Shown here: positions 1-64,000 of the stretch, piece by piece
How the letters are laid out: each line of letters opens with the position of its first letter
Numbering within the stretch: position 1 is the first letter of the stretch
Sequence record: PV577658
DNA length: 64,000 bases
Direction: 5' to 3' (one strand)
Origin: Escherichia phage vB_EcoS_MM-2
Notes under the pieces: generated by a model
Databases searched by the model: none
What the model was told of the DNA's origin: nothing
Seen by the model: only the letters and a program-made list of their open reading frames with translations
Program-made: the position numbers and the translations under genes

Positions 1-234
1 GGAACAAATCTAGATGTATCACCTTATAATCCATATTGCTTGTTTGATGAAGACAGAGATGAAGTAAAATGTAATCTTGAATTTGTGTATAATAGAGTGC
101 TAAAAGTATACCAACGTAGCCCCCATGGGTACGAAGATATTACTTGGAGTATTAAACAATATCTTAAAGATGTATACTCTAGTTTTTCTGATGAAGACCT
201 AGAAACAGTTGCAGTGGAGTTTAATAATGACTAA
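1..234 (+). CDS. hypothetical protein, probably 5'-truncated by the window edge
   Basis: Frame of track ORF 40..234 stays open back to base 1 with no stop; no recognisable motif. Confidence 0.35.
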   Translation, partial: GTNLDVSPYNPYCLFDEDRDEVKCNLEFVYNRVLKVYQRSPHGYEDITWSIKQYLKDVYSSFSDEDLETVAVEFNND

Positions 235-433
235 GAATGTGAAACACCTTAAATATCGCTTAATTTACAACGGACGTATGGAAACGGAAGACCTGGCCAA
301 ATTAGCTATTAACTCTAATGAGGTTACAGTGCGTGCGCTGGCAATTGAAAAGTTGCGTGCCTCTTATGAAAATCGTGTTATGGAACTAGAGGAGAAACTT
401 TATGGCATTCTCGAAGCCGATGCTACCAGATAA
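209..433 (+). CDS. hypothetical small early protein
   Basis: Track ORF, tightly packed with neighbours on the same strand; no recognisable motif. Confidence 0.4.
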   Translation: MQWSLIMTKNVKHLKYRLIYNGRMETEDLAKLAINSNEVTVRALAIEKLRASYENRVMELEEKLYGILEADATR

Positions 434-623
434 GGGTTTAAACGCCGCTTTGGAAAACGCATTAATGCAGCACTGGGAAACTGGCTATAAGGATGGTGTT
501 GAATCCTGCGCTACTATGCTAGAAGTTATTGCTAATACCTTAATGGAGAAAGGCAATAAAGAATTAGCTGAGCTATTAGACAGTATTGGGCAAAACTTCA
601 GAGAACAGGTGAAAAATGCGTAG
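402..623 (+). CDS. hypothetical small early protein
   Basis: Track ORF; stop overlaps the start of the Sir2-like gene. Confidence 0.4.
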   Translation: MAFSKPMLPDKGLNAALENALMQHWETGYKDGVESCATMLEVIANTLMEKGNKELAELLDSIGQNFREQVKNA

Positions 624-1452
624 ATTAATTATTATTAGCGGTGCAGGTTTGAGTGTTGAAAGTGGTGTACGAGCTTTTCGTACTGATACTGCTAGTGGTA
701 AAGCATTGTGGGATGACTATGATCTAGAAGAAGTATGTAATATTCATGCCTTTCGTGGTAATTTTTATCATAAAACCCACATGTTTTACAACAAGCGTCG
801 TGAAGAGCTAAAAACTGTTGAACCCAATCTTGCGCATTTGCGTATTGGTGAATGGTATAAACAATATCCAGGTCAAGTAGTAAACTTGACTACCAACGTT
901 GATGACCTTATTGAGCGTGCTGGCGTCCCACATAGTGACATTCTGCACATTCACGGATATTTAAAAGAGGTTGTTGTAGCTGATAGCTACAATAGTAGCA
1001 ATAAACGGATTATTGATGTAGGATACAATTCTATTGATCCAGATGATTATAAATGGGTTAAACCTAATGTAATCTTCTTTGGAGAGCATGCTCCTGCATA
1101 CGCAGAAATGTATAATGTTTTTGATGGTATTACCAGTCAAGATATGATCATTGTGGTTGGTTGCTCTAACCAAGTAATTAACTTCTACTGGGAATTATTT
1201 CCTGTTCTTAATTTGACTGCTGCGAAACTTATGGTTGTTAACTACTATGATAGTGCCCTCGCAGCGGAACCGGTCTATCAAGGTATGACTCGTAGTGAGA
1301 TGTACCAGCTGGAGGAACGCGGTATCCCTTACTGGAGTAAAGGTGCGGTAGATGCTTTCAGTGACCCTGATTTTATTGCTCGTGTAGAAGCTCATTTAGA
1401 GGGTAGACCTTATGTGTCGAGAAGCAAGAGAAACAGGTATGTCCATAGTTAA
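616..1452 (+). CDS. Sir2-family (sirtuin-like) NAD-binding protein, apparently lacking the Zn-ribbon module
   Basis: Motifs SGAGLSVESGVRAFR (Sir2 GAGIS..SGIP.FR), TTNVDDLIERAG (TQNID-like), HIHGYL (catalytic His), VIFFGEH, VVGCSNQV. No Cys-x2-Cys pairs between the His motif and the FGE motif. Confidence 0.7.
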   Translation: MRRLIIISGAGLSVESGVRAFRTDTASGKALWDDYDLEEVCNIHAFRGNFYHKTHMFYNKRREELKTVEPNLAHLRIGEWYKQYPGQVVNLTTNVDDLIERAGVPHSDILHIHGYLKEVVVADSYNSSNKRIIDVGYNSIDPDDYKWVKPNVIFFGEHAPAYAEMYNVFDGITSQDMIIVVGCSNQVINFYWELFPVLNLTAAKLMVVNYYDSALAAEPVYQGMTRSEMYQLEERGIPYWSKGAVDAFSDPDFIARVEAHLEGRPYVSRSKRNRYVHS

Positions 1453-1621
1453 ATCTGTATATACACATCCCGACGATATATTTGTATGGGCAGATGGTAG
1501 TTGGTGCTATCGCTGTGAGCTGTGGGAGATGGACTATAAATCCGATGACTATGGTGTTATATATGTTGATACGGTTGAGTATGATACGTTCTTAGAAAGG
1601 AACAAAAATGGAAATAAGTAA
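1412..1621 (+). CDS. hypothetical protein (likely starts at internal Met near 1439)
   Basis: Track ORF overlapping the Sir2-like gene end; no motif. Confidence 0.35.
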   Translation: MCREARETGMSIVKSVYTHPDDIFVWADGSWCYRCELWEMDYKSDDYGVIYVDTVEYDTFLERNKNGNK

Positions 1622-2114
1622 TACTCCAATTATTTTTCTAGATATTGATGGGGTGCTCAATTCGAGCATCTCCCACCATCATGCACCTGATGACGAAAAG
1701 ATTTTCTTTGGAAGTGACTGGGTTTTCAAGCCGCTTCTCAAGGCTTTTCAGGACTTTATTCGTCCTTCTCCAATAATGATTGTTGGAGTATCATCTTGGT
1801 TCTCTGTCAGAAATGAGATGGAGAACGTTCAGATTATGACCGGATTAGGTCTTATCGATCGTTTTCTTGGTACAACGGATTTTACTGGGGGTGGGTTATC
1901 TAGGGGTAATTCTGTCCTTCGCTTCGTTGAAAAGCATAAGCTCAAACATTGGTGTGTTCTGGATGACGCTGGTGCTATGATGTATCAGTATCCAACGGTT
2001 ATAGTCAACGGTAGAACTGGAATAAATCTTCAAGATTTAATGGCTGTTAGCTATATGTTAGAGTTTAGTCCAGATCTTGAAATGTGTAAATCCTTACAAC
2101 AATTTAAGGTGTAA
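1608..2114 (+). CDS. HAD-superfamily phosphatase-like protein
   Basis: N-terminal FLDIDGVLN (HAD motif I, DxDG[TV]); remainder not assignable by eye. Confidence 0.5.
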   Translation: MEISNTPIIFLDIDGVLNSSISHHHAPDDEKIFFGSDWVFKPLLKAFQDFIRPSPIMIVGVSSWFSVRNEMENVQIMTGLGLIDRFLGTTDFTGGGLSRGNSVLRFVEKHKLKHWCVLDDAGAMMYQYPTVIVNGRTGINLQDLMAVSYMLEFSPDLEMCKSLQQFKV

Positions 2115-2116
2115 AT

Positions 2117-2545
2117 ATGTTCAATAATGTATTCTCTAAAGAAGCTAACCCAATTTTGGTTAACTTTTGGCGTACTCTCCCAGCTAGCCTGTATAATGAG
2201 GCTATTAACTCCTTGAAAATATGGTGTGAGAATAACGAAATCTCCTTTGCTTTTAAAGATGATATTGATGAGGCCCCCTGTATTGGTTTAATTGTGCAGG
2301 TAGAGGATGGTCTTGAAGAGATTGTCGGCTGGAAAGAGTTAGATGAAATGGGCTTAATTTTTGCGTTAAACTATAAGCTGTTTATGCCTGCTAAGCATCG
2401 CCTAGTTGTTAACTATAAAACTAGTGAATCTCCTGGTTTTCAGGTTAATGAACGTTATGGTTGGTCTTACTCACCGGAAGAAGTAAATGAGGGGATTCAG
2501 AAACTTCGACGTTTCGGGTATATGATCCCAGGTTTAACTGCTTAA
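2117..2545 (+). CDS. hypothetical protein, paralog 1 of a tandem pair
   Basis: Clear similarity to the downstream ORF: shared PCIG, W.EL..MGLI.ALN..LF.P, and C-terminal G(Y/I)(M/Y)(I/V)PGL. Confidence 0.5.
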   Translation: MFNNVFSKEANPILVNFWRTLPASLYNEAINSLKIWCENNEISFAFKDDIDEAPCIGLIVQVEDGLEEIVGWKELDEMGLIFALNYKLFMPAKHRLVVNYKTSESPGFQVNERYGWSYSPEEVNEGIQKLRRFGYMIPGLTA

Positions 2546-2554
2546 GGAGGCAGA

Positions 2555-2946
2555 ATGGAACAAGTATATTGGCGTCAGATTGACCCTAGTTTGGTGAAAC
2601 GTGCGGAGAAGCTGCTACAACGTTGGTTGTGGGTAAGACAAGCCTCCTTCACTTTTCCGAGCAGCAAACAGATGATCCCTGTATTGGTGTTTTCCTATCC
2701 GGCTACGCCGGGGAATGGGAATTGGATTGGAATGAATTGTCTGCTATGGGTTTAATTGTTGCCCTAAATTTCTCTTTGTTCCATCCACGTGGGTTGGCCA
2801 TACGTCGTGTGCCGGGTGATGGTTGTTCGCCCCATTTTTTACAGGTGGAAGATGATATTTGGGAGTACACTCCAGATATTCTCGCAGAAGCTAAAGAACA
2901 ATTAAATCGTGTTGGGATTTATGTTCCAGGCCTAAATGATGAATGA
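2555..2946 (+). CDS. paralog 2 of the tandem pair, reading frame interrupted (needs a -1 shift near 2653-2656)
   Basis: Track ORF 2555..2755 (frame 2) ends in ASFTF and track ORF 2623..2946 (frame 1) continues SEQQTDDPCIG; joined they align with paralog 1 (ISFAFKDDIDEAPCIG). Confidence 0.4.
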
Positions 2947-3031
2947 TTTTTATTAGCTGAAATTTGTAATCCGGGCTATTAGTGCTCGGATTATTACATA
3001 ATCTTTTCAGTCGATTGACAGTCAAAATAAA

Positions 3032-3538
3032 TTGTCGTTGACAATTTGGATGGATTATGTAATAATATATGTATTGGAGGTGAGGATGTCATTCACACAG
3101 CAAGAACTTTTAGATAACTTCCGATATGAAGATGGTAAGTTATTTAGAACTACAGGAAGAAATGCAGGGAAAGAATGTTGTGTTTCTACAGGTAACGGAT
3201 ATTATCGTATATCTCTAGGGAATAGGACTATGCTTCGGCATAGAGCAATATTTTTAATGCATCATGGATACTTACCTGATTTAGTAGATCATGTGAATAC
3301 TATAAAAGGTGATGATCGTATTGAAAATCTTAGAGAGCAGACAGTATCCGGTAATCTAAGAAATATCAAATATAAGAAAGGAATGCATGTTTACCCTTCT
3401 GGTAGTAAGAACTGGCAAGTGGTATTTACTATTAACCGTAAACGTATAGTTAAAGGAACATATGACAACTATGAGGTTGCATGTTCTATGGCCAAGATGT
3501 TTAGAGGTCAATTATACGGTAGGGAATCAATCCAGTAA
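3032..3538 (+). CDS. HNH homing endonuclease (likely start at Met ~3086)
   Basis: HNH motif LVDHVNTIKGDDRIENLREQT; free-standing between unrelated genes. Confidence 0.7.
   Translation: MSLTIWMDYVIIYVLEVRMSFTQQELLDNFRYEDGKLFRTTGRNAGKECCVSTGNGYYRISLGNRTMLRHRAIFLMHHGYLPDLVDHVNTIKGDDRIENLREQTVSGNLRNIKYKKGMHVYPSGSKNWQVVFTINRKRIVKGTYDNYEVACSMAKMFRGQLYGRESIQ
3038..3066 (+). promoter_or_regulatory. sigma70-like promoter upstream of the HNH gene, inside a TTGACAGTCAA palindrome region
   Basis: Two TTGACA hexamers (~3014 and ~3038), AT-rich -10 (aataat) 17 bp downstream of the second, then GGAGGTGA RBS. Confidence 0.4.
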
Positions 3539-3546
3539 AATTTCAT

Positions 3547-3600
3547 TTGCAAGGGAGTATTATTTTATAGTATAATATTCCCATAAATGAGAGACATTAG
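3547..3600 (+). promoter_or_regulatory. early-type promoter (TTGCAA-18-TATAAT plus conserved downstream box)
   Basis: ttgcaa ... tataat followed by attcccataaatgagag, a variant of the ATTCATAAATTTGAGAG box seen after other promoters in the window. Confidence 0.55.
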
Positions 3601-4073
3601 TAAAAATTGATTTTGCTAATTTTTCTTGTTTACAATCCGCGATACGGAACAGTTAGGCTGCCCCATTAAGGGTTGTTTTAACTGTTACGTGTTAGTTTTT
3701 AAACAAATAGTTAATAGAATACTTAGCGATCTACATCCCGTAGGAACCCTGGTAAGGCCTCGAAGCAACCTAGTGTGAGGTGGTTGTGAAGTGAGACGGG
3801 AAGAGTGAAAAACTCTGAGAAGTGATGACGTAAGGTATACTGCATCTAGTATGAGCTAGTACATGAAGCATTAGGTGAGCAAATCTGGCTTAGCGGCCAT
3901 CCTCAAGGATTTGTGCGGTATAGTGAAGCGGCAGTGTAGCGTGAAAGGGGAAGTTGCCACCCCCCTTCAGTATTTGCGATTAATTTGTTGAGAAATTGAC
4001 AGTAACAGTTGTTCTATTCTTTCTGAATAGTCCTAAAGAAAACTTATTTCATTTCCAACACAGGAGTATTGTT
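3601..4073 (+). other. ~470 bp non-coding, relatively GC-rich region downstream of a promoter; candidate ncRNA or cis-acting replication element
   Basis: No ORF of 60 aa or more on either strand; local stem-loops (e.g. gaaagggg..cccccttc near 3943-3968); sits directly upstream of the large helicase gene. Confidence 0.3.
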
Positions 4074-6860
4074 GTGTTCTCAATCCTACAAGGTCATGCA
4101 GGATTTCATCGCGATTTAGCCACAGGCATTTGGCGAGAAGTTAAAGCAGAAGACTATCTTTTTGCTAAAAGATTTTCCTCAAAGCATCCTGAAGGTAAAC
4201 CAGCTTCAATGCCCTTCAAGTTTGATGTAATTGATGAAGTTGATCCTCAAACCCTAGTAGAAATGCTCCCTCTTATGAGACGTTTAACGTCTGACCCTCA
4301 TATCGTTGCGGTACGAGGTCGATGTCTTGCACCCAAAAATAATGTGCGGCGTAAGAAGGGCAACTTTAATGTATCTAACCCAAGTCATATAATTGCAATG
4401 GACGTGGATGGTATTGTAGATACAGGTGGTTGTAACAAGTTTGATCTTGTTGGCATGGCTCGACATATTATTAGAATGTTAAATAGTATTAGTGAGGATA
4501 TGTTTCCTCTTGATGCAGGGTTTATTGCTCATGCATCGTCTTCGGCTGGGCTAAAACCAGGTATCCGAATGCACTTAATACTAGAATCTAATGTTAAAGT
4601 AACTCAGGGTCAAATCAAATTCTTATTTACATCTATCAATGAAAGTAGTAGACAAAAGTATGGCTTTGATATTGCCGACTTAGCTTATTACTCTTCCGTA
4701 CAGCTCCATTATTTTGCAGATCCGTTATTTACCGATGGTATAGTAGATCCGTTTAAGGCGGAGGGTGCTTCACGTCTGGTATTTGTTAAGGGTTCTAAAG
4801 TAAACTTACCTAATAATCTGGTTGACTATGAAACAACTAGAGGTGAGTTTAAGGAGGAGTTTTACTCTTTACTCGATCAAATTAAAGGTAAAAAAGCTGC
4901 CTCCGATAAAGTAGAGGAAACTATCAGCGAACTAGAAGAAGCTGAGGATGGAGTGTATCTACGTATCATACCTAAACTCTATCACAGAGCTTTAGAGGAT
5001 GGTGTTGATTTTGCATGGCTAGAAAAAGAAATCCGTCCAGCCTTATCAGAATATATTGCAACCAAAGATAATAGTCGTAATATTCAAGATTACTTTAATA
5101 ACGGTCGTAAACAGGCTCTGAAAGCATTTGTTAATAATTCTAAACGCGATATACCTGATGTTTTAAAAGGTATTCCACTTAAAAAGCTAGAAACTAACTC
5201 TCTAGAAACTGATAACTTCTTGAAATTAAATACTGTACCACCAGAAGGTTATATGACTTTTGTAAAAGCAAGTCTAGGTACAGGTAAAACTACGGCGGTT
5301 GTGCGTTGGTTAGATTCAGGAGTTATTAAAGGTAATTTCTTAGCAATTACCAATACTCGAGCACTGGTATCTTCAAATGCTAAGAAATTTAGTGCAGGAC
5401 AATATGATAAGTCTGTAGATATGCTTAATTTTAAGCGTGGTGCTATTGACCGTATGTCCACAACTATTCACTCTTTGCATAAGTTCAAGAGTTTTATTGG
5501 TCAAATCGATGCAATCTTTATAGATGAATGTGATGCTGTAATGAATGACCTATTATTCGCCCCGGTTGTTAAACAACGTCGTGAATGTATTCAGGTTCTT
5601 CGGGATATTCTTGCAACTGCAAAAATCATTATATTATCTGATGGGGATATTAGTGCAGAAACAATTGAAGCATATGGTTCTTTAATTGAGTTTGATAAAC
5701 CGGTTGCATTTTATAATCATCACCGAAAAATGCTATCAAAAGCTCATGCCTACGAGTTCCCTGATGAATCCAGTATTTGGGTTGCACTTCAGACTTCTCT
5801 AGAGATGGGTGAGAAATCTATCCTAGTATCTGACTGTGGGCCGGATGAACTGAATGAGAAGGGCATGGCGTTGCGTCGTAATACGGGTGCGTTAGTTAAG
5901 GAAATCCACTCAAACTCTACGTCTGATGTAGATATTCGACGTATTCTGGATTACACAACTAATGAGTTAATTGACCAACAAATTGATTGCTTATTATGTA
6001 GTCCATCCGTAACGAGTGGTGTTGACTTCAACTATTTTGATAACGTATTCGTTATTACTAGAACCAGTAACCAAGCGCCAAACATGCGTTTTCAAGCAAT
6101 CAGGCGCGACCGTGGTGCTCAGAACATTTATTATTTTATTGATAAATCTACGAGTGGATTCTCCGCAGGCTCTGAACAATATAATATTGATGAAGGTTGG
6201 CTGGAGTTAGCACAGCAATTATACGCACGTCGTAGGGAGCTGGAGTCTAGGAACTATACTAGTACTTTACGTTATTACTTGCTTGATCAGGGTGCAACTA
6301 TTGATATTTTCAGTGAAAGCTGGGGAACTATCGAAGGTGCAGGTAAAGAGTATACAGAAGAGCGAATCAAAGCCATTTTGTATTCAACTCCTGATTATTG
6401 TGCTCCACGCCATGCAGATGCATATGAAGCTAAACTACTTCTTGTTCGCTATTATCATCTTGAGTCTATTAAAGATGTAACAGTTGAGCATGTTGAGCAA
6501 TACATTAAGGATAAACCGAATGATCGAGCGGCATTCTTCCATAAAATGCACGAGATGTTCTGGGAAGATATTAAGAAGTGTTCAAATGTCACTATCAAAC
6601 CATTCATAGAAGCTCTGAAAGGCAAGAAGAAAGATTTCTTCCTTAAAACAGGTCAGAGTGCTAACCCAAAATATGCCAGAATGTATCTTGGTATGATGGG
6701 TATTGGCAAGGATATGAACACGGAGAATATTGTAGACTGGTACAGAACTTATTGTAAAATCGAGTGTATGCCAATTCCTTTCAAATTCATGACAGAGGAA
6801 GAGAAGGCTATGGCAGAAGAAGTACTGTCCGAACTTGGAGCAACTAATGAAGACGCATAA
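3996..6860 (+). CDS. large P-loop NTPase / helicase, putative replication initiation or origin-binding protein (probable start GTG ~4074)
   Basis: Walker A LGTGKTT and Walker B FIDECD; AGGAG RBS 7 nt before an in-frame GTG at ~4074; about 930-954 aa. Confidence 0.6.
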   Translation: MTVTVVLFFLNSPKENLFHFQHRSIVVFSILQGHAGFHRDLATGIWREVKAEDYLFAKRFSSKHPEGKPASMPFKFDVIDEVDPQTLVEMLPLMRRLTSDPHIVAVRGRCLAPKNNVRRKKGNFNVSNPSHIIAMDVDGIVDTGGCNKFDLVGMARHIIRMLNSISEDMFPLDAGFIAHASSSAGLKPGIRMHLILESNVKVTQGQIKFLFTSINESSRQKYGFDIADLAYYSSVQLHYFADPLFTDGIVDPFKAEGASRLVFVKGSKVNLPNNLVDYETTRGEFKEEFYSLLDQIKGKKAASDKVEETISELEEAEDGVYLRIIPKLYHRALEDGVDFAWLEKEIRPALSEYIATKDNSRNIQDYFNNGRKQALKAFVNNSKRDIPDVLKGIPLKKLETNSLETDNFLKLNTVPPEGYMTFVKASLGTGKTTAVVRWLDSGVIKGNFLAITNTRALVSSNAKKFSAGQYDKSVDMLNFKRGAIDRMSTTIHSLHKFKSFIGQIDAIFIDECDAVMNDLLFAPVVKQRRECIQVLRDILATAKIIILSDGDISAETIEAYGSLIEFDKPVAFYNHHRKMLSKAHAYEFPDESSIWVALQTSLEMGEKSILVSDCGPDELNEKGMALRRNTGALVKEIHSNSTSDVDIRRILDYTTNELIDQQIDCLLCSPSVTSGVDFNYFDNVFVITRTSNQAPNMRFQAIRRDRGAQNIYYFIDKSTSGFSAGSEQYNIDEGWLELAQQLYARRRELESRNYTSTLRYYLLDQGATIDIFSESWGTIEGAGKEYTEERIKAILYSTPDYCAPRHADAYEAKLLLVRYYHLESIKDVTVEHVEQYIKDKPNDRAAFFHKMHEMFWEDIKKCSNVTIKPFIEALKGKKKDFFLKTGQSANPKYARMYLGMMGIGKDMNTENIVDWYRTYCKIECMPIPFKFMTEEEKAMAEEVLSELGATNEDA

Positions 6861-7365
6861 ACCAATGCCTCCTATGGCATTTATCCTAGAAAAGCTTAGG
6901 TATGACGAAAGTACTGGGGACTTAATTTGGTTATCTGGCCCAAGGAAGGGAAAGGTAGCGGGCTCCAAAATGAAAACTGGGAGACAGCTAGAGTTTATGA
7001 TAAATGGGGGGCGGACAGCTTACTTAGCCCATAGAATAATCTGGTTTATAAAGACAGGTGAAGATCCTGGAGATAAAACTATTGACCATAAAGACGGTGA
7101 TAGTTTAAACAACTTGTGGGATAATTTACGTAAGGCTACCTATTCCGAAAATGGAAAGAATAAGAAGTGTTCTACTAATTCTACCGGATTCACTGGAGTT
7201 GTAAAACGAGGTAATAGGTATATGGCCTACGCTTACTGCGATGGAAAGCAACATATTTTTGGTAGACGAGATACCCCGGAAGAAGCCCATCAGCTATACC
7301 TTAGGGGAGTTAAAGAGCTGTTTGGTGAATTTAATCCCTCGGAGAGATATGACAGTGAAGAATAA
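6835..7365 (+). CDS. HNH homing endonuclease with AP2-like DNA-binding domain
   Basis: IDHKDGDSLNNLWDNLRKATYSEN (HNH); GFTGVVKRGNRYMAY (AP2-like); start overlaps the 3' end of the upstream gene. Confidence 0.7.
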   Translation: MEQLMKTHKPMPPMAFILEKLRYDESTGDLIWLSGPRKGKVAGSKMKTGRQLEFMINGGRTAYLAHRIIWFIKTGEDPGDKTIDHKDGDSLNNLWDNLRKATYSENGKNKKCSTNSTGFTGVVKRGNRYMAYAYCDGKQHIFGRRDTPEEAHQLYLRGVKELFGEFNPSERYDSEE

Positions 7366-7582
7366 AAAATGGGAAACAAGGAAGTTTCCAGTAAAAGAAC
7401 GTAAAGTTCCTGTTTATGATACTTCGGAGAAGCTATGTAGGGTGGTACCGCACAGATTAGCTGGCATCCCTAACATATCCGAGTGGTTACTTAAACAACG
7501 GAGGACTAGCGTATCCCTTCGCATAGGGTTTGAGTTAGATAAAGTATATGCTGAACTTTCTTCTTTGCTCAAGGAATCGTAA
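7241..7582 (+). CDS. hypothetical protein (likely start at internal Met ~7349)
   Basis: Track ORF; GGAGAG RBS precedes the internal ATG; no motif. Confidence 0.35.
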   Translation: MESNIFLVDEIPRKKPISYTLGELKSCLVNLIPRRDMTVKNKKWETRKFPVKERKVPVYDTSEKLCRVVPHRLAGIPNISEWLLKQRRTSVSLRIGFELDKVYAELSSLLKES

Positions 7583-7590
7583 AAATTTAT

Positions 7591-7650
7591 TTGCATAGTG
7601 CAAAAAATTTCTGTATAATAGATTCATAAATTTGAGAGAGGAGTTTAAAT
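7591..7650 (+). promoter_or_regulatory. strong early promoter of the T5 PN25 type
   Basis: aaaatttatttgcat(-35)..17 bp..tataat(-10) then agattcataaatttgagagaggagttt; matches my recollection of the PN25 promoter used in expression vectors. Confidence 0.65.
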
Positions 7651-8355
7651 ATGGCTGGTTCTCGTAGAAAGAAACATATCCATGAAATCCCGGATGAAGT
7701 CTTTAAAAAGGTTATAGAGCATCTGGAGAACGGTGGTACTAAGAAAGCAGCATGTGAAATGCTCGGCGTATCATCCAATCCAACTATGGAAAGGATGATT
7801 GAAGAATGGCAAGACCGCCAGATTCAAGTTGCCGAAATGAAGAAAAAGAAACGTGGCACACTCATTGAAGGCATTGAGTTAGCTAACGTTATTGAGCAGT
7901 ATTTATCTGGTGATTCTTTTGAAGAAATTGCCGATCGTAATTACCGCTCTGTAGCAATGGTTAAATCTGTTCTGGAACGATATGGTGCTCTACTTCGTTT
8001 GAACGATATTGTAGATCCATTGAATCCTCCAATTATTCCTGATGATGCTGTAGCAGAAGAATTTGCAGTTGGTGAGCTTGTTTGGGTTCCTGGATACCAG
8101 TGTATCGGTGAAATCAAAAAAGCAATGGATAATCCTGTTGGTTGCTACCGTGTATGGCTTCTATCCGAAGGCAAACAACAGAACGTTCATTATATGAATT
8201 ACGAGCTGGCTTCTGTTAAACATCTGGAAAAGTTAGGGGTAGACGTAAAATCTCTAGGGTATAAGTGGACTCGTGAAGAAATTATTACGTTGATTAACGA
8301 AGCTGTTAAGGCTGCTCTGAAACTTGATAAAGAAAAAGGAAAACGCCGTGAGTAA
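7651..8355 (+). CDS. putative helix-turn-helix DNA-binding / regulatory protein
   Basis: N-terminal GGTKKAACEMLGVS HTH-like segment; lysine-rich linker. Confidence 0.45.
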   Translation: MAGSRRKKHIHEIPDEVFKKVIEHLENGGTKKAACEMLGVSSNPTMERMIEEWQDRQIQVAEMKKKKRGTLIEGIELANVIEQYLSGDSFEEIADRNYRSVAMVKSVLERYGALLRLNDIVDPLNPPIIPDDAVAEEFAVGELVWVPGYQCIGEIKKAMDNPVGCYRVWLLSEGKQQNVHYMNYELASVKHLEKLGVDVKSLGYKWTREEIITLINEAVKAALKLDKEKGKRRE

Positions 8356-8599
8356 GCTAACAGATTTGCTTAAGGATGGTGAAACAAAAACCGTGTATCG
8401 TAGAAGCTGGGATAATGACAATAATGGCTTAGTGTTACTAACTTTAGACGCTGACTCAGATGTAGCTACCCAACATACCTGGGTAGCTGGTAATTATCCC
8501 TATAGTGAGGTTGTTACGTTAACAGTATGCGAAGCTATTGCCGACGATTGGGAGATTGCCAGCATTGATGATATGCTTGCTGTTGGCCTGGTGGAGTAA
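8324..8599 (+). CDS. hypothetical protein (likely start GTG ~8348)
   Basis: Track ORF; no motif. Confidence 0.35.
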   Translation: MIKKKENAVSKLTDLLKDGETKTVYRRSWDNDNNGLVLLTLDADSDVATQHTWVAGNYPYSEVVTLTVCEAIADDWEIASIDDMLAVGLVE

Positions 8600-8616
8600 C
8601 TACTGAAAAATTTCAG

Positions 8617-8660
8617 TTGCTTAATCCTATAATTCTTGATATAATATTCTCATAGTTTGA
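8617..8660 (+). promoter_or_regulatory. early promoter (TTGCTT-17-TATAAT)
   Basis: ttgctt..tataat followed by attctcatagtttgaaag, a variant of the downstream box. Confidence 0.5.
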
Positions 8661-8702
8661 AAGAACTATTCTGTTTAATTCTTAATTAAGGAAATATAAA
8701 AT

Positions 8703-9113
8703 ATGACTACTCCAACTCAGTGGACTGATGAACTGTTCGAAAAAATGTCTTCCGAATACGTTGCTCGTATGGAGCAATTCCCAGAGGATGAACGTCCGGG
8801 TGTTAGCATGGAAATTGTTAGCGAAATTGCCCAGGAAAATGGTGTAACTCCGAACGGTTTTCGTATGAAGCTGACTAAAGCAGGTTTGTATATCAAGAAA
8901 GCTGCTGGCTCTGCTTCTAAATCTAGCGCATCTACTGGAGAAAAGGCTTCTGGTGGTTCTCGTACCTCCAAAGCTCAAGCTCATGCCGATCTTCGTTCAG
9001 CATTCTCTGATGCTGGCTTAGCACCGGATTTTCTGGATGATGCAATTATCGATAAACTGACCGGTAAAGCGGCTGCTCATCTGGCAGAAGCAATCCGAGC
9101 TATCACTAAGTAA
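8703..9113 (+). CDS. putative DNA-binding protein with HTH-like module, strongly codon-biased
   Basis: MEIVSEIAQENGVTPNGFRMKLTKAGL resembles the repeated module in ORF 12111..12878; CTG/GCT/CGT-rich codon usage. Confidence 0.4.
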   Translation: MTTPTQWTDELFEKMSSEYVARMEQFPEDERPGVSMEIVSEIAQENGVTPNGFRMKLTKAGLYIKKAAGSASKSSASTGEKASGGSRTSKAQAHADLRSAFSDAGLAPDFLDDAIIDKLTGKAAAHLAEAIRAITK

Positions 9114-9149
9114 TTTTTAGATAAATCCACCAACAAAAGGAACACAGTT

Positions 9150-9446
9150 ATGACCAAAGCTGAAATTATCGCACAATGTGAAAAATTTGGTGAGTTTTAT
9201 CTTCATTACGAGAAACTTCGTCAGAAAGGAACCACGTATCTTCAGGGTACGATGGAATTTGATCCAGCCCAAGATAAATATCTAGCTGAGCGTATTAAAC
9301 GTGAACGTATTCGTAAAGCGAAAGATGATGAGATCCTTGTCTTCTCTCGTACTAATGATAGCTTCCGTTTTATTCCTGTCGAAAAAGTCCGTCGTGTGAC
9401 TAGCCTCCAATCAGAGTTAGATCGTGCTTCTCCAGTAGGCCGATAA
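9150..9446 (+). CDS. hypothetical protein
   Basis: Track ORF followed by a terminator hairpin. Confidence 0.4.
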   Translation: MTKAEIIAQCEKFGEFYLHYEKLRQKGTTYLQGTMEFDPAQDKYLAERIKRERIRKAKDDEILVFSRTNDSFRFIPVEKVRRVTSLQSELDRASPVGR

Positions 9447-9456
9447 GAAACCAATT

Positions 9457-9478
9457 AGCCCCTATATGGGGCTTTTTG
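9457..9478 (+). terminator. rho-independent terminator
   Basis: agcccc-tatat-ggggct hairpin followed by ttttgtg. Confidence 0.6.
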
Positions 9479-9496
9479 TGTATTTGGGATATGTAA

Positions 9497-9805
9497 ATGA
9501 GCGAACAGGTAAATCAAAACTATGAAGGACACGTTGATGACCAGTCCATCATACTTTGGGAGAAGGAGGGAGAACAAGTAAGATTAACAGTATCTGAATT
9601 TCGTGGGAATCTATACATGGGTATTCGTTACTGGCTTCTTGATATTAATGATGAGTGGTTTCCAACGAAATCTGGCTTCTCTTTTCCTTACACCCTAGAA
9701 ACAACATCACAGCTTTTCTATGCGTTTACACAGATTCTTAGCGAATCTGAGGTTTTACATGAAGTACAGAAACGAGCTGAAGAACTCAAAGCCAAGAATG
9801 CCTAG
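9497..9805 (+). CDS. hypothetical protein
   Basis: Track ORF; stop codon lies in the loop of the following terminator hairpin. Confidence 0.4.
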   Translation: MSEQVNQNYEGHVDDQSIILWEKEGEQVRLTVSEFRGNLYMGIRYWLLDINDEWFPTKSGFSFPYTLETTSQLFYAFTQILSESEVLHEVQKRAEELKAKNA

Positions 9806-9818
9806 TTCTTGGCTTTTT
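9791..9818 (+). terminator. rho-independent terminator
   Basis: gccaagaa-tgcctag-ttcttggc (8-bp stem) followed by tttttcttt. Confidence 0.6.
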
Positions 9819-9832
9819 CTTTATAAATGTAC

Positions 9833-9880
9833 TTGCTTTCAACTCAGTTTTGTTATATAATATTTATATAAATTAATGAG
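9833..9880 (+). promoter_or_regulatory. early promoter (TTGCTT-17-TATAAT)
   Basis: ttgctt..tataat then atttatataaattaatgagag downstream box. Confidence 0.55.
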
Positions 9881-9891
9881 AGGGTTGCAAA

Positions 9892-10164
9892 GTGAAAAAG
9901 ATAAGTATAAGTACACTTAAACCTTTCCCGTACATCGGACAGCCTCTTATACTTATGTGGGAGGAGAAGATTAATGGGGAAAAGTATACTAAAACTAGAA
10001 GTGGGTATAAGCTGACTTCACTTCATTACGAAAAAGAAGTATTAGTAGCTGAAATATACTCTCCGTTGTCAGATAGGCTAGTAAAAACTACATATTTGCA
10101 TCGTTGCAAAAATTATACATGGCACGGATCCACTAGACAACCCTCATACTGTGAGGCAGAATAA
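9892..10164 (+). CDS. hypothetical protein (GTG start)
   Basis: Track ORF beginning at gtgaaaaag. Confidence 0.35.
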   Translation: MKKISISTLKPFPYIGQPLILMWEEKINGEKYTKTRSGYKLTSLHYEKEVLVAEIYSPLSDRLVKTTYLHRCKNYTWHGSTRQPSYCEAE

Positions 10165-11136
10165 ATGACCAATGTAAAAGACTTTATTAAACGCTGTCAA
10201 GAAGCATATTATCAAGGTATGTCTTTAATCTCTGACGAAGAATATGATCGTCTGATTAAAAGATTTCCGTTAGAAGAAGAGATCGGGCCTAAGGGCGATA
10301 TTCCACATCTGTATCGTATGTATTCTTTACAGAAAGTTTATTATAATCGTGGAGATAAACCCCCGTTTAACCCATTAGGTCAGGTAGAAACTGATAAGTT
10401 AGATGGTTGTGCAATTTCTCTGTTATATATTAATGGCGAATTTGTTCAAGCACTAACTCGTGGTAACGGTATTCTAGGGAATGATGTCACAAGCAACGTA
10501 AGATTGCTGAACATCCCTAAAAAGATTTCCCAAAAAGTACCTACTCAAATCACTGGTGAAGTTCTAATTACAAAAGAAGTAGAAAATAAACGTAACTTTG
10601 CCTCTGGTGCTATTAACCTCAAAGATAGTGATGATTTTGTACAACGTATCGGAGAAGGTGGTTTAATCTTCGTTGCATATGGTATCCAGTGTTCTGCTGA
10701 ATCTGTAGGTATTACAGAAGCATATTTAAAAGATATGCTTTGGCTGGAGAATGAGAACTTCTTAACAGTTGTTAATGTGCGTTCTTTCTTTAAATGGATT
10801 CCGACGGACGGTAAAGTTGTTCGTATTAATGATAACAACAAATTCTTCCGTGAAGGCTGGACTAATAAATTCCCTCGTGGAGCATTCGCTATTAAAGAGG
10901 ATGAAGAAGGCGAGATTACAACTCTTACTAAAGTTGAATGGCAGGTAGGAGCTTCTGGTAAAGTAACTCCAGTTGGTTATTTCGAACCGGTAATTATTGA
11001 TGATGCTACAATTGTTAAAGCGACTCTTAATAACGTTGATTATATTAACTCTCTTGATCTAGAGATCGGTTGCCAGATTCGAGTGATTCGTGCTGGTGGT
11101 GTAATCCCGTGCATAGTAGAGCGAGTATATGATTAA
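10165..11136 (+). CDS. ligA: NAD-dependent DNA ligase, N-terminal subunit (adenylation domain)
   Basis: KxDG adenylation motif (TDKLDGCAIS), LTRGNG, and LigA-like layout. Confidence 0.75.
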   Translation: MTNVKDFIKRCQEAYYQGMSLISDEEYDRLIKRFPLEEEIGPKGDIPHLYRMYSLQKVYYNRGDKPPFNPLGQVETDKLDGCAISLLYINGEFVQALTRGNGILGNDVTSNVRLLNIPKKISQKVPTQITGEVLITKEVENKRNFASGAINLKDSDDFVQRIGEGGLIFVAYGIQCSAESVGITEAYLKDMLWLENENFLTVVNVRSFFKWIPTDGKVVRINDNNKFFREGWTNKFPRGAFAIKEDEEGEITTLTKVEWQVGASGKVTPVGYFEPVIIDDATIVKATLNNVDYINSLDLEIGCQIRVIRAGGVIPCIVERVYD

Positions 11137-11187
11137 TACATAGCCCTTTGCTACCCATCTACCATATCGGAATTATAAAGTGGTTAT

Positions 11188-11215
11188 TGACATTTTCGCC
11201 GCTTAGGTATATACT
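11188..11215 (+). promoter_or_regulatory. promoter-like element in the ligase inter-ORF spacer (TTGACA ... TATACT)
   Basis: ttgacattttcgccgcttaggtatatact. Confidence 0.4.
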
Positions 11216-11279
11216 ATTATCATTCAGTTGAGGGATAGAAAGTTATGGCGAGGGTAAGCAAAGTTAGTTAAAATTGTAG

Positions 11280-11330
11280 TTGCTAAATGCTTAAATACTT
11301 GTTATAATATTTATATAAATTGATAAGGAA
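11280..11330 (+). promoter_or_regulatory. early promoter (TTGCTA-17-TATAAT) upstream of the ligase C-terminal subunit
   Basis: ttgcta..tataat then atttatataaattgataagg; same family as the 9833 promoter. Confidence 0.55.
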
Positions 11331-11335
11331 GAAAT

Positions 11336-12118
11336 TTGATGAAAATCGAAATTCCAACACAATGTCCCTCTTGTGGTTCTAAGCTAGATCTTGTCAACGG
11401 ACAATTATTTTGTCGGAATAAGTCCAACTGTCCAGCGCAATCAAGTAAGTTAATTGAGAACTTCTGTACAAAAATGAAGTTAAAGGGCTTTGGTCCAAAA
11501 ACTATTGAAAAGCTGGAGCTGACGAAGATCTCAGAACTATTTTACCTAACCGAAGAAGATTTGGTTAGAGCCGTGGGTAGCAAGGTTGCCGCTAAGTTAA
11601 TTAGCGAATTAAATACTAAAGTTCGCGGAGACATTGACTTTGGTTCAGTTCTCGGTTCTTTAGGAATCCCTCTAATTGGAGAGGTTGCAGCAAAGAAATT
11701 ATCCCAAAATTGCACTAGCTTCCACGATGTGAAGGCTGACGGCAAGGCTGGAGAAAACTACAAAGCCTGGCTAAATTCCCCGCAAGGCAAGGATGTTATC
11801 GAACTACCGTGGAAATTCTCAACTGGTATTAAGGGCACTAAAGCTGACGTCATCATTACAGATGAATTAGTTGCCCAGCCAAATGGAATCGCGGTATGTA
11901 TTACCGGATCTTTGCAAGATTTTGCAAATCGAACGGATGCAACAAACTATTTAGAAAGTCTAGGGTATACGGTTAAGAAATCCGTTACCAAAGACGTAAA
12001 ATACCTGATCTGTGAGGATGAATCAAAACGTTCTTCCTCATCTTATAAGAAAGCCGAAACGAATGGGATAGAAATCCTGTCGATTAAAGAACTATTGGAG
12101 AAAAATAATAATGTCTAA
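11336..12118 (+). CDS. ligB: NAD-dependent DNA ligase, C-terminal subunit (Zn finger, HhH, BRCT-like)
   Basis: CPSCGSKLDLVNGQLFCRNKSNCPAQ Cys4 zinc finger typical of LigA; likely ATG at ~11339. Confidence 0.7.
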   Translation: MMKIEIPTQCPSCGSKLDLVNGQLFCRNKSNCPAQSSKLIENFCTKMKLKGFGPKTIEKLELTKISELFYLTEEDLVRAVGSKVAAKLISELNTKVRGDIDFGSVLGSLGIPLIGEVAAKKLSQNCTSFHDVKADGKAGENYKAWLNSPQGKDVIELPWKFSTGIKGTKADVIITDELVAQPNGIAVCITGSLQDFANRTDATNYLESLGYTVKKSVTKDVKYLICEDESKRSSSSYKKAETNGIEILSIKELLEKNNNV

Positions 12119-12878
12119 ACTGAACTGGAACGTAGAAGGTGTAACCGAGTCTCTGAAAGCAAAAGCCACTGCTCTGGGTGTTTCTGTAATCTCTCAAGAA
12201 CAAGTAGCTGCTATCGCTGCTGAACTGGCTGCTGAAACTGGCAAAGATGTTACTGCTCGCTCTGTTGGCTCTAAACTGCGTAAAGAAGGTTTTGAAGTAC
12301 AGAAAGCTAACGAAGTACAGAAATCCCCGTGGACTCCTGAGCAGGAAGCTGAACTGGTTGATTTCCTGAACGCTCATGCTGGTCAGTATACCTATGCTGA
12401 AATCGCTGCTGCTGTAGCTGGTGGTCAGTTCGGTGCTAAACAGGTACAGGGTAAGATCCTGAGTCTGGAAATGACCGCTTCTGTTAAACCAACTGAAAAA
12501 GCTGCTGCTGTTCGTTCCTTTACTCCGGATGAAGAAACTGATTTTGTTAATCAGGTTGTTGCTGGTGCTACTATTGAAGCTATCGCTGCTCACTTCGGTC
12601 GTAATATCAAGCAGATCCGTGGTAAAGCTCTGAGCCTGCTTCGTGAAGGTCGTATCGCTGCTATGCCGGTACAGGAAACTTCCAGTGCTAAAACTCGTGA
12701 AGATCTGTTAGAAGGTCTGGATCTGGTTAACATGACTGTTGCTGAGATCGCTGAGAAAACTGGTAAGTCTGAGCGCGGTGTTAAATCTATGCTGTCTCGT
12801 CGTGGTCTGGTTGCTAAGGACTATGATGGTGCCGCTAAGCGTGCTAAACTGGATGCAAAAGCTGCGGCTGCTGAATAA
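12111..12878 (+). CDS. abundant DNA-binding protein with four tandem HTH-like repeats (possibly D5-like)
   Basis: Four ~30-aa repeats of the form (V/Y/I)..(I/Q)(A/V)A..(A/G)....G.......G(S/K).L...G; strong codon bias suggesting high expression. Confidence 0.45.
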   Translation: MSKLNWNVEGVTESLKAKATALGVSVISQEQVAAIAAELAAETGKDVTARSVGSKLRKEGFEVQKANEVQKSPWTPEQEAELVDFLNAHAGQYTYAEIAAAVAGGQFGAKQVQGKILSLEMTASVKPTEKAAAVRSFTPDEETDFVNQVVAGATIEAIAAHFGRNIKQIRGKALSLLREGRIAAMPVQETSSAKTREDLLEGLDLVNMTVAEIAEKTGKSERGVKSMLSRRGLVAKDYDGAAKRAKLDAKAAAAE

Positions 12879-12885
12879 TCTGGTA

Positions 12886-12930
12886 AATTAAACCTAAGGG
12901 GAGGGGGCTATGCTCCTTCCCCTTTTTGCA
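12886..12930 (+). terminator. possible attenuating terminator hairpin
   Basis: G/C-rich imperfect hairpin aaggggaggggg..tccttcccc followed by tttttgc. Confidence 0.35.
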
Positions 12931-14433
12931 TTTAGAAGGCACGAAAGCGTGCAAAGGAGAATGACCTTGTTTAACGTGCAAGCTGTAGTGTTGAAGATGC
13001 TTCTAGCTTCTGAACAGAAGCAAATAGCATTGGAAACATTCTCAAAACTGCATAAAGATCATTTTAATGACGCTTTCTCCTCAATTTACCAAGCCGTCCA
13101 GAATTATTATAAAAAATATAACACAATGCCGTCCATTGACGCACTGATGCTTGAGGCTAATAGGAACGCCCGCCTTTCTCAAGCTCTAGTCGTTTTAGCT
13201 AACACTCAAATTCCAGAAGTGAGCATGGAACAGGCACTTGAAGTCCTAGAGGCCGAATATACACAGGATTTATTCCTAAAGCTTCTAGAAACAGACGTGC
13301 TTCAAGATTTAACAATGCTGGATCAGGGAGAAATTCTCAACCGAGTTGCCTCCCTTCACTTAAAATTAGAAGAGAAAGTAACGAATACTGGAAAAGTATT
13401 CAACGCAGATAACATGCGTATTTTCCAGAGAGAAGAAGATACCAAACTGAACCTAATCGCTCTTGGTATTTGTAATGAGTTCGACGCTCAAATTGGTTTA
13501 GCTCGCACAGAAACGTTACTGCTTGGTGGTTGGCGTGGTACTGGTAAATCCATTATCTGTTCAAACATACAGGTTCAGCAATATTTGAATGGAGATATTG
13601 CTCCATACTTCTCAATTGAGATGAAAGAACATGAAGTATTTAGACGTAATCTAGCCATGCTAGCTGGTGTATCAGCACTAGCAATGCGTAATAATACTCT
13701 AGAAGGTGCAGCTCTGTTGAGACTAGCCAGAACTAGAGCTAGGATGTTCAACGGTGGTGAAGAGCTTTTCGATAACTTCGTTAAACAGTATACAATGGCT
13801 AAGATGAGTGATTTCTACGATATGGAGAGTAAGCTAATAGAAGGGTATGAGCTACATACTCCTATGATTATTGTTTATGACCCTGAGTTGTCTATTACAA
13901 CAGTTGACGTAGAATTAAATAAATTAGTTGCTAGATATGGTGATAAAGTTACAGTAGCTCTACTTGACTATATTAACCAAACCCGACTTCCAGACTCTAA
14001 AACCATTGATATGTATGACTGGAAAGAACAGATGGTTGTTAGCTCGTCTTTCAAATCTATCTGCCAGAAACATAACGTGGCTGGCGTAGCTCCTTACCAG
14101 ATCGATCAAGACGGTAGAACACGTATGTCAAAGGGGATTCTTGATTCCGCAGACATGGCTGCTAATCTTAATGCTGCAAAAGCTGATAATGGTCAAGGTG
14201 CTATTATGTTTGACTTCGTTAAGACTCGTTCTTCTGATAGCGTGAAGTTTATGCCTAAAATGAACTGGGAAACTCTGCGAATGGATAACACTACCAACCT
14301 AGCAATGGAAGATATATCTCAAATGGAAGCTGAGTTCGTTATCCCTATTGAGAAGGATAAGCCGGCTCAACCTAAACGTGCTAAGAAAGACAAAGCTGAA
14401 AATTCAACAGGTGAACAGGCCAGCGATATATGA
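12910..14433 (+). CDS. DnaB-like replicative helicase (likely start at Met ~12961)
   Basis: Walker A-like GGWRGTGKS; RecA-like C-terminal region; AAGGAG RBS before the internal Met. Confidence 0.65.
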   Translation: MLLPLFAFRRHESVQRRMTLFNVQAVVLKMLLASEQKQIALETFSKLHKDHFNDAFSSIYQAVQNYYKKYNTMPSIDALMLEANRNARLSQALVVLANTQIPEVSMEQALEVLEAEYTQDLFLKLLETDVLQDLTMLDQGEILNRVASLHLKLEEKVTNTGKVFNADNMRIFQREEDTKLNLIALGICNEFDAQIGLARTETLLLGGWRGTGKSIICSNIQVQQYLNGDIAPYFSIEMKEHEVFRRNLAMLAGVSALAMRNNTLEGAALLRLARTRARMFNGGEELFDNFVKQYTMAKMSDFYDMESKLIEGYELHTPMIIVYDPELSITTVDVELNKLVARYGDKVTVALLDYINQTRLPDSKTIDMYDWKEQMVVSSSFKSICQKHNVAGVAPYQIDQDGRTRMSKGILDSADMAANLNAAKADNGQGAIMFDFVKTRSSDSVKFMPKMNWETLRMDNTTNLAMEDISQMEAEFVIPIEKDKPAQPKRAKKDKAENSTGEQASDI

Positions 14434-14963
14434 TAACACAGGAAAGGCTAAAAGAGTTATTTGATTACTCCCCAGGAACTGGGGAGTTTACTAGAAAAGT
14501 ATCTAGAGGTAATCAGAAAGCTGGTAGTATAGCTGGTTCTTTAAGAAAAGATGATTATATATGTATATGGGTAGATGGAAAGCCTTACTATGCGCATCAA
14601 CTAGCTTTTCTCTATATGGAAGGTTATTTACCTGAAGAAGTAGACCATATAAACCGTATACGAAGTGATAATCGTTGGGTTAACCTTAAAGATTCTTCTC
14701 ACCAAGAGAATAGCAGGAATAAAGCAGCTAAAAGTAAATCAGGGTATATAGGAGTTAGTTGGAATAAACAAAGGCAAAAATGGCAAGTTCAACTAAGAGA
14801 TACCAATAAAAAGAAAATATTCGGTGGATATTTTGAGTACCAGAATTTAGAATCAGCAGTAGATAAGATTAATAATCTACGATTACAATTTCATGGGGAA
14901 AATGCTATTCAAGAAATATTCGACCCGTCTAATTATCCTGCATTAGAGGAGATAAATTCATGA
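14430..14963 (+). CDS. HNH homing endonuclease with AP2-like domain
   Basis: EVDHINRIRSDNRWVNLKDSSHQEN (HNH); GYIGVSWNKQRQKWQ (AP2-like); ATGA overlaps with both helicase stop and primase start. Confidence 0.7.
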   Translation: MITQERLKELFDYSPGTGEFTRKVSRGNQKAGSIAGSLRKDDYICIWVDGKPYYAHQLAFLYMEGYLPEEVDHINRIRSDNRWVNLKDSSHQENSRNKAAKSKSGYIGVSWNKQRQKWQVQLRDTNKKKIFGGYFEYQNLESAVDKINNLRLQFHGENAIQEIFDPSNYPALEEINS

Positions 14964-15850
14964 GTAGAATAACAGAATTACTTGATCTTAAGGGAATTGA
15001 GTATAAAGATACTGGTGGAGATATTTTAATCTGTTGCTTAAATCCATATCATGATGATAAACACCCAAGTTTGCGTATTGATCCTGAAACCGGGATTATG
15101 CACTGCTTGAGTTGCGGTTTTGGCAAAGGTATACCTAGTATTTATCATTATTTTAATGAGACTCAATATAGACAATCTCCAAGACTATCCCAAGTACGTA
15201 AAAAGATTTCAGAGATTAGAAATGGATCTACGAATCTTGCAATCCCAGAATCTGCCTGCCTTTTCGAAGGTGATTTCCGAGGTATAAGTTCTAAGACCTT
15301 GAAGAAATATTTTGCTTTCCAACACCAAGAGAACTGGGAAGGCAGAATTGTATTCCCAATCACAGATGCTGTTGGACGCAATATCCTATTTTTGGGTCGT
15401 TCTATAAACAGTTCTGCCCCTCCTAAATACTTAGTAAAACCAAAACAGGTTTCACCACCAATTTTCCCTGTACGATATAATACTCCAGTTCTTATTCTAG
15501 TTGAAGGTATCTTTGATATGCTGAACCTAGAGGATAGTGGTATAGACTATGCTTCTTGCTGCTTTGGTACACATCAGTTTACTTCAGACAACATTGCAGA
15601 TAAGTTCAGTCCGTACATTATTGCTGGTGTTAAAGTTGTTGTTATCTTACTAGATAATGATGCTTCTGGTAATAAAGCTGCACAAGCACTGGCCAAGCTA
15701 ATTCGTACAAAAACGCGTTTAACACCTGTAGTTGCTAACTTTCTTCTGCCTGAAGGTAAAGACCCAGGTGACTTAAATAAAGAAGAAATTGATATGTTAG
15801 CAAAACGTATTGAAATTTTAGTTGCTGAATCGCTTAAAGATTTGGTATAA
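14960..15850 (+). CDS. DnaG-like DNA primase (zinc-binding domain plus TOPRIM)
   Basis: CCLNPYHDDKHPSLRID...HCLSCGFGKG zinc-binding motif; TOPRIM LVEGIFDMLNL and LLDNDASG. Confidence 0.7.
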   Translation: MSRITELLDLKGIEYKDTGGDILICCLNPYHDDKHPSLRIDPETGIMHCLSCGFGKGIPSIYHYFNETQYRQSPRLSQVRKKISEIRNGSTNLAIPESACLFEGDFRGISSKTLKKYFAFQHQENWEGRIVFPITDAVGRNILFLGRSINSSAPPKYLVKPKQVSPPIFPVRYNTPVLILVEGIFDMLNLEDSGIDYASCCFGTHQFTSDNIADKFSPYIIAGVKVVVILLDNDASGNKAAQALAKLIRTKTRLTPVVANFLLPEGKDPGDLNKEEIDMLAKRIEILVAESLKDLV

Positions 15851-15876
15851 TAGTCCTAAATAACTGAGGAGTTACT

Positions 15877-16206
15877 ATGGAATATGTATATATTTATGCG
15901 GATGTTCCAGTGTATGATAGTATAACACACAAAGAGGTTAAACTAGAGCGGTTTACAACACTGGAGTCCCTTAACAAACGAAAGAATTTCCATTTATTTG
16001 GTGATCCTAAATTACCTGCATCTTATATTTACTTTAAAGTAAAAGATACAGGTCAAGAGGTATACCTAACATATGATTGGGCTGTTGTAGAAAATACTGA
16101 GCAATCTATGAAAGCGCTAGATGCTTTTCTGCGCATAGATGAAGAATTTCGGGTACTAGAAAAGCAGCGCAATGAAATGCGTAAATTACTTCACACATAT
16201 AAATAG
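15877..16206 (+). CDS. hypothetical protein
   Basis: Track ORF with RBS GAGGAG. Confidence 0.4.
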   Translation: MEYVYIYADVPVYDSITHKEVKLERFTTLESLNKRKNFHLFGDPKLPASYIYFKVKDTGQEVYLTYDWAVVENTEQSMKALDAFLRIDEEFRVLEKQRNEMRKLLHTYK

Positions 16207-16208
16207 TA

Positions 16209-16240
16209 TTTGCTATTATCCCAATATTTTGATATAATAT
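16209..16240 (+). promoter_or_regulatory. early promoter (TTGCTA-18-TATAAT) upstream of the DNA polymerase gene
   Basis: ttgctattatcccaatattttgatataat. Confidence 0.5.
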
Positions 16241-16299
16241 ATTGGTAAGTTAGAGAAGAAACACTGAAGTTATACTTACTTACCAAGAGGAGATTAAAT

Positions 16300-18867
16300 T
16301 TGAAAATCGCAGTAGTTGATAAAGCTCTAAATAACACTCGTTACGATAAACATTTCCAGCTATATGGCGAGGAAGTTGATGTATTTCATATGTGTAACGA
16401 GAAGTTATCTGGTCGTTTGCTTAAAAAGCACATTACTATTGGAACACCAGAAAACCCATTTGATCCGAATGATTACGATTTTGTTATACTAGTAGGTGCT
16501 GAACCTTTCCTGTATTTCGCAGGTAAGAAAGGCATTGGTGACTATACTGGTAAACGTGTAGAGTATAATGGATATGCTAACTGGATTGCGAGTATCAGCC
16601 CAGCCCAGTTACACTTTAAACCTGAAATGAAACCAGTTTTCGATGCAACAGTAGAAAATATCCACGATATTATCAATGGTCGTGAGAAGGTTGCAAAAGC
16701 TGGTGATTACCGTCCTATTACTGACCCTGACGAGGCGGAAGAATATATCAAGATGGTGTATAATATGGTTATCGGACCTGTCGCATTCGACTCCGAAACC
16801 TCAGCACTATACTGTCGAGATGGTTATCTGCTTGGTGTTTCTATGTCTCACCAAGAGTATCAGGGTGTATATATCGATTCTGATTGTCTCACCGAGGTTG
16901 CAGTATATTATCTCCAGAAAATTCTGGATAGTGAAAACCACACTATTGTTTTTCACAACCTGAAGTTTGATATGCACTTTTATAAGTACCATCTGGGACT
17001 TACTTTTGATAAAGCGCATAAAGAACGCAGGCTCCATGATACTATGTTGCAGCATTATGTTCTAGATGAACGTCGTGGTACTCATGGCTTGAAATCTCTA
17101 GCAATGAAGTATACCGATATGGGTGACTATGACTTCGAACTAGATAAGTTCAAAGAGGATTACTGCAAAGCACATAAAATCAAGAAAGAAGATTTCACCT
17201 ATGATTTAATTCCGTTTGATATTATGTGGCCTTACGCTGCGAAAGATACCGATGCTACCATACGTTTGCACAACTTCTTCTTACCAAAAATTGAGAAGAA
17301 TGAAAAACTTTGTAGTCTGTATTATGATGTCCTAATGCCTGGTTGTGTATTTCTCCAGCGTGTTGAGGATCGTGGTGTACCTATTTCTATTGATCGTTTA
17401 AAAGAAGCTCAGTACCAGTTAACCCATAATCTGAATAAAGCTCGTGAAAAACTGTATACTTATCCAGAAGTCGTTCAGCTAGAGAAAGATCAGAACGAAG
17501 CGTTTAACCCAAACTCTGTTAAACAACTCCGTGTTCTTCTGTTTGATTATGTTGGCTTAACTCCAACAGGTAAATTGACGGATACTGGAGCAGATTCTAC
17601 AGATGCAGAAGCTCTGAACGAATTGTCTACGCAGCATCCAATTGCTAAGACTCTACTAGAGATTCGTAAGCTAACTAAGCTGATCTCTACTTATGTTGAG
17701 AAGATTCTTCTGAGTATTGATGCAGATGGTTGCATTCGTACTGGTTTCCACGAACATATGACTACTTCTGGTCGTCTGAGTTCTTCCGGTAAACTGAACT
17801 TGCAACAGTTACCTCGTGATGAATCTATTATCAAGGGTTGTGTAGTAGCTCCTCCTGGGTATCGTGTAATCGCATGGGACTTAACAACTGCGGAAGTTTA
17901 TTATGCTGCTGTTCTATCTGGTGATAGAAATATGCAACAAGTATTTATCAACATGAGAAATGAACCAGATAAATACCCCGACTTCCACTCTAACATCGCA
18001 CACATGGTATTTAAGCTCCAATGCGAGCCTCGTGATGTTAAAAAGTTATTCCCAGCTCTGCGTCAAGCAGCTAAAGCAATCACCTTTGGTATTCTGTATG
18101 GTTCTGGCCCAGCTAAAGTAGCTCATTCTGTTAACGAAGCTCTTCTGGAACAGGCTGCTAAGACAGGCGAACCGTTTGTAGAGTGTACGGTTGCAGATGC
18201 TAAAGAGTATATAGAAACTTACTTCGGTCAGTTCCCGCAGCTTAAGCGTTGGATTGATAAGTGCCATGATCAGATCAAGAATCATGGATTTATCTATAGT
18301 CACTTTGGTCGTAAACGTCGTCTGCATAATATCCACTCCGAAGACCGTGGTGTTCAAGGTGAAGAAATCCGTTCTGGATTTAACGCAATCATTCAGTCTG
18401 CTTCTTCTGATAGTCTCCTTTTAGGTGCTGTAGATGCAGATAATGAGATCATTTCTCTTGGCCTAGAACAAGAGATGAAGATTGTTATGCTGGTTCACGA
18501 CTCCGTAGTTGCTATTGTTCGTGAGGATTTGATCGACCAATACAATGAAATCCTAATTCGTAATATTCAGAAAGACCGCGGTATTAGTATTCCTGGCTGT
18601 CCGATTGGTATTGATTCAGATTCTGAAGCTGGAGGTTCTCGCGACTACTCTTGTGGTAAGATGAAGAAACAGCACCCATCAATCGCTTGTATTGATGATG
18701 ATGAATATACTCGTTATGTCAAGGGTGTATTACTTGATGCAGAATTCGAGTATAAGAAACTAGCTGCAATGGATAAAGAGCATCCAGATCATAGCAAATA
18801 CAAGGATGATAAGTTTATTGCTGTATGTAAAGATTTGGATAACGTGAGAAGGATTCTCGGTGCTTGA
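16300..18867 (+). CDS. family-A DNA polymerase with 3'-5' exonuclease domain
   Basis: 855 aa; exo motif FDSETS, motif A WDLTTAEVYY, motif B RQAAKAITFGILYG, motif C LVHDSV; TTG start after AGGAG. Confidence 0.9.
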   Translation: MKIAVVDKALNNTRYDKHFQLYGEEVDVFHMCNEKLSGRLLKKHITIGTPENPFDPNDYDFVILVGAEPFLYFAGKKGIGDYTGKRVEYNGYANWIASISPAQLHFKPEMKPVFDATVENIHDIINGREKVAKAGDYRPITDPDEAEEYIKMVYNMVIGPVAFDSETSALYCRDGYLLGVSMSHQEYQGVYIDSDCLTEVAVYYLQKILDSENHTIVFHNLKFDMHFYKYHLGLTFDKAHKERRLHDTMLQHYVLDERRGTHGLKSLAMKYTDMGDYDFELDKFKEDYCKAHKIKKEDFTYDLIPFDIMWPYAAKDTDATIRLHNFFLPKIEKNEKLCSLYYDVLMPGCVFLQRVEDRGVPISIDRLKEAQYQLTHNLNKAREKLYTYPEVVQLEKDQNEAFNPNSVKQLRVLLFDYVGLTPTGKLTDTGADSTDAEALNELSTQHPIAKTLLEIRKLTKLISTYVEKILLSIDADGCIRTGFHEHMTTSGRLSSSGKLNLQQLPRDESIIKGCVVAPPGYRVIAWDLTTAEVYYAAVLSGDRNMQQVFINMRNEPDKYPDFHSNIAHMVFKLQCEPRDVKKLFPALRQAAKAITFGILYGSGPAKVAHSVNEALLEQAAKTGEPFVECTVADAKEYIETYFGQFPQLKRWIDKCHDQIKNHGFIYSHFGRKRRLHNIHSEDRGVQGEEIRSGFNAIIQSASSDSLLLGAVDADNEIISLGLEQEMKIVMLVHDSVVAIVREDLIDQYNEILIRNIQKDRGISIPGCPIGIDSDSEAGGSRDYSCGKMKKQHPSIACIDDDEYTRYVKGVLLDAEFEYKKLAAMDKEHPDHSKYKDDKFIAVCKDLDNVRRILGA

Positions 18868-19357
18868 TTTCAAATTGCCCGTATATGCTTTACGGGCTTT
18901 TGTATCAATTGAGCAAGAAGGTGATTATTCCGTAATTACAACAAGATATAATAAATATGTACTAGATAACAGGAAGTTGCCTGGCACTTTTTCTCAACGT
19001 AGGCTTATTCTATTTGAGAAACGGAAAGAATTACCATATAAGCTCTATCCTATTAGGGGCAGAATATCCATGTTGTCTCAATTAGTTGGGTCAAAGCGTA
19101 GCCAATTTATAGATTCTGATGGAAATCTTATTAACTGGAAGAAAACTACGTTTTATGATGTTGTCACCTCTAAAGTTTTGCATTCAGCTAGAATTTACAA
19201 CGGAAAATACCAATGCTATGTAGCTAAAGTTCCATATCCATTTGTATTATCCTATGTTCCAGCTTATATAAGCTATATTCTGGTAAATAATAGCCCTGTT
19301 ATTTACCAAGTCCATCAAGAGGAGCCTGAAATTCCTAGACTTAGAATAAAATTATGA
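18860..19357 (+). CDS. hypothetical protein
   Basis: Track ORF overlapping polymerase stop and helicase start. Confidence 0.4.
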   Translation: MLDFKLPVYALRAFVSIEQEGDYSVITTRYNKYVLDNRKLPGTFSQRRLILFEKRKELPYKLYPIRGRISMLSQLVGSKRSQFIDSDGNLINWKKTTFYDVVTSKVLHSARIYNGKYQCYVAKVPYPFVLSYVPAYISYILVNNSPVIYQVHQEEPEIPRLRIKL

Positions 19358-20706
19358 AGGTTGTTATATCTAATAAAGCCTATTTCAAGCCCGATGATGA
19401 ACTTTGGGATTATTGTAGTAAACAAACCACTTATCACATTGAGACAATGACTAGTAAATACCCTATTATGTATAAGAATAGTGGTGTTGTTGCCAAAGAG
19501 ATTAAGTGGATTCCTATCACGCGTCTGGATTTACTAGATGCTAAAGGAGTAAAATACGAATTAGTCGATAAACGCACATTAGCTCCAGTAGATATACCAA
19601 GACCTAAGTTCAAGCTGCGTGAAGAAGACCAGCTCCCAATATATGAAGAGTGCGATGATACCTGTATTATTAATGGTAAGCCTGGATTTGGCAAAACTAT
19701 CCTAGCCCTGGCACTTGCGTATAAATTTGGCCAGAAAACTTTGGTAATTTGTACCAACACATCTATTCGTGAAATGTGGGCGGCAGAAGTTCGTAAATGG
19801 TTTGGGTTTGAACCAGGTATCATAGGTTCTGGAAAATACAATATTGATCCACCAATTGTGGTCAGTAATATTCAAACAGTGAATAAACATGCGAATAATC
19901 TTTCTAAAGTATTCGGTACTGTTATAGTTGATGAAGTTCACCATTGTGTGGCTACAACTTTCACTAACTTCCTAGAAATATCATGTGCTCGCTATAAGAT
20001 TGGGCTATCTGGAACATTAAAACGTAAAGATGGTCTACAAGTTATGTTCAAAGATTTCTTTGGATATAAGATCTTTAGCCCACCGGTTAATAATACTGTT
20101 GCACCTACAATCCATAGGTATTCCGTACCTGTTGAGTTATCAGGAAATCAGAATGTGCCATGGGCATTACGTGCTAACGATGTATACAACCATCCTGAGT
20201 ATCGAGAGACTATTATAAATCTAGCACATTTATACGTGAATATGGGACATAAAGTACTCATTGTAAGTGATAGAACAGAGCTAATCCAAACAGTACTAGA
20301 AGCTCTTACACAACGTGGTGTTACAACGTATGAAATTATAGGGGCAACCCACTTGGATGACCGATTAAAAATTCAGGAAGATATAGCAAAAGGTGGACCT
20401 TGTGTACTTGCAGCCGCTCAAAGTATCTTCTCTGAAGGTATTTCTCTTAATGAGTTGTCTTGTTTAATAATGGGAAGTCTTATTAATAATGAGTCTCTCA
20501 TTGAACAGCTTGCAGGTCGTGTTCAACGTATTGTTGATGGTAAACTCGACCCGATTGTTGTAGATCTAATTATGAAAGGTGGCACTGGGCTAAGGCAGGC
20601 TTCTGGACGTATGGCAGTATATCGTAACAACGGGTGGAAAACTATTACTATGACTCCAGAGAAAGCAGTTCAATTAGCTAAAATTGCATTTGGCAACAGC
20701 TCATAA
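19354..20706 (+). CDS. SF2 DEAH-box helicase (T5 D10-like branch-migration helicase)
   Basis: Walker A GKPGFGKT, DEAH box VIVDEVHHC, helicase C-terminal region with QLAGRVQR. Confidence 0.7.
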   Translation: MKVVISNKAYFKPDDELWDYCSKQTTYHIETMTSKYPIMYKNSGVVAKEIKWIPITRLDLLDAKGVKYELVDKRTLAPVDIPRPKFKLREEDQLPIYEECDDTCIINGKPGFGKTILALALAYKFGQKTLVICTNTSIREMWAAEVRKWFGFEPGIIGSGKYNIDPPIVVSNIQTVNKHANNLSKVFGTVIVDEVHHCVATTFTNFLEISCARYKIGLSGTLKRKDGLQVMFKDFFGYKIFSPPVNNTVAPTIHRYSVPVELSGNQNVPWALRANDVYNHPEYRETIINLAHLYVNMGHKVLIVSDRTELIQTVLEALTQRGVTTYEIIGATHLDDRLKIQEDIAKGGPCVLAAAQSIFSEGISLNELSCLIMGSLINNESLIEQLAGRVQRIVDGKLDPIVVDLIMKGGTGLRQASGRMAVYRNNGWKTITMTPEKAVQLAKIAFGNSS

Positions 20707-20720
20707 ATGATGTATAATAT
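20690..20720 (+). promoter_or_regulatory. early promoter (first of a tandem pair)
   Basis: ttggca..17 bp..tataat then atatacataaatttgagagag. Confidence 0.5.
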
Positions 20721-20789
20721 ATACATAAATTTGAGAGAGAAAGTTTCGGATTGATAAGAAAGTCCGAAGCAGAAAAATAAAAATTTTAG

Positions 20790-20825
20790 TTGCTAAATTC
20801 TCTCGAAATCTAGTATAATATATAC
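20790..20825 (+). promoter_or_regulatory. early promoter (second of the tandem pair)
   Basis: ttgcta..18 bp..tataat then atatacataaattcgaggag. Confidence 0.5.
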
Positions 20826-20926
20826 ATAAATTCGAGGAGAAAACAAAAATTAAATTCTTCGATTATGAAAAGCTATACTTACTAGCTAGAGGAAATTCCG
20901 ACCTAATTATTAAGTTATTCAAAAGA

Positions 20927-21211
20927 ATGCTTACAGAGCCTGATGCTCACCAATTGTTGGTCGGTTCCTCATTCATTTTGAATGAATCAACTATTGTTGA
21001 TAATCCAAATAAATTGTCTAATAGACAACTGGCAGAATATCTAGGAATTTTAAGTCTACGAAATTATGCCGAATACAAGTTTACAAACGATCCTAGTTTG
21101 GACATGCAATATGTTCCAGTATGGATACCACGTTTAGTAATCGACACTAACCCATTAATCGCAATTAACAAATCAAAATTAATCTTTAAAGAGGAAATAA
21201 AATATGGCTAA
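20927..21211 (+). CDS. hypothetical protein
   Basis: Track ORF. Confidence 0.35.
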   Translation: MLTEPDAHQLLVGSSFILNESTIVDNPNKLSNRQLAEYLGILSLRNYAEYKFTNDPSLDMQYVPVWIPRLVIDTNPLIAINKSKLIFKEEIKYG

Positions 21212-21977
21212 GTCTTGGGGCGAAACTACTGGCGGTTCTAACGATAAAATCGAATTCCTGAAGTTCAACAACGGTATCACTCGTGTTCGTATCGTTTCTG
21301 GTGTTCTTCCACGTTATGTCTATTGGCTGACTAATAAAGAGGGTAACGTAGCTCCTTTCGAATGTCTCCGTTTTAATCGTGACAAAGAGAGCTTCGTTCG
21401 CGGTAAAGCTGATCCGGTTCATGAGATGGGCTTCTTCGAGAAAGAGCTGGATAAAGATGGTAATCGTGTTCCGCTGAAACCGAAGAAAAACTATATCGCT
21501 TTTGTTATCGATCGCTCTGATAACAAACTGAAAGTAATGGAAGTCAAGGCTACTATTCTGAAAGGCATCCAGTCTATCATGAAGCAGTTGAGTCTGGCAA
21601 CTCCGTTTGATATTGATATTTCTATCGAGAAAAAAGGTAAAGGTTTCGATACTGAGTATGATGTACAGCAGATTGCTGCTATGCAGTTCCAGATTAAGCT
21701 GCAAGATCCTAACAGTGCAGAATCTAAGCAATATGCTGCAGATGTAGATCTGATCGGTGAAGCTATGTGTGATGAAGATGGCGACATCATTAAGTTCGAA
21801 AAAGTTCCTTCTCTGGAACAAACCTATCCGGTTCCTACCTATGAAGAGCAGAAAGAAGCAATTCTAGCCTTCATGGAGGGTCGTGAGAATAAAGATGATG
21901 ATGCCAAATCTGGTAATAGCAATGCAGGCTCCCAGAAAGGTATTGACACAGAAGCTGCAAGCGATCTGGACGACTAA
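21204..21977 (+). CDS. putative single-stranded DNA-binding protein, codon-biased
   Basis: Acidic C-terminal tail (DTEAASDLDD) typical of SSBs; OB fold not verifiable by eye. Confidence 0.35.
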   Translation: MAKSWGETTGGSNDKIEFLKFNNGITRVRIVSGVLPRYVYWLTNKEGNVAPFECLRFNRDKESFVRGKADPVHEMGFFEKELDKDGNRVPLKPKKNYIAFVIDRSDNKLKVMEVKATILKGIQSIMKQLSLATPFDIDISIEKKGKGFDTEYDVQQIAAMQFQIKLQDPNSAESKQYAADVDLIGEAMCDEDGDIIKFEKVPSLEQTYPVPTYEEQKEAILAFMEGRENKDDDAKSGNSNAGSQKGIDTEAASDLDD

Positions 21978-21984
21978 TAAATAG

Positions 21985-22008
21985 AGGGGCTTCGGCCCCT
22001 TTCTTTTT
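21985..22008 (+). terminator. rho-independent terminator
   Basis: aggggc-ttcg-gcccct hairpin followed by ttctttttaa. Confidence 0.65.
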
Positions 22009-22013
22009 AACCA

Positions 22014-22991
22014 ATGAGAATATTATTTAGTGCTGATCATCATATCAAACTAGGACAAGATAAAGTTCCAAAGGAATGGCAGAAGCGTCGCTTCCTGATG
22101 CTAGGAGAACGGTTAAATGATATATTCCATAATCATAACTGTGATCTTCATATTGCTGGTGGTGATATACTTGATGTTGCCGACCCGTCATCAGAAGAAG
22201 TAGAACTGCTTGAACAGTTCATGTCAAGACTTGACCATCCAGGCAAAATCTTTACTGGAAATCATGAAATGTTAACGAAAACCATTTCATGCCTATATCA
22301 TTATGCAGGAGTTATTAATAAAGTAACGAGTGGTAAGTGGGAAGTAATTACCAAACCATATCGTTCCCCTGAATTTGATATTGTTCCGTATGACGAAATC
22401 CATAAATCTAAGTGGAAACCATCTGAATCAAAACTATGTTTCACGCATGTTCGCGGTGAAATCCCTCCGCATGTAAAACCAGAAATTAATCTAACTAAGT
22501 ACAACTGTTATGATACTGTAATTGCTGGTGATTTACATTCTTATACTAATAGCCAGACTATCGGGTCTACTAGACTCCTCTACCCAGGGTCTCCATTAAC
22601 TACATCGTTCCATAGAGAACGCACAAAAGGTACAAATGGTTGCTTTATAGTTGATACCGACACATTAAAAGTAGAATGGATTGAACTCGGTGATTTACCA
22701 CAACTGATTCGTAAAACAATCGGAGCTGGTGAAGAGATGGAACCTAGTGATTATGATCGTGTAGTCTATGAAGTTACTGGTGACGTTGTTCAATTAAAGT
22801 CTATCAAAGACTCTGATTTATTAGATAAGAAGATTAACCATCGAGTTACTAAAGACGCTAAGTTAAATCTTGTTGATCTTGATATGTTAGGCGAACTTGA
22901 ACTTTACTTCCGTGAAGTTGAGAAGCTATCTCAAGGTGACATTGATAGAATCTTGGCTAGAGCTGCGAAATATGTCAAAGATTACAATTAA
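22014..22991 (+). CDS. SbcD/Mre11-family nuclease
   Basis: Calcineurin-like phosphoesterase motifs SADHH, GGDILD, GNHE. Confidence 0.75.
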   Translation: MRILFSADHHIKLGQDKVPKEWQKRRFLMLGERLNDIFHNHNCDLHIAGGDILDVADPSSEEVELLEQFMSRLDHPGKIFTGNHEMLTKTISCLYHYAGVINKVTSGKWEVITKPYRSPEFDIVPYDEIHKSKWKPSESKLCFTHVRGEIPPHVKPEINLTKYNCYDTVIAGDLHSYTNSQTIGSTRLLYPGSPLTTSFHRERTKGTNGCFIVDTDTLKVEWIELGDLPQLIRKTIGAGEEMEPSDYDRVVYEVTGDVVQLKSIKDSDLLDKKINHRVTKDAKLNLVDLDMLGELELYFREVEKLSQGDIDRILARAAKYVKDYN

Positions 22992-24810
22992 GACACTAAA
23001 ATTTAGTAACGTTATGTCTTACGGTAAGGACATCGTAATTCATTTCGACAAGAATCCAGTTACTCAACTAATTGGTGGCAATGGGCTAGGGAAATCCACC
23101 ATCGCTACGGTTATCGAGGAATTGTTTTATAACAAGAACTCACGGGGTATTAAGAAGGATGCTCTGTTCTCTTGGTCTTCTCCGAAAAAAGAGTATGATA
23201 TGCACGCTTACTTCTCAAAAGATGAAGATGAGTATGAATTGCATAAAGTAGTTAAATCAACTGCTAAAGTAACCCTTATTAAGAATGGAGAAGATATTAG
23301 TGGACACACGGCGACCCAAACATACAAGATGATTGAAGAAATTATGGGTGGTGACTTCCAAACATTCACCAAACTTATTTATCAATCAGTGGGTTCTAAT
23401 CTAGACTTTCTAAAAGCAACAGATGCAACACGTAAGGCTTTTCTTGTCAACTTGTTCAATCAAGAACAGTACAAAGAAATGTCAGAAACTATTAAGGCTG
23501 ACCGTAAAGAAATAGCAAATACCTTAAATAATTTGCAGGGCCAAATGGCTGTAATTACGAAAATTCTTAATGGAAAGAATAACTTGGGAACTTTGCAGGA
23601 ACCTGTAGAAGTACCGGAGTTTGATGAAGAGCCGTTAGCACAAGAACTTACTGAATCGAAAATTAAGGCGGCATTAGCCAAGTCTCAAGAGGCTAATATT
23701 ACTAAATTGCGTAATTTGGACAAAGCTGTACAAGTTGCCGAACAATCTTTCGAGCCTTTCAAAAATTTACCCGCGCCCACTGACCAAAATGAAGAGATCT
23801 CGAGTGTTACGCGTGACCTAACGATTGTGACCTCACGTGCGAGCGAAGTTAAGAAACGTTATCAGAAGTTCAAGCAAGAGGCTTCAAATACTGAATGTCC
23901 TACCTGTGGTACTCATCTGGATACAACTGCTGCGCAAAAAGCAATGGATATGGCTAGAACAGAATATGATCCTCTGTTCAAAGAGAAGCAATCTCTTGAA
24001 GCTAAGCTAGAACAGTTGAAGAAGGAACAACTTGAGTACGTTGCGTATACTAGAGCAAAGGATGCTTTGGATAAGGCAGTGGTAGCTAGAGACGAGTTCA
24101 AAAATTCAATGAGTGATGCTTCTTTTGAAGAACTCAATGTGCAAATCCTACAGGTGCAAATCCGACAATTAGAACAGGAAATAGCTGATGGACGTTCTAA
24201 GGTTGCAATTGCTAAAGAACATAATGCAAATATTGAGTTAGCCAATGCAAAATATAAGGCGAAACTAGAACAGATTGAGAAAGCTGAGGCAGAAATGTCT
24301 GAGATTACATCCAAACTGGATGGAGTATCAGAAGCTGTTGCTGATCTCGATATTCTGATTGCTGCATTAAAGAATCTAGTAGGATATAAGCTAGAGCATA
24401 GTGTGAAAGTATTTGAAGAACTTATCAATAAATACCTTTCTATTATGACTGGCGGTAAGTTCGCACTTGGATTTGAACTTGATGAAACGAAATTGCAAGT
24501 AGTAATCTTCAATGATGGAAACCGTACCAGTATGGAGAATTGCTCTACTGGTCAGCAAAGTCGAATCAACCTAGCAACTCTGTTAGCTATTCGAATGCTA
24601 CTAACATCTATTAGTAAAGTTAATATTAATCTTCTATTCCTTGATGAAGTAATTAGCTTTATTGATACTAAAGGACTTGACACCCTTGTTGAATTATTAA
24701 ATGAGGAAGAAAGTCTAAATTCTATCATTGTTTCTCATGGGCATACGCATCCATTAGCCCATAAGATTACTGTCAAAAAAGATGCAGAAGGATTTTCCTA
24801 CTTAGAATAA
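22897..24810 (+). CDS. SbcC/Rad50-family ATPase (likely start at Met ~22972)
   Basis: Walker A GGNGLGKST, long coiled coil with CPTCG zinc-hook, signature STGQQSRINLA, Walker B LLFLDEV. Confidence 0.75.
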   Translation: MNFTSVKLRSYLKVTLIESWLELRNMSKITIKTLKFSNVMSYGKDIVIHFDKNPVTQLIGGNGLGKSTIATVIEELFYNKNSRGIKKDALFSWSSPKKEYDMHAYFSKDEDEYELHKVVKSTAKVTLIKNGEDISGHTATQTYKMIEEIMGGDFQTFTKLIYQSVGSNLDFLKATDATRKAFLVNLFNQEQYKEMSETIKADRKEIANTLNNLQGQMAVITKILNGKNNLGTLQEPVEVPEFDEEPLAQELTESKIKAALAKSQEANITKLRNLDKAVQVAEQSFEPFKNLPAPTDQNEEISSVTRDLTIVTSRASEVKKRYQKFKQEASNTECPTCGTHLDTTAAQKAMDMARTEYDPLFKEKQSLEAKLEQLKKEQLEYVAYTRAKDALDKAVVARDEFKNSMSDASFEELNVQILQVQIRQLEQEIADGRSKVAIAKEHNANIELANAKYKAKLEQIEKAEAEMSEITSKLDGVSEAVADLDILIAALKNLVGYKLEHSVKVFEELINKYLSIMTGGKFALGFELDETKLQVVIFNDGNRTSMENCSTGQQSRINLATLLAIRMLLTSISKVNINLLFLDEVISFIDTKGLDTLVELLNEEESLNSIIVSHGHTHPLAHKITVKKDAEGFSYLE

Positions 24811-24813
24811 AAC

Positions 24814-25296
24814 ATGGCTGTAGATAGTAGAGAGAAAGGTAAACGTGGTGAATATCAGGTAAGAGATATTCTACGTGAGCGTACAGGTCTTGAGTGGGAA
24901 CGTGTTCCTGGCTCTGGTGCTTTTGGCCAGAGCCACGGACTGAAGGGTGACATCTACCTTCCACCACAAAGTGGACACATTAGTAAATACTGCTTCGAAG
25001 TTAAGTGGTATAAAGATGATAATATCTCAAGTAATTTATTTAATGTTGGTGAATCCACTCTAGAGAAGTGGTGGCAGCAGTGCTCACGTGAAGGTGAGCA
25101 GATGAACTCCAAACCTGCATTAATATTCAAAAAAGACAGAGGACAGTGGTTAATAGCTTTGGATAGCTCAGACCCGATGGTTGACAACTTAATGAGTCGT
25201 ACCCATATGGTGTTAAATAAAAAAGACATGGAAATCGTAATTGGTTTATTTGAGCCGTGGCTACATCATGCATCTGTTGAGGACTTAATTAAATAA
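24814..25296 (+). CDS. putative PD-(D/E)xK-family nuclease
   Basis: GDIY ... FEVK arrangement consistent with D-x(n)-E-x-K; weak. Confidence 0.35.
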   Translation: MAVDSREKGKRGEYQVRDILRERTGLEWERVPGSGAFGQSHGLKGDIYLPPQSGHISKYCFEVKWYKDDNISSNLFNVGESTLEKWWQQCSREGEQMNSKPALIFKKDRGQWLIALDSSDPMVDNLMSRTHMVLNKKDMEIVIGLFEPWLHHASVEDLIK

Positions 25297-26171
25297 TGAG
25301 TAAATCCTGGGGAAAATTTATTGAAGAAGAGGAAGCTGAAATGGCTTCCCGTCGTAACCTAATGATTGTCGATGGAACTAACTTAGGCTTTCGCTTCAAA
25401 CATAACAATAGTAAAAAACCATTTGCCTCAAGTTATGTTTCCACTATTCAGTCTCTAGCAAAATCTTATTCTGCTAGAACTACAATAGTTTTAGGAGATA
25501 AGGGGAAGTCTGCATTCCGCTTAGAGCATTTACCTGAGTATAAGGGTAATCGAGATGAGAAATACTCTCAGCGTACGGAAGAGGAGAAAGCGTTAGATGA
25601 GCAGTTCTTCGAGTATTTGAAAGATGCTTTCGAGTTATGTGAAACTACATTCCCAACTTTCACTATTCGGGGTGTAGAAGCAGATGATATGGCAGCTTAT
25701 ATTGTTAAACTGATCGGGCATCTATATGATCACGTTTGGCTGATTTCTACTGACGGTGACTGGGATACTTTATTAACTGATAAAGTATCTCGCTTCTCTT
25801 TCACAACACGTCGTGAATACCATCTTCGTGATATGTATGAGCATCATAATGTTGACGATGTAGAGCAGTTTATCTCCCTGAAAGCAATTATGGGTGATTT
25901 AGGGGATAATATCCGAGGTGTTGAAGGTATTGGGGCAAAGCGCGGGTATAATATTATTCGTGAATTTGGTAACGTTCTGGATATTATTGATCAGCTTCCA
26001 CTGCCTGGAAAACAGAAATATATACAGAATTTAAATGCTTCGGAAGAATTGCTTTATCGAAACCTAATTCTGGTTGATTTACCTACCTACTGTGTGGATG
26101 CTATTGCTGCTGTAGGTCAAGATGTATTAGATAAATTTACAAAAGATATTTTGGAGATTGCAGAACAATGA
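25296..26171 (+). CDS. D15: 5'-3' exonuclease / flap endonuclease (T5 D15-type)
   Basis: 291 aa; N-terminus MSKSWGKFIEEEEAEMASRRNLMIVDGTNLGFRF matches my recollection of T5 exonuclease; FEN acidic clusters and H3TH region. Confidence 0.9.
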   Translation: MSKSWGKFIEEEEAEMASRRNLMIVDGTNLGFRFKHNNSKKPFASSYVSTIQSLAKSYSARTTIVLGDKGKSAFRLEHLPEYKGNRDEKYSQRTEEEKALDEQFFEYLKDAFELCETTFPTFTIRGVEADDMAAYIVKLIGHLYDHVWLISTDGDWDTLLTDKVSRFSFTTRREYHLRDMYEHHNVDDVEQFISLKAIMGDLGDNIRGVEGIGAKRGYNIIREFGNVLDIIDQLPLPGKQKYIQNLNASEELLYRNLILVDLPTYCVDAIAAVGQDVLDKFTKDILEIAEQ

Positions 26172-26614
26172 TTAAAATTAAATTAACTCATCCAGATTGT
26201 ATGCCTAAGATTGGTTCCGAAGATGCCGCAGGTATGGATCTGCGAGCATTCTTTGGTACTAATCCTGCCGCAGACTTACGCGCTATTGCACCAGGCAAAT
26301 CTCTTATGATTGACACCGGTGTCGCGGTAGAAATTCCGCGAGGTTGGTTCGGTTTGGTAGTTCCGCGTAGTTCTTTAGGTAAACGCCATTTGATGATTGC
26401 AAATACCGCAGGAGTGATTGACTCAGACTATCGTGGAACTATTAAGATGAATCTGTTTAACTACGGTTCTGAAATTCAAACTCTGGAGAATTTTGAAAGA
26501 CTTTGTCAGCTAGTAGTAGTACCACACTACTCAACTCATAATTTTGAAATCGTTGACGAACTAGGGGAGACTGATCGTGGGGAAGACGGATTTGGAAGTT
26601 CAGGAAGCAAATAA
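26168..26614 (+). CDS. dut: dUTPase
   Basis: dUTPase motifs AAGMDLRA, PRSS, IDSDYRG, FGSSG. Confidence 0.85.
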   Translation: MIKIKLTHPDCMPKIGSEDAAGMDLRAFFGTNPAADLRAIAPGKSLMIDTGVAVEIPRGWFGLVVPRSSLGKRHLMIANTAGVIDSDYRGTIKMNLFNYGSEIQTLENFERLCQLVVVPHYSTHNFEIVDELGETDRGEDGFGSSGSK

Positions 26615-26840
26615 TTTTACTGATCCTAATATGATAGGTATTGATACTAATATGTCAACTTATCAGATTAAAACTGCTGAACCAGAAACGTTTGTGCTAA
26701 AAACAGATAAAGAAGGTAATGTTACTTTCTGGGACCCTGAAGGTTTTGTAGAGCTTTGTACTAATACGGATAATGAGCATTTAAAACTACTATTAGCTAT
26801 TTATAATCTTGGTATTATAGAAGGTTGTAGAAGCAAGTAA
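26577..26840 (+). CDS. hypothetical protein
   Basis: Track ORF overlapping the dUTPase gene end. Confidence 0.35.
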   Translation: MGKTDLEVQEANNFTDPNMIGIDTNMSTYQIKTAEPETFVLKTDKEGNVTFWDPEGFVELCTNTDNEHLKLLLAIYNLGIIEGCRSK

Positions 26841-26848
26841 TAGAAAAA

Positions 26849-26880
26849 CCCCGGTGGATTTTGTCCACCGGGGTTTCTTT
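26849..26880. terminator. bidirectional rho-independent terminator between convergent early and late units
   Basis: Perfect 10-bp stem ccccggtgga-ttttg-tccaccgggg flanked by an A-run and tttcttt. Confidence 0.75.
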
Positions 26881-26896
26881 GTACTATGTATATGTA

Positions 26897-29665
26897 CTAT
26901 GAGTTATCTGGCTTAATAAGCTCGCTAACAAGTTTCTTCAGTTCGGTTAATTCTTGCTCAAGTTTGTTAACTTTATCAGCTTGATAACGAAATGCGCAAG
27001 CTAGGTCTGCCATAATGACGTTGTTATCAAGCGCTAATGTGTCATCTGCTTTGTCAACAACAATTTGACGATCTACATATTCTTCACCTTCATCGTTAAC
27101 ACCTACAACATCTGCAAAAATATCACCTCCCGGGATTAATTTTACGTATTCGGGATCTATTTTTAGCAGGTCTTGGGCTATTAAGCCGAATCGTTGGATA
27201 TCGCTACCGTTGTATTTAAACATCGTTGGCAACCACTGCATAACTCGGTCATAGCTTTCTTTTCCATCTGTATAAATTATATCGTGCTTTAAATCTCTGT
27301 CAGAGTTAGCGGCCTTTTGAAAAATGAAATTTCCACTTGATGACCATGTGGTTATATCGTTTGAGGCTGGCTGAAACTGGAAGTTACAGAAAAAATTACC
27401 ATCACCACGAAGTCTTAGCGAGCAAAAAGGCCAAGCATTATTTCCCTGTGGGATAAGTCCCCAAGTTGCGCGAATTGGATAACCACCAGTGGATTGTGTA
27501 CCCCATGAAAGGCCAGGTGCCCATCCACCATCATTGTTAGCAATAGTCTCACCCCAAACAAGAGCATTACCCCAATAGTTAGGAGCATCCCATCCCATTT
27601 GTTGGGTTTTGCCAGTGTATTGAGCAGAATGCGTTCTGCCGTCAGGGTAAAACTTGTGCATATAGGACCGTATCCCTGCTTGATACAACTCTATTCCAAA
27701 AGATTCAACGTGTGTGTCGCCTCTTCTGATTAAACCAGCGATAGCGTAATCGTCATACCAGTTGTAACGACTTACACCAGTCCATGTGTTTATTGGTGGA
27801 TTCATGATTGAAAATAGTTGTGACGCATTGCGTTCATTCCCATCTGCATAAATACCAGCCCCAGGAGCTAAGGAAATACTTTTCGCTCCTGAAAAAGTAC
27901 CATTTTCATTAAACTGATAATACTGTGATGCCCCATTATGAAATACGCCTATTGTATGCTTTCCTACGCCTACTTGAGTCTCAAAATAAGACTGAGAAGA
28001 ACCAATATCTTCGCCTTGTGTATTCTTTAATTTTGAATGATATATACCTGCATTTGCAGTAGTTGCATTTTCCGTTTCGTTTTCAACATTAAGACTTAGG
28101 AACTTTGGTGCATGTTTCTCACCAAGCCCTATATTATTTCTGATACCATTCGCATCCTTAGCACCTGTACCACCAAATTGAATACCTAGTGGTAGCCATT
28201 GATTGGTTGTAGCATCATAAACGCCCCAATGATCCCCACCATCTGGAATGGTTAGATACTTGTTTTTATTTGGAGAATATAAAATTGTTTCACCAGAATT
28301 CTGAAACAGCCTATCAACTCCTAAATTATATCTAGCACCTTCAGGAGTATCTGCTCCTGTACCACCAGCCGCAGTTGATAATGGAAGAGTTTCCCATGAT
28401 ATTCCATCACCTTTTGTATCTCTCTGAAGTACAATAAGACCATCATCTCTAATAACAAATCTATATAATCTATTATGTGAATATAGAAAAGTATGAACCC
28501 CATCTTGTACAAGTGAGTCTATAAGGAGTGTCTGACGAGAAGCATTGATATTTGACAGATCTGAGAGATTATTTTCTTTTAGTAACGATTTACTAATGAT
28601 ACCTTCAGCTTTTCCAGCAGCTACTTCCGCACGCCCAGCGTCTGTAGATGCACTTTGTGCGCTACCAGCAGCATTGCTAGCTTGTTGTCCTGCTTCGGTA
28701 GCGCTATTACTTGCTTGTGCAGCCGAGGCTGCAGCAGCATCTTTTAGCACTGTAGTTTCCGTTACCGCACTATCCTTAATACCTTGTGTGTCTGTTTTTA
28801 ATTGCTCAACATCAGATTTTAAAGCCGTTGTTTCACCTATAGTGCTGTCTTTAATTAGTTGAGTATCTGTTTTTAATTGCTCAACATCTGATTTTAAGCC
28901 TTGAATAGTAGTTACTGATTGGTTAGCTGAGGCTGCGGAATGGGCTGCATTAGTCTCACTAGTTTTTGCATTGGTTTCACTAGTTTTTGCATTGGCTTCA
29001 CTAGCTTTTGCATTAGTTTCCGAGGTTTTTGCAGCGGATGCTGATGCGGCGGCTTGTGCAGAGAATATTTCTGCCCCATCTCTATAGCCTTTAGAATCCG
29101 AAGCAGAAGCAGCAGCATTAGTTTCACTAGCCTTTGCCTTATCTTCACTAGTCTTTGCTGCAATAGCAGAAGCAGCAGCATTAGTTTCACTAGCCTTTGC
29201 CTTATCTTCGCTAGCCTTTGCATTAGTCTCACTAGTTTTTGCGTTAGTCTCACTAGTTTTTGCATTAGTTTCACTAGCCTTTGCCTTATCTTCGCTAGTT
29301 TTAGCATTAGTCTCAGATATTTTAGCTGCAGCTGCTGATTCCTCCGATTTAGTAGCTGATGCAGCAGATTGAGTAGCAGATGTAGCGGACTGAGTGGCAG
29401 AGGCTTCAGAAGCTCCAGCAGAAATAGCAGCTTCCTGTTCAGAGTTCTTAGCATTAAGCTCCGAAGTTTTAGCCGCTATCTCAGAATCTTTTGCAGCTGC
29501 AGCAGACTTAGCTGCAGCCTCAATAGAAGATACTAACTCACTTGCAGTAATAGAGCTAATAGAATTACCTAGAGTTACTGTATATCTAGGAAACTTACTA
29601 GCAGTAGCTTTAGTATCATCAATATTTAATATTTGTTGTACAATAATTTTAGTAGTTACTGCCAT
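26897..29665 (-). CDS. ltf: L-shaped tail fibre protein with C-terminal intramolecular chaperone (S74-like) domain
   Basis: C-terminal DLKHDIIYTDGKESYDRVMQWLP...LIAQDLLKIDPEYVKLIP chaperone-like domain; internal TSETNAK heptad repeats. Confidence 0.75.
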   Translation of the reverse strand: MAVTTKIIVQQILNIDDTKATASKFPRYTVTLGNSISSITASELVSSIEAAAKSAAAAKDSEIAAKTSELNAKNSEQEAAISAGASEASATQSATSATQSAASATKSEESAAAAKISETNAKTSEDKAKASETNAKTSETNAKTSETNAKASEDKAKASETNAAASAIAAKTSEDKAKASETNAAASASDSKGYRDGAEIFSAQAAASASAAKTSETNAKASEANAKTSETNAKTSETNAAHSAASANQSVTTIQGLKSDVEQLKTDTQLIKDSTIGETTALKSDVEQLKTDTQGIKDSAVTETTVLKDAAAASAAQASNSATEAGQQASNAAGSAQSASTDAGRAEVAAGKAEGIISKSLLKENNLSDLSNINASRQTLLIDSLVQDGVHTFLYSHNRLYRFVIRDDGLIVLQRDTKGDGISWETLPLSTAAGGTGADTPEGARYNLGVDRLFQNSGETILYSPNKNKYLTIPDGGDHWGVYDATTNQWLPLGIQFGGTGAKDANGIRNNIGLGEKHAPKFLSLNVENETENATTANAGIYHSKLKNTQGEDIGSSQSYFETQVGVGKHTIGVFHNGASQYYQFNENGTFSGAKSISLAPGAGIYADGNERNASQLFSIMNPPINTWTGVSRYNWYDDYAIAGLIRRGDTHVESFGIELYQAGIRSYMHKFYPDGRTHSAQYTGKTQQMGWDAPNYWGNALVWGETIANNDGGWAPGLSWGTQSTGGYPIRATWGLIPQGNNAWPFCSLRLRGDGNFFCNFQFQPASNDITTWSSSGNFIFQKAANSDRDLKHDIIYTDGKESYDRVMQWLPTMFKYNGSDIQRFGLIAQDLLKIDPEYVKLIPGGDIFADVVGVNDEGEEYVDRQIVVDKADDTLALDNNVIMADLACAFRYQADKVNKLEQELTELKKLVSELIKPDNS
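28945..29320. repeat. tandem 21-bp repeats inside the tail-fibre gene
   Basis: About 14 copies of gcattagt(t/c)tcactag(t/c)(t/c)ttt in two blocks, encoding T-S-E-T-N-A-K heptads. Confidence 0.8.
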
Positions 29666-30087
29666 TATTTAGTTACCCCATCACTGATAAATACTTTACC
29701 CTCCATTATACGAAAGGAGCTAATTGCAGATCCTATAACATCTCTAGTCATAATTATATCATAGTATCCTGCGAATCGCTGACGAGGGTTATATTTATCT
29801 CTATCTTTAGATGCTCTAGCCCCTATATTTTCCACAGATTCTACTGGCAAACTTATAGCTACAGCCCCTTGAGCAGCATCAATAATATTAGTAGTAAAGG
29901 ATGCTAATATCTCCGCATTCTCATCTAGGCTATTTTTTATAGTACCCCTTAGAGAATACCCGGTTAAGTTAACGGGGGTATTTGTAGGTGGATAAGTACT
30001 ATCATCAACATCTAAGAACCGCATCATTAAACCATATGGTACTTTCTCATCTATTACTAAATCTATAACTCTATTTTCAGTACTCAT
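29665..30087 (-). CDS. small tail/collar protein (T5 p132-like by size and position)
   Basis: 140 aa, immediately upstream of the fibre gene; synteny only. Confidence 0.45.
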
Positions 30088-30090
30088 TAT

Positions 30091-32163
30091 TTACCTTATA
30101 TGGATGTACCCGTTTTGCAGGTCTATCTTCATTCTGTAATAGGCTTCCGGATTATCAGATAATGCAGCGTTTCTATCATAAATAACGTTAACACCGATCT
30201 GAGATAAGAAGGCATTATTTGCTACAATCTTACTGGCGGTTACCGTACCATTAACTATCATATCGCCATGCAGTACCATTGCTGGGTTAACCCAACCGGA
30301 ACCATTCCATTGACGAGTAAATGCAGATTGCGGAGCATTACTATTAAACTCTGTCAATACATCATATCTAACTGGAGGACTACCAAAGTTATTCTGGAAG
30401 AAGGCATTAGCCTGCCCATCATCCCAACCACCAAGACCAGGAATACCTAAGGAATACATTCCAGGACCACGTTGTCCATCATGTCCTATAGTACCTTCAG
30501 TACCACTCCACTGAACTACATCAGACCAGCTAGTACCTGCAAGTAGCTTATTAGTAACTGGGTCAAGTGTACCCGTAGTCGCATAGATATTTTGTGTCAT
30601 ATCTGTACGATTAGGTGGAGTTTTTGACCAACCAGGAGGCGGATAATCTTGTTCTAGTGGCTTTGCTGGAAGTGCAGTTGATATCTTATAAACAAATACT
30701 GTTTGCTTGCCCTGTATACCTGTTTGGATATCTACATCGCCATTTGGTGTTCCAATTACTACTCCACTAGAAATACGTAGTACATCACCATCATAACGAA
30801 TCCACTGTGTGGCATTACCAATGTCTAACTTAGCTTTGGCAGAGGTATTATCCATGCCCATCCAAATACCGGAGTTATTATCCCCCCAAGATTTACCTTG
30901 AGTGTAAATTGCTGGATTATCCTTACCGGATAAGTTAGTCATGATAAAATTCGCAGCATTAATATCTCTAGTAATTACTTTACCATCAACGTTAACAACA
31001 CGGTTTATAGGATCAAAAGAAATAGGTGCTTTTCCCTCTTCATCTAGCAGACCAATGTTAATAGCACCAGTAGCTGCATCGATTAAGAATGTCTGTCTCC
31101 AGATTTCTCCATCTTTCATGCTGCCCTTAATAAAGGCATAGTTAACATCAATACCAGTCTCATTGACAAAGCTGTTATCTAGAGGAGTATCTTCATTCAA
31201 TATAAATGTTACAGGAGCTGATTCTGTTATATCTTGTTTATTTGGTCCCCAGGCAATTGATGATACCTTAAAGGTATGTTCAACTTTCCATGGGAATGAT
31301 ATAATTGTTGCAGCTCTGGCAGCACCAACGTTTATCTTTTGAGCTTTAGCCCAGCCAGTCTTAGCGTATTCTTCAGAATTTATATATGTAACCAAGAACT
31401 CACGAACATTAGCACCACCACCGCGTTCCCAATCCCACTCAATTCTAACATCATATCGTTCTTTACCATCAGCAATTCGTGCAGCTTTAAAAACAATATT
31501 GATAGGTGCAGTAGGAGGAACAAAATTATAAGCTACTGTTAAAATATTAGGGAATTCATAGTACCCAGAAGAATCAACTGTAACACCATCAGGCATAGTT
31601 ACTTGACCAGATATTCTGATCTTATAATCTCCGATAGGAACTCCACCAAATTTAATAGTAGAACCTAAAGCCCCAATGTAATACTTAGTCCAAGGACTGT
31701 CTTCAGTAGCTGTACTTTTTAACTCAATAGTACAGTAGCTTGCTTCACCAGTTGTTTCTACGACAACTATCGGTGCACCTACCCCAACATCCACAGGTTC
31801 TGATTCAGATCTTGCTGCAACAATTATTGGCTTCTCTTTTGTCCTAAAGTTAGTCTCATTAGAGAGATTGATACCAATCTTAGCCTCTAGCAGTTCAGAA
31901 TCAATAATAGAGTCGTAGAAAGCCCCTTGAATCTCGTAAGAGGTTGAAGGGGTCAGGTTATTAATCATTATGAAGAAAGTATCTATACCAGTATAATCAC
32001 GTCTATCTATACTTTCTCCTGTCTTTAACCAAAAAGATCTACCAATAACGTCATAGTCAGTATATATAGAGTGCTGGACATATGCCATTGTATATCCAGT
32101 CATTATACTATTTAAAACCATTTTGGCTGGTGCATTATTCGAAATCATTAAATGGATGCCCAC
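30091..32163 (-). CDS. tail tip / baseplate protein (T5 pb4-like)
   Basis: 690 aa, beta-rich; position between hub protein and p132-like gene. Confidence 0.5.
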   Translation of the reverse strand: MGIHLMISNNAPAKMVLNSIMTGYTMAYVQHSIYTDYDVIGRSFWLKTGESIDRRDYTGIDTFFIMINNLTPSTSYEIQGAFYDSIIDSELLEAKIGINLSNETNFRTKEKPIIVAARSESEPVDVGVGAPIVVVETTGEASYCTIELKSTATEDSPWTKYYIGALGSTIKFGGVPIGDYKIRISGQVTMPDGVTVDSSGYYEFPNILTVAYNFVPPTAPINIVFKAARIADGKERYDVRIEWDWERGGGANVREFLVTYINSEEYAKTGWAKAQKINVGAARAATIISFPWKVEHTFKVSSIAWGPNKQDITESAPVTFILNEDTPLDNSFVNETGIDVNYAFIKGSMKDGEIWRQTFLIDAATGAINIGLLDEEGKAPISFDPINRVVNVDGKVITRDINAANFIMTNLSGKDNPAIYTQGKSWGDNNSGIWMGMDNTSAKAKLDIGNATQWIRYDGDVLRISSGVVIGTPNGDVDIQTGIQGKQTVFVYKISTALPAKPLEQDYPPPGWSKTPPNRTDMTQNIYATTGTLDPVTNKLLAGTSWSDVVQWSGTEGTIGHDGQRGPGMYSLGIPGLGGWDDGQANAFFQNNFGSPPVRYDVLTEFNSNAPQSAFTRQWNGSGWVNPAMVLHGDMIVNGTVTASKIVANNAFLSQIGVNVIYDRNAALSDNPEAYYRMKIDLQNGYIHIR

Positions 32164-34997
32164 TCCACAGACTGTTCTCCATCATCTCCTTCTGCTCTAA
32201 TACGAAAATATAGTTTTCTATTTATTCCTAGAGCATCACTGTTATGAAGAGCAAAATCTGCCTTATTATACATTAATAAATAGTCATAAGTATACTGATT
32301 TTCAATACGTACACTTCTTAGCATTCTATTCTGGGAGTCATAGATTTCCAGAGTATAGAATATACTTTCTATTATATCTTCTTCTGGTATCCTATCCCAA
32401 GCTAGTTTTACATCTGGGCCTACAAATTCAGTTACATCCCCAGAAGCCGTATTAGTTACCCTAAAATTAGATACTATACTTAGGTTTTTAGCAGAGTTAA
32501 GTTCTATAGATAAGGTTACTGGAGAACTTCTTCTACCATTTATATCCACAGCCCTTATTTCAAATATCGCTAAGCCTGCAGGCTCTCCAATTATCTCTTG
32601 GATCATGCGTTCATTGGGATTTGTTTCTAGTTGCTGCACAATATAAGGCTCAGCATGCCCGGAATGCACGATAGAGTAATAAACTACGTTATTAGTTAAG
32701 CTTGGAAGCCAAGATAACTCACCATTTTTTCCTATAGAACCAACTAAACCACCGGGTGTAGGAGTATATTTAAAATCTCTAGGAGGAAGAACGTTGTTAC
32801 TAATATCTGGTATATCATTACCACTATTATCTACTTGATCAGAGTTGATAAATACATCTTCCCCATACTCCTGTAGAGTAACATTTATCTTTCCTTCTCT
32901 AGAGTTTTCGACTTCATCTACTAAAAAGTACTTCTTATCCCATCCGTAACGGTCGTATGTAAATGCAATAGCATCGTTAGGCTCAATACCAATGAATTGA
33001 TATGGTAAAGAAAATGAGAGGGTTCTAGAATACCTAGATTTCTTAAGTTCTCTGTCTGCAAAACTTCTAGCAGTATAGTAGTTAGTTATATTTGCAAAAG
33101 ATAATTGTAATTTTTTATCTAAATTTTTATCCTGCTCTTTATATTTAGAGTTATAAAAGGTAATAGAGTTAGTTTTCCAGCTAAGAGCTGGGTCTACTAT
33201 GGATGCTTGAACTGAGTTGAATTTATTTCTACCAGTAGTATCTGATAGCTCTAAATCACCATAAGTATCCAGAAAATTAATCTCTAATGGAGTATTAGAA
33301 TATTTTTCTACAGTAATCCTATATTGACCAGATAAGTTGTTAATAGCCCCACCGTAGGATTCTAGTAAACCTTGCACATTTTTAAATACTGATTCAGATG
33401 TATCTAGAATAGTATTCATTTGTACTATTTGTCTATTTTCTGCTAATGGATCAGTCCACCCAACATATCTCCAGTATGGCTGCCAGGATACTTGGTAAGA
33501 TTCATCTATAATATCTAAGATAGCAGCTTCTTGTACCAATTGTTGTAGGGGGAACTGATCAATAGCAATGTTTGCACCATACCTATCTGAAGTTAAGTAG
33601 TCAAGTGTTTGCCAAATACCATTTAAACTAGTACTATTAGCAGTTACTCTACCATCAGGATGATAGATTTTTATCTTCTTACCCTGAATCTCAGCACTAA
33701 CTTCTGGAATCTCAGTTCTATTTTCATTAATAGTAAAGCGTACTACCGCGTATGCAGTATCTAATAGTTTATATCTAGCATCCCAGTACTCAGGCCCATT
33801 ACCGTTCATATTTTGGAGATAGAACCCACGTTCCTTCGCTATATTTACTAATACTTCAGAAGCCGTTTGATCAGCTTTTCCATGATAAGTCCAAATCCTT
33901 ATATCACCATTACCATCATTATATTTATATTCCTGACCGTGCACAGAAGGACTACTAGAAGATATTCCTGATGCTATTCTTTGCATGGTGTCTCCTGCTA
34001 CTTTTTTAACACCGAAACAGGTTCTAGCAGAGCTATCATTAGAGTCCATACAAATCATAGGGTTATCCCCAAAGGAAAAGTCAAGAAAACCGTCTATCTC
34101 TCCTTCAGCAAAAGCGTATACTACGTAAACTATATTAGGATTGTGTAATTCCGTATCCGCAAAAATAGGTATTCCCGGTATTTTCTGTACACCATAAACT
34201 ACTGGTATATACTTAGCAGCAAGGTTAAAATCTATATCTACTTCTTTAGTAACAGTCTCATAATACTTTTTAAGACTATAACTTCTAGATAGTCCAAATA
34301 GCTTTTTCTTAGACTTTAGCTTGTATCTTTCTTCCTGTACCTGATACTTTGCTAGAATAGAGATACTTTTATTGGCATGAAAGAACCCATAATCTTCCTG
34401 GTACTCAAGTCTTTTAGCCCCGTTAGATGGAACTAATTGTCCTGCTACAACCTCAAGCCCTCTATGAGAAGCATCATCAGTAAACCTACCGTTAACCCTA
34501 TCAAAATCATAGAATTGGTTAGAACAATTCCAAGTAATTGTAGAGGTTCCAACCCCAGAAGTACTAATGTTGTCCTTAATACCTCCACCAGTAATTCTCC
34601 CTCTAAAGTATAATAAAGGGCCATTTGTGTCTGGGTCTACAGGTAAAATAGAACCATCCTCTGTAATAATTGCTTGATGAATTGATACTAGTCTATCTAA
34701 AAAGGACACACCATTCTGCACTAATTTCAGTACTTCATCCTGCGCTGTACCTGTAATAGTAAAGGATAGGCTGCCAATAGATAAATCTCTATTTTGTTTA
34801 TGTGTGCTAATAGACTTAACTTTACCGGCCTGGTACAAAATACCATTATATAGTACATCTCTAAAATAGTCAGTTAAGTAAATAAAAGCAGTACTAGTAC
34901 CAGTAGAGCCGGGTAATTCTAGAGAAATTAGACTAGCAGTTTTTATTCTGCTATTATTTTTTAAGTAGTTTCTAGCACTATCTAATATTTTTTTCAT
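32148..34997 (-). CDS. baseplate hub / tail-associated protein (T5 pb3-like)
   Basis: 949 aa, directly downstream of the Dit-like gene; synteny and size. Confidence 0.55.
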   Translation of the reverse strand: MKKILDSARNYLKNNSRIKTASLISLELPGSTGTSTAFIYLTDYFRDVLYNGILYQAGKVKSISTHKQNRDLSIGSLSFTITGTAQDEVLKLVQNGVSFLDRLVSIHQAIITEDGSILPVDPDTNGPLLYFRGRITGGGIKDNISTSGVGTSTITWNCSNQFYDFDRVNGRFTDDASHRGLEVVAGQLVPSNGAKRLEYQEDYGFFHANKSISILAKYQVQEERYKLKSKKKLFGLSRSYSLKKYYETVTKEVDIDFNLAAKYIPVVYGVQKIPGIPIFADTELHNPNIVYVVYAFAEGEIDGFLDFSFGDNPMICMDSNDSSARTCFGVKKVAGDTMQRIASGISSSSPSVHGQEYKYNDGNGDIRIWTYHGKADQTASEVLVNIAKERGFYLQNMNGNGPEYWDARYKLLDTAYAVVRFTINENRTEIPEVSAEIQGKKIKIYHPDGRVTANSTSLNGIWQTLDYLTSDRYGANIAIDQFPLQQLVQEAAILDIIDESYQVSWQPYWRYVGWTDPLAENRQIVQMNTILDTSESVFKNVQGLLESYGGAINNLSGQYRITVEKYSNTPLEINFLDTYGDLELSDTTGRNKFNSVQASIVDPALSWKTNSITFYNSKYKEQDKNLDKKLQLSFANITNYYTARSFADRELKKSRYSRTLSFSLPYQFIGIEPNDAIAFTYDRYGWDKKYFLVDEVENSREGKINVTLQEYGEDVFINSDQVDNSGNDIPDISNNVLPPRDFKYTPTPGGLVGSIGKNGELSWLPSLTNNVVYYSIVHSGHAEPYIVQQLETNPNERMIQEIIGEPAGLAIFEIRAVDINGRRSSPVTLSIELNSAKNLSIVSNFRVTNTASGDVTEFVGPDVKLAWDRIPEEDIIESIFYTLEIYDSQNRMLRSVRIENQYTYDYLLMYNKADFALHNSDALGINRKLYFRIRAEGDDGEQSVEWASI

Positions 34998-35608
34998 AGA
35001 CTTTCCCGTAAATTTAATGAGATGTTGGAGTATGTTCCGTTATTATTTAGTGTAGATCCAAAAGCATCACCATTCATGAGTTTTGTTCTAAATAGTATTC
35101 CATTAAATACTGGCTTCTCCGCTCCAGTAGTAGTTATAAATAAATCAGGGTATAAGTTTATGGACCATGTATTACCTGATTTGTTAAATGATGTTATTTT
35201 ATATACTTTTGGGTGGTTAGACAGCTTAAACAGATCTCCCGGTTTTGGAGTACCTGTAAGAAGTCCTTTTGTATCCATAGTTATATTAGAACCTTTCTGT
35301 CCAGCAGGTATATTTACTAGACTAGTATTACCTCTAACTCTAAAAGCTTCGTATTGGGGTAATATAACATCTATATAACCACCAGTCCTTTTGTATTCTA
35401 GAATAAAAGCATCTAGAACACTATATTCATCTGGAAATAATTCTGGATAAGAAATATTTATACCCCAGTATTGAGCAGATACCTTAACTTCGTTAACTTT
35501 ACCATTTGGTAACTCATCACGAATTACTGGGTCATTATCAATCAGGTTAACACTTTCGAATCCTAAGCCTGAAAGTTCTGGATTCGTGTATGGGTCTGGT
35601 AATCTCAT
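34994..35608 (-). CDS. distal tail protein (T5 pb9-like)
   Basis: 204 aa directly downstream of the tape-measure gene; strong RBS ATTAAAGAGGAGAAATTAACTATG. Confidence 0.55.
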   Translation of the reverse strand: MRLPDPYTNPELSGLGFESVNLIDNDPVIRDELPNGKVNEVKVSAQYWGINISYPELFPDEYSVLDAFILEYKRTGGYIDVILPQYEAFRVRGNTSLVNIPAGQKGSNITMDTKGLLTGTPKPGDLFKLSNHPKVYKITSFNKSGNTWSINLYPDLFITTTGAEKPVFNGILFRTKLMNGDAFGSTLNNNGTYSNISLNLRESL

Positions 35609-35635
35609 AGTTAATTTCTCCTCTTTAATAACAAT

Positions 35636-35664
35636 ATTATAATAGTATTAGAAAATTTTATCAA
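35636..35664 (-). promoter_or_regulatory. sigma70-like promoter (TTGATA-17-TATAAT) upstream of the Dit-like gene
   Basis: Minus-strand reading: ttgataaaattttctaatactattataat. Confidence 0.5.
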
Positions 35665-35680
35665 GAAATTTTTATTTTTC

Positions 35681-35710
35681 CATAAAGAAAAGGAGGACTC
35701 AAAGTCCTCC
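35681..35710 (-). terminator. rho-independent terminator downstream of the tape-measure gene
   Basis: ggaggac-tcaaa-gtcctcc hairpin followed on the minus strand by ttttctttatgg. Confidence 0.6.
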
Positions 35711-35717
35711 TCCAGTT

Positions 35718-38700
35718 TTAAGAGTTTCCTAATGTTTTCAGACTAGCACCGTTCTCATTCAGAGCTAATTCTACTGCGTCTCTTAGAGCACTACTATTAC
35801 TAGAAGCAAACTCTCTGAAACTTGCGGCATCCATAGCACTAATATTCAAGATGATAGGTCTTCCTGAAGTTGAGTTAGATGAGGCTTTTAGCTCATCATT
35901 AGGTGTAGCTTTCATAGGAACCATAGGGGTAACTACTTCTGTACCATGTTCACCCATTTGGTAACTAACCCCTGGGTACATATTACCACCTTCAGCACGA
36001 GGAACGAAAGAGTTGGCACTACCTATACCTTGATCGCCACGAATATAAGATAGTTCACCTGCATTAGCAGACATGGACACATCTATATTCTTTTGACGCT
36101 CTCCTAAGGTTAAGTAACTAGTTGTATCAGCTCCCGAATCAGCAATACTCGACATACTCGATGCAGAGGATGCTTGGGCGAGGGCCAGAGCACCTGCCAA
36201 ACCTGCCGCTACCATCAGAGGGATAGAGAACGGGTATGGAACAGCTGTTGCCGCCTGCATTACAGCTACTGCAGTTTGGATGATAATCTGCTTCTTAGCT
36301 GCGTCTTGTTGAATCTTCAGCTTTTCAGCTTCTAACTTTTTCAGTTTAGCTTTAGATGCCTCAGATTTACCATCTCGTTTCTGCTCTGCTGCAATAGCCT
36401 GATCAATTGCACTAACCTGTTGACTAGTACTATATTGAATCATAGAGGCCACAGTCTGCATACCTGAAGCAATCATAGATGTAGTATCTAAAGATCCCTG
36501 GGAGAATTGAATCATAGCATTGGTTAGGTTACCCATGCTTTGAGCTACAGCGGTTGCTTCAGAGTTTAGCTCAGATAGTTTAGAGATTGCCTGATCATAA
36601 GAAGCCATTCTATTTTGCATATCAGCAAAATCTTTATCTTCTCCAGATAATCCAGTTGTAGGGGTATACACAGCACCTACAGAAGACCCTACCTGTTGCT
36701 GCATCTGGCTATCTCTCTGTTTTCTAAGCTGTTCTAAGGCTGCTGAAGTTTTATAAATCTCATTACGATATTTAATTTCTTCTTCAGTATTACCTTTAGA
36801 CAGCTCCAGCTGCTGCTGCAGAATAGATAACCTTTCAGTGAGAATCTGGGACTGACCAGTGACATTTCTCTGCGTTTGGCTAACCTCTAAGGCATCCATA
36901 AGGGCGGATACATGAGTAGCAGTAGCTTGTTTCTCTGCTTCCCATAACTCTCTACTTATCTGTGCTTGAGCACGTCTAGACTGTTCTGCCTCTTTTTGTT
37001 TATCCGCTTGTTTTAAGTACCACTCATATTTTTCTTCCTCTATAGTTAGTTCTAGCTTTAACTGTGCTAATCTATACTGAGTGCTAGTCATAGTACGGTC
37101 ATTCAGAAGAGCTATCTCACGATCTACACCCAGAATTTTATCTGTGTAATCCTTGACCTTTTTCTGGGCTTCCATACCCTGATTAGTAAGCTTAAGTTTC
37201 TCCAGCTGAATTTTTTCAATTTCTTTCTCAACAGCTTTATTTCCCTGGTTTGTTTGAAGAACACGGCGTAAAGCAGCTTCTTGCTCTTCTAACTGTTGGA
37301 GTTCTAAATGCCTACCAGCTTCCTGTGCTTTTTCTTTATCCTTAGTTTGGTTATATACATCAGCTATCTTCTGTTGAACTGCTAACTGATTTTTAGTTTC
37401 ATTACCAGTTAGTTTAACATACTCAGATAGAGCCTGAGATGCAGTTTTCATTTCAGATAGGGTGTTAAACCCTAAGTTGAGACTTTTAACGTACTCATCA
37501 GCACTCTTACCAGTTCCTGCGGATAGAGACGATACGTTTTTAATTACTTCTTCAAAAGTTGCACTGGTTTTAGCGGCAGTATCTGTGCTAGTAGCTATAT
37601 TTTGAAAGTCATTAGCTAAATCACTAGACGTTTTCTTAGTTTGGTTATATGCTTTTTGTTGCTCTGTCAGACCCTTTAGAGCAGCAGAATTAAAGTCATA
37701 TACAGCATCTGGGTCATATACATCTTTCTGTAGATTAATCTGTTTCTGGAACTCCGGATTAGCCTTTGCAGCAGCAGCTCCTGCAGTTTGGAAGGCCGAT
37801 TTCCAAGCAGTAAGGTTTTCAGTAGAATCTTCTACTTCTTTATCTAACCTACTTACTTGTAGACCCATAGCGGCGGTTTCTGCTACAAATTGCTTATTGG
37901 CCTCCGAAGCACCTGCTGCTGCAAGACCAACAGGAATACCTTCACCAACTTGACGTATAGCTAGTTTTGTATAGAAATCTGCTTGTTCCATTCGTTTATC
38001 GAACTCAGATTTTAGCTTATTACGCTTATCAAGAGATTCCTTATACATATCTAGAGCTTTATTATAGCCTTCTTCAGAAGCAGCTAAACTTAAAGCAACA
38101 GCACCAACGTTGGTAGGGTCTATCTGTCTATTAGTTTTTTCTTGGGCCCTAGCTGCCTCAGCAGATATAGAAGCCTGAGATGTATAAAATACTGTGTTGA
38201 TAGCATCAATTACTGGCCCTAAATACTTAGCAGCAGCTTGTTGTATTTTTCTTAGTGCAGCATCTGCATTAGCAGCAAATTGCTCCCATGGGGTTGCACG
38301 TAGTACTTCATCTAGGTAGCCAAACCGCTTAGTAGATTCAGCAATTACCGCGTTAGCATATGCTTGTTGTTTCTGGAAAGTGGTAAGACTATTAACATTA
38401 TATGTTATACCTGTGTTTGCAGCATTTAACTGTTTAACATAATCAGCGTATGCGTCATTAAGACGGATGGTGACACCAAGTTCATCCAGAAGTTCAATTT
38501 CTTGTTTAGATACGCCCTTAATTACACGGTTAAGTGCATCAGTCATATCAACGCCAAGAACAGCAGCAGCACGACGAGCTACTAAACCAAATTTATTAAG
38601 TTGTTCAGCATCAAATCCATAAGCAGATGCTGAAGATGCCTGTCTCATTGCTTCCTCAAAAGAAATAGCATATCCAGCAGCTTCTTGTAGTGATCTAGCA

Positions 38701-39398
38701 AGGGTCTGAACAGGAGTACCTGTCTGAGTACCTACTATAACACCAAATTTTTCTAGACGATTTAGCTGATCACCTAGTTTAAGTTGTTCAAATGCTGATT
38801 GCAAAACGAAGATGTTGGAAGCAAGAGCTGCGTACATAATAGGTAAACTACCACCTATCTTAGCCATTGCCGCAAAATCACGAGTTGCACCACGTGCTGA
38901 ACCAGAAGTATTACCAATAGCTCTAGAAGCTCTACCAGCGGCACCAGCAGTGTCGTTAAAACCTCTAGCTGTACCACCTAATGCTCTATTAGTATCGTAT
39001 AATCTATCCTGGACTTTTTCTGTTGCAGCTGCAACATCATTACCCATTGTTTTAACAGATCTAGAAACTCCATCAAATCCGACTTCTAATTTATCTGCTA
39101 CTTCAATCATTGTAATAGCGAGGTCGTCTAACTTAGCCCCTATATCATTAATAGATTTAGTAACACTAAGCATACCCCTACTAGCTTGCATTTTAGTAAG
39201 ACTTTTCGCTGCTCTGTCTGCTGCCCTCTCAATGGAATAAAGAGTTCTGGGCATTTTACCTAACTGCTCATTTGTCAGTTCGGAAGCAGCAGCAGCATTT
39301 TCCAACGCATCAGATACGTTTTCAATAGACTTTGCAGTACGAGTTGCCCCCTTCTGTTTAACGTCTATTAGTAATTCTCGTATTAGCTTATCAGTCAT
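35718..39398 (-). CDS. tail tape-measure protein (T5 pb2-like)
   Basis: 1226 aa, long coiled-coil and Ala/Gly-rich segments. Confidence 0.8.
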   Translation of the reverse strand: MTDKLIRELLIDVKQKGATRTAKSIENVSDALENAAAASELTNEQLGKMPRTLYSIERAADRAAKSLTKMQASRGMLSVTKSINDIGAKLDDLAITMIEVADKLEVGFDGVSRSVKTMGNDVAAATEKVQDRLYDTNRALGGTARGFNDTAGAAGRASRAIGNTSGSARGATRDFAAMAKIGGSLPIMYAALASNIFVLQSAFEQLKLGDQLNRLEKFGVIVGTQTGTPVQTLARSLQEAAGYAISFEEAMRQASSASAYGFDAEQLNKFGLVARRAAAVLGVDMTDALNRVIKGVSKQEIELLDELGVTIRLNDAYADYVKQLNAANTGITYNVNSLTTFQKQQAYANAVIAESTKRFGYLDEVLRATPWEQFAANADAALRKIQQAAAKYLGPVIDAINTVFYTSQASISAEAARAQEKTNRQIDPTNVGAVALSLAASEEGYNKALDMYKESLDKRNKLKSEFDKRMEQADFYTKLAIRQVGEGIPVGLAAAGASEANKQFVAETAAMGLQVSRLDKEVEDSTENLTAWKSAFQTAGAAAAKANPEFQKQINLQKDVYDPDAVYDFNSAALKGLTEQQKAYNQTKKTSSDLANDFQNIATSTDTAAKTSATFEEVIKNVSSLSAGTGKSADEYVKSLNLGFNTLSEMKTASQALSEYVKLTGNETKNQLAVQQKIADVYNQTKDKEKAQEAGRHLELQQLEEQEAALRRVLQTNQGNKAVEKEIEKIQLEKLKLTNQGMEAQKKVKDYTDKILGVDREIALLNDRTMTSTQYRLAQLKLELTIEEEKYEWYLKQADKQKEAEQSRRAQAQISRELWEAEKQATATHVSALMDALEVSQTQRNVTGQSQILTERLSILQQQLELSKGNTEEEIKYRNEIYKTSAALEQLRKQRDSQMQQQVGSSVGAVYTPTTGLSGEDKDFADMQNRMASYDQAISKLSELNSEATAVAQSMGNLTNAMIQFSQGSLDTTSMIASGMQTVASMIQYSTSQQVSAIDQAIAAEQKRDGKSEASKAKLKKLEAEKLKIQQDAAKKQIIIQTAVAVMQAATAVPYPFSIPLMVAAGLAGALALAQASSASSMSSIADSGADTTSYLTLGERQKNIDVSMSANAGELSYIRGDQGIGSANSFVPRAEGGNMYPGVSYQMGEHGTEVVTPMVPMKATPNDELKASSNSTSGRPIILNISAMDAASFREFASSNSSALRDAVELALNENGASLKTLGNS

Positions 39399-39404
39399 GT
39401 TTTA

Positions 39405-39446
39405 TTTTTCCCAATAAAAAAGGCTCTGGGCAAATCACCCAGAGCC
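39405..39446 (-). terminator. rho-independent terminator upstream of the tape-measure gene
   Basis: ggctctggg-caaatca-cccagagcc hairpin; minus-strand T-run within the shared TTTTTTATTGGGAAAAATAAA module. Confidence 0.6.
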
Positions 39447-39481
39447 AAGCCTCATCGTGGAACGCCCATTGGAGGAAACTT

Positions 39482-39850
39482 TTACCGTGCACGAGATCTA
39501 GCATGTGGCTTAACGTTAGGAATCCTTCCGTTTTGCGGTTTATGCTTCTCAGCACGTTTACGTGCAGCATCTACAGCTTTAGCATCAAATATATTGATAA
39601 TGTGTAGAACAAATTCTTTTTCTATAGGATCAGTAATCCCATAAATATCAAATAAAACACCTAGTGCAGCCTTATCCTTACCTATAAAAATAGGAAAGTC
39701 ACCCGGTATGAAACAGTCAATCAGACTGTTATAAATATTCATACTAATAGATACAATAGGTGGAAAATCTTCGAGTTCAACGGGCATAGCCTTAGGATCA
39801 GGCTCTATACCCATTGACTCGCAAAGTATTAAATATTGTTGTTTAGTCAT
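39482..39850 (-). CDS. hypothetical tail-assembly protein
   Basis: Position immediately upstream of the tape-measure gene. Confidence 0.35.
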   Translation of the reverse strand: MTKQQYLILCESMGIEPDPKAMPVELEDFPPIVSISMNIYNSLIDCFIPGDFPIFIGKDKAALGVLFDIYGITDPIEKEFVLHIINIFDAKAVDAARKRAEKHKPQNGRIPNVKPHARSRAR

Positions 39851-39911
39851 TTTAGATGCTGAGCTTTTAATACATTTGTCTGCAAAATCAGCAACAGCAT
39901 CTAGAAGTTCT

Positions 39912-40316
39912 TTACGCTTTTGAGCTACGAAAAGTGTCTAAGTGGAACACTGTCTGGTTGATCCAAGAATCAAACGCAGCAGAGTTCTGCATGAGCATTA
40001 CAGCATTATCGCGGCTAAAAGGAACTTCAGTAGCAGGATCAGCATCTGTTTCAATCAGCATCAGTTTTTCAACGTCACCTACAGTCAAACCAGTCCAACC
40101 TTTAATAGCTGCGTCAACAAAGGCTTCAATGAACTTATCATCATCCTGTACCTGAACCAAAGTACCATTAACCCATTCATCGCGTTTAGCAGAAGAAATA
40201 ACACGTTTAGAGGTAGCACGAGACATATAGTTAAGTTCTAGTTTAAAGTTCGGCATACCTGGGTAGGAAAGAGTAATAGTACGAGTATCAAGAGTAATAT
40301 CTTTTAAATTAATCAT
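39912..40316 (-). CDS. hypothetical tail protein
   Basis: Track ORF in the tail module. Confidence 0.4.
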   Translation of the reverse strand: MINLKDITLDTRTITLSYPGMPNFKLELNYMSRATSKRVISSAKRDEWVNGTLVQVQDDDKFIEAFVDAAIKGWTGLTVGDVEKLMLIETDADPATEVPFSRDNAVMLMQNSAAFDSWINQTVFHLDTFRSSKA

Positions 40317-41212
40317 TTTTTAATTTCTCCAAAGAAATCTATTCTCACTGGGTCTGAAGAAGCAGTAGGTATAATGTCCCACTCAACTCTATACACATCT
40401 GAGAACTCTAGGCGTTTTGTAATACGTGCTGAAGGAAAATCTATAGAAATATTATTATTTCTTATCGTTAAAGGTAGATCTGTCTCCGGTTCGATAGTGT
40501 AAACCATATCTCCTGCAAAACGTTTTAAGTAATATAGAGAAATGGTTGCCGAAGCATTCATTTCATTTACATAAGCTCTTTTATTATTATAAATTTTATT
40601 TATATCAAAAACACTCTTATCTTCTCTCCAAGAGCACTGCTGTTGGAAAGATAAAGAGGCAGAAATAAGACCGGGTAAGATGCTGCCATTAGTAGAAGCT
40701 ATTACTGGGCTGTAAGACATTACTTCACCCTGTATAATAGAAGCTGCTTCTCTATACGTAGATACTTCGGAAAATTTTCCCGATTCAATACCAACATTAA
40801 GAATTGGTATGTTCTTATCTAAAGAAAAATCTACCGTAGATACATAACAGTTTTCAAAATATACACAGTTATTATCTTTATTTACTATATAGATATTGAA
40901 CATAATAGGTTCAATATTACTACTATATAGTGGGAGTAAGAAAGTATTACCTTTTCTATCAAAACCTAACCATTCAAAGAAGTTAGCCTCAGTAAGAGTA
41001 TTACTGAAATTTACTGCTAGAGAGATAGAAGAGGGGGTTTGAGCATTTATAATAGAGTCTGCATAGTTAGTTCTACGATGAACAGTCCTACGAAGAGTCT
41101 TGAATTCCTCGTAGGAAGTCTGTATATCATAGTTTGATAGGGCATCAAAATGAAATGCCCTACCATCATACTCAACTATAACTTTTGACTCTCTCATTAG
41201 AGAGTAGTACAT
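40313..41212 (-). CDS. hypothetical tail protein
   Basis: 299 aa between tail-tube and tape-measure genes. Confidence 0.4.
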   Translation of the reverse strand: MYYSLMRESKVIVEYDGRAFHFDALSNYDIQTSYEEFKTLRRTVHRRTNYADSIINAQTPSSISLAVNFSNTLTEANFFEWLGFDRKGNTFLLPLYSSNIEPIMFNIYIVNKDNNCVYFENCYVSTVDFSLDKNIPILNVGIESGKFSEVSTYREAASIIQGEVMSYSPVIASTNGSILPGLISASLSFQQQCSWREDKSVFDINKIYNNKRAYVNEMNASATISLYYLKRFAGDMVYTIEPETDLPLTIRNNNISIDFPSARITKRLEFSDVYRVEWDIIPTASSDPVRIDFFGEIKK

Positions 41213-41216
41213 TTAA

Positions 41217-42611
41217 TTAGCCACCTGCTGTTACAGTAATCTGTTTAGTACCTTTAACTCCAGAACCATCTTTAGCAGTAGCTTCTACAGTAACTGCACC
41301 AGTTTTACTAGCATCTGCTGTTAACAGTCCGGTCGCACTGATAGTAGCTGCATCGCCGGCAGTGATAGCCCAAGTAACTTCCTTATTCTTTGCGGAAGAA
41401 GGAGTAACTTCAACACTCATTTGAAGAGTAGCCGAGTTGTTTACTGTAGTAGCATCACCAGCAGATTTAACAGTAATTGCGGTTACAGCATTAGTAGCAC
41501 CATCACCATTAACAATCAAGTTATTAATAGTTGTTTTGGTATATTTACTAGAGAAGCCTAAGTAACCTTCATCACCAGCATCCAGATCAGATGGAATAGC
41601 TTTAAACTCTACTGAAGTACCAAGTACATCATCAGTTTCAATAGTAGGAATATTAACGTGTGCTTGTTTAGCTACCAAAATAGCCGCAGGACGTTCTTCA
41701 TCGTATTCGCCACCAAGTACTAGAGCAATTTCGAAGCGGTTAACTACCTTCAGAGTTTTGATAAGATCTTTATACAGCTCCATAGAACCAAGAGATTTAT
41801 CATTCAGATAAGCAGTTAATGAACCAGTTAGTTCAAATGCGCCAGTAAATGAACCGATCGGAATATTTACACGGGACATAATATTTGGGGTTAGATACGT
41901 GATATTATTATTAATGGTGAAAGTACCACCAGTAATAGGTATGTCATAAGACTTATTGGTATCCATATCCTTAATTTTCAAGATAGTCAGTTTGTTCTTA
42001 ATATAAGAACCCTGGATAGTCATATAAGTTTCATCATCAATACCTACCTCATCTGGATCAAATGGTTGCTCATCCAGAGGAATAAGCTGATTACCATTAC
42101 CAGACCAAGTTACACGGCCAATATCTTCAATATCAACATTAACTTCTGCCTGATTAATCTGACAGGAATCAATATAACTCCATGCTTTATCAGTCAGAAT
42201 ATAAATATGTAACATTGCTAACTCGTGATAAGAGTTATCTTTGAAGTTAACCATAAAGTTAGCTTCGTTATTGTGTGCCCCTGTATTACCCCCTAAGTTA
42301 ATAGCTTTACCACTAGAAAGTGCATGCCATAACATATAGTCAGGAACGATTTGCTTCTGATCCTCTTTATTGATATAGGGCAGGATGTAAGTGGAGAAAC
42401 TCCACTCAGCTGCGTTTAAAGAGTCATTAAAACGTTTAGAACCACGAGTTGGACGCGGACCAGCTTCATTAACAGTAATATCTGTTGAGTTACTGTCCTG
42501 ACCCCAAGAAATATCATCCTGAACTAGAATCTCTTGCGTGTTGGTCTTATTATGACCAGTCTTAACCGTAGACACGAAGATTCGAGTATTACGTAATAGT
42601 TGTAAAGACAT
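41217..42611 (-). CDS. major tail tube protein with C-terminal Ig-like domain (T5 pb6-like)
   Basis: 464 aa; C-terminal Ig-like segment (TVNNSATLQMSVEVTPSSA...VTVEATAKDGSG). Confidence 0.65.
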   Translation of the reverse strand: MSLQLLRNTRIFVSTVKTGHNKTNTQEILVQDDISWGQDSNSTDITVNEAGPRPTRGSKRFNDSLNAAEWSFSTYILPYINKEDQKQIVPDYMLWHALSSGKAINLGGNTGAHNNEANFMVNFKDNSYHELAMLHIYILTDKAWSYIDSCQINQAEVNVDIEDIGRVTWSGNGNQLIPLDEQPFDPDEVGIDDETYMTIQGSYIKNKLTILKIKDMDTNKSYDIPITGGTFTINNNITYLTPNIMSRVNIPIGSFTGAFELTGSLTAYLNDKSLGSMELYKDLIKTLKVVNRFEIALVLGGEYDEERPAAILVAKQAHVNIPTIETDDVLGTSVEFKAIPSDLDAGDEGYLGFSSKYTKTTINNLIVNGDGATNAVTAITVKSAGDATTVNNSATLQMSVEVTPSSAKNKEVTWAITAGDAATISATGLLTADASKTGAVTVEATAKDGSGVKGTKQITVTAGG

Positions 42612-42637
42612 TTAATTATTTTCTCCTAATCTGTAAC

Positions 42638-43123
42638 TTATCTGCGAAGTGACCTACGTGGAGGCTGATACCTCACTGTTACATTTATTTCTGCTAAACC
42701 ATATGGGGCCAGTAGACCCTCATCTGTACTAACTGATGTAATGATCATATCAGTTGCCTCACATGGGAAGGTCGATCCATTAGGTTTACTAACAGTATAT
42801 TCTAAATTTCCACCTGTGTCAATAACGGTTTTTATATCCGCTACGAGTTTTTCAAGTTGCTCTTGAATGTCTGTTTTCTCTTTATCGTACACCAGGATTG
42901 GAAGTTCTAAAAACATCCACTGTTGGCCCGAAGGAAGATACTGCCCAGTTTCAGTTCCGATATGGACTGCCACATAAGGAAACTCTCGTATTTCCTCAAA
43001 TTTATAAGTTTGACGAGAAACGTTTCCATATAGGTTATTAAAATATTCATCAGGTTGAGAGCCATCCAACTGTTTAGATATACGGTCAACCAGAGCTTGT
43101 GCAATACTTGTTCTATGATCCAT
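42638..43123 (-). CDS. putative tail terminator / neck protein
   Basis: Synteny between capsid and tail-tube genes. Confidence 0.35.
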   Translation of the reverse strand: MDHRTSIAQALVDRISKQLDGSQPDEYFNNLYGNVSRQTYKFEEIREFPYVAVHIGTETGQYLPSGQQWMFLELPILVYDKEKTDIQEQLEKLVADIKTVIDTGGNLEYTVSKPNGSTFPCEATDMIITSVSTDEGLLAPYGLAEINVTVRYQPPRRSLRR

Positions 43124-43126
43124 TTA

Positions 43127-43894
43127 TTAGGTTCCTTGATTAACCTTGATTTTATATCTAGAGTGAATCAGGTCTCTTGCAGCTTTTGCTATAGCCTCAC
43201 CAATAAGTTTTTGGGGGTTTCTAGCGCCTGGGTAAGGTCGTAGAGATAATCTTCGATATGTAGATACTGCTGGATTAAATACAGAATATGGACGTACCAT
43301 ATAATTATACGTCACGTTTAGTTCGGGGGCACCTTTACTAGTCTCTGCATCCCTAAGCATAACATCTTTAATTTTTAGAGAATTTGCAAATCTACCAGTT
43401 CTAAACTTTAATGGCGCTCCTGCCTTTTTCATATCTTTTATCAAATATTCCTTAGCAACTATTTCAAGAATAGTACGCATATTACTATTTGATACAAAAC
43501 GACCGGAAGCACCTGTTACTGCACCAGAATAACCATCTTCCACATCTCTAGGATCACCGAAGTTTACCTGTACTCTACCTGTAGAACGTTTTTTACCTAC
43601 AGCAGATTTTTTACCCGCGGTTGCTTGTATTAAGTTCTCTAGAGCACCTAAATCTCCCGAAAGATCTAAACTAGAGGATACCGCTTTTAGTATAGAGGCT
43701 GTTCTAACATCAAGAAGATCTTGTGATACGGGTTTTGAAAACTTAAAAGATACTTGAGCAACAGTACCATCTCTGGTAGGATCTTTTAACCCTGTCTCAA
43801 CAGAGTACACAACAGTATTCTTATTATTTTCAGATCGTCCTGCAGTATCTAGCTGCTCTTTAATAATTTGTTTAGCTAGATCGGAAAGAGACAT
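43127..43894 (-). CDS. putative head-tail joining protein
   Basis: Synteny. Confidence 0.35.
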   Translation of the reverse strand: MSLSDLAKQIIKEQLDTAGRSENNKNTVVYSVETGLKDPTRDGTVAQVSFKFSKPVSQDLLDVRTASILKAVSSSLDLSGDLGALENLIQATAGKKSAVGKKRSTGRVQVNFGDPRDVEDGYSGAVTGASGRFVSNSNMRTILEIVAKEYLIKDMKKAGAPLKFRTGRFANSLKIKDVMLRDAETSKGAPELNVTYNYMVRPYSVFNPAVSTYRRLSLRPYPGARNPQKLIGEAIAKAARDLIHSRYKIKVNQGT

Positions 43895-44406
43895 TATACT
43901 CTCCTGTATACTTCAATAATAGTACGAATATGCTCTGGAATACCAGACTTAGTGCTATTGAAGGTTACTGTTTCACCACCAATTGTTTTAGCTTGGCGAT
44001 AATCTTGTTTATGCCAATGATCTACTAGCATACACGCTGCTAACTTAAGATCTTCAGGCACTGGGTTAAATCCACCTTGTGTATACGCTACGTCCATATA
44101 ACCTTCTGGAGGATTAAATTTGAGAAGGATAATACCGTCAGAGTATAGTTTATACTGCTCTGGGTCAATCTCATTATCATTAATCGTCACTTTAGTTACG
44201 GAGGTAGCAGATGGTGAACTCAGAAAATATTTCCTACGTGTAGGTTTTGTATTGATTAACTGGTCTACCGCATCAGCATCATCCATGCCTAGAAGGCTCG
44301 TAATCAGCGCATTGGCAGCAGTAATCATCATTTCTACACCGGATTCTAGTTCAGGTCGCTTTAAGCTACCATATAATCTATAGTCTTCGGCTGTAATGAT
44401 TTGCAT
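43894..44406 (-). CDS. putative head completion / adaptor protein
   Basis: Synteny. Confidence 0.35.
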   Translation of the reverse strand: MQIITAEDYRLYGSLKRPELESGVEMMITAANALITSLLGMDDADAVDQLINTKPTRRKYFLSSPSATSVTKVTINDNEIDPEQYKLYSDGIILLKFNPPEGYMDVAYTQGGFNPVPEDLKLAACMLVDHWHKQDYRQAKTIGGETVTFNSTKSGIPEHIRTIIEVYRRV

Positions 44407-44409
44407 TTA

Positions 44410-44446
44410 TTTTTCCCAATAAAAAAGGAGAGCCGAAGCTCTCCTT
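44410..44446 (-). terminator. rho-independent terminator downstream of the major capsid gene
   Basis: ggagagc-cgaa-gctctcc hairpin with the same flanking module as the 39405 terminator. Confidence 0.6.
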
Positions 44447-44465
44447 ATCGGCTGAAAAGCCTGTA

Positions 44466-45842
44466 TTAAGATGCAGCGTAAGCACCAGATACAACGCCGT
44501 TATTAAAGTAACGTTGCAGGTTAACACGCTGAGTAACGTAGTACGCATCACGCTGTTTACCAGCTTGGCGCTCACGTTCAACAGTAACAGCACGCTGACG
44601 CGGCATTACGAAGTTATCTTTATAAACAATAACTGCGAACTCTGCAGAGTTAGCTTTAGCCGGGAAGAACTCAGAAACTACAACCGGCAGACCGTAAATA
44701 CGACCAACCTGACCTTGCAGTTTAACAGCATCATTACCAACTTGGGCAACATCCTGCCATTCTTCATCTTCCAGCAGATCGTAATAAGCATCCATAGATA
44801 CAATCAGTACCAGTTTGCTCAGTTTCAGACCATGACGGCCCAGTTTACGGCGCAGTTTAGAGATAGTTTTAGCAGTTACCAGAACAGAACCATCAGCTTT
44901 AGCTTCAGTAATAACTTTAGCACTATCGCCTTCAGCCAGTTTCAGCAGACCCTTAGGCTTACCAGTACCGTCACCAGTCATGAAAGCTTCTTCGATAGAA
45001 ACAGCGTGTGCTTCAATCAGACGCTTACGCAGCAGCGGTAGCAGGGAGAAGATTGCATCTTCTTCAGTTTCATCAGTAATGAAGGACTTAGCAGCCAGTT
45101 TATAGGTTTTGAACTGAATTTCAGTCAGAGCACCTTTAACTTCGTCACCAGTAGTAGCATCAGTACCATATGCGCTAGCATCTACCCAAGTAGCTTTACC
45201 AGCATCTGGTTCAACCAGCATAGTAAGAATTTTGCTGGACATTGGCAGTTCTTCAAACAGAGCACCAACTACTAGTTCTTTCTGCAGGTCACGAATAATA
45301 CGCTGGGAGAAAATAGTTTCGTAGCTTTCACTAGAAACTTCTACTGAAGAGGACTGGTTTACAGTTTTCAGGTGTCTCTGGCCATGTTCGGTATCAAATA
45401 CACCTTTTTCCATCACGTAAGACAGAAGAACCAGTTTTTCAACTTCATCTTCAAAGTTTTCCTGAGTACCGTACAGTGCTTTAGTTACGCTATCACCAAC
45501 GAAGGAACGACCTTCACGAGCTGCTAGCAGAGATTTGATTTCGTCCTGAAGACCAACAATAGTTTCCTGCTGTTTTTCTACAGTCTGTGCAAACAGTTCT
45601 GCGCTCTTCTTAGATTTCTCATCCAGGGATTTAACCAGTTCCAGAGCTTCTTCTAGCTTCTGACGATCTTCGCCAACTGCTTTAGAAACCAGGTCATTCA
45701 TACGAGCCAGTTCTTTTTCTTCCTGCTCTTTACGCATACGTTCAGCTTCAGCAGCTTTCTGAGCAGCGGTCAGACCTTCCAGAGATTTAGCCAGATCACC
45801 CAGACCAAGTTCTTCTTTCAGCTTATTAATATCAATAGTCAT
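44466..45842 (-). CDS. major capsid protein precursor with fused scaffold-like N-terminal domain (T5 pb8-like)
   Basis: 458 aa; coiled-coil N-terminal ~150 aa; strong codon bias; position between protease and neck genes. Confidence 0.75.
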   Translation of the reverse strand: MTIDINKLKEELGLGDLAKSLEGLTAAQKAAEAERMRKEQEEKELARMNDLVSKAVGEDRQKLEEALELVKSLDEKSKKSAELFAQTVEKQQETIVGLQDEIKSLLAAREGRSFVGDSVTKALYGTQENFEDEVEKLVLLSYVMEKGVFDTEHGQRHLKTVNQSSSVEVSSESYETIFSQRIIRDLQKELVVGALFEELPMSSKILTMLVEPDAGKATWVDASAYGTDATTGDEVKGALTEIQFKTYKLAAKSFITDETEEDAIFSLLPLLRKRLIEAHAVSIEEAFMTGDGTGKPKGLLKLAEGDSAKVITEAKADGSVLVTAKTISKLRRKLGRHGLKLSKLVLIVSMDAYYDLLEDEEWQDVAQVGNDAVKLQGQVGRIYGLPVVVSEFFPAKANSAEFAVIVYKDNFVMPRQRAVTVERERQAGKQRDAYYVTQRVNLQRYFNNGVVSGAYAAS

Positions 45843-45859
45843 TTTTAAATAATTCTCCG

Positions 45860-46492
45860 TTATTCTTTAACGTAGCCTAAAGCTATCGCAAGTTTTTCTA
45901 GTTCAGAAAGATTACGTTCTTGAGCTGGGACAGCTTTAGAACTTATTGCAGTAAAAGATTTACGCCATTCAGTATAATCATGACCATTCATACTCTTAGC
46001 GAGATTGAATGTTGAGTCCTGATTACAAGGTACAGAAACTACCGAAACTTCGTATAGTTCTAAATCTTTAATAATAAATATATCAGTAGCTTCATCCCAC
46101 TCTGCATCTAGGCAGCGGAATCCGATACTAAAAGTTTTCAGTACACCGTTTTTAATTAGCGAAAAGATAGCCGGGTCAGAACTTTCATAGATCTCACATT
46201 CGATTTCGAGACCCATTTCAGTAGGATTAAGATCAATACACTTGCCGATTGGACGACGATGGTCGTGTCCGAAAAGAATAATCGGGTTTTTCATGTAGTT
46301 AGCAAGTGCATTAGATGTTTTCCATGCAGAGGCAGGAATTACATCACCAGCGCGATCTTTACTAATTGTATTAGCGAATCCACGGATTTTTACAACACCC
46401 TCTTTGGATTCGCTATCAATAGATTTAATATAAGCATCTAAATGAACCGGTGCTGATTTTAACTTGTTATAGTCAATAGCAGCTTGTGTCAT
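45860..46492 (-). CDS. prohead maturation protease (T5 pb11-like)
   Basis: 210 aa, immediately upstream of the capsid gene. Confidence 0.6.
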   Translation of the reverse strand: MTQAAIDYNKLKSAPVHLDAYIKSIDSESKEGVVKIRGFANTISKDRAGDVIPASAWKTSNALANYMKNPIILFGHDHRRPIGKCIDLNPTEMGLEIECEIYESSDPAIFSLIKNGVLKTFSIGFRCLDAEWDEATDIFIIKDLELYEVSVVSVPCNQDSTFNLAKSMNGHDYTEWRKSFTAISSKAVPAQERNLSELEKLAIALGYVKE

Positions 46493-46495
46493 TTA

Positions 46496-46978
46496 TTAGC
46501 CTCCAACACCGGGATTAACCGTTACTGTGCATGCAGTAGAAGGTTTACTAACTTTCTTGCTATCTGTAACCGTTACTTTATAGACTCCCGAATCATCAGT
46601 AGCTGCTGCAGGCTTAGTATAGGTAGCTCCTGAAGCATCTGGAATAGGAGAACCATCTTTAGTCCATGCATAAGTATATGGACCAGTACCGCCGGTTGCA
46701 GTAACTGAAAGGGTTAATGCTGCTCCCTCTTCAACGGACATGCTAGCAGTTAAATCTTTAGAAAGAGTTAATGGTGGAGCAGGAGGAACTGCTTTACCAT
46801 ATGCCTCTACAAATTTCTTCCATACTTTACGGTTAGTATGCGCAGATGAAAGTCCTAGTTCTCTACGCAGAAAAGCGTAACTAGGAACATATTTATGCGC
46901 AGCAACCGTAGCAAAGAAGATATGAGATTCTGGCAGTTTTTCACCAAAAATGGTCTTTAGACCATTATAATCAATCAT
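46496..46978 (-). CDS. capsid decoration protein with Ig-like domain (T5 pb10-like)
   Basis: C-terminal Ig-like segment (LTLSVTATGGTGPYTYAWTKDGSPIP...GVYKVTVTD). Confidence 0.55.
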   Translation of the reverse strand: MIDYNGLKTIFGEKLPESHIFFATVAAHKYVPSYAFLRRELGLSSAHTNRKVWKKFVEAYGKAVPPAPPLTLSKDLTASMSVEEGAALTLSVTATGGTGPYTYAWTKDGSPIPDASGATYTKPAAATDDSGVYKVTVTDSKKVSKPSTACTVTVNPGVGG

Positions 46979-48192
46979 TCTTTATCTCCCTCGGTGGAAC
47001 CTTGAGGTCTACCACCTTCTTGACCAGACACACCTGTTGCAGAACCAGCAACGTTAGCAGGAATACGAATCTTATCCATCTGCTCATCATCTAAAGGTTC
47101 AAGGTTCAGCTCTAAACGAGCTTCGTTACCAGTCATAATACCATTATTAACCAATGAGGTTAAATGTTTAGCCTCAGCTTCTTTATCTGGTGTTAATGCA
47201 GCTACTTCCTTAGTATTAGGAGTAATCTTATAACCAAAAAAGAAAGTAAGAGAACTAGTCAGTTTGTTCAGCATAGGAATGATAGTCATGTAATAGAACA
47301 GTTCGATATTTGGTCGAATGTTCGCGTTATTACCACCATCAAGTAACACTTGCGGAACACCAAAGGCTAGACAGATAGATTTATTAAATCCTTCAATGTC
47401 TTCCTTAAAGTCTAGATCTTTAAAAGAGGATATTTGGGAGTACGGTTTAGCTTTCATACCACCATCTAGAATCAGGACAGAGGACTGACCAGTACTAGGA
47501 TTATAATCTAGTTGTAATTCTTCTTGTTTACGCTCACGCAATTTCTTGTTCAGGATTTCATCCGTCTCAAGAATAAGTCCAATCACGGTTCCGTTATCGA
47601 GGAATTTCTCTTTAAAGTTAAGCATCTTAGAACGCTTCTCAAGAGAATCAATAACAGTAGCAACACGAGATTGTCCAGAAATTTGAGAATTTGTGCCACA
47701 CACGTAACTGTTATCCTTTATAAAGATAATCTCATCTACGCGATAGTCTATCTGGTTATTAAATATAAATTTTTTGATAAACTTATTGGCATCTGCCTCT
47801 ACTTGCATTAATGCAGCAGGGACATGGTAAAGTGCTGTGCCATCCCAATAGATGTATGCACAACCTTCAAAAAGTAGGTCAGTGACTACAAGTCTACGGA
47901 ATGTGCTTATATCCATGAATGGATTAGGTCGTACATTTAAGAGAGTGTCTAGAGTCTTTGCCTTGATGCCATTGGCATACGTGACAATATTATATTTATC
48001 TCCGACAGTATAAGAACACTCCGCCGCACTATCTATAACCATATTAGCAGTTCTATTGAGAATCTCAATTTTACTGTAGGCTTGTCCAGTGGTAAAAGGC
48101 TTACGGTTAGTGCGATGACTAACTGGTTCCATGTCTCTTATAATACGTTGACCCGGATTTAGCTTTTCAGTAATCCAGCTTTTAAAACCCAT
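46975..48192 (-). CDS. portal protein
   Basis: 405 aa between terminase/HNH and decoration/protease genes. Confidence 0.65.
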   Translation of the reverse strand: MGFKSWITEKLNPGQRIIRDMEPVSHRTNRKPFTTGQAYSKIEILNRTANMVIDSAAECSYTVGDKYNIVTYANGIKAKTLDTLLNVRPNPFMDISTFRRLVVTDLLFEGCAYIYWDGTALYHVPAALMQVEADANKFIKKFIFNNQIDYRVDEIIFIKDNSYVCGTNSQISGQSRVATVIDSLEKRSKMLNFKEKFLDNGTVIGLILETDEILNKKLRERKQEELQLDYNPSTGQSSVLILDGGMKAKPYSQISSFKDLDFKEDIEGFNKSICLAFGVPQVLLDGGNNANIRPNIELFYYMTIIPMLNKLTSSLTFFFGYKITPNTKEVAALTPDKEAEAKHLTSLVNNGIMTGNEARLELNLEPLDDEQMDKIRIPANVAGSATGVSGQEGGRPQGSTEGDKE

Positions 48193-48716
48193 TATAAGAA
48201 CCTTGCGAATCCTGATTTTGTTTCAGTCTTGACTTGTGTCTTTTCTTGAGGATTCTGTAATTTGTCTTTCTGCTTTTGAACCCACACTTTTTGCTTATTA
48301 GCAGAAAATAAAGGAGGTTCTTTTGTGTAAACCTTATGTAATAATTGGTGATGGTGTACACAAAGGGTAACAGTGTCTTCTACTAGCTCATGCCTATATC
48401 GATCATAGAATGCCGTCCTATTTGAAAGGACTATTTCTTCGTCAGTGAAATCCAATTGGAGTTCTTTAGCAAATTTTTTAACTAGTAGAGACACCGTATG
48501 GTAATGATGAAGCTCTAATTCTTCAGCACAACCGCAGATAGCACATTGAGAGTCTTTTTTATATTGACTTTTTATTCCGTCTCTCATAAGGGATATAGCA
48601 TCGCGTTTATATTTTATATTGCTTGCCATAGTGTTCTCCTCAACTGTATGAATATAGTATACATAATCGTATCGAATTTGTAAAGGGGATTTTAAAATGC
48701 AGGAATGGGATACCAA
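48192..48716 (-). CDS. HNH endonuclease (likely start at internal Met ~48629)
   Basis: CAICGC...HHYH...CVHHHQLLH zinc-binding HNH motif; inserted between terminase and portal genes. Confidence 0.65.
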   Translation of the reverse strand: MVSHSCILKSPLQIRYDYVYYIHTVEENTMASNIKYKRDAISLMRDGIKSQYKKDSQCAICGCAEELELHHYHTVSLLVKKFAKELQLDFTDEEIVLSNRTAFYDRYRHELVEDTVTLCVHHHQLLHKVYTKEPPLFSANKQKVWVQKQKDKLQNPQEKTQVKTETKSGFARFL

Positions 48717-48743
48717 CTGAGTAGTATCCCTTCCTATACTTAT

Positions 48744-50060
48744 TTATTTACCACGGGAAATAGAGTAAATTCCATAGCGCAGAGCATCACAGAGGTGAGA
48801 GTTAGCATCATGACGTGGTTTTTCACGTGATAATTTTTCTTCACCTTCTTGGAAATCCCACTTGTAATTCTGCAATGCGTGAATTAATGAGGAACATGAA
48901 GCATCCACAATAATCTTGCCTTGTTGGAATAGTGCTTGTAAACATGCTAATCCATCTAGGACAGATTTTTTAGCTGGAGCCGATGCAATTTCATGTTCAT
49001 AAGCTAAGTCCTGACGGAACTGAGCTGCGGCAGAGTCAACAAAAACACGATCAACTTTATAACGATCTATACAGTGCTGAATGTAAGCCGCATGCTGAGC
49101 TGTGGTTTTCTCCGCCTGCTGGTACTCTTCTAATACATAGTAGGTATCTGTATCATAGTGGTACTTAATAGTAAGAACTGCTGTAGGATCACGATAACCA
49201 ACGTCAATACCAAGCAACGTTTCGAATGCTTCATCATCTTTAAAGAAGTGACGCATACCTTTAAGGTCTTTAACATGGTCTATAGCATTAAAGGTATCAA
49301 AGATCTGACCTTCGAATACAGAGAAGTCAGCCTCATATTCCTGACGAAAGTAGTTTTTACTAACTGTACGACGTGCTTCTTCGATATCATTCAGATCAGC
49401 ACGTGGGTTATCACGATACGTACCATGAATAGATACCCAGTTAGGTAATGTATCATCAAATCCATAGGCATAAAACTCTTTAAACCAGTTACCACCACGA
49501 GGAGTAGAGATAAATAGAGCCTTAGAGTTTGGTTTATCTAGGGTAGGACGCAACTGAACTCTAAAGGCATCACCACCCACATCGGAAATTGCCGCCTCAT
49601 CAAAGATGATAAAGTCATATGAACGCCCAACTGCGGAGTCAGCCTGCGCCGCAGAAGCTAGTTTAAACAGAGAACCATTAGCTAACTCAATCTCTTTATC
49701 TTTAGCATTCTCACGTTCGGTTTGTAGGCCATATTTTTTAATAAGACCACGAATCTGAGACCATCCGATGTTGGCCAGTGAGTAGTTAGGAGCAACTACT
49801 AGCACCTTTACGTTAGGCTCCAGCAACTTTAGAAACCCAAGTGTGTATGCGATGAAGGATTTACCTACACGGCGTGATACACACGCCGTTACAAAACGAT
49901 GTCTAGGGTCTTCTAGCGCATTGATAATCGCTATTTGAGGACCATTAGGTGTAATACCCTCTTGAGCTAGTATTCCTGAAACAGGTAGACGAAAGAAACG
50001 TTTGTCTATTCCGAAATCAATAACATCAACTGTGTTAACGTAGGGTCTTGATACTTCCAT
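48744..50060 (-). CDS. terL: terminase large subunit
   Basis: Walker A-like VSRRVGKS, Walker B FIIFDEAA, C-terminal nuclease acidic residues. Confidence 0.8.
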   Translation of the reverse strand: MEVSRPYVNTVDVIDFGIDKRFFRLPVSGILAQEGITPNGPQIAIINALEDPRHRFVTACVSRRVGKSFIAYTLGFLKLLEPNVKVLVVAPNYSLANIGWSQIRGLIKKYGLQTERENAKDKEIELANGSLFKLASAAQADSAVGRSYDFIIFDEAAISDVGGDAFRVQLRPTLDKPNSKALFISTPRGGNWFKEFYAYGFDDTLPNWVSIHGTYRDNPRADLNDIEEARRTVSKNYFRQEYEADFSVFEGQIFDTFNAIDHVKDLKGMRHFFKDDEAFETLLGIDVGYRDPTAVLTIKYHYDTDTYYVLEEYQQAEKTTAQHAAYIQHCIDRYKVDRVFVDSAAAQFRQDLAYEHEIASAPAKKSVLDGLACLQALFQQGKIIVDASCSSLIHALQNYKWDFQEGEEKLSREKPRHDANSHLCDALRYGIYSISRGK

Positions 50061-50542
50061 TACTTCTTACCTCCAGTAGCTAGGGAAGTAATTAAGTCCA
50101 TGTAGTTTTGATCCCCAGCTCCAGCAATAATATTATTCTGGATATTGGTCTGATTAGCAGGAGCACGGACGGCAGCTTTAGCTTTTTCTAGCTCCACCAT
50201 CATTTTCATCTCTTCCATCTTCATTTTATGTGCCTTCCAGAGAATATCCATAATATCCTGGTCAGAACCCATGCCAGTTTCTTCCAGTTCCTCCAGCTTA
50301 CGTTTAATAACTTCATCTAGAACACCGAACAAACGATCTCTGTTACGGAATCCACTCTCCATAAAAATATCGTTCAAGTAATTCTTAACTTCACTACGAT
50401 TCATAATATCTCGGAAAGCAATTTCAGACATTCCAAGACTACGTGCGGCAGAAGGCACATCGCTACCGCACTGTAAATAAGCTTCAATCACATCCATCCC
50501 TTCAGGGGACATAAGATCTGGTACTAATATATCATTTGCCAT
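50060..50542 (-). CDS. putative terminase small subunit
   Basis: 160 aa immediately upstream of terL with overlapping stop/start; HTH-like N-terminus. Confidence 0.45.
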
Positions 50543-50552
50543 ATTTCCTCCT

Positions 50553-52310
50553 TTAGGTAAGGCGTTGAACTGTTACTCTTAATCTAGGTAGAAAAACTGC
50601 ACTACCTAAACTTACGTGCATAACTACCCCTAACTCTACATTTCCATTCCCCAGATTTTTAGCAGTATATATAAAACTATTTCTACTTAGGGCATTGTTA
50701 GGTGTGTATCTAAAAGCAGATGTAGTATGAAAAGGTACTAAATACCCTACTGGTAATGTTAAAATCTGGTGGAATATCGCGTCACCATTACTATAACTAT
50801 ATGCTCTTCTTCCTTGCACCTGAAACACACCGTTATTCCATGTATTAGCAGGGACACCTGCACAGTTAAGATTACCTGATATAACTTCAGTGGTAAGAAT
50901 TACTGTAGCATTGCCACCCGGTATACCTAGCCCAATAGTTGATAAACCAACGTATCTATCTCCTGTTCCTGGGTAGCTGGGGGTAATATCATCTCCCATA
51001 TAAGAACTACCTACATTTCCACCAAAAAGTCGTAATGGAACTGCTGATGGTCCCCAAACAACCCCGTGTTCATTACCGATAGTATTATCATTAGAGTTTA
51101 CGTACCATTGCTTACCAGCTCCGAATTTGTAAATACTAATTTGAGACTTAGCCCCTCCATAGTCCACAGGAGACCATAAACTCCCGTTACTAGAACCTAC
51201 AAGTTCACACCTTGCGGTGGTATCCCCAAAGGCCCCAGTATATGCTGCATTATTTCCAATATATTCCATATCTGGTCTATAACCTAAGTTACCGAAAGCG
51301 TTCTGGTTAATAAACTTGTATCCAGTATTGGGAAGACTAACCCCTTTAATTATGAAATTAGAAGGAGATATAAGAATATCTGAACCAGTAAAAGGATTAC
51401 CAGAGATACTCATACCACCATTTGAGTATCTTAAATTCAAAACGTACCAAATAACTTTAGTAGGAGTTATGTTATACCAATCTTGTAGTATTGTAGAATC
51501 ACCAGATTGATTAGCTAAATTAGTTGTAGAACCCCTACAAACAAACCTATTACCCCCATCATGATACATAGTATTTACATTACCAGGAAGACCTTGTCTT
51601 ACCCCACCATACCCACGTATGTTAGAGTTACAAACATAGAACCAATCGTGCCCTCTGTGTGCTGATCCTAAAGGAGACATCCATCCTGGGTCCCAGTAAT
51701 TTTGGTTATTCCCATCTATAGGTACTGTACTACTATTAGTAGGGAATCCTAACTGTGCAAAAGCTTCTGCAACAGTAACCCCTACTGGAGCTCCTGCACC
51801 TGGCCTAACTATACCATGATACGTACTATGTAGGGTAGTTCCACCAGTACCATTCCTAGAAATAGATTCTTCATGCCCTATAGATGGATTATAGTTATAT
51901 GTACCAGATGCCAGGCTATTACCAAATGCAAATCCACTAGTCTGGGAAACACTAGCAAAAGATCTAAAAGGATCTGCTTGAGTGGCAACTATAGTTTGAC
52001 CCACCTTACTCTGAGTACCATTAAGAAAAGCTCTGTGAGTACCATTAATCTCAATAGCAGTTAATATAACTCTACCAGGATCGTTAGATTTAATATTTAT
52101 TATGTCAGAGGGCATCTGACATACAAAAAACCCATTTCCGGCATTTCCTAACCCAGCCTCATAAGTACCATCAACTAGGACAAATGGCATATCACTATGA
52201 AAAATACTATTGGCATTTGGACTATAGTGACGATTAATGTCACCACCAGATTCAGTATTTAAAGATAGTACGGTCTTACCATCGCTATATTTTCCAGCGA
52301 AAAAACCCAT
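50553..52310 (-). CDS. receptor-binding tail protein (T5 pb5-like)
   Basis: 585 aa, Gly/Asn/Ser-rich beta protein, transcribed divergently from the lipoprotein gene as oad/llp are in T5. Confidence 0.6.
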
Positions 52311-52335
52311 ATAATCTCCTATTATAAAAATGTAT

Positions 52336-52364
52336 TTGCTTTCATCCCTCTATTTTGCTATAAT
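52336..52364 (+). promoter_or_regulatory. early promoter (TTGCTT-17-TGcTATAAT) for the lipoprotein gene
   Basis: ttgctttcatccctctattttgctataat then agattcataaatt box. Confidence 0.6.
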
Positions 52365-52395
52365 AGATTCATAAATTAGAAATGGAGAGATAAAT

Positions 52396-52662
52396 ATGAA
52401 AAAGTTTGTGATTGCACTAGTTGCCGCAGTTATGTTATCTGGTTGTGCACCTGCTCCCAAACCATTTTGTACTGGATTTGTAAAATCTTTTGGTGGTGCG
52501 GGAGAAGAACATTACGGCCTCAAGGTTCAAAAAGTTCGTATTAAGGGAGATCGCTTCCCAGTAGTACAGCTCCGTACTAAGTTTGGATGGTGGGATCTCA
52601 GTCAGTTTGACCTTAAATATGGTGATTGTAAATTTAAACTAGAGCAATCTAACTACATGTAA
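52396..52662 (+). CDS. llp: Llp-type outer-membrane lipoprotein (receptor-blocking superinfection exclusion)
   Basis: Signal peptide with lipobox (MKKFVIALVAAVMLSGC); 88 aa precursor; position next to the receptor-binding gene. Confidence 0.75.
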   Translation: MKKFVIALVAAVMLSGCAPAPKPFCTGFVKSFGGAGEEHYGLKVQKVRIKGDRFPVVQLRTKFGWWDLSQFDLKYGDCKFKLEQSNYM

Positions 52663-52839
52663 TTAGTATAAAGCAAAAAGACATCTAAGTAAACTAAATT
52701 TTTTATTTTTTGGATGGTATATTGGCAGAAACCACTATGTAAGAAAATGAGAAGTCCTTCTAGGAAGTCACAAGCATGGTTGGTTATATACAAATTATAA
52801 AATATTTTAAAATACCATACTCATAGGAGCAAGAAAGAT

Positions 52840-52967
52840 ATGTCAAATAAAAGAAAGAACAGACGCGGAGAAGTGTACGAAGCGTGGATTAATATTTACG
52901 GATTTGGTTTTGTATTATTCCTAATCTTCGTAGGTTTTTGGTTAGCAGCTATGGCGGGGTGGATTTA
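52840..52967 (+). CDS. small membrane peptide (~42 aa), first of a coupled array
   Basis: Hand-translated: MSNKRKNRRGEVYEAWINIYGFGFVLFLIFVGFWLAAMAGWI; AGGAG RBS; stop overlaps next start (TAATG). Confidence 0.4.
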
Positions 52968-53123
52968 ATGGAATGGGTAATTATTGGCATATTCGTCTTA
53001 TTGATACTTCTCTTTGTAGGCTTACGTGTAATAGATACCTCTGTAACCCAAACAGAAATTAAATTAATGCAGTTGAGTAATAGATTATCTAGAATTGAAA
53101 CTTTATTAGAGGAGCGTAAATAA
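52938..53123 (+). CDS. small single-pass membrane protein (likely start at MEW, ~52968)
   Basis: MEWVIIGIFVLLILLFVGL hydrophobic helix then RIETLLEERK. Confidence 0.45.
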   Translation: MVSSYGGVDLMEWVIIGIFVLLILLFVGLRVIDTSVTQTEIKLMQLSNRLSRIETLLEERK

Positions 53124-53230
53124 TGGAATGGGTAATTATTGCACTACTGGGGATTGTGATTATTGGGCAATGTATTTTAGATAATTATTTAGCTAGAATT
53201 GAAACCTTACTATCGGAGAAACGTAAATGA
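53123..53230 (+). CDS. small single-pass membrane peptide (~35 aa), paralog of the previous gene
   Basis: Hand-translated: MEWVIIALLGIVIIGQCILDNYLARIETLLSEKRK. Confidence 0.4.
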   Translation: MEWVIIALLGIVIIGQCILDNYLARIETLLSEKRK

Positions 53231-53421
53231 TGGAAGTGGGAATTACACTAATAGTAATATTAGTCTGGGTAATCCTCATTGTCTCTCGTATAGTGTATCT
53301 CCGCCTAAAAACTCTAGAAGCTCAGGTGAAACAACAACAAGTTATTCTAGAAAAGTTAGTACTACTGCAACGTTGTGATAGCACCCGTATTCTGCAAATT
53401 GAGAGGGAATTAGATGTTTAG
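53227..53421 (+). CDS. small single-pass membrane protein
   Basis: MMEVGITLIVILVWVILIVSRIV hydrophobic helix then coiled-coil-like tail; ATGA overlap with upstream gene. Confidence 0.45.
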   Translation: MMEVGITLIVILVWVILIVSRIVYLRLKTLEAQVKQQQVILEKLVLLQRCDSTRILQIERELDV

Positions 53422-53659
53422 TATTGTAATTGCTTTTATTATCGGGATACTTGCGGGAGTTTTCGGGACAACTGCGGCAATCAACAAGCATCGTAAATAT
53501 ATTGCGGAAGTATCGCGGGAGATTGCGGAAAGGGAGCGGAAGTTTGACGAGAAACGTGCGGAGTTTGAGCGGGAGTGGTCGGACGGATCTCGGGCGTCGC
53601 GGAAGAGATTCCGTGAGTTCAGACCAGAACACAGGTTTGATGACCATTCTATGCGCTAA
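53414..53659 (+). CDS. small single-pass membrane protein with highly charged C-terminal tail
   Basis: MFSIVIAFIIGILAGVFGTTAA helix then Arg/Glu-rich tail. Confidence 0.45.
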   Translation: MFSIVIAFIIGILAGVFGTTAAINKHRKYIAEVSREIAERERKFDEKRAEFEREWSDGSRASRKRFREFRPEHRFDDHSMR

Positions 53660-53770
53660 TTTGACTTTTGCCAAATTTCATAAGATTACACATGGAGGTG
53701 TGTCCAGTGGGTCGGGGGAGAATACTTAGTCTGCTAACCGCCACCCCCCGTTACTATTATCATGGTAATT

Positions 53771-53807
53771 GTTTCACCCTGCAATTAAAATGGTTGCAGG
53801 GTGAAAC
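53771..53807. terminator. bidirectional terminator hairpin (perfect 14-bp stem)
   Basis: gtttcaccctgcaa-ttaaaatgg-ttgcagggtgaaac between the plus-strand peptide array and the minus-strand dmp-like gene. Confidence 0.7.
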
Positions 53808-53824
53808 AATTTCAACTTTAATTA

Positions 53825-54601
53825 TTACGCAACTTTTAATTTCTCGATATATTGTTGCGGGCTGCAACTATATTCTGCGCGTTCTTCCTCGGTCATACCT
53901 TCCCAACATAATTTCAAACGATCAGCTAGGAATTGATAATCATTATCATCATCGAGGGATTCATCAATAAAGGTTTCACCTATCAATGCCACGCCGATTG
54001 ATAGAATATCGTTAACGGCTTGCGCGTCCAGCGTTTTAAATCCGTATGATGCCGCCGCTGATAGTACACCCTTATGATCATCAATCATTGTAAAATCAGC
54101 GTTCGGATATAACTGTTTAAATAATTCAAAATAATAAGATTTATAAACTGCGTCTTTGCTGTGGTATATCTCGCTAACTTTATCAGCCTCAAAATATTTA
54201 TGCAGTGTATCGCGAGAAAACACGCGGATATTACTATCACCACGACCGCGCAAGCCTTGTTTGCGCAAATAATAATAGTCCGACTTGCTCATTAGTCGAG
54301 CGGTACAAATAATGTTTAAAGTATTTGCGTCATTCATGCACTGGCGCATATATGTAACAAGGGGCAATAAAGTATCTTGCATTATTAAATCATGTTTGCA
54401 GGCTTCATTTTTATACTTATTTAAATCTAAATTGCCCTCGCTATCAAAGCAAGGCGCTACACGATGGAAAGAATTAATGATAGTGCCGTCCAGATCCCAA
54501 ATCATGACGCGGGAAATATGCGGGAAATTACGGGTAATATTCATTTTAACTTGATTCATTTTGTTACGTTCTCCATTAAAGGGATTTAGTTTATCCAGCA
54601 T
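53825..54601 (-). CDS. dmp: HAD-family 5'-deoxyribonucleotidase-like protein (T5 dmp-like)
   Basis: HAD motif I MIWDLDGTI; first gene of a minus-strand operon with A1/A2-like genes; likely internal start giving ~244 aa. Confidence 0.55.
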   Translation of the reverse strand: MLDKLNPFNGERNKMNQVKMNITRNFPHISRVMIWDLDGTIINSFHRVAPCFDSEGNLDLNKYKNEACKHDLIMQDTLLPLVTYMRQCMNDANTLNIICTARLMSKSDYYYLRKQGLRGRGDSNIRVFSRDTLHKYFEADKVSEIYHSKDAVYKSYYFELFKQLYPNADFTMIDDHKGVLSAAASYGFKTLDAQAVNDILSIGVALIGETFIDESLDDDNDYQFLADRLKLCWEGMTEEERAEYSCSPQQYIEKLKVA

Positions 54602-54639
54602 TACCCGCTATTTATAAGCGGGTAATAATAAATCAACTA

Positions 54640-55032
54640 TTAAAGACCATAAGCCAACGCATCAGCGATAAAACTAACATCCTCACCGGATACGCTAGAA
54701 CGAATCCCCGCGCAGGTGTATACCTTTGCGCTCGCTAGCTGATCATCAAGGCAAGCGGGGCAAGGCGCGACAACTGCAAAGGCTAGACCAGATTTTACCG
54801 CGTCAATAATGATTGTTTCTTGTTTCATCGTGTCAACATAAACGCCTTTTGCTTTAATATGGCTGGTTAGTTTGCCTTGCGTATAGGCAAAGGTAGTAAC
54901 CTGTAAAGCGTCATTGAAATCTAATAATTCATCAATAACGTGCCCCGCCTCGACGTGGTAACGTTCACCATTAGAATAAACCAGAACAATGGAAGACTGA
55001 GCGCGATCGAATGGAATATTTTGCTTTTTCAT
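54640..55032 (-). CDS. small Cys/His-containing protein, possibly deaminase-like zinc-binding
   Basis: HVEAGH ... PCPAC motifs, but spacing (~70 aa) is longer than in canonical cytidine deaminases. Confidence 0.3.
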   Translation of the reverse strand: MKKQNIPFDRAQSSIVLVYSNGERYHVEAGHVIDELLDFNDALQVTTFAYTQGKLTSHIKAKGVYVDTMKQETIIIDAVKSGLAFAVVAPCPACLDDQLASAKVYTCAGIRSSVSGEDVSFIADALAYGL

Positions 55033-55071
55033 ACTTATAAAACTCCAATTAGTTTAATATAGGGATTTAAT

Positions 55072-55362
55072 TTATTTGATAATAATCTGCATCTGGTACG
55101 GCGTTAATTCACCGTTTACGGGTAAATTATTATCGCTTAGCCACTCATAAAAAGCGCCATCATCATCAAAAGGAACAACATCATTATCACGATAATCGAT
55201 GGAAATAATGCCATCCGTATTAGTTTTGGCGGCTAGGATAGGCCCAAAGCTGTAAACTTTATCGGATTCCATTTCATCCGGTGAGATGAATGCTTTTTCG
55301 TCCAATGTTTTGGGTAATGTAACTTTCATTTTTTGACTCCTGTAATAGCGGCTATATTTCAA
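55072..55362 (-). CDS. hypothetical pre-early protein (likely start at Met ~55329)
   Basis: Track ORF with conserved upstream translation-initiation region. Confidence 0.4.
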   Translation of the reverse strand: MKYSRYYRSQKMKVTLPKTLDEKAFISPDEMESDKVYSFGPILAAKTNTDGIISIDYRDNDVVPFDDDGAFYEWLSDNNLPVNGELTPYQMQIIIK

Positions 55363-55382
55363 GCCGCTAGGGGATAATTTAA

Positions 55383-57047
55383 TTACGCGAAAAATTTACC
55401 GTTTTTAAAGTCAATCAAAGTGCGCTGACCGTTTGCATAGGTAATTAAATGCGTTTGCGTCCAGCTTGACGCGCCAACGTTGTAACCCATATCCAGACTA
55501 CCAGCTACGCCAGCGGTATAAACGCCACCGTAAATGCTAGCGGTATGGGTGTGTCCCGTGTTTAGCTTGCCCAATTTCTTAAACTGTTTAGGATTGCCAC
55601 GACTGCCGTTAATGCCGTTGTGACCGTGTACGCCGCACTCAATGCCTGCAATCTTGAAAGATTGATCAGTGGTTAGGAAAATGGCGTTAAACTCACAACC
55701 TGCAACCTTGCGCAGCGCATAATCTAGCACGTTAAAAGTATCATCATGATCACTGATCGCCGCGTAAATTGCAGCATTCAGGCGGTGATATAGTTCGGCG
55801 TTGGCTGGATCGTCTTTGATGTTAGCATTACGATCATCTAACCAGCGGGATAGCGCCAAATCGTGATTAGATTCAACAATGATTGTTTGAGAGAAATCAC
55901 GTTCCATTGATTCCAGCACGCGCCCCGTATCGATAAGATCATCCAGAACTTTATCACGTCCAGCGGCATACTGTTTTGCTAGGAATACACCGGATGCACG
56001 GTTATGATGATTGCGCGATGTAAAATCATGCACGTCATGGATAAACTGATATTTTGGTTTAAGAATATCAAGCAAGCTATTTTCGCCAGCCCATGACGCA
56101 ACGGCACAATCATCATCTAATTTTTCCGCATGAATATCGCCATACTGCAAGCCTAAAACATGCCCCGATGTTTCATAGCATCCGGCAGGAGTAGCGCAAA
56201 CATTCAGATCATAAAACACCCCGCTTTCGTCCATTGTTTCAAGCTGGCGAACAAAAAATTCCCCGTCCTCGTCGAACTCAACAATCAGCGCGCCGAAGTT
56301 ATGCAGAGCTTCCGCTTTTTGTCCTGCTTTCTGCTGAATATAGTTTTTAAGCGTTGCCGTTCCGGTTGAATACATACGGCGCACTACTTCACCTTTTAAA
56401 GCTGGCACGCTTTCAGCGGTGATTTTAGCGTGACCAATTGCCAGCCCCTCAATATTGAGCGCCGTTGCAGTTTCTGCAAATCCTGAAAGCGGGTAATCTG
56501 CGGTTGGCAAAACATTAATTTCAGCCATGAAAGCAAAACGGCGGTTATTTAAAAACACGTTTTTGCTGCAAATATATTTATCAAATGCGGGATCGTATTT
56601 GATACCGTCTGCACCTTCTTCATTCTGGAAGCCATTTTTATTATAAATATACTTAGAAACAAGCAAATCAGCACCGATATATTCAGCGAATTTTTCCAGA
56701 CTTGCTAAAAAGTTTTTATGCGGGAAAGTATTATTTTGAATCGACGTAATAATAAAGCGTTTACCCTGTTTTACTTCCCATTGCTCAACCGTACTAGAAA
56801 CAATTCCCGCCGCTTCTGGGCGCTCATCGTTTTTAATGGCTTTTGCTACTTTTGCCGCTTTCGGTTTAGCTGGTTTATTTGCTTCCAGCCAGTCGCAGAT
56901 AGCGGTTGAATGCTTCGTTGTATCGTAGACCGCTTTTGATATATCGTCGCAGACTTCCAGTTTAGTAGCGCGCAGACGTTTACCATAGAAATTAAAGTCA
57001 GCGGCCATTTTCAGGATAACGGTTTGTTTTTCTGCGGAAATAATCAT
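55383..57047 (-). CDS. A1: A1-like pre-early protein with calcineurin-like metallophosphoesterase motifs
   Basis: 554 aa; GDIHAE and GHTHTAS metallophosphatase-type motifs; size and context match T5 A1 as I recall it. Confidence 0.6.
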   Translation of the reverse strand: MIISAEKQTVILKMAADFNFYGKRLRATKLEVCDDISKAVYDTTKHSTAICDWLEANKPAKPKAAKVAKAIKNDERPEAAGIVSSTVEQWEVKQGKRFIITSIQNNTFPHKNFLASLEKFAEYIGADLLVSKYIYNKNGFQNEEGADGIKYDPAFDKYICSKNVFLNNRRFAFMAEINVLPTADYPLSGFAETATALNIEGLAIGHAKITAESVPALKGEVVRRMYSTGTATLKNYIQQKAGQKAEALHNFGALIVEFDEDGEFFVRQLETMDESGVFYDLNVCATPAGCYETSGHVLGLQYGDIHAEKLDDDCAVASWAGENSLLDILKPKYQFIHDVHDFTSRNHHNRASGVFLAKQYAAGRDKVLDDLIDTGRVLESMERDFSQTIIVESNHDLALSRWLDDRNANIKDDPANAELYHRLNAAIYAAISDHDDTFNVLDYALRKVAGCEFNAIFLTTDQSFKIAGIECGVHGHNGINGSRGNPKQFKKLGKLNTGHTHTASIYGGVYTAGVAGSLDMGYNVGASSWTQTHLITYANGQRTLIDFKNGKFFA

Positions 57048-57137
57048 AGTAATAAAACTCCATTAAAGGGATTAGATTAATAACGGCAATATTGCCAAAT
57101 ATAACGCCTCAAATAATAGGCGTTATAATTTGCAACA

Positions 57138-57335
57138 TTAATTTAAAGGCACTAGGCTAGAACTAACACCACAAGCAACGGCAGCGATAAAACAAAGCAA
57201 GCCCAAACGTTTTGCTAATTTAGATTTACGTTTAAAATAATATGAATCTAAATCATTTTGAAAATAAGCGAACAATAACGAGGGCGCCATAATAAACAAG
57301 CCTAGAATTAATGATTCAGTAGGATAAAAGATCAT
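57138..57335 (-). CDS. small membrane protein (two predicted TM helices)
   Basis: MIFYPTESLILGLFIMAPSLLFAYF ... LGLLCFIAAVACGVSS; AGGAG RBS. Confidence 0.4.
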   Translation of the reverse strand: MIFYPTESLILGLFIMAPSLLFAYFQNDLDSYYFKRKSKLAKRLGLLCFIAAVACGVSSSLVPLN

Positions 57336-57429
57336 TTTAAAAACTCCTGATTTAAGGGAAGAAAATAACTATCGCTAAACAGTTATATTATTGCCCCCTC
57401 ACTAAAAAAAGGGGGGCAAGGTATAACTA

Positions 57430-57837
57430 TTATTCGCCTGCGGCTTGTTTTACTTCCTCGGCAACGCCTAACAATTGCGCTACTGCGTCCAGCGTTTCAA
57501 GTTTTGCACTTTCAAGGCTTGCCAGATCATCGGCATCTTTGATAATGCCGGAATCGATAGCGTGTTTTGCAATAACGCGTACATAATGAGCTTTGCGGAT
57601 TGAACTACCGCCGCCAACTTTGCGGGGCTTACCGCTTTTTTGATATGCTTTTGCGCTGGTCAATTTTGACCGAACGGATACGGGAGAAGCCGCGCCTACT
57701 GCTTTTGCAATCTCTTTCAGGCCGTCGCTATTTGCGAAATCTAAACCGTTTTCATTAATTAACTGTTGATACATGGAAACAGCTTTCTGAGTGTTTTCTT
57801 CATTCCATGCGAATTTTGCGGTTTTAGCGTTAGTCAT
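57430..57837 (-). CDS. A2: A2-like pre-early DNA-binding protein
   Basis: 135 aa (~15 kDa), basic central region; position upstream of the A1-like gene. Confidence 0.5.
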   Translation of the reverse strand: MTNAKTAKFAWNEENTQKAVSMYQQLINENGLDFANSDGLKEIAKAVGAASPVSVRSKLTSAKAYQKSGKPRKVGGGSSIRKAHYVRVIAKHAIDSGIIKDADDLASLESAKLETLDAVAQLLGVAEEVKQAAGE

Positions 57838-57933
57838 GATGTAACTCCTATTAGTTTAATTTAAGGGATTAGATTAACTTAATGTTAATCGTTATATCCC
57901 CCTGAAATAAGGGGATATAAAGTTAACACTAAT

Positions 57934-58185
57934 TTACAATACAGCTTCCCATTTTTCGTTGCGTTGAACAACCTTTACAACATCGCCGGATTTAACGCGA
58001 ACGCTAAAAACGGGCTTGCCGTTGTTACTACGTTCATTTTCAGCGTATACCGCGTCGATTGTATCGAACGGCATAAGCGCCGCACCTTTAATACGTTCGG
58101 CCTTTCCGGTTAATTCATCCGTTTTAGTAACGAAAGGAATGAAGACGAATTGACCAACTTTCGGCGCGGTAATAACGTTTTGCAT
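57934..58185 (-). CDS. hypothetical pre-early protein
   Basis: 83 aa; first gene of the minus-strand block. Confidence 0.4.
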   Translation of the reverse strand: MQNVITAPKVGQFVFIPFVTKTDELTGKAERIKGAALMPFDTIDAVYAENERSNNGKPVFSVRVKSGDVVKVVQRNEKWEAVL

Positions 58186-58415
58186 AATATAAACTCCTAG
58201 TTATTTGGGGATTGTTCCGCATTACCTGCTAGAAAGTAACAGCAGGTAATAAGTAACAATCCGCTCGCCAATATAATCAATTTTAAAGAACTCCACGTAG
58301 GCCGCTATATCCCGTTAGGGGGCGGGATGCATTATGGTAAGCACCGACCGTCAAATTTTATCAAGTTATCGCTCTTATCGAACTGGGTACATCTTAAAAC
58401 CTATCGGCTAGGTTG

Positions 58416-58619
58416 TCAAACAATTTTTTGCAATTTTTTATGATTTTCTTTTAGGTCAATCATAATATTTCGCCAGATCATTTCCAGACCTTGCTGGCGA
58501 CCTTTCTTGTACTGCGTGAATCTATATCTTACTGATCTTTGAGCTACTGTCAACAAATTTTTTGTTTTGCTATCTAGTGCCTTAATAGGCTTGCCAGTGA
58601 TCAAAAGCGTTTGTTTCAT
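58416..58619 (-). CDS. hypothetical small basic protein
   Basis: 67 aa, Lys/Arg-rich; weak RBS. Confidence 0.3.
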   Translation of the reverse strand: MKQTLLITGKPIKALDSKTKNLLTVAQRSVRYRFTQYKKGRQQGLEMIWRNIMIDLKENHKKLQKIV

Positions 58620-59066
58620 ATCGTCGATTCCTTATAATGAATAAGTTTACCGCCGATAGGCTTTAAGATGTACCCAATTTTTAAAGAGCGTGGCGGTAAA
58701 CTTCCCGCCGTGTAGTTCGTCATTGCCGCCCTACGAGATAAATAATAGGGGATTCCCGAAAATGGCGCAACCTTATTTTTGTAAAGAAATGTAAAGGTAA
58801 AACTCACCGGACACCGTGCGGCGACGGCCTAAAATTAAAAGAAACGGGCGCGCGAATACCACAAAATAAAGCAAATAGGCAAGTAATTTTTTCATTTATA
58901 TTTGCTTTGCCCTACTTGACAAAATCTAAAAAGCTCGTGGTAACGATAAACGGCTTATCCCCTTATGATGGGATGGCTAAAAACTTTATTGCGTTCTGGA
59001 GCGTTTTAGGCGCATTCTAGCCTTGTTGATAACTTATCCCCAAAAGCAAAAATGAAATTTTCCTAG

Positions 59067-59099
59067 TTATCCACTTGACTTTTATTTTCCAGTGGATAA
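59067..59099. promoter_or_regulatory. inverted pair of DnaA-box-like 9-mers around a TTGACT hexamer
   Basis: agTTATCCACTtgacttttattttccAGTGGATAAct; 11-bp perfect inverted repeat, each arm one mismatch from TTATCCACA. Confidence 0.5.
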
Positions 59100-59273
59100 C
59101 TACTTATTTTATGAAATAAATTAATTGACTTTTATTTGTTAGTATGCATCGGAAAGATAGCAGACTAATAATTGCTAGAATGATAATCATGCTGGTGGAT
59201 TGTAACGACCTGAATTATTAGCAGACTATTAATCACGGAAAAATCTCATTAGCCAACTAACTATTTCATGATA

Positions 59274-59300
59274 TATAATATACATATAAATTAATGAGAA
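59274..59300 (+). promoter_or_regulatory. promoter-like element of the early family
   Basis: tataat followed by atacatataaattaatgagaaa box; no convincing -35; no gene for ~430 bp downstream. Confidence 0.35.
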
Positions 59301-59351
59301 ATAATAACTATAAGAAATCATCTAGCTAAGTGAGAACCACTATCATTTAAG

Positions 59352-59372
59352 TTATACACAAAGTTATCCACA
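59352..59372 (+). promoter_or_regulatory. two adjacent DnaA-box-like sites
   Basis: gTTATACACAaagTTATCCACAgc: one perfect consensus 9-mer and one with a single mismatch. Confidence 0.5.
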
Positions 59373-59443
59373 GCACTTTTTGACTTGACACGATAGGCGG
59401 CGATATAAGGACTTTTACACAGACTTATCTACAGGTTATTCCA

Positions 59444-59459
59444 CTGTATAAATATACAG
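59444..59459. promoter_or_regulatory. LexA (SOS) box-like palindrome
   Basis: CTGTATAAATATACAG fits CTGT-N8-ACAG with AT-rich spacer. Confidence 0.45.
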
Positions 59460-59726
59460 GGTAAAAAGGTAGTGTTAACAACTGCAATCAATTTTAAGCG
59501 GCTTAAATCGCATTCTAACGAGCTAAACGCTGCGGGGTAATATTAAAGTAAAGCCTTAATGCGTCGCCCTGGTGGCTTCGCCGTGGTTTGCTCTTTATTG
59601 CACCGCTGCGCGGTTAGCATAAAAATAGGCGCTAGGCAAGGAAAATAAAAAGGTAAAATAATATTTGCCTATGCTAGAAATTTACCTTTATCATTCACTC
59701 ACCGATTAACGAGGGAGGCCGAACAA

Positions 59727-60506
59727 ATGAGGCTTTATAAACCTGATAATGCCACCGTTTTAAAAGGTGCATTGCGCAACCTGCTGGATGGTAGCAAGTC
59801 AACCAGCATTAAACATTTTATTAACAAGATTGAAACTATTCATCAAAACTTTTTTGATGATTATGACGCTTATGATATGGATAGTTTTCTACCCTTATAT
59901 AGACAAGGGGCAACGCTAGTTTTATATAATCGGGATTGCCATATCTTTACAGGCAGGGGAGCGGGGCCGGATACCGATTTTATTGTTGCGCAGGGTAATA
60001 ATATTGTTGCGTATCATAGCAATTCAGGCCGTCAATCATTTAATATAAATAGTTTTGAGCTTATTGGACTTGATCTGATAAATGGACTTTCTAGCATTGA
60101 GGGATTTTTAGATGTTATCTGGAAGTATTTACCCGCTGGATGGCATAAGCCGGATAACGACGGATCTCAATATACCGGTATAATGGCTTTTGATGGCGAC
60201 GGTAATTTTTTGTTACCACGGGAGCTATACCCATATATTTATGATGGGGATATAGAAAGCGCTGGTTTTTCTTTCTGGAAAGATGAAGATCAGATTATTG
60301 ACAGCGTAGAAAACCATGCTGTAAATTCTAACACTCAAAGCGTTAACACTCAAACTACTGAAAACAAAGGAAAAAACACTATGACCAAGATTGCTAACAT
60401 CGTTGCCGCTAATAAATCCGCCGTTGTAAATGCTGCAAAACTGGAAGCGGGTAAAATTGCACTGACTCAAATCACGAAAGTAGCGGCTAAAAAGCACCGT
60501 TCATGA
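59727..60506 (+). CDS. hypothetical protein, 259 aa
   Basis: Track ORF with RBS GAGGGAGG; no recognisable motif. Confidence 0.45.
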   Translation: MRLYKPDNATVLKGALRNLLDGSKSTSIKHFINKIETIHQNFFDDYDAYDMDSFLPLYRQGATLVLYNRDCHIFTGRGAGPDTDFIVAQGNNIVAYHSNSGRQSFNINSFELIGLDLINGLSSIEGFLDVIWKYLPAGWHKPDNDGSQYTGIMAFDGDGNFLLPRELYPYIYDGDIESAGFSFWKDEDQIIDSVENHAVNSNTQSVNTQTTENKGKNTMTKIANIVAANKSAVVNAAKLEAGKIALTQITKVAAKKHRS

Positions 60507-60736
60507 TTAAAGGCTATATTGATACGCCGATTGGTCGAGTAGTGATTGCTAACCTGCTAAGTGTAGCGGTTGACCAGTACGCACCGACTAACCAGAAAGC
60601 GAAAGCGGTAGCAGGGGCGGCTATGGAAGCGGCAATGCTGGAAATGGTGCAAAGTTTTAACATCGCTGAAATGATTGATGAAATGGTGAAAGGTATTGAT
60701 ATTTCTACTTTTACCACTAGCACCGAAATCGAGTAA
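60503..60736 (+). CDS. hypothetical protein
   Basis: Track ORF, ATGA overlap with upstream gene. Confidence 0.4.
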   Translation: MIKGYIDTPIGRVVIANLLSVAVDQYAPTNQKAKAVAGAAMEAAMLEMVQSFNIAEMIDEMVKGIDISTFTTSTEIE

Positions 60737-60801
60737 TAATATTTAGTGGGGATTATTTCCCCACTTTACTACTCCCTTGTTAATTAATAGGAGGCTAACT
60801 A

Positions 60802-61296
60802 ATGGCTGAGGAAAAATACGGCTTCTCGCTAGGAGAAGTGAGCACGGCTAAACATGATATGATCATTTTAGTCGATTGTCATACTGGCTATTGCGGAGAA
60901 GGGAACACCGAAGAATACTTTGTTCCTGCTGGTACGGATCTGGACGCTTTCGCTCATGAAATGGCTATTGATAATGCTTCTCGTTTTGGTAGCGATGGCT
61001 ATGAAGACGAAGAAACTGGCGAATGGTATGAAAATGAAAACGTATATGCAAGCCTTTATCATTATCAGCTAAGTAAATCCGGCACATATGTAAACGGCGG
61101 CGATCCTATTAATTCCGTCATGAAATTAATTATTAAATATGGTGGCGTCGAGATAATTGATAACAAAGCGGTAATATACGCAAACCGATTAAAACAGCTT
61201 GTTTATATTCCTGATAGTACCCGATGGGATGAATACGCTGTTTTGCATGACGAATTGAAACGATGTTTCAATATTGAATCCCTGCAAGTAGTCTAA
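60802..61296 (+). CDS. hypothetical acidic protein
   Basis: Track ORF with RBS AGGAGG. Confidence 0.45.
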   Translation: MAEEKYGFSLGEVSTAKHDMIILVDCHTGYCGEGNTEEYFVPAGTDLDAFAHEMAIDNASRFGSDGYEDEETGEWYENENVYASLYHYQLSKSGTYVNGGDPINSVMKLIIKYGGVEIIDNKAVIYANRLKQLVYIPDSTRWDEYAVLHDELKRCFNIESLQVV

Positions 61297-61323
61297 TGTA
61301 AAGTTTTGTAAAGGTCGCCTTTT

Positions 61324-61632
61324 ATGGTGGCCTTTTTTGTTATAATGCTTTTACACCAAAACGGTGGATTGAAAATTTTCCCAAAAATTTGGAGGCTTAA
61401 AATGGTTGCTTATTCTTCTGCTAGTCATCTGTTTACCGCGCAAGGCTGGGTATCTAATCGTGCTGTCATCTATGAAATGGTGCAGGAGTTCGGCATTGCT
61501 AAAACTTATAATACCATTCAGGAACTATATAACGCCGATAAAATCGATCAGCAAACGGCTGGCTTTTTACTGGATACCCTGAAAGCTGAACATTGCACTA
61601 AAAAACAAGCCGCTAAAATTGTTTTAATGTAA
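61324..61632 (+). CDS. hypothetical protein (likely start at Met ~61402)
   Basis: GGAGG RBS precedes the internal Met; followed by hairpin cggggcg..cgccccg. Confidence 0.4.
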   Translation: MVAFFVIMLLHQNGGLKIFPKIWRLKMVAYSSASHLFTAQGWVSNRAVIYEMVQEFGIAKTYNTIQELYNADKIDQQTAGFLLDTLKAEHCTKKQAAKIVLM

Positions 61633-61681
61633 TTAATAACGGGGCGTTACTTTCGCCCCGATAACTAGGAGGCTATCACAA

Positions 61682-61832
61682 ATGGTTATTTTTCGATCTA
61701 TTTTAGCGGGTATCTTGGGCGCTATTTTATCGTTATTTGCGATAGCTTTCGGCGTTCACGCTGTTATTATTGGCGCTGGCATTGCTGCGTTTTCTTATCT
61801 GCTGGGCTGCATGACTAGTAAAGGAGAATAAA
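61682..61832 (+). CDS. small membrane peptide (~50 aa)
   Basis: Hand-translated: MVIFRSILAGILGAILSLFAIAFGVHAVIIGAGIAAFSYLLGCMTSKGE; AGGAGG RBS. Confidence 0.35.
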
Positions 61833-61833
61833 A

Positions 61834-62046
61834 ATGATCCGCAACGTTTCCCTTGCACGTTCGAAAGGCTTTAAGCTGGTGGATGTTAACACGTTCGAGT
61901 GGGAAGATTGTAAAATCGAATATGTAGCACGTAACAAAAATGCCTTTCGTGTTACCGAGAAAAAATTTGATAAGCGCGGCAACGTGATAGCTGAAACAGT
62001 TAAACATTTTGCCACCTTTTACGCTGCTTTCCGTGGGGTATTATGA
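61834..62046 (+). CDS. hypothetical protein
   Basis: Track ORF. Confidence 0.4.
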   Translation: MIRNVSLARSKGFKLVDVNTFEWEDCKIEYVARNKNAFRVTEKKFDKRGNVIAETVKHFATFYAAFRGVL

Positions 62047-62146
62047 TTCAGCAAATTAAAACGGCTTTTCGTTTTTGGGGCGTCCTGCCTTCAATTGGTT
62101 TTATTCTGATAATTATTAGTCAGCTAATGATCATCGGCGGAACTAT

Positions 62147-62506
62147 TTGGGAGCTATGCAAATGATAATTTATGAAGGCAATCGCTTTGTTGCTAATTGC
62201 CGTCCGGCATTATTAGCAAACTATTTAAACCAGCTTTCCCCAGCTTATAAGGGCGTTATTAATATTTATGAGGGAAAGGCGCATTATAAAATTAATGCGG
62301 TCGTTGCCCGTGAACTAGCATTTCAATTTTTGACCTTTGCATCTTGTGACGTTCAGGTTATGGGTGAGGCATTAATCGCGGAAAATGAAGAGGATTTTAT
62401 TAATATTTTCCGTAAGGTATGCACTGAGCGCTTGATAATGAAAGGCGCGTATATTCAATCAACTGCGGAAAGTATTGAAACAGCATTTCGAAAGGTGGCG
62501 CAATGA
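62147..62506 (+). CDS. hypothetical protein
   Basis: Track ORF. Confidence 0.4.
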   Translation: MGAMQMIIYEGNRFVANCRPALLANYLNQLSPAYKGVINIYEGKAHYKINAVVARELAFQFLTFASCDVQVMGEALIAENEEDFINIFRKVCTERLIMKGAYIQSTAESIETAFRKVAQ

Positions 62507-62606
62507 GATTATATATTTTCGTTGGTAATGTTAAGGCAGCTAATGATTCCGCTGGTGGCGACAACGTTCGCCACCATTGGCAAAAATATATTTACTAGGA
62601 GTTATT

Positions 62607-62711
62607 ATGTCTGGTTTAATGTTTACCTTATTAGTAGTTTATAGCATAATTACGGCAGGAATAGTAACTTATGTTACTAGTAAAATTTGGCCGGGAATAT
62701 ATGGTAATTTT
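62607..62711 (+). CDS. small membrane peptide (~34 aa)
   Basis: Hand-translated: MSGLMFTLLVVYSIITAGIVTYVTSKIWPGIYGNF; RBS AGGAG. Confidence 0.3.
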
Positions 62712-62729
62712 TAATAACGGAGCGTTATT

Positions 62730-62933
62730 ATGAGCAATAAAATTATTGTAACCAAAATCAGTACAATGGTTGATGTTTTTTACGTGCCAGATACGCCGGA
62801 GAATCGGCAAGCGGTCGAGCGGGGCGAATATGATAAAGTGATTTATGATCACGATGGTTATTATCAGTATTTGGTGGATTCCTACGGGGAGGAGGAGAAG
62901 ATCACGCATCGACTACCGGAGGAGGGTTTATGA
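62730..62933 (+). CDS. hypothetical acidic protein
   Basis: Track ORF with RBS ACGGAG. Confidence 0.4.
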   Translation: MSNKIIVTKISTMVDVFYVPDTPENRQAVERGEYDKVIYDHDGYYQYLVDSYGEEEKITHRLPEEGL

Positions 62934-63083
62934 AACGATGGTTTAATCACTGGTACAAGCGGTTTTTAGTACGCCGTCGCAAGTCTAGGCATCAAGATGA
63001 GTGGCGGGAGTGGGCAAAGCGTAACGGTTGCCCGCTACTATAATAATCACGGGGCGCAACTATCGGGAAGTGCCCCCAATTCT

Positions 63084-63106
63084 CAAATGAGAATCATTCT
63101 CATTTG
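63084..63106. repeat. perfect 11-bp-arm palindrome caaatgagaat-c-attctcatttg
   Basis: Core aatgagaatcattctcatt recurs at ~63474 (imperfect) and ~63581 (perfect). Confidence 0.7.
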
Positions 63107-63299
63107 ACCGCGCCCGCGATGGTTAGCCTGCTAATGATTAGGGTGTTACGTGTCGCCTTGTGTGATCGTTAGCGAGCTAACTAATTTTCAAGCCTCCTCC
63201 AATTTTGCCCTTGTTTTAGTATCTCCACCAAAATTAAACGCGTTAGAATGCGATCTAGGACGTTTTAACGCTATATTAGAATTATTCACTGCGTAGGAA

Positions 63300-63319
63300 T
63301 ACTGTATATTTATACAGTA
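63300..63319. promoter_or_regulatory. LexA (SOS) box-like palindrome, 19/20 match to consensus
   Basis: TACTGTATATTTATACAGTA versus TACTGTATATATATACAGTA. Confidence 0.5.
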
Positions 63320-63399
63320 GGATAAGCTGTGATAAGTCTGTTAATAACACCCCAAAATGGCTAGGATTCTGTCAAGTCAAATCGTGCTGTTAATAAGTC

Positions 63400-63408
63400 T
63401 GTGGATAA
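63400..63408 (-). promoter_or_regulatory. DnaA-box-like site (perfect 9-mer on minus strand)
   Basis: tgtggataa is the reverse complement of TTATCCACA; flanked by repeated gataagtctgt. Confidence 0.45.
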
Positions 63409-63426
63409 CTTAAATAATAGTGTTTC

Positions 63427-63600
63427 TCACTTCCGTTCTTAAATACGAATCACTATCATTTGCGTTCCACTTTCTAAATGAGAATCATTCTGCTTTTTAA
63501 AGGAGAATCGTTTCACTTCCTGAATAATTCTCACTTCCATTCTTAAATGCGAATTATTATCATTCTCATTCCGCTTTTTAAATGAGAATCATTCTCATTA
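63427..63600. repeat. two ~70-100 bp imperfect direct repeats carrying the aatgagaatcattctcatt palindrome
   Basis: ctcacttccgttcttaaatacgaatcactatcatt... and ctcacttccattcttaaatgcgaattattatcatt..., each ending in the palindrome core. Confidence 0.65.
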
Positions 63601-63639
63601 TCATTCGCATTCAGGCGAGCAGGGCAATTGCCCTGCGCT

Positions 63640-63760
63640 TTTGTGCAAATCCGACATTGCTCCACGGGTGTTACGTGCGGGCGTGTATGTGCGAATCCCT
63701 GTGGGGTATGTGCAAATCCGACACGGTTTTTCTAGGATTAAGATGTGCGAATCCGACAAG
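63640..63760. repeat. four iteron-like copies of ATGTGC(A/G)AATCC(GACA)
   Basis: tgtgcaaatccgaca, tgtgcgaatccctgt, tgtgcaaatccgaca, tgtgcgaatccgaca at ~20-35 bp spacing. Confidence 0.65.
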
Positions 63761-63770
63761 ATTTTTGTGA

Positions 63771-63960
63771 CTTCGATTGGAGGGTGTGTGATTGTGTGAG
63801 TTTGGGGAGAAGTTGAGAGAGCGAGAAAAATTTGAGGGAACTGCGGGAGGGGCGCATGTTTGGTGCGGAGCACCTGATTTGCGGGGATTTTGGGGAAGAG
63901 TTGAGAAGATTTGGGTTAATTTGAGATTAGTGCAGAAAAAGTAAAATTTTATTAGCTAAA
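63771..63960 (+). other. polypurine, C-depleted tract with repeated (t)ttgag(a/g) motifs
   Basis: Almost no C on the plus strand; gttgagagag, tttgaggg, gttgagaag, tttgagattag; no credible ORF. Confidence 0.5.
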
Positions 63961-64000
63961 TGGAGCAAAATAGCTTGACAAGTGAAAATTCTTGTGGCTC

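Follow-up and report, generated by a model that had tools for sequence, protein, structure and literature searches.

A T5-like lateral tail-fibre gene of Escherichia phage vB_EcoS_MM-2 with a heptad-repeat shaft and a C-terminal S74 domain

The fibre gene and its neighbourhood

The window analysed here comprises 64,000 nucleotides of Escherichia phage vB_EcoS_MM-2 (PV577658). At 26897..29665 on the minus strand it contains, as an exact open reading frame, a gene for a lateral (L-shaped) tail fibre, with a precursor of 922 aa (98.1 kDa). The gene is 100% identical to the CDS "tail fiber protein" of the Tequintavirus vB_EcoS_MM-1 (PV577657.1), for which a literature search found no paper; in the fibre comparisons below, "MM-1" denotes the sequence identical to this product. 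Immediately upstream lies the LtfC/p132 collar gene (29665..30087, minus strand; 140 aa; Pfam PF23926 LtfC, E 2.7e-14), which codes for the attachment partner of the fibre and whose stop codon overlaps the fibre start codon. The gene order pb3-pb4-LtfC-Ltf, traced with the Pfam LtfC and PB4 domains, is that of the Tequintavirus tail-tip module and is identical in T5. Only one fibre gene is present in MM-1, flanked by LtfC and dUTPase. Directly past the fibre stop codon, a terminator scan of both strands detected a bidirectional terminator-like hairpin (26844..26878, no strand assigned), and the T5 annotation has a bidirectional terminator at the equivalent site.

Residues 1-209 of the fibre align to LtfA of phage DT57C (8hqz_d) with E 1.7e-34. 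This match and the adjoining LtfC collar gene and pb4 support the assignment as a tail-fibre gene, which had been made in a sequence-only reading of this DNA. As judged by sequence, the product is a homologue of T5 pb1 and DT57C LtfA, and the gene is that of an ordinary, normally annotated side tail fibre of a T5-like coliphage, with parts matching these two proteins.

Attachment segment and heptad shaft

The N-terminal attachment segment (aa 1-39; 29549..29665, minus strand) is near-identical to residues 1-39 of DT57C LtfA. Cryo-electron microscopy of the latter showed a long helix from T40 in a trimeric bundle, with the preceding residues forming a lasso in the LtfC ring (PMC10713586). By analogy, insertion of aa 1-39 as a similar "lasso" in the LtfC collar ring would be expected; these residues are of low confidence in the AlphaFold2 (AF2) monomer. 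The AF2 models are monomers of moderate confidence (pLDDT 70 and 78.6). As in a T5-like anchor, there is a conserved N-terminus of about 40 aa, followed by a heptad register from T40 and a predicted AF2 helix from residue 41.

The proximal shaft (aa 40-256; 28898..29548, minus strand) consists of 31 in-register SxxxAxx heptads with 21-bp repeats, as seen from layout, composition, lag-21 identity and AF2. The register starts at T40 and is unbroken through all 31 heptads; serine occupies position 1 in 28 of them and alanine position 5 in 24. Base identity at a lag of 21 was 0.56, compared with 0.18-0.30 across lags 18-24, and the 21-bp repeats are real, far beyond chance. Tandem Repeats Finder (TRF) delimited arrays at 28946-29033 (4.2 copies, 85% matches) and 29115-29309 (9.3 copies), in total about 13.5 copies, with nested periods of 42, 63 and 84 bp and scores up to 226; repeat finding gave a family of 10 copies with a spacing of 21 bp. 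The second TRF array, of period 21, falls in core array 1 (aa 117-186; 29108..29317, minus strand), which has ten SETNAKT/SEDKAKA/SETNAAA units and a longest exact repeat of 45 bp; the first, together with the heptad layout, defines core array 2 with five SETNAKT-like units (aa 208-242; 28940..29044, minus strand). The 21-bp DNA repeats are the closest 15 of the 31 heptads, namely those of the two core arrays, and they are the coding image of the shaft heptads. The previous estimate of about 14 copies encoding TSETNAK-like heptads agreed with TRF, but the array at the protein level is larger than was stated. Out-of-frame open reading frames in the array (e.g., 28912..29454) were considered as genes and rejected, since they merely mirror the repeats in another frame. 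The repeats have in this way given rise to an annotation artefact, an out-of-frame ORF listed as a gene.

AF2 placed helices at residues 41-184 and 192-399 of the monomer. The break between them (185-191, pLDDT below 50) coincides with a discontinuity or hinge, SASDSKGYRDGAEI (aa 187-200; 29066..29107, minus strand). The repeats, rich in Ser, Ala and Thr, could also be read as a disordered or extended hydrophilic spacer, or as a beta-structured repeat, without a coiled coil; their low complexity, the scarcity of large hydrophobic residues and an AF2 confidence of just 62-84 for aa 40-180 would fit. This reading appears highly improbable: in the solved tail tip of DT57C, the homologous part forms a bundle of three helices from T40 on, AF2 predicts a continuous helix, and small residues recurring at positions 1 and 5 of a strict 7-residue register suit a tight trimeric core. 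The SxxxAxx heptads would rather form a three-stranded coiled-coil shaft.

Adjacent to the heptads, a helical unit of 25 aa, LKSDVEQLKTDTQxIKDSxxxETTx, is duplicated in tandem (aa 257-306; 28748..28897, minus strand); its 75-nt copies, LKSDVEQLKTDTQLIKDSTIGETTA (aa 257-281) and LKSDVEQLKTDTQGIKDSAVTETTV (aa 282-306), have 75% nucleotide identity. These copies are too diverged for TRF and the repeat listing, which did not reach them; the duplicated segment noticed previously is nevertheless a genuine one. It is predicted as helix by AF2 (pLDDT 85-91) and adds another helical unit to the shaft formed by the heptads. The shaft continues with an Ala/Ser/Gln-rich segment, also an AF2 helix (aa 307-360; 28586..28747, minus strand), which is common to the Seuratvirus-type fibre.

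Repeat number among related fibres

Copy numbers were taken from 17 translated Tequintavirus fibre genes and from differences in BLAST match spans over about 34 phages. A homologue search with aa 1-370 was unusable for a census, as it was swamped by Ala/Ser-rich low-complexity proteins and did not return the T5-like fibres. Thirty-one heptads were present in 11 of the 17 genes (MM-1, T5_ev212, Elw, EC148, ABTNLsp4, IrisVonRoten gp22, L6jm, OSYSP, MET_P1, FGS017 and Lindwurm), including ABTNLsp4, IrisVonRoten gp22 and L6jm, despite the unrelated distal parts of these three. The range was 29-32, with 32 in VEc33, 30 in T5_ev219, EC100 and APCEc03, and 29 in PK7. The 25-aa unit occurred in one copy in P0007 and FGS017, in two in the MM-1 group, with 25- and 36-aa forms in MET_P1 and VEc33, and in three in OSYSP, T5_ev219, EC100 and APCEc03. 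Span differences were mostly 0, otherwise -42, -21 or +21; the EC100 group differed by about +44, and five phages differed by +9. The +9 case that was checked, FGS017, is a 3-aa insertion, not a multiple of 7, and falls at the predicted helix break, exactly within aa 187-200. All changes in copy number were in frame, and the resolved indels were whole heptads, helical units of 11, 25 or 36 aa, or lay at the predicted helix break.

Units have been shuffled while their number was kept, because in relatives of 80% identity the positional orthologue was the best match for only 3-6 of the 15 core units. The core units also differ at synonymous sites, with a mean paralogue identity of 67%, which limits slippage.

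It had been proposed that the repeats are substrates for slippage and recombination which could generate variants of fibre length or host range. In its strongest form, this would make them a contingency-like hypervariable tract, where slippage or unequal recombination changes fibre length and thereby host range. Whole-unit differences do exist between relatives (29-32 heptads, 1-3 copies of the 25-aa unit), exact repeats reach 45 bp, and one Logan contig, ERR11439706 (P0001, 873 aa), contained the MM-1 gene with 5 substitutions and a 147-bp (7-heptad) deletion between 32-bp exact repeats. This deletion could be a collapse in short-read assembly, since a 32-bp repeat flanks it; being ambiguous, it was set aside as direct evidence on copy number and is firm neither way. 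A hypermutable locus is unlikely in view of the eight closest complete genes (95-100% identical), which all have one length, of the near-constant count across the genus, kept at 31 even with unrelated tips, and of the synonymous divergence of the units. The observed variation does not exceed 2 heptads, or about 2 nm of shaft, and a heptad of about 1 nm lies far from the receptor-binding tip. The part of the proposal which concerned length variants stands for whole-unit differences between relatives, and the part which concerned host range was not supported.

The repeats tune and constrain the length of the shaft and serve as crossover sites. In the heptad region of DT57C LtfA, deletion of one residue (A198) abolished adsorption (PMC4728585). 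It appears that selection maintains the coiled-coil register and a near-constant shaft length, although conservation of length could partly be due to shared ancestry. The heptads might even act as a length ruler, which would hold 31 ± 2 of them in most Tequintavirus fibres with any tip, fix how far this tip lies from the tail tip and admit only indels of 7, 11, 25 or 36 aa outside one hinge; this stricter version is regarded as doubtful. Shaft length is not universal, because T5 has only about 24 heptads.

Distal modules and mosaicism

Further towards the C-terminus, a pair of beta modules homologous to each other and about 62-70 aa long was recognized (aa 385-517; 28115..28513, minus strand), each with a GGTGA...(A/I)R(Y/N)N(L/I)G end and a short helix. 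In AF2 (model numbering), their strands are at 26-57 and 94-125 and the helices at 82-88 and 146-152. The following beta-rich distal domain (aa 518-787; 27305..28114, minus strand; AF2 pLDDT about 80-93) is presumed to bind the receptor and terminates the predicted mature fibre (aa 1-787, 82.7 kDa). Neither sequence and profile searches of the PDB nor fold searches gave a solved homologue of it; the PDB profile search with alignment A1, which was dominated by unrelated N-termini of Drexlerviridae type, returned no match to the distal domain.

A receptor and a binding function are suggested for this domain by its position and family. T5-like phages bind O-antigen through their lateral fibres, which they do not need on K-12 (PMC8594841, PMC11990801). 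By analogy, the primary receptor bound by the distal domain would most likely be a surface glycan (O-antigen), and a dispensable one. MM-1 was isolated on the rough K-12 strain W3110, which is consistent with dispensability of the fibre. O157:H7 and Salmonella were the isolation hosts of several phages that have this tip.

Different parts of the gene have different closest relatives. Over aa 1-210, MM-1 matches T5_ev212 with 100% identity, and over aa 361-660 it matches Elw, likewise with 100%; the closest relative changes between aa 210 and 360. ABTNLsp4, IrisVonRoten and L6jm have in common with the MM-1 fibre only aa 1 to about 310-373. Beyond the genus, the distal module has 87-92% nucleotide identity to Seuratvirus and Drexlerviridae fibres, with about 90% to Seuratvirus SD04 over aa 282-922 and 87-92% to Drexlerviridae over aa 497-891; homology starts at about aa 282 for SD04, at about aa 314 for phiLLS and at aa 497 for Drexlerviridae, the last being the second GGTGA motif. 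Relatives of the distal module with 64-80% protein identity are found in chromosomal contigs of E. coli, probably as prophage. It is this module (about aa 282-922), exchanged as a block, that should determine host range.

That these boundaries (about aa 282, about 314, and 497) fall within the repeat region or at the GGTGA motif suggests another role for the shaft, which could be mainly a recombination linker, i.e., shared low-complexity sequence that lets distal modules exchange, with copy number incidental. The switch of closest relative within aa 210-360, the three phages with a common proximal part, and the fact that fibres of Seuratvirus type and of Drexlerviridae also contain the 25-aa unit and the Ala/Ser segment would all agree with it. 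We regard this as a possible but tentative explanation, since it leaves the strict register, the near-constant count and the effect of the one-residue deletion in DT57C unexplained; it is compatible with the interpretation of the fibre preferred below and does not exclude it.

C-terminal domain

The last 135 residues form an intramolecular chaperone domain of the Peptidase_S74 family (aa 788-922; 26900..27304, minus strand; 15.4 kDa; Pfam PF13884). The Pfam match covers aa 788-842 with 34 bits against a cut-off of 22 (E 3.7e-8), and the domain contains the T5-type motif Ser-x4-Lys with Ser788 at 27302-27304 and Lys793 at 27287-27289; the presence of a chaperone-like C-terminus, proposed before, was thus verified. 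AN|SDRDLKHD aligns with NT|SDARLKND of T5, so that S788 and K793 correspond to S1264 and K1269, which have been demonstrated to be catalytic and scissile in T5 (Ser1264/Lys1269; PMC4690869). Across 56 homologues, the Ser, Asp and Lys do not vary (S429, D430 and K434 of alignment A1). In the AF2 monomer, strands at aa 848-872 form a long hairpin and a C-terminal helix extends over aa 881-917; this is consistent with T5 and with the beta-hairpin "tentacle" and trimeric coiled-coil helix expected of such a chaperone. Fold searches with this monomer did not retrieve 4UW8 or 3GW6, and the upstream Arg/Asp of the T5 mechanism were not located in this fibre. By hhalign, alignment A1 matched the pb1 C-terminus of T5 in the 13-residue cleavage motif only (E 0.15); the C-terminus of DT57C LtfA gave a weak full-length alignment to the chaperone domain (E 0.02). 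From the motif, the chaperone domain would cleave itself off before Ser788.

Comparison with known fibres

DT57C LtfA (8HQZ chain d) is similar to MM-1 in the N-terminal anchor, the helix from T40, the SE(T/L)NAK-type heptads, the LtfC collar gene immediately upstream and the C-terminal S74 chaperone. In contrast, its middle and distal parts are unrelated, with tandem 19-aa motifs in place of the 25-aa unit, and the DT57C fibre is branched with a second protein, LtfB, whereas MM-1 has a single fibre gene. T5 pb1 (Ltf, 1396 aa; C-terminal part in 4UW7/4UW8) has the same genome position and role, an N-terminus with about 53% identity over aa 5-234, AKTSETN heptads and a chaperone with the Ser-x4-Lys motif, which is autocleaving in T5; the T5 fibre is an O-antigen-binding accessory. 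However, pb1 exceeds the MM-1 fibre by 474 aa, its heptads (about 24) lead into globular domains, and it lacks 25-aa units. No similarity to aa 518-787 of MM-1 was detectable in its bullet-shaped receptor domain, and the chaperone domains align significantly at the cleavage motif only.

The Drexlerviridae fibre gp40 of the Salmonella phage slyngel (731 aa) has 68% protein identity over aa 258-917 and 87-92% nucleotide identity over aa 497-891; for that of Seuratvirus SD04 (an "Aeromonas" phage; 827 aa), nucleotide identity is about 90% from aa 282 through to the C-terminus. In both groups the S74 chaperone and the cleavage motif are as in MM-1, but the N-terminal anchors differ, being T1-type in Drexlerviridae and lambda Stf-like (PF08400) in Seuratvirus, and the long SETNAKT array is lacking. 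Slyngel has one, hybrid, GGTGA module as against two in MM-1, and Seuratvirus-type fibres have one 25-aa unit. The K1F endosialidase chaperone, the archetype of Peptidase_S74, belongs to the same Pfam family and likewise starts with the Ser/Lys autocleavage motif (PMC4690869); the similarity is at the profile level only, and the part upstream in MM-1 is a fibre tip and no sialidase beta-propeller or beta-helix.

Proposed assembly and significance

The observed gene identity, repeats, register, copy numbers, mosaic boundaries and cleavage motif are best explained as a whole by a T5-like lateral fibre with a heptad shaft, a swapped tip and a self-cleaving chaperone, an interpretation which we consider very probable. 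The fibre would act as a homotrimer, as judged by homology, with aa 1-39 threaded into a dodecameric LtfC collar. From T40, heptads with small Ser and Ala residues at two core positions would form a three-stranded alpha-helical coiled-coil shaft in two segments of about 21 nm and 25 nm, with a short break near aa 185-200; the two GGTGA-motif beta modules would connect this shaft to the beta-rich distal domain. The S74 chaperone would help the distal trimer to fold and then cut itself off before Ser788 by means of the putative Ser788/Lys793 dyad, which would leave the 82.7-kDa mature chain. Recombination or slippage between the repeats does take place, as seen from the shuffling of units and gains or losses of whole units. 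Shaft repeats and GGTGA motifs are also crossover points for the exchange of distal modules between phages, and host range would be altered by this exchange and not by changes in copy number.

The 21-bp repeats are to be understood as coiled-coil heptads constrained in register and length, not as a device for variability; they may also lead to collapsed arrays in short-read contigs, i.e., to assembly artefacts. The repeat region and the GGTGA motifs are practical crossover points for the engineering of chimeric fibres. The distal module, without a solved structural relative, could be a reasonable target for work on receptors and structure; it circulates among Tequintavirus, Seuratvirus, Drexlerviridae and prophage-type genes of E. 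coli.

Fibre gene and genomic context

The open reading frame at 26897..29665 (minus strand; 922 aa), which coincides exactly with the feature noted in the sequence-only reading, was 100% identical in its DNA to the CDS annotated as 'tail fiber protein' in Escherichia phage vB_EcoS_MM-1 (PV577657.1), a Tequintavirus whose isolation host was E. coli K-12 W3110; it is called the MM-1 fibre gene here. Its assignment as a tail fibre was supported by the alignment of aa 1-209 with LtfA of phage DT57C (PDB 8HQZ chain d; E 1.7e-34) and by the surroundings, a standard T5 tail-tip module with the LtfC/p132 collar gene (29665..30087; Pfam LtfC), pb4 (30091..32163; four PB4 domains) and, farther upstream, pb3. 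On the other side of the fibre gene lie convergent dUTPase and flap-endonuclease genes. The convergent genes are divided by a GC-rich 14-15-bp hairpin (26844-26878), which has T-runs on either strand and is situated between the fibre stop codon and a convergent 87-aa ORF (26577..26840). This hairpin resembles a bidirectional intrinsic terminator, such as the T5 annotation has at the equivalent position. No tRNA genes were found by ARAGORN across the 64-kb window (1-64000).

A chaperone-like C-terminal domain had been proposed, and Pfam Peptidase_S74 was indeed matched at aa 788-842 (34 bits; curated cut-off 22), together with the Ser/Lys motif: AN/S788-DRDL-K793 aligned with NT/S1264-DARL-K1269 of T5 (the slash precedes the serine of the motif). 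In T5, Ser1264 is both scissile and catalytic, Lys1269 activates it, and the exchange S1264A blocks cleavage (PMC4690869); the T5 mechanism also involves Arg/Asp farther upstream. The motif's Ser, Asp and Lys did not vary among 56 homologues. The AF2 model resembled T5 in its long hairpin and its terminal helix; the alignment to the DT57C LtfA C-terminus was weak but extended over the whole length. Cleavage at the predicted site would yield a mature chain of 82.7 kDa and a fragment of 15.4 kDa. The gene is an ordinary representative of the T5-like lateral tail fibres, S74 intramolecular chaperone included.

Heptad repeats and the predicted shaft

The 21-bp tandem repeats, previously given as about 14 copies, were recovered by TRF in two arrays (28946-29033, 4.2 copies; 29115-29309, 9.3 copies) with nested periods of 42/63/84 bp and scores up to 226, and by a repeat search as a 10-copy family spaced 21 bp; base identity over the array was 0.56 at lag 21 vs 0.18-0.30 at lags 18-24. 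The periodic region proved larger than first described: heptads follow one another in a single register over aa 40-256, 31 in all, with Ser at position 1 in 28 and Ala at position 5 in 24 of them, and 15 heptads (aa 117-186 and 208-242) are close copies of the SETNAKT/SEDKAKA/SETNAAA type. A 180-aa out-of-frame ORF inside the array (28912-29454, minus strand; RLVKLMQKL-type repeats) was rejected as a gene, since it mirrors the 21-bp repeats in another frame. In Salmonella phage vB_SalS_SA001 the corresponding ORF (L002 3516-4058) has been given a CDS annotation, 'hypothetical protein' ACSA001_1265.

By cryo-EM of DT57C, LtfA residues preceding T40 form a lasso within the dodecameric LtfC ring, and from T40 a long helix leads into a three-helix coiled coil projecting off the tail tip (PMC10713586). 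The MM-1 register begins at the same residue, T40, and T5 pb1 contains the same AKTSETN heptads, about 24 in number. When aa 1-400 were modelled as a monomer with AF2, helices were predicted at 41-184 and 192-399 with a low-confidence break at 185-191. Ser/Ala occupy two positions spaced by 4 and 3 residues; by homology and the monomer prediction, this would most simply be a tightly packed trimeric coiled-coil shaft, of about 21 nm + 25 nm, with each heptad adding about 1 nm.

Repeat number among relatives

Heptads were counted in the translated N-terminal parts of 17 Tequintavirus fibre genes. Whole-heptad differences between relatives do occur (29-32). The number is mostly constant, with 31 in 11 genes (MM-1, T5_ev212, vB_EcoD-Elw, EC148, OSYSP, MET_P1, ABTNLsp4, IrisVonRoten gp22, L6jm, FGS017, Lindwurm); VEc33 has 32, T5_ev219, EC100 and APCEc03 have 30, and PK7 has 29. 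ABTNLsp4, IrisVonRoten gp22 and L6jm have 31 despite unrelated distal parts. In a BLAST census with the first 930 nt of the gene (about 34 distinct phages), differences in match span were mostly 0, otherwise -42, -21 or +21; in addition, five phages gave +9, and in the EC100 group the match fell into two pieces (about +44). In FGS017, the sole +9 phage checked, the predicted helix break is the exact site of a 3-aa insertion. All eight of the most similar complete genes (95-100% identity) were of equal length. In relatives of about 80% identity the best match of a core unit was its positional orthologue for just 3-6 of the 15; therefore, units have been shuffled or converted with their number unchanged. 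DT57C no longer adsorbed when one LtfA residue, A198, was deleted (PMC4728585); this residue falls in SETNAAGSA heptads. Heptad counts, indel sizes, unit shuffling and the A198 deletion, taken together, indicate that the array does recombine, that only register-preserving products appear to survive, and that length is held within narrow limits.

Two further sequences were considered. A contig from Logan (ERR11439706; L012 3001-5622) carries a near-identical fibre gene with 5 substitutions, lacking exactly 147 bp (7 heptads) between 32-bp exact repeats; the deletion could be genuine or could stem from collapse of the array in short-read assembly, and was weighed neither way. SA001 has the same heptads, but a 44-bp duplication near the 5' end (L002 ~4180-4313), covering the KATASKFPRYTVTL-coding segment, breaks the frame, and the fibre gene is split into three annotated CDSs; it is a genuine pseudogene or else the result of an error in sequencing or assembly.

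Internal duplications

The duplicated segment noticed earlier is a tandem 25-aa unit (aa 257-281 and 282-306; copies 75% nucleotide-identical). FGS017 and the Seuratvirus-type fibre P0007 have one copy, the MM-1 group has two, and OSYSP, T5_ev219, EC100 and APCEc03 have three; in MET_P1 and VEc33 there is a longer form of 36 aa (+11 aa). A second duplication, absent from the sequence-only reading, was found at 28115-28513 (aa 385-517): two homologous beta modules (aa 385-455 and 456-517; roughly 62-70 aa), both of which close in the AF2 model with a GGTGA...RxNxG motif and a short helix. Since slyngel and other Drexlerviridae homologues have a single hybrid copy, the motif looks like a recombination junction.

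Mosaic structure and exchange of modules

Codon-aligned identity profiles revealed a mosaic. T5-like phages with other tips have only aa 1 to ~310-373 in common with MM-1. For Seuratvirus phage SD04 the shared part is aa 282-922 (about 90% nucleotide identity), and for Drexlerviridae (slyngel, atuna, G29-2, others) it is aa 497-891 (87-92%), with the boundary at the second GGTGA...RxNxG motif. A protein search yielded 814-aa relatives (64-80% identity), probably from prophages, in long contigs of the E. coli chromosome, and relatives in many contigs of about 60 kb (Seuratvirus-sized) and 50 kb (Drexlerviridae-sized). Codons 1-210 of MM-1 were 100% identical to T5_ev212 and codons 361-660 to Elw, with lower values elsewhere (minimum 73%, codons 271-300 vs T5_ev212); this indicates a recent crossover inside the repeat region, and the MM-1 fibre gene is itself a recent recombinant.

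SD04 (MH230177.1) is recorded as an Aeromonas schubertii phage, and several records named Campylobacter phages also match the coliphage fibre tip (87%); these host labels look doubtful.

From the mosaic boundaries, shaft repeats and GGTGA motifs behave as junctions of module exchange, consistent with the known diversity of lateral-fibre loci and their role in O-antigen recognition (PMC8594841, PMC11990801). The distal domain (aa 518-787) was predicted with good confidence to be beta-rich (AF2); sequence and fold searches gave no solved relative for it.

The descriptive account of repeats, duplication and C-terminal domain was right. The suggestion that the repeats generate host-range variants was not supported, heptad number being near-constant also with unrelated tips. 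The repeats encode a predicted coiled-coil shaft, constrained in register and length, and double as crossover sites; exchange of specificity is expected to take place through a distal module. What is mildly new is that the heptad number stays nearly constant even where the tips are unrelated, that the resolved indels are confined to coiled-coil-compatible sizes or to one hinge, and that the distal module has spread across four phage or prophage backgrounds.

Follow-up and report, generated by a model that had tools for sequence, protein, structure and literature searches.

The locus lies between positions 50,553 and 52,662 of the window, a 64,000-nucleotide stretch of DNA from Escherichia phage vB_EcoS_MM-2 (sequence record PV577658), and comprises two genes that point away from each other. 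The minus-strand gene (50553–52310) encodes a 585-residue receptor-binding protein (RBP) of the hrs/oad type and pb5 family, identified from the open reading frame list, the profile phrog_4815 and the T5 pb5 structures. Facing it on the plus strand (52396–52662) is llp, which encodes an 88-residue prelipoprotein and was identified from the open reading frame list, LPAM_1 and phrog_1119. The two start codons are separated by 85 bp and point outward, making transcription divergent, and direct reading of this intergenic control region (52311–52395, assigned to neither strand) located the elements described below. The coordinates and lengths in the open reading frame list are those that an earlier note on this DNA, made from the letters alone, had given for a 585-residue minus-strand gene facing an 88-residue lipoprotein gene. 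The RBP matches phrog_4815 (‘receptor binding tail protein’) along its entire length (E = 6.7e-275, residues 1–585 on profile positions 1–650) and the lipoprotein matches phrog_1119 (E = 1.8e-26), so neither is a chance reading frame. Directly downstream of the RBP gene, also on the minus strand (48744–50542), are the genes for the large (48744–50060) and small (50060–50542) terminase subunits, recognised by Pfam Terminase_6N/6C and phrog_3802. The RBP gene thus occupies the position by which a pb5/Hrs gene is known, immediately upstream of terS/terL with a small-lipoprotein gene diverging from it.

A megablast search of GenBank phages with positions 50000–53200 returned 438 T5-like records. 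Phage vB_EcoS_MM-1 (PV577657; Demerecviridae, Tequintavirus) matched the full length at 100% identity and phage EC148 matched at 99.9%. In PV577657 the pair is labelled ‘receptor binding tail protein’ and ‘Cor superinfection exclusion protein’, and has terS/terL as one flank, the opposite flank consisting of four to five tiny membrane-protein genes and the right terminal repeat; our literature search found no paper on vB_EcoS_MM-1. The layout of the pair and its neighbours is common to MM-1, DT57C, BF23, Bas32 and T5. The module is the known BF23-type hrs/llp host-recognition module of T5-like phages, already annotated publicly. The earlier note had likened the arrangement to T5 oad/llp, which the pb5 homology, the near-identity of Llp to known proteins and the canonical position upstream of terS/terL bear out; more precisely, though, the precedent is the hrs–llp module of BF23 (Mondigler, Ayoub & Heller 2006; OR083247), which has the same gene order, divergence and position upstream of terS/terL, rather than T5 oad (pb5)–llp (PDB IDs: 8B14/8A8C, 8A60 and 7QJF), which has the same architecture and position.

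No family model in Pfam or NCBIfam matched the RBP. Against structures, it aligned with the T5 pb5 chains 8b14_B (E = 2.2e-50) and 8a8c_B (both E ∼2e-50), with good blocks at residues 1–141 and 270–531, confirming that the two proteins are homologous. By direct pairwise alignment the RBP is 98% identical to that of Bas32, 73% to DT57C Hrs, 69% to BF23 Hrs and 35% to T5 pb5. A tblastn search found homologues in 540 phage records, which fall into discrete identity classes: 101 records at 95% or above, including the BASEL phage Bas32 (IrisVonRoten); 293 records at 60–80%, including SPC35 at 72%; Yersinia phage phiR2-01 at 56%; and T5, FFH1 and Klebsiella T5-like phages at only ∼28–30%. Bas32 carries essentially the same pair as MM-2, its Llp also being 98% identical, while DT57C Hrs represents a third subtype and BF23 Hrs (595 residues, against 585 here) belongs to another subtype of the same BtuB-type family.

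At 585 residues against 640, the RBP is 55 residues shorter than T5 pb5, in line with the remark in the earlier note. Alignment attributes the deficit to several deletions, including gaps at T5 residues ∼570–590, which in pb5 form L4, the loop that contacts and inserts into FhuA (PMC9586334). Identity to T5 peaks at residues 1–40 (55%) and at residues 281–360 and 401–440 (45–50%), and is lowest across residues 81–280 (∼22–28%). Against BF23 the lowest stretch is residues 161–280, at ∼27–55%. This pattern would fit a protein with a conserved part that serves as scaffold and fibre attachment, and a second part that is receptor-specific. In T5, the central straight fibre carries pb5 at its tip, and binding of pb5 to the receptor triggers DNA ejection (PMC9586334); the MM-2 homologue probably occupies the same tip and would likewise trigger ejection on binding its receptor.

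The RBPs of T5-like phages form three clusters (BtuB, FepA and FhuA), and cluster membership predicts the receptor (BASEL study, PMC8594841). The MM-2 protein groups with the BtuB type, being 69–73% identical to the proteins of BF23, DT57C and SPC35 and 56% identical to that of phiR2-01, against ∼28–35% for the RBPs of T5, other FhuA-type phages and Klebsiella phages; separation from the FepA type, that of H8, follows the clustering of PMC8594841. The assignment of the RBP to the BtuB-type Hrs proteins (Bas32 subtype), and not to the FhuA-binding T5 cluster, is thus supported at the level of sequence, and the suggestion in the earlier note that the receptor may differ from that of T5 is upheld to the same degree. 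For DT57C, BtuB dependence was established by sequencing resistant clones, in which btuB-inactivating mutations were found (PMC4728585); citations in the literature attribute BtuB dependence to BF23, SPC35, EPS7 and phiR2-01 as well. The receptors in the BASEL figure are tagged ‘determined or proposed’ (PMC8594841), and the accessible part of the BASEL text (PMC8594841) holds no explicit receptor-knockout statement for Bas32. BtuB use by Bas32-type RBPs is accordingly a prediction from clustering, made for a protein only 69–73% identical to experimentally characterised Hrs.

The 88-residue lipoprotein begins MKKFVIALVAAVMLSGC and carries a lipobox, L-S-G-C, with the acylated cysteine at position 17. 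Residues 1–16 form the signal peptide (MKKFVIALVAAVMLSG, followed by Cys17), and the 72-residue mature domain contains two further cysteines, Cys25 and Cys78. Llp matches Pfam LPAM_1 with 23.9 bits against a cut-off of 20, and within Pfam and NCBIfam only this lipobox motif was recognised. Alanine occupies the +2 position after Cys17, which by the established +2 rule makes the protein of the outer-membrane sorting type. Llp is identical to BF23 Llp at 87 of 88 residues, and to DT57C Llp and Bas32 Llp at 86 of 88 each, and is 26% identical to T5 Llp. By tblastn, llp homologues are present in 403 phage records, 181 of which hold a BF23-type llp at 95% identity or more. A published BF23 llp primer, GGAGAGATAAATATGAAAAAGTTTGTAATTGCACTAGTTGC (PMC4728585), matches positions 52384–52424 with one mismatch.

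The blocking function is documented for the BF23 and DT57C proteins, from which Llp differs by only one or two residues. Under leaky expression of DT57C llp, the plating efficiency of DT57C, DT571/2 and BF23 fell by a factor of more than 100, with T5 unaffected (PMC4728585; Golomidova et al. 2016), and BF23 llp reduced plating more than 10^6-fold (Mondigler et al. (2006), as cited in PMC4728585). Going by these nearly identical proteins, MM-2 Llp is predicted to block BtuB-dependent T5-like phages but not T5. The identities to BF23 Llp (99%) and DT57C Llp (98%) give substance to the proposal in the earlier note that the lipoprotein is a receptor blocker, and alignment of both proteins to the known pb5 and Llp variants, which it had called for, pairs a BtuB-type RBP with a BF23-type Llp.

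Direct reading of the 85-bp spacer reveals a promoter for llp (52336–52364, plus strand), comprising a −35 hexamer TTGCTT (52336–52341), a 17-nucleotide spacer and an extended −10 element TGcTATAAT (52356–52364). A Shine-Dalgarno sequence, GGAGAG (52384–52389), follows 6 nucleotides upstream of the llp ATG. On the minus strand, the only clear element on the RBP-gene side of the spacer is the ribosome-binding site AGGAG (52316–52320), 5 nucleotides upstream of the ATG; in the T5 and BF23 records, promoters are annotated in the spacer on both strands, with an early promoter for llp. The llp promoter is an exact match to TTGCTT-N14-TGN-TATAAT, a motif that occurs, with at most one mismatch, at five sites in the window, all on the plus strand, against 0.08 expected. 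When the spacers of five phages (MM-2, BF23, DT57C, Bas32 and T5) were aligned, the −35 and −10 hexamers and the spacing between them were invariant; the extended −10 TG is present in MM-2, BF23, DT57C and Bas32, and T5 instead has CTGTATAAT. The spacer as a whole is nearly identical in BF23, DT57C and Bas32, with the core elements kept in T5. The earlier note had credited the lipoprotein gene with its own promoter, and the directly read TTGCTT-17-TATAAT with TGn, its hexamers conserved in T5, agrees.

The 85-bp spacer gave no promoter call in an automated sigma-70 scan, which is explained by the −35 hexamer matching at only three of six positions. We considered the silence of the scan as evidence against a promoter and rejected it, given the perfect extended −10 element and the strong over-representation of the motif. 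In sequence, the llp promoter is very similar to PN25, a classic early promoter of T5. Going by T5, llp would be expressed early in infection. No terminator was found after llp, either by automated scan or by RNA folding of the 200 nucleotides downstream (z = −0.05).

Nucleotide identity along the region, measured in 200-nucleotide bins, is distinctly mosaic. The terminase genes terL and terS are 87.5–97.5% identical to those of BF23, DT57C and T5, and the small genes downstream of llp are ∼85–90% identical to the same three phages. Between them, the RBP gene falls to 55–81% against BF23 and DT57C and to 35–55% against T5, while llp is 95–97% identical to BF23 and DT57C and 33–47% identical to T5. 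Relative to BF23 and DT57C, the drop is thus limited to the RBP gene, which argues that this gene has been exchanged independently of llp. The comparison with BF23 alone, in which the RBP gene (55–81%) contrasts with llp and its flanks (90–97%), indicates a recombinational exchange of the RBP gene by itself. The same mosaic of a conserved llp beside a divergent hrs has been described for DT57C relative to BF23 (PMC4728585). In the databases, 181 records carry the BF23-type llp at 95% identity or more and 101 carry the RBP subtype, a difference in spread that is consistent with independent exchange. A plausible reason for the mosaic would be that Llp contacts a conserved periplasmic face of BtuB and the RBPs contact its variable surface loops.

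The BF23 and T5 Llp proteins were called non-homologous in older papers (e.g. PMC4728585), and we find several results that point toward the contrary view. Both MM-2 Llp and T5 Llp match phrog_1119 (‘Cor superinfection exclusion protein’), T5 Llp with E = 1.1e-19, and the mature parts alone still match (Llp E = 4.4e-15 at positions 20–78; T5 Llp E = 2.2e-10 at positions 21–77), with the caveat that both proteins were probably among the sequences used to build this PHROG. A pairwise BLASTP alignment of the two gave E = 1e-4 and a common KGD-F-V motif. All 12 homologues compared keep Cys25 and Cys78 (mature positions 9 and 62), and Cys78 aligns with the C-terminal cysteine of T5 Llp, whose Cys11 and Cys58 form a disulphide (PMC9586334). 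The Cys25/Cys78 pair parallels this bond, making a disulphide in the MM-2 protein a putative feature. An AlphaFold2 model of Llp, calculated from a 12-sequence alignment, has a five-stranded small barrel and a C-terminal helix (mean pLDDT 82, core above 90), and the small β-barrel of the two proteins is probably similar. T5 Llp was not reached from the MM-2 sequence by phmmer against PDB sequences, nor by the 12-sequence Llp family profile against the PDB. The mature MM-2 protein is 11 residues longer than that of T5.

Taken as a whole, the region is very probably a host-recognition module of Tequintavirus in its BF23-type, BtuB-specific form, working by docking of the RBP and blocking by Llp. 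The gene structure, homology, subtype, promoter motif and lipoprotein signals that enter this scheme were computed in the present analysis. On the RBP side, the central straight tail fibre would bear the protein at its tip as a monomeric Hrs, the pb5 homologue. The conserved segments of the protein, which are N-terminal, central and C-terminal, would preserve the pb5 scaffold and anchor it to the fibre, while the divergent segments with shortened loops would dock on the extracellular side of BtuB, the outer-membrane vitamin B12 transporter, leading to irreversible adsorption and DNA ejection; for the BtuB specificity, as for the blocking phenotype, the source is published work on near-identical proteins. 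On the lipoprotein side, llp would be transcribed soon after infection from its strong sigma-70 promoter of the early type, a timing that follows the T5 analogy. The product is predicted to be exported and cut by signal peptidase II, to receive its lipid at Cys17 and, having Ala at +2, to reach the inner leaflet of the outer membrane.

From there, Llp would bind BtuB, probably from the periplasm at the plug, and lock it in a state that the RBP cannot bind, with the surface loops closing allosterically. Periplasmic binding and allosteric loop closure are both carried over from the FhuA–Llp complex of T5, the one system for which this form of blocking has been solved (PMC9586334); searches of PDB sequences returned no structure of a BtuB–Llp complex. 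Blocked BtuB would exclude superinfecting BtuB-dependent phages, and would also spare progeny virions from receptor-bearing debris after lysis. Architecture, position and promoter hexamers are common to this module and that of T5, where the RBP is homologous and the lipoprotein belongs to the same PHROG and has a comparable cysteine pair. The T5 module differs in its receptor, FhuA, in a pb5 that is ∼30–35% identical and 55 residues longer, with L4 insertions that appear as gaps in the MM-2 RBP, and in an Llp of only 26% identity.

The identity of the lipoprotein as a receptor blocker has to be weighed against its being some other outer-membrane lipoprotein, such as a lysis o-spanin. Lysis o-spanins are also small, with a lipobox and an outer-membrane sorting signal, and the 88-residue product has all three features. 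The protein is, however, 99% identical to a reported blocker and matches the Cor/Llp PHROG, no spanin family matched it, and its gene adjoins the RBP gene, not a lysis cassette, with no adjacent or embedded i-spanin partner. We reject the o-spanin reading, to which we attach next to no credence. As to the receptor itself, a Bas32-type RBP could have drifted to a non-BtuB receptor or come to need an additional one, leaving the BF23-type Llp mismatched or useful against competitors only. Such drift would suit an RBP only 69–73% identical to tested Hrs proteins and sharing 27–55% with BF23 across residues 161–280, a recombination breakpoint between the RBP gene and llp of the kind also noted for DT57C (PMC4728585), and an RBP subtype found in only 101 records beside an llp conserved at 95% or more in 181. 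DT57C, however, is equally divergent from BF23, yet uses BtuB and is blocked by Llp (PMC4728585), and phiR2-01, at only 56% identity, is likewise cited as using BtuB. The BASEL tree moreover places the BtuB-type RBPs in one cluster apart from the FhuA and FepA clusters (PMC8594841), and FhuA-type proteins are only ∼30% identical to the MM-2 RBP. We therefore judge drift away from BtuB to be very improbable and retain BtuB as the predicted receptor.

What Llp is chiefly for is a separate question, concerning biological role alone and compatible with the blocking mechanism set out above. Llp may serve mainly to spare new virions from BtuB on the debris of lysed cells (‘lytic conversion’) instead of excluding superinfection, by the same mechanism; exclusion alone might be expected to bring little to a phage that is strictly lytic and whose latent period is short. 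The sequence does not separate the two roles, and the early-type promoter fits early blocking, which would serve both. We regard a mainly debris-directed role as possible and the less favoured of the two.

Llp of the BF23 type is near-invariant beside at least three RBP subtypes that are 69–73% identical to one another (MM-2/Bas32, DT57C and BF23/SPC35), and a more specific proposal can be drawn from this. Llp would act on the conserved periplasmic plug of BtuB and the RBPs on its variable extracellular loops, the Bas32 type docking through another set of loops than BF23 Hrs or having an altered host-species range; separately, the Llp proteins of BF23 type and of T5 would be genuine homologues in structure. 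We offer this combination tentatively, as a conjecture less likely than not. If true, the homology with T5 Llp would mean that the ‘jam the plug from the periplasm’ mechanism known for FhuA applies to BtuB too. The conserved Llp with its exchangeable RBP subtypes is also a convenient natural series for studying the closure, by a periplasmic lipoprotein, of TonB-dependent transporters beyond FhuA.

For T5 and BF23 such a module is textbook knowledge, and the value of the present locus is mainly predictive. The phage is predicted to need BtuB as its terminal receptor, and resistant hosts are predicted to carry btuB mutations, which is relevant to the design of phage cocktails. Once infected, cells should resist further T5-like phages that depend on BtuB; vitamin B12 uptake or the action of E colicins may be blocked as well.

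A more distant likeness is to the Cor proteins of T1, phi80, N15 and HK022-like phages, small lipoproteins of the outer membrane whose genes adjoin those for the RBP or tail tip and which put a TonB-dependent transporter out of action. Similarity between Cor and T5 Llp has been noted (PMC9586334), and phrog_1119 is common to Cor and the MM-2 Llp; Cor differs in targeting FhuA and in belonging to other phage lineages. The only match to Llp outside the T5-like phages in the tblastn search was weak, at 34% identity (E = 1e-3).

The receptor-blocking lipoprotein Llp (88 aa, gene at 52396–52662 on the plus strand) is shared more widely among phage records than the subtype of the receptor-binding protein (RBP) encoded beside it, with at least 95% conservation of Llp in 181 records and of the Bas32-type RBP subtype in only 101. 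One Llp is common to at least three RBP subtypes, which are 69–73% identical to each other, and comparison across phage records places a recombination boundary within or close to the 85-bp spacer (52311–52395) separating the two genes. Copies of the RBP/llp module with ∼94% identity are also present in OR846838 (Listeria phage LM 4-11-1) and in other entries labelled ‘Listeria’ or ‘Campylobacter’. These module-bearing records are short and unannotated, and the module itself is T5-like and of the Enterobacteria-phage type; the hosts named for these deposits most likely reflect mislabelling or contamination.

The promoter-like motif TTGCTT-N14-TGN-TATAAT was matched five times in the window with up to one mismatch (0.08 expected by chance), exclusively on the plus strand, at 8617, 9833, 11280, 16210 and 52336, the last being the llp promoter. 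These copies probably constitute the window's set of strong T5 early-type promoters. At the opposite end of llp, a 46-aa ORF with a TTG start (52653–52793, minus strand) overlaps the llp stop codon in antisense; the record of phage MM-1 lists it as a hypothetical protein, probably through over-calling.

Downstream of llp, an additional 51-aa ORF (52968–53123, plus strand; MEWVIIGIF...RIETLLEERK) encodes a single-transmembrane protein and is flanked by the T5.159 and T5.160 homologues. Its region is an insertion relative to the T5-like phages BF23, DT57C and T5, because identity to them falls to only ∼22% in the bin 52944–53143. The ORF also seems to be paralogous to, and in tandem with, the next one, a 35-aa ORF at 53123–53230 (plus strand; MEWVIIALL...RIETLLSEKRK), with BLASTP aligning the two at 37% identity (E = 6e-7) across a 14-residue gap. 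According to the annotation of MM-1, this T5-like genome has its right terminal repeat starting at ∼53702 (about 53702–64000), ∼1 kb downstream of llp.

Follow-up and report, generated by a model that had tools for sequence, protein, structure and literature searches.

Organization of the Five-Gene Array

The window that we analyzed, a stretch of 64,000 nucleotides from Escherichia phage vB_EcoS_MM-2 (PV577658), belongs to a T5-like coliphage and, over the 1.7 kb that was searched, matches Escherichia phage vB_EcoS_MM-1 with 100% identity. Its plus strand contains an array of five small genes, o1 (52840..52968), o2 (52968..53123), o3 (53123..53230), o4 (53227..53421), and o5 (53414..53659), which encode proteins of 42, 51, 35, 64, and 81 aa, respectively. 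The original prediction had described such a run of tiny ORFs, and all five are present. The start of o2 is an ATG; a longer version of the gene beginning at a TTG at 52938 is unsupported. Each gene is preceded by a purine-rich Shine-Dalgarno-like site (from o1 to o5: AGGAG, GGGGTGG, GAGGAG, GGAG, and GAGAGGGA), and the stop and start codons of neighboring genes overlap by 1, 1, 4, and 8 nt. The genes had been described as linked by TAATG or ATGA overlaps; this is the case at three of the junctions (TAATG at o1/o2 and o2/o3, ATGA at o3/o4), but o4 and o5 are joined instead by the 8-nt overlap ATGTTTAG. The 1-, 4-, and 8-nt overlaps recur in 21-22 of the 23 related loci that we compared.

Upstream of the array, a sigma-70 promoter (52336..52364, plus strand; TTGCTT-17 nt-TATAAT, then AGATTCATAAATT) can be read from the sequence; it may resemble the T5 promoter PN25. 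The T5 reference record has a promoter annotated at the equivalent site upstream of llp. In the window this promoter precedes a gene (52396..52662, plus strand), outside the array, for a receptor-blocking lipoprotein of the llp/cor type (88 aa; so annotated in PV577657) that matches PHROG 1119, "Cor superinfection exclusion protein" (E 1.8e-26), and the Pfam lipoprotein attachment site (lipobox). The array itself is headed by a conserved leader (52790..52839, plus strand) that carries a -10-like TAAAAT and the AGGAG of o1. When the 200 nt upstream of o1 were aligned from 20 distinct loci, homology between phages with different receptor/llp modules was found to start at this leader. The T5 version of this leader block reads TTTACA-17-TAGAGT with an upstream TG, whereas that of the window has the -10-like box and no acceptable -35, so that a separate promoter before o1 is uncertain.

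Downstream, between o5 and the convergent dmp gene, lies a perfect hairpin with a 21-bp stem (53767..53811), for which the RNA fold has a dG of -32.2 kcal/mol and a z of -7.2, with none of 200 shuffles equally stable. We infer that it functions as a bidirectional terminator, which is probable. The array had been placed between the lipoprotein gene and a strong bidirectional terminator; this location stands, with the correction that the hairpin sits inside the right terminal repeat, which extends from about 53702 to 64000, as calculated by offset from the 100% identical record PV577657, where the repeat is annotated from 107633. The array is the final coding unit ahead of this repeat and closes the unique portion of the genome.

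Conservation across T5-Like Phages

The array has direct orthologs in T5 (NC_005859), where T5.159, T5.160, T5.161, and T5.162 correspond to o1, o3, o4, and o5 with 75-91% protein identity. The T5 genes are like those of the window in their order, in the lengths of their products (42, 35, 64, and 81 aa), in their overlaps, and in their location, flanked by the oad-llp module and the right terminal repeat, and the T5 RefSeq entry notes for each of them "contains single transmembrane domain." The window differs from T5 in having a fifth gene, o2, between the equivalents of T5.159 and T5.160, and in having, in place of T5 pb5 and Llp, a 585-aa receptor module that is of the BtuB type in relatives, together with the Cor-like lipoprotein. 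The array is therefore a real feature that is already annotated in T5; it is not a new kind of element but a rediscovery of annotated hypothetical membrane proteins.

We compared 23 related loci and assessed synteny in MM-1, T5, ESCO30, Stitch, SP3, DaisyDussoix, HildyBeyeler, and Shivani, as well as in 18 IMG/VR loci. Gene order and strand are the same throughout, and the cassette is bordered by the receptor-binding/llp module on one side and by the right terminal repeat on the other and is convergent with dmp. Across related loci the array genes have dN/dS values of 0.12-0.34 and an excess of substitutions at third codon positions; o1 and o3 are found in all 23 loci (dN/dS 0.135 and 0.117, respectively), and o4 has a value of 0.305. 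The number of phage records that contain o5, 443, equals the number that contain a large terminase at least 90% identical. The cassette also occurs in the Epseptimavirus Stitch; protein identity to Epseptimavirus is 44-80%, with the same layout. Frames, lengths, and junctions are thus conserved across T5-like phages far beyond chance, and the five ORFs are genuine genes maintained under purifying selection. The idea that they are spurious, arising in a noncoding or regulatory spacer by the terminal repeat or opposite genes on the other strand (such as a 110-aa ORF at 53342-53674), could draw on their very short length and on GenBank records that annotate only part of them or use arbitrary names, but its probability is negligible and it is refuted by the conservation pattern, since the selection and third-position signals lie in the plus strand frames, start codons, Shine-Dalgarno sites, and overlaps are conserved, and the layout persists in Epseptimavirus.

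The cassette is kept with both FhuA-type (T5) and BtuB-type receptor modules. Shivani retains it although no lipoprotein gene stands at the llp position of that phage. A dependence on Llp is therefore rejected, as the cassette occurs without the lipoprotein gene and with all receptor types, and any argument from the adjacency of the two is weakened. Some natural genomes carry a truncated o4 or o5 (56, 55, and 35 aa), which could mean that these genes are dispensable or could reflect sequencing errors. Taken as a whole, the cassette is an accessory operon of essentially all Tequintavirus and Epseptimavirus phages, in which it forms the right-hand limit of the unique genome.

Each of the five proteins matches a PHROG over the whole profile: o1 matches 8596 (E 6e-31), o2 and o3 both match 6369 (E 1.5e-16 and 8e-25), o4 matches 5851 (E 7.5e-31), and o5 matches 6447 (E 6.4e-48). 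These four function-less T5-like families are the only PHROGs recovered, and none of the five proteins had a match that exceeded the threshold in Pfam, NCBIfam, or PADLOC. Word-index searches of 5.8 billion proteins with o5, o4, and o2 returned only proteins of T5-like phages, and an exhaustive HMMER profile search of 1.84 billion representatives with o5 returned five matches, all of its own family and none outside T5-like phages. Sequence searches of the PDB yielded chance coiled-coil matches or none. The names "tail fiber protein" and "tail assembly protein," which array ORFs bear in GenBank and UniRef, are unsupported. Some GenBank records omit part of these ORFs from their annotation.

In a full-text literature search for T5.159-T5.162 we found no paper that mentions them, and a T5 mutagenesis paper, a preprint on phage transposon mutagenesis, and the PhageExpressionAtlas paper contain nothing on the array genes. 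The virion-proteome text of the BF23 paper lists structural proteins and a few enzymes only; proteins this small and hydrophobic easily escape detection.

A Paralogous Gene between Direct Repeats

The gene that sets the window apart from T5, o2, is an additional paralog of o3 and T5.160, with which it shares the pattern MEWVII...RIETLL. The original prediction that at least two members of the array are paralogs is borne out by a profile comparison of o2 with o3 (hhalign probability 95.6%, E 1e-8) and by their common match to PHROG 6369. For o4 as a third paralog, an hhalign probability of 10% and a shared DNA motif in the start region are suggestive only.

Of about 443 T5-like records, only about 36 contain o2, and its proteins form only six clusters, each of which shares at least 90% identity with the query. 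The gene is bounded by two copies of a 21-nt direct repeat, TAATGGAATGGGTAATTATTG, the first spanning the o1 stop and o2 start (52966..52986, plus strand) and the second the o2 stop and o3 start (53121..53141, plus strand). The copies are 100% identical and are spaced by 155 nt, the length of the o2 unit. Recombination between them would be expected to give exactly the four-gene arrangement of T5, and in phages that lack o2 the same TAATG joins o1 to o3.

Transcription

RNA-seq data are available for Bas33, a near-identical phage, at 20 min post infection; TPM values are 219/127 for llp, 162/137 for o2, and 462/408 for o4 (PMC13250531 Dataset S1). In the same unstranded data, o1 and o3 have only 1-2 reads each and o5 has a TPM of 22/13 (PMC13250531). 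These low counts are probably a counting artifact for overlapping genes of 108-129 bp. Between llp and o1 we found no stable structure (z +0.66). Given the lack of a hairpin there and the similar RNA levels on either side, the promoter at 52336..52364 is likely the start of a transcript that continues through the five small genes, which would then all be transcribed from the strong llp promoter. An absence of expression and of conserved frames would have spoken against the array; instead, relatives keep the reading frames, and Bas33 transcribes the locus.

Architecture and Predicted Topology of the Proteins

Every protein of the array contains a single segment of strong hydrophobicity (Kyte-Doolittle mean of 2.3-3.1 for the best stretch of 19 residues). 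The original prediction had all five begin with a hydrophobic helix, which describes o2 through o5 but not o1; the latter has a basic start (MSNKRKNRRGE..., including the motif KRKNRR) and a hydrophobic helix that runs up to the C-terminus as an anchor ending in ...VGFWLAAMAGWI (GxxxAxxxG). In o2 the N-terminal transmembrane helix is followed by a short leucine-zipper-like tail, in o3 by the tail ARIETLL, and in o4 it runs on into a 40-residue helix; AlphaFold2 models residues 2-63 of o4 as one helix (mean pLDDT 85). The o5 protein has an N-terminal transmembrane helix with a GxxxG motif (IIGILAGVFG), a juxtamembrane AINKHR, a charged helix, and a variable tail past F66, and its AlphaFold2 model is helical over residues 2-69 (pLDDT 67). 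In an alignment of o5 proteins, the GxxxG, AINKHR, and FEREW motifs are invariant, and there are at least five alternative C-termini. The description of the locus as an array of translationally coupled genes for tiny membrane proteins with a single pass each is thus supported by the Shine-Dalgarno sites, the conserved overlaps, purifying selection, the hydrophobicity of the products, and the AlphaFold2 helices of o4 and o5.

The distribution of charge suggests how these proteins would be oriented. The C-terminal flanks of the anchors of o2 through o5 contain 2-4 K/R, compared with none in the N-terminal flanks, while the N-terminal flank of o1 contains five. By this prediction, o2 through o5 would insert N-out/C-in in the manner of the Pf3 coat protein, and o1 would be anchored through its C-terminus with its basic N-terminus inside. 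PspB and proteins with N-out insertion of the Pf3 coat type have a similar design, an N-terminal anchor with an acidic or uncharged tip, basic juxtamembrane residues, and a helical extension. The positive-inside bias is weak in o2 and o3, where K/R are balanced by D/E, so a reversed topology is possible. The predicted topology would leave almost nothing (2-3 residues) exposed in the periplasm.

Possible Functions

The explanation that we favor as a whole, and to which we give slightly better than even chances, is that the array encodes cotranslated bitopic mini-proteins of the inner membrane (T5.159-T5.162 plus a paralog of T5.160) that assemble with one another and act at the membrane. The five proteins would be made in fixed ratios. 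The o1 and o5 proteins might pack through the GxxxG/glycine-zipper motifs of their transmembrane helices, and o2 through o4 through short juxtamembrane leucine zippers, resulting in a homo- or hetero-oligomeric bundle at the cytoplasmic face of the inner membrane. Such a bundle could act within the membrane by binding a larger membrane protein, whether of the host or of the phage, or by altering permeability, two possibilities suggested by the known workings of small membrane proteins. As to its role in infection, our preference, a guess that is more probably wrong than right, is the protection or closure of the inner membrane of the infected cell, either by excluding the entry of secondary DNA or by controlling membrane integrity and lysis timing, independently of the receptor block by Llp at the outer membrane.

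A narrower proposal is superinfection exclusion at the inner membrane, in which the array would block DNA entry by a secondary phage, as do T4 Imm and HK97 gp15, and would complement the receptor block by Llp at the outer membrane in one "lytic conversion" transcript. Exclusion of this kind is usually the work of small inner-membrane proteins (T4 Imm/Sp, HK97 gp15), and the array proteins are likewise small phage proteins of the inner membrane. The array lies directly downstream of the exclusion gene llp/cor with no hairpin between them and similar RNA levels, and the PHROG label of the o5 family is "moron, auxiliary metabolic gene and host takeover." However, there is no sequence relationship to T4 Imm/Sp or HK97 gp15, no match to exclusion families (Imm, Sp, gp15, or SieA type) was found in PHROGs, Pfam, or PADLOC, and the cassette is independent of llp, as in Shivani, and of receptor type. 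The predicted topology, with so few residues in the periplasm, also argues against it, and we judge this proposal unlikely.

The cassette could alternatively control lysis timing or permeability, as antiholin-like, holin-accessory, or viroporin-like oligomers that tune the membrane potential or the triggering of the T4-T-like holin T5.041. An N-terminal transmembrane helix with a charged tail, a GxxxG/glycine zipper, and oligomerization motifs is the design of many pore-forming or holin-regulating peptides, and o2 has a marginal match to a PHROG holin family. That match, the best to any holin family (phrog_689; o2 only, E 0.5), is not significant. The T5 lysis genes, comprising the endolysin T5.040, the holin T5.041, and the Rz-like spanins T5.044 and T5.045, are at 20-23 kb, about 90 kb away and not adjacent to the array, and we know of no lysis inhibition in T5. 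A role in lysis timing appears rather unlikely.

Another candidate function is host takeover or antidefense, with each mini-protein binding a host inner-membrane machine and inhibiting it from inside the membrane; candidate targets would be the divisome, FtsH/LapAB, a transporter, or a membrane-bound abortive-infection effector. Bacterial small membrane proteins, e.g., AcrZ and MgrB, commonly act by binding membrane machines. LapA, YhcB/ZapG, and FtsL/FtsB share with the array proteins an N-terminal anchor, an acidic or uncharged N-terminal tip, basic juxtamembrane residues, and a helical extension on the cytoplasmic or periplasmic side, and this common anchor-plus-coiled-coil design is visible as sub-threshold resemblances of o5 to LapA, ZapG/YhcB, and FtsL and of o2 to GspM. 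The early region of T5 contains further coupled pairs of this design, T5.020/021 and T5.030/031. Nevertheless, every such match falls below its curated cut-off (LapA_dom, 22.2 bits versus 28; ZapG-like, 13.8 versus 33.5; FtsL, 15 versus 50), there is no PADLOC match, and no data point to a target; we consider this function improbable.

The T5 pairs, along with gp067/gp066 of Klebsiella phage Sugarland, resemble the cassette in having an M-E start, about 20 hydrophobic residues, a heptad-like helix, and overlapping gene pairs, and the Sugarland genes occupy the same genomic position, beside the gene for the receptor-binding protein. The similarity is weak and at the level of composition (8-12 bits in a search of 15 sequences), and homology is not established. 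These pairs enter into a more speculative reading, which we think quite doubtful, that the cassette is an inner-membrane device both universal among and specific to T5-like phages, a phospholamban-like or viroporin-like hetero-oligomer of four or five cotranslated single-helix proteins, serving a step that is assigned to no T5 gene. Candidate steps would be closure of the DNA-entry path or recovery of the membrane potential after the two-step DNA transfer, or an immunity to secondary DNA injection that operates at the inner membrane and to which the outer-membrane receptor is irrelevant. If the cassette is such a device, it and the "M-E + anchor + zipper" mini-proteins of T5 and Sugarland might constitute one unrecognized functional class.

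Finally, a spanin-like envelope bridge, with the coiled-coil proteins of the array as i-spanins and the adjacent lipoprotein as o-spanin, can be rejected. A lipoprotein gene followed by genes for coiled-coil proteins with an N-terminal transmembrane helix superficially resembles Rz/Rz1, and two-component spanins (lambda Rz/Rz1; T5.044/T5.045) do share the N-terminal anchor, the coiled coil, and a neighboring lipoprotein gene. However, T5 has its own spanins elsewhere, and no spanin family is matched at E <= 1 in PHROGs, Pfam, or NCBIfam. The tails of the array proteins, at 15-60 residues, are much shorter than those of spanins, are judged too short to cross the periplasm, and are predicted to be cytoplasmic, as the enrichment of K/R C-terminal to the anchors predicts C-in rather than the N-in/C-out topology of spanins. 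The lipoprotein, moreover, is a member of the Cor/Llp family, for which a function and an FhuA-bound structure are described as established (PMC9586334), and the cassette persists without it. This alternative is accordingly very improbable. More generally, none of the five proteins matches a holin, spanin, exclusion, or defense-related family in PHROGs, Pfam, NCBIfam, or PADLOC.

Implications for T5-Like Phages

T5 is a classic model, and phages of its kind are frequent in collections assembled for therapy and biocontrol. The final coding unit of their unique genome, present in essentially every member whatever its receptor, is nevertheless without an assigned function. If the array proteins do act at the inner membrane, the cassette would provide a compact system, open to genetic work, of membrane-modulating phage mini-proteins. 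It may then bear on the design of cocktails, by way of cross-exclusion among phages, and on engineering, where it could serve as an insertion site or be a source of toxicity.

Architecture of the array

The five small plus-strand ORFs at 52840-53659 (o1 to o5) are best read as an accessory operon of co-translated, predicted bitopic inner-membrane mini-proteins that would assemble and act within the membrane. The ORFs named in the original prediction are all present and consecutive, and encode 35-81 aa: o1 (52840-52968, 42 aa), o2 (52968-53123, 51 aa), o3 (53123-53230, 35 aa), o4 (53227-53421, 64 aa), and o5 (53414-53659, 81 aa). A purine-rich Shine-Dalgarno-like sequence lies upstream of every ORF, and every product has one strongly hydrophobic stretch (best 19-residue Kyte-Doolittle mean 2.3-3.1). 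TAATG/ATGA overlaps had been described throughout; they occur at three junctions (TAATG at o1/o2 and o2/o3, ATGA at o3/o4), while o4 and o5 share an 8-nt overlap, ATGTTTAG. Likewise, the hydrophobic helix said to begin every protein does so in o2-o5 but not in o1, which starts with the basic MSNKRKNRRGE, has its hydrophobic segment at the C-terminal end, and, judged by its sequence, looks like a tail-anchored protein. With these adjustments, the structural reading of the array was right.

Ahead of the anchor, o2-o5 lack Lys and Arg and usually have a Glu at position 2-3; the 15 residues that follow the anchor include 2-4 Lys/Arg. In o1, five Lys/Arg precede the C-terminal anchor. Under the positive-inside rule, the soluble parts would all be cytoplasmic, with only 2-3 residues predicted to be periplasmic; the bias is weak in o2 and o3. 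AlphaFold2 models o4 as a single continuous helix (residues 2-63, mean pLDDT 85) and o5 (pLDDT 67) as a helix spanning residues 2-69 and followed by a disordered tail. The C-terminal end of o1 is an invariant, glycine-zipper-like GFWLAAMAG, short heptad-like Leu/Ile repeats can be read in o2-o4, and o5 contains two invariant motifs, GxxxG (IIGxxAGxFG) and the juxtamembrane AINKHR, as well as a conserved FEREWxDGSR block.

Beyond F66 (window 53612-53659), at least five alternative o5 tails occur: EFRPEHRFDDHSMR, MSESGDKPVDRRSS, AKVSDEE, KIDGKS, and VDSLSSPK. Among the relatives examined, those in which an HNH homing-endonuclease gene separates o5 from the terminal repeat (loci L005, L006, L025, and L030) have an o5 tail unlike that of the window; it therefore seems that the 3' end of o5 is rewritten by endonuclease insertion.

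Genomic setting and transcription

Over a 1.7-kb query around the array, the window matches Escherichia phage vB_EcoS_MM-1 (PV577657, Tequintavirus, Demerecviridae) at 100% identity and many other T5-like phages at 90-96%; we took the gene order from the MM-1 annotation. The minus strand carries the terminase genes and the gene for the receptor-binding tail protein (50553-52310), and divergent from the latter is llp (52396-52662), annotated as a 'Cor superinfection exclusion' lipoprotein. The right terminal repeat starts at about 53702; its first gene, dmp (dNMP phosphatase, 53825-54601), is convergent with the array. Between o5 and dmp, within the repeat, lies a perfect 21-bp hairpin (53767-53811, dG -32 kcal/mol, z -7.2). 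This is the 'strong bidirectional terminator' of the original prediction, and we infer from the structure a putative terminator. The spacer between llp and o1, which has no homology to that of T5-type loci, contains a minus-strand 46-aa ORF (52653-52793, a hypothetical protein in PV577657) and a plus-strand 28-aa ORF (52714-52800); we saw no support for either as a gene.

A canonical, strong promoter, TTGCTT-17-TATAAT, can be read upstream of llp (52336-52364), and T5 has an annotated promoter at the equivalent site. It is followed by AGATTCATAAATT (52336-52377 with the promoter), and the two together appear to resemble closely the strong T5 promoter PN25 of expression vectors. Because no stable RNA structure was found between llp and o1 (z +0.66), co-transcription of llp and the array is the simplest model. 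The ~50 nt upstream of o1 mark the onset of homology among phages with different receptor modules; in T5 this block, upstream of T5.159, gives a promoter-like TTTACA-17-TAGAGT, an arrangement that is not formed in the window.

Phage Bas33 (HildyBeyeler) has the same five genes, and RNA-seq has been published for it at 20 min after infection (replicates 1 and 2; PMC13250531 Dataset S1). TPM values are 219 and 127 for llp, 162 and 137 for o2, 462 and 408 for o4, and 22 and 13 for o5, with 1-2 reads each for o1 and o3. Read counts of adjacent overlapping mini-genes thus differ about 100- to 1000-fold (o1 2 and o3 1-2, versus o2 334-479 and o4 1243-1704; genes bas33_0187-0192; PMC13250531). Since mapping was unstranded, with 150-nt paired reads on overlapping genes of 108-129 bp, the near-zero counts for o1 and o3 most likely reflect a counting artefact; where a gene is shorter than the read, standard gene-level counts are evidently unreliable. 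The data show transcription of the locus rather than expression of each ORF.

Conservation and prior annotation

The reading frames are conserved across relatives. In 23 related loci (5 annotated records and 18 IMG/VR contigs), o1, o3, and o5 are always found, o4 passes the identity filter in 22 (the divergent o4 of Stitch is nevertheless intact), and ORF lengths are constant in nearly all. Pairwise Nei-Gojobori dN/dS ranges from 0.117 to 0.342 (o1 0.135, o3 0.117, o4 0.305, o5 0.342; o2 0.33 from four sequences only), compared with 0.14 for the lipoprotein gene, and third codon positions of the plus-strand frames hold most substitutions. The 1-nt overlap of o1 with o3 or o2 is present in 23/23 loci, the 4-nt o3/o4 overlap in 22/23, and the 8-nt o4/o5 overlap in 21/23; the Epseptimavirus Stitch has the same layout, with an o4 that is only 44% identical. 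This conserved translational coupling, together with the motifs and topology, suggests that the proteins may be made in a fixed ratio and associate in the membrane.

By tblastn, o5 occurs in 443 phage records, which is also the number with a large terminase at least 90% identical to that of the window, so essentially every Tequintavirus/Epseptimavirus phage has the cassette. A few genomes, including Salmonella phage SP3 (L005/L007), NBSal005 (L012), and other loci, carry damaged copies: an o5 of 55 aa with the anchor partly deleted, an o5 cut at 35 aa, and an o4 cut at 56 aa. Either these are sequencing errors or single cassette genes are dispensable in the laboratory.

The T5 reference genome has T5.159, T5.160, T5.161, and T5.162 at exactly the same site, as orthologues of o1, o3, o4, and o5 (79%, 91%, 75%, and 90% protein identity), each noted as 'contains single transmembrane domain'. 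Each of the five window proteins has a full-length match to a T5-like PHROG family. Of these four families, three have no assigned function, and that of o5 (PHROG 6447) is a 'membrane protein' in the category 'moron, auxiliary metabolic gene and host takeover'. The array is thus already annotated in T5 and in the identical GenBank record of MM-1, and PHROGs already include its families; a full-text search found no paper naming the four T5 locus tags. GenBank and UniRef product names include 'tail fiber protein' for o3 and 'tail assembly protein' for o4 (ESCO30; UniRef), and in ESCO30 the receptor-binding protein gene is itself labelled 'receptor-blocking protein'. Nothing supports the tail names, and all of these product names look like propagated annotation errors.

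Pfam, NCBIfam, and PADLOC gave only sub-threshold matches (LapA, 22.2 versus 28 bits; ZapG; FtsL; GspM), attributable to the anchor-plus-coil design. In word-index searches, 5.8 billion proteins yielded nothing beyond T5-like sequences. With o5 as the query, an exhaustive HMMER profile search of 1.84 billion representatives gave five matches, all from the o5 family, and PDB searches gave no meaningful match.

The additional paralog o2

At least two of the ORFs were expected to be paralogs, and o2 and o3 are (hhalign 95.6%, E 1e-8; both match PHROG 6369). o2 is restricted to about 36 phage records, and its proteins fall into only six clusters, none below 90% identity to the query. On either side of o2 lies a copy of a perfect 21-nt direct repeat, TAATGGAATGGGTAATTATTG (52966 and 53121, spacing 155 nt), and recombination between the repeats would yield exactly the four-gene T5 arrangement. 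Near their 3' ends o2 and o3 have a common 37-nt segment (78% identity). With only 37% protein identity, o2 is not a fresh copy of o3; tandem capture of a divergent allele via the conserved ends is a plausible origin. o4 has the same start-region DNA motif and M-E start, and its relationship to o2/o3 is below significance in hhalign.

Similar genes elsewhere

In another member of the Demerecviridae, Klebsiella phage Sugarland (terminase 88% identical), o5 is not detectable. At the array position (71-760, minus strand), it has a pair of overlapping genes that share the array's design: gp067 (74 aa, MEVVIG...) combines a TM segment with a coil, and gp066 (153 aa) has a TM segment, a coil, and a Ser-rich tail. 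The pair adjoins the receptor-binding protein gene at the record end, a site that has no lipoprotein gene. Both are analogues of the array in position and architecture, with no detectable homology to it. A Proteus Novosibvirus, also of the Demerecviridae, has soluble proteins at the equivalent position. In the T5 early region, T5.020/021 and T5.030/031 are further coupled pairs of the 'M-E + anchor + coiled coil' type (NC_005859 2511-2929 and 5543-5988; overlapping, with ~20 hydrophobic residues). Their similarity to o4 is weak and at composition level (8-12 bits); they may represent an unrecognized class of T5 membrane mini-proteins.

Likely role

Three candidate roles fit membrane mini-proteins of this kind: exclusion of secondary DNA entry at the inner membrane, an effect on lysis timing or membrane integrity, and a block on a host membrane machine or defence effector. 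Exclusion or membrane protection ranks first, because the array is downstream of llp; it is still an unlikely role, since the cassette is independent of llp. Phage Shivani, which according to its authors is without llp, keeps the cassette, upstream of which it encodes an acidic soluble protein and a homing endonuclease, and the cassette is present with both receptor-binding protein types (T5/FhuA-type and 585-aa-type loci), with no co-variation. A spanin or core lysis role was rejected because the T5 endolysin (T5.040), holin (T5.041), and spanins (T5.044/045) are all encoded away from this locus, and the array tails are short and predicted to be cytoplasmic. In the BF23 paper, the text on the virion proteome makes no mention of such proteins, a weak negative.

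The array is an ordinary though uncharacterized feature of T5-like genomes, not a new kind of system, and it deserves a deletion experiment.

Follow-up and report, generated by a model that had tools for sequence, protein, structure and literature searches.

In bacteriophage T5, the left-end copy of the terminal repeat, i.e. the first-step-transfer DNA, is expressed by the RNA polymerase of the host while the remainder of the genome has yet to enter. According to the T5 record annotations and the papers cited here, this left copy enters the cell first, the pre-early genes are expressed, and A1 together with A2 then let the remaining DNA in. The T5 repeats have been described as 10,139 bp long, with dmp, A1, and A2 on the left side and the injection stop signal (iss) on the right (bioRxiv 10.1101/866236). 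The same study reports dmp, A1, and A2 for 25 of the 25 T5-like phages that were compared, and describes pre-early non-coding repeat regions. In the T5 record NC_005859, the first-step-transfer DNA is annotated as the left terminal repeat (LTR; 1-10219), and the right terminal repeat (RTR) starts at 111532. In phage BF23, repeats of 9,743 bp were called from reads using PhageTerm (PMC10644984).

The DNA analyzed here is a 64,000-nt stretch of Escherichia phage vB_EcoS_MM-2 (PV577658), referred to below as the window. When positions 52300-56300 were compared with GenBank phage records using megablast, Escherichia phage vB_EcoS_MM-1 (PV577657.1; 118,039 bp, Tequintavirus) was a 100% match, and another 454 T5-like records matched the same segment with lower identity. 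A base-by-base comparison showed that window 1-63330 corresponds to PV577657.1 53932-117261 with 0 mismatches, and that 63331-64000 is identical to this record save for two deletions, of 1 and 107 nt, in the repeat array (iss). Window position 64000 aligns with the final base of PV577657.1, which is also the final base of its repeat. This near-identity, together with the shared last base, indicates that the window covers the last 64 kb, at the right-hand end, of a T5-like phage genome. The single nt that is missing when compared with PV577657.1 is a G (LTR position 9630; window 63331), and the 107 missing nt (LTR positions 9998-10104; window 63698) amount to approximately three GTGTGCAAATCCGAC-containing units. 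This 108-nt difference in the iss array is either a real copy-number variation or a repeat collapse in one of the assemblies. A tRNA scan of the whole window found no tRNA.

Alignment with annotated genomes indicates that the boundary between positions 53701 and 53702 is very probably where the right-hand long direct terminal repeat of a T5-like phage (Tequintavirus) has its inner edge. The original prediction, which had placed a boundary in 53660-53830 and offered the internal edge of a long terminal repeat as one of two explanations for it, was therefore right on this point. The feature is already known, since the edge of the terminal repeat is annotated in the matching GenBank record and corresponds to ordinary T5 architecture. 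In PV577657.1, the LTR is annotated at 1-10407 and the RTR at 107633-118039, with record position 107633 equivalent to window 53702. A comparison with the left end of the genome, which had been suggested as a check, found the repeat there in PV577657.1, with 0 mismatches over 10,407 nt between LTR and RTR, two copies that are possibly identical by construction and whose ends may have been placed by homology with T5. The duplication is known from that record, and the window holds the right copy, which is 10,299 bp long and has its outer end at the final base of the window.

The edges can also be compared with T5. The segment 53702-64000 is colinear with T5 2-10219, with 86-91% nucleotide identity, and both of its edges are homologous to those of T5. 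Indeed, the first base of T5 aligns at window 53701, one base off the MM-1 edge (53702), and window 64000 corresponds to T5 10219, where the annotated LTR ends. The distance from the dmp stop codon to the edge is 123 nt in both the window phage and T5. Three separate T5 records (AY543070/NC_005859, AY587007, and AY692264) place the ends at the same bases. To recover relatives from IMG/VR, we used a search anchored on the Dmp protein, which yielded 38 loci and replaced an exact-pattern scan for the hairpin described below that gave 3 contigs only. Among these 38 loci, the two-copy genomes start with GTCCAGTGG, TGTCCA or GCCCAG, the equivalents of 53701-53704. In Salmonella phage SIA3lw, the annotated repeat edge is at the equivalent of 53703. 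A few deposited relatives start elsewhere, 3-16 nt past the dmp stop codon, at positions that look arbitrary. Taken together, these nucleotide-level comparisons show that the 10.3 kb from 53702 to the end of the window corresponds to the segment predicted to occur twice in the virion DNA, once at each end, carrying dmp, A1, A2, and the iss repeats.

We also considered that the terminal repeat could be an artifact of assembly or annotation, in which case this spot would be an ordinary convergent-operon terminator and the genome would end elsewhere. Apart from the possibility that LTR and RTR of PV577657.1 were made identical by construction, many T5-like records are collapsed or permuted assemblies (record lengths 105-113 kb), and the window differs from PV577657.1 precisely inside the repeat. 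However, the ends are at the same bases in the three T5 genome records listed above, a repeat near dmp was already present in X75922.1, the BF23 repeats were determined from reads (PMC10644984), and the window stops exactly at the outer edge of the repeat, as expected of a record ending with the RTR. Considering that several separate T5 records share the end base and that the window stops at this outer edge, an artifact is highly unlikely. The features on either side of the terminal-repeat edge are listed in Table 1.

Table 1. Features mapped around the predicted inner edge of the right terminal repeat and within the repeat (window coordinates)
Feature	Coordinates	Strand	Basis
Unique-side flank: Cor/llp receptor-blocking lipoprotein gene and five small membrane-protein genes	52396..53659	+	Record annotation; promoter sequence
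Moderately conserved island across the repeat edge (AAATTTCATAAGATTACACATGGAGGTGT before the edge, GTCCAGTGG after it)	53671..53710		Conservation in 24 junction sequences
Right terminal repeat (RTR), copy of the first-step-transfer/pre-early region	53702..64000		MM-1 annotation; LTR = RTR; colinearity with T5 LTR 2-10219
First small stem-loop in the repeat, predicted (CGGGGG...TTAG-TCTG-CTAA...CCCCCG)	53713..53750		Fold of 53695-53830
Hairpin, intrinsic-terminator-like, between the llp operon and dmp	53767..53811	+	Inverted-repeat search; fold; T5 annotation; compensatory changes
Leftward pre-early operon: dmp (53825-54601), A1 (55383-57047), A2 (57430-57837), and small ORFs	53825..58895	-	Annotation; tblastn versus T5
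Non-coding repeat region between divergent pre-early operons	58896..59726		No ORFs listed; cluster of DnaA-box-like sites
Rightward pre-early genes, homologs of T5.011-T5.017	59727..63296	+	Annotation; colinearity with T5
Region homologous to the T5 injection stop signal (iss), with direct and inverted repeat arrays	62916..63930		Approximate; mapped from T5 iss misc_feature 9140-10149

At the edge, a + strand operon (52396-53659) and a - strand operon that begins with dmp (53825-54601) are convergent. The former is preceded by a strong T5-type promoter (TTGCTT-17-TATAAT, 52336-52364), which lies ahead of the Cor/llp gene and whose T5 homolog is annotated as a promoter. Although this promoter is in keeping with the T5-type early promoters that had been predicted upstream, most of the DNA on that side of the edge is a late structural region (terminase, portal, and receptor-binding protein), not a region of early genes. 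In five of the IMG/VR loci (L013, L014, L020, L023, and L029), an extra ORF is found on the unique side directly before the conserved edge island. Record annotations suggest that this ORF is apparently an HNH-type homing endonuclease, and the unique-side flank may be a hotspot for the insertion of mobile genes.

On the repeat side, Dmp, A1, and A2 share 96.5, 93.9, and 98.5% amino acid identity, respectively, with their T5 counterparts as assessed by tblastn, and their order is the same as in T5. In the MM-1 record, the gene at 53825-54601 (- strand) is named "polynucleotide kinase." This name is probably an annotation error because the product is 96.5% identical to T5 Dmp, which is a deoxynucleoside-5'-monophosphatase. 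Within the non-coding region separating the divergent pre-early operons, a stretch of 410 bp (59024-59433) contains seven DnaA-box-like sites (no more than 1 mismatch to TTATCCACA), a cluster that agrees with the DnaA boxes discussed for T5 (bioRxiv 10.1101/866236). Over the whole window, such sites show no overall enrichment (21 versus 18.9 expected). The only two perfect TTATCCACA matches in the window are both inside the repeat, where sites were noted at 59024-59433 and 63400-63408. The terminal-type repeats that had been predicted after the downstream genes correspond to repeat-rich DNA at 63.07-63.77 kb, which is homologous to the T5 iss region.

The predicted boundary was also said to be compositional, with AT-rich DNA upstream. 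To assess this, we examined the GC change-point at 53701 with block sizes of 0.5-10.3 kb. The GC content is 0.386 before 53701 and 0.402 after it, and, when adjacent blocks of 1-10.3 kb were compared, a difference as large as that at the edge, or larger, was seen at 29-73% of the other positions in the window, i.e. there is no bulk GC step. The AT-rich upstream stretch is confined to ~1 kb (52.2-53.3 kb), and the local GC maximum (0.50) is in the 300 bp that lead up to the edge. The interval 53660-53830 is thus a boundary in organization, with convergent operons and the repeat edge inside it, but not in bulk composition.

The genes themselves do differ. In agreement with the GC-richer codons predicted downstream, the per-gene median of third-position GC (GC3) is 0.371 in the repeat versus 0.320 for early genes and 0.259 for late genes, with P = 4e-6 for repeat versus late and P = 5e-3 for repeat versus early (Mann-Whitney, per gene). 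When genes were pooled, GC3 was 0.262 for late genes, 0.316 for early genes, 0.354 for the llp cluster, and 0.367-0.385 for repeat genes. GC3 climbs stepwise with expression time, early and late genes also being different from each other (P = 3e-4). The distinct initiation region that the downstream genes were expected to share was found as well, in the form of a ribosome-binding context that is enriched in leftward pre-early genes: GGAGTT(T) precedes the start codon in five of the ten leftward repeat genes versus four of 79 other genes (Fisher, P = 6e-4).

These properties bear on the second explanation offered in the original prediction, namely that this is the edge of a horizontally acquired block, with foreign DNA inserted beside late genes. 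A GC3 exceeding that of both late and early genes past the edge, a distinctive ribosome-binding context common to leftward genes, and a unique-side flank whose mosaic make-up differs between relatives (HNH endonuclease insertions, alternative modules) could all be accounted for by acquisition. However, bulk GC shows no abrupt shift at the edge, 142 related phage records run across the junction without a break at ~90-94% identity, the region is colinear with the T5 terminal repeat with conserved dmp, A1, and A2 inside, and GC3 is graded by temporal class. Given the first three of these results, which contradict an acquisition, we consider it extremely unlikely. The stepwise order of GC3, i.e. 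late < early < pre-early, fits expression timing rather than a foreign origin, and the rise in GC3 is a graded trend along temporal class and not a foreign signature. The edge is better read as that of the terminal repeat.

A terminator with a 14-bp stem, described as bidirectional, had been predicted at the junction itself. Using an inverted-repeat search, we found a hairpin with a perfect stem of 18 bp (53767-53784 / 53794-53811) and a 9-nt loop (53785-53793), which is located 65 bp into the repeat and not at the junction itself (53701/53702), between the last stop codon of the llp operon (53659) and the dmp stop codon (53825). A consensus terminator scan skipped this hairpin, which is explained by the 8-nt loop limit of the scan. 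Folded on the + strand, the hairpin has a predicted energy of -33.6 kcal/mol (z = -7.2), and 0 of 200 shuffles were as good. In T5 records, the hairpin is annotated at 69-105 on the + strand as a putative rho-independent terminator (AY587007.1) and as a repeat_region near dmp (X75922.1). After the stem, the + strand has a U-rich stretch (UUUCAACUUUAAUUAUU) whose U tract is interrupted; in some relatives, this tail is UUUUAUUUUUAAUU, a clean U run. On the - strand, the tail after the stem (ACCAUGAUAAUAG) is not U-rich, and sequence support for termination of the dmp transcript is absent from it. Because the U-rich tail is on the + strand alone, the sequence does not point to a bidirectional element, and we read this hairpin mainly as a putative terminator of the rightward llp operon, which may also act as a 3' stabilizer for dmp transcripts. 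An Rfam search of 52300-54700 identified no known RNA family, the match of the hairpin to a microRNA precursor model being a sub-threshold chance match (29.7 bits versus a gathering threshold of 70).

Among relatives, two unrelated palindromes alternate at the hairpin site, with compensatory changes within each family. In the first family, both partners are changed in four of the 18 pairs, and pairing holds in 89.8% of cells versus 31-49% with a slid partner. In the second family, both partners are changed in three of 11 pairs, and pairing holds in 98.9% of cells. Judging from these compensatory changes, what is kept at this site is the predicted hairpin structure and not its sequence.

The 9-nt loop at 53785-53793 is TTAAAATGG, the exact reverse complement of CCATTTTAA, which is the loop found in T5 and in all 11 other hairpin variants recovered from IMG/VR. 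The flipped loop, with a fully perfect AATT...AATT stem, was confirmed in Salmonella phage SIA3lw, and identity values suggest that two more of 119 records may carry it. This flipped loop looks like the result of a hairpin-mediated inversion.

The edge itself lies in a moderately conserved island. In 24 junction sequences, the majority-base frequency is 0.79-0.83 over 53671-53710 versus 0.58-0.66 upstream and 0.62 just downstream. Where the small stem-loop stands in the window, relatives hold alternative palindromic modules such as GATGAGAATGAGTCTCATTA. Pairing of the G run with the C run at 53713-53750 was rejected as a conserved stem, since relatives use different partners or modules. In the T5-like loci from IMG/VR (L011-L047), the equivalents of 53711-53811 show that the ~110 bp from the edge to dmp are made of interchangeable modules, the first small palindrome occurring in three or more versions and the main hairpin in two unrelated ones, in varied combinations. 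In one locus (L033), for example, the first palindrome is of the second version and the hairpin of the first.

A possible, but rather doubtful, reading is that the edge island (53671-53710) and the two stem-loops together form a T5-type terminase recognition/cleavage signal. Among relatives, the two stem-loops retain their folding even where the sequences have been exchanged or inverted. On this reading, the flipped loop would be the trace of an inversion, arising from a cruciform or by template switching, at a site where the DNA itself is processed and which does not serve solely as an RNA terminator. The left and right repeat edges share no motif as assessed by local alignment (score of 10 versus a shuffle mean of 9.9), and none of the searchable papers was found to define where the T5 terminase cleaves.

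A mechanism can be proposed for the terminal-repeat edge. The edge would be the site of a sequence-specific terminase cut on replicated concatemers, which would make the mature left end, and the conserved ~40-bp island across the cut would be part of the terminase signal. The 18-bp hairpin would mainly terminate transcription of the rightward llp operon, which otherwise would run antisense into dmp in the right-hand copy, and the same hairpin might give dmp transcripts a stable 3' end. The higher GC3 of the repeat genes may reflect their temporal class, i.e. that they would be translated first, before the phage tRNA genes enter.

These findings fix the genome ends for the window, with the repeat edge at 53701/53702 and the genome end at 64000. 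They also indicate that a terminal-repeat edge is detectable from gene organization and codon bias alone, notwithstanding a flat bulk GC. The GC3 gradient, the structure-conserving replacement or inversion of the hairpin, and the edge island might help define the T5 packaging signal.

When compared with the closest described systems, the window phage has the same RTR start as vB_EcoS_MM-1, at the equivalent of window 53702, but its repeat is 10,299 bp versus 10,407 bp in the MM-1 record. With T5 (NC_005859/AY587007/AY692264), it shares the position of dmp relative to the edge, the alignment of both repeat ends, and the presence of the hairpin (69-105 in T5). The gene order is also shared, i.e. 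dmp, A1, A2, the divergent non-coding repeat region, the T5.011-017 homologs, and the iss repeats. The differences are that the repeat is 10,139-10,219 bp in T5 records versus 10,299 bp here, that the T5 hegG homing endonuclease is absent from the window phage, that there are several G/C swaps in the first 20 nt past the edge, and that the hairpin in the window has a loop inverted relative to T5 and a fully perfect stem. As for the intrinsic (rho-independent) terminators found between convergent operons, the hairpin resembles them in its perfect G+C-containing stem, its U-rich stretch on the + strand, and its convergent-gene setting. Unlike typical intrinsic terminators, it has an unusually long stem (18 bp), an interrupted U tract, and no U tract on the - strand, and in the left-hand copy it would lie <110 nt from the physical end of the DNA.
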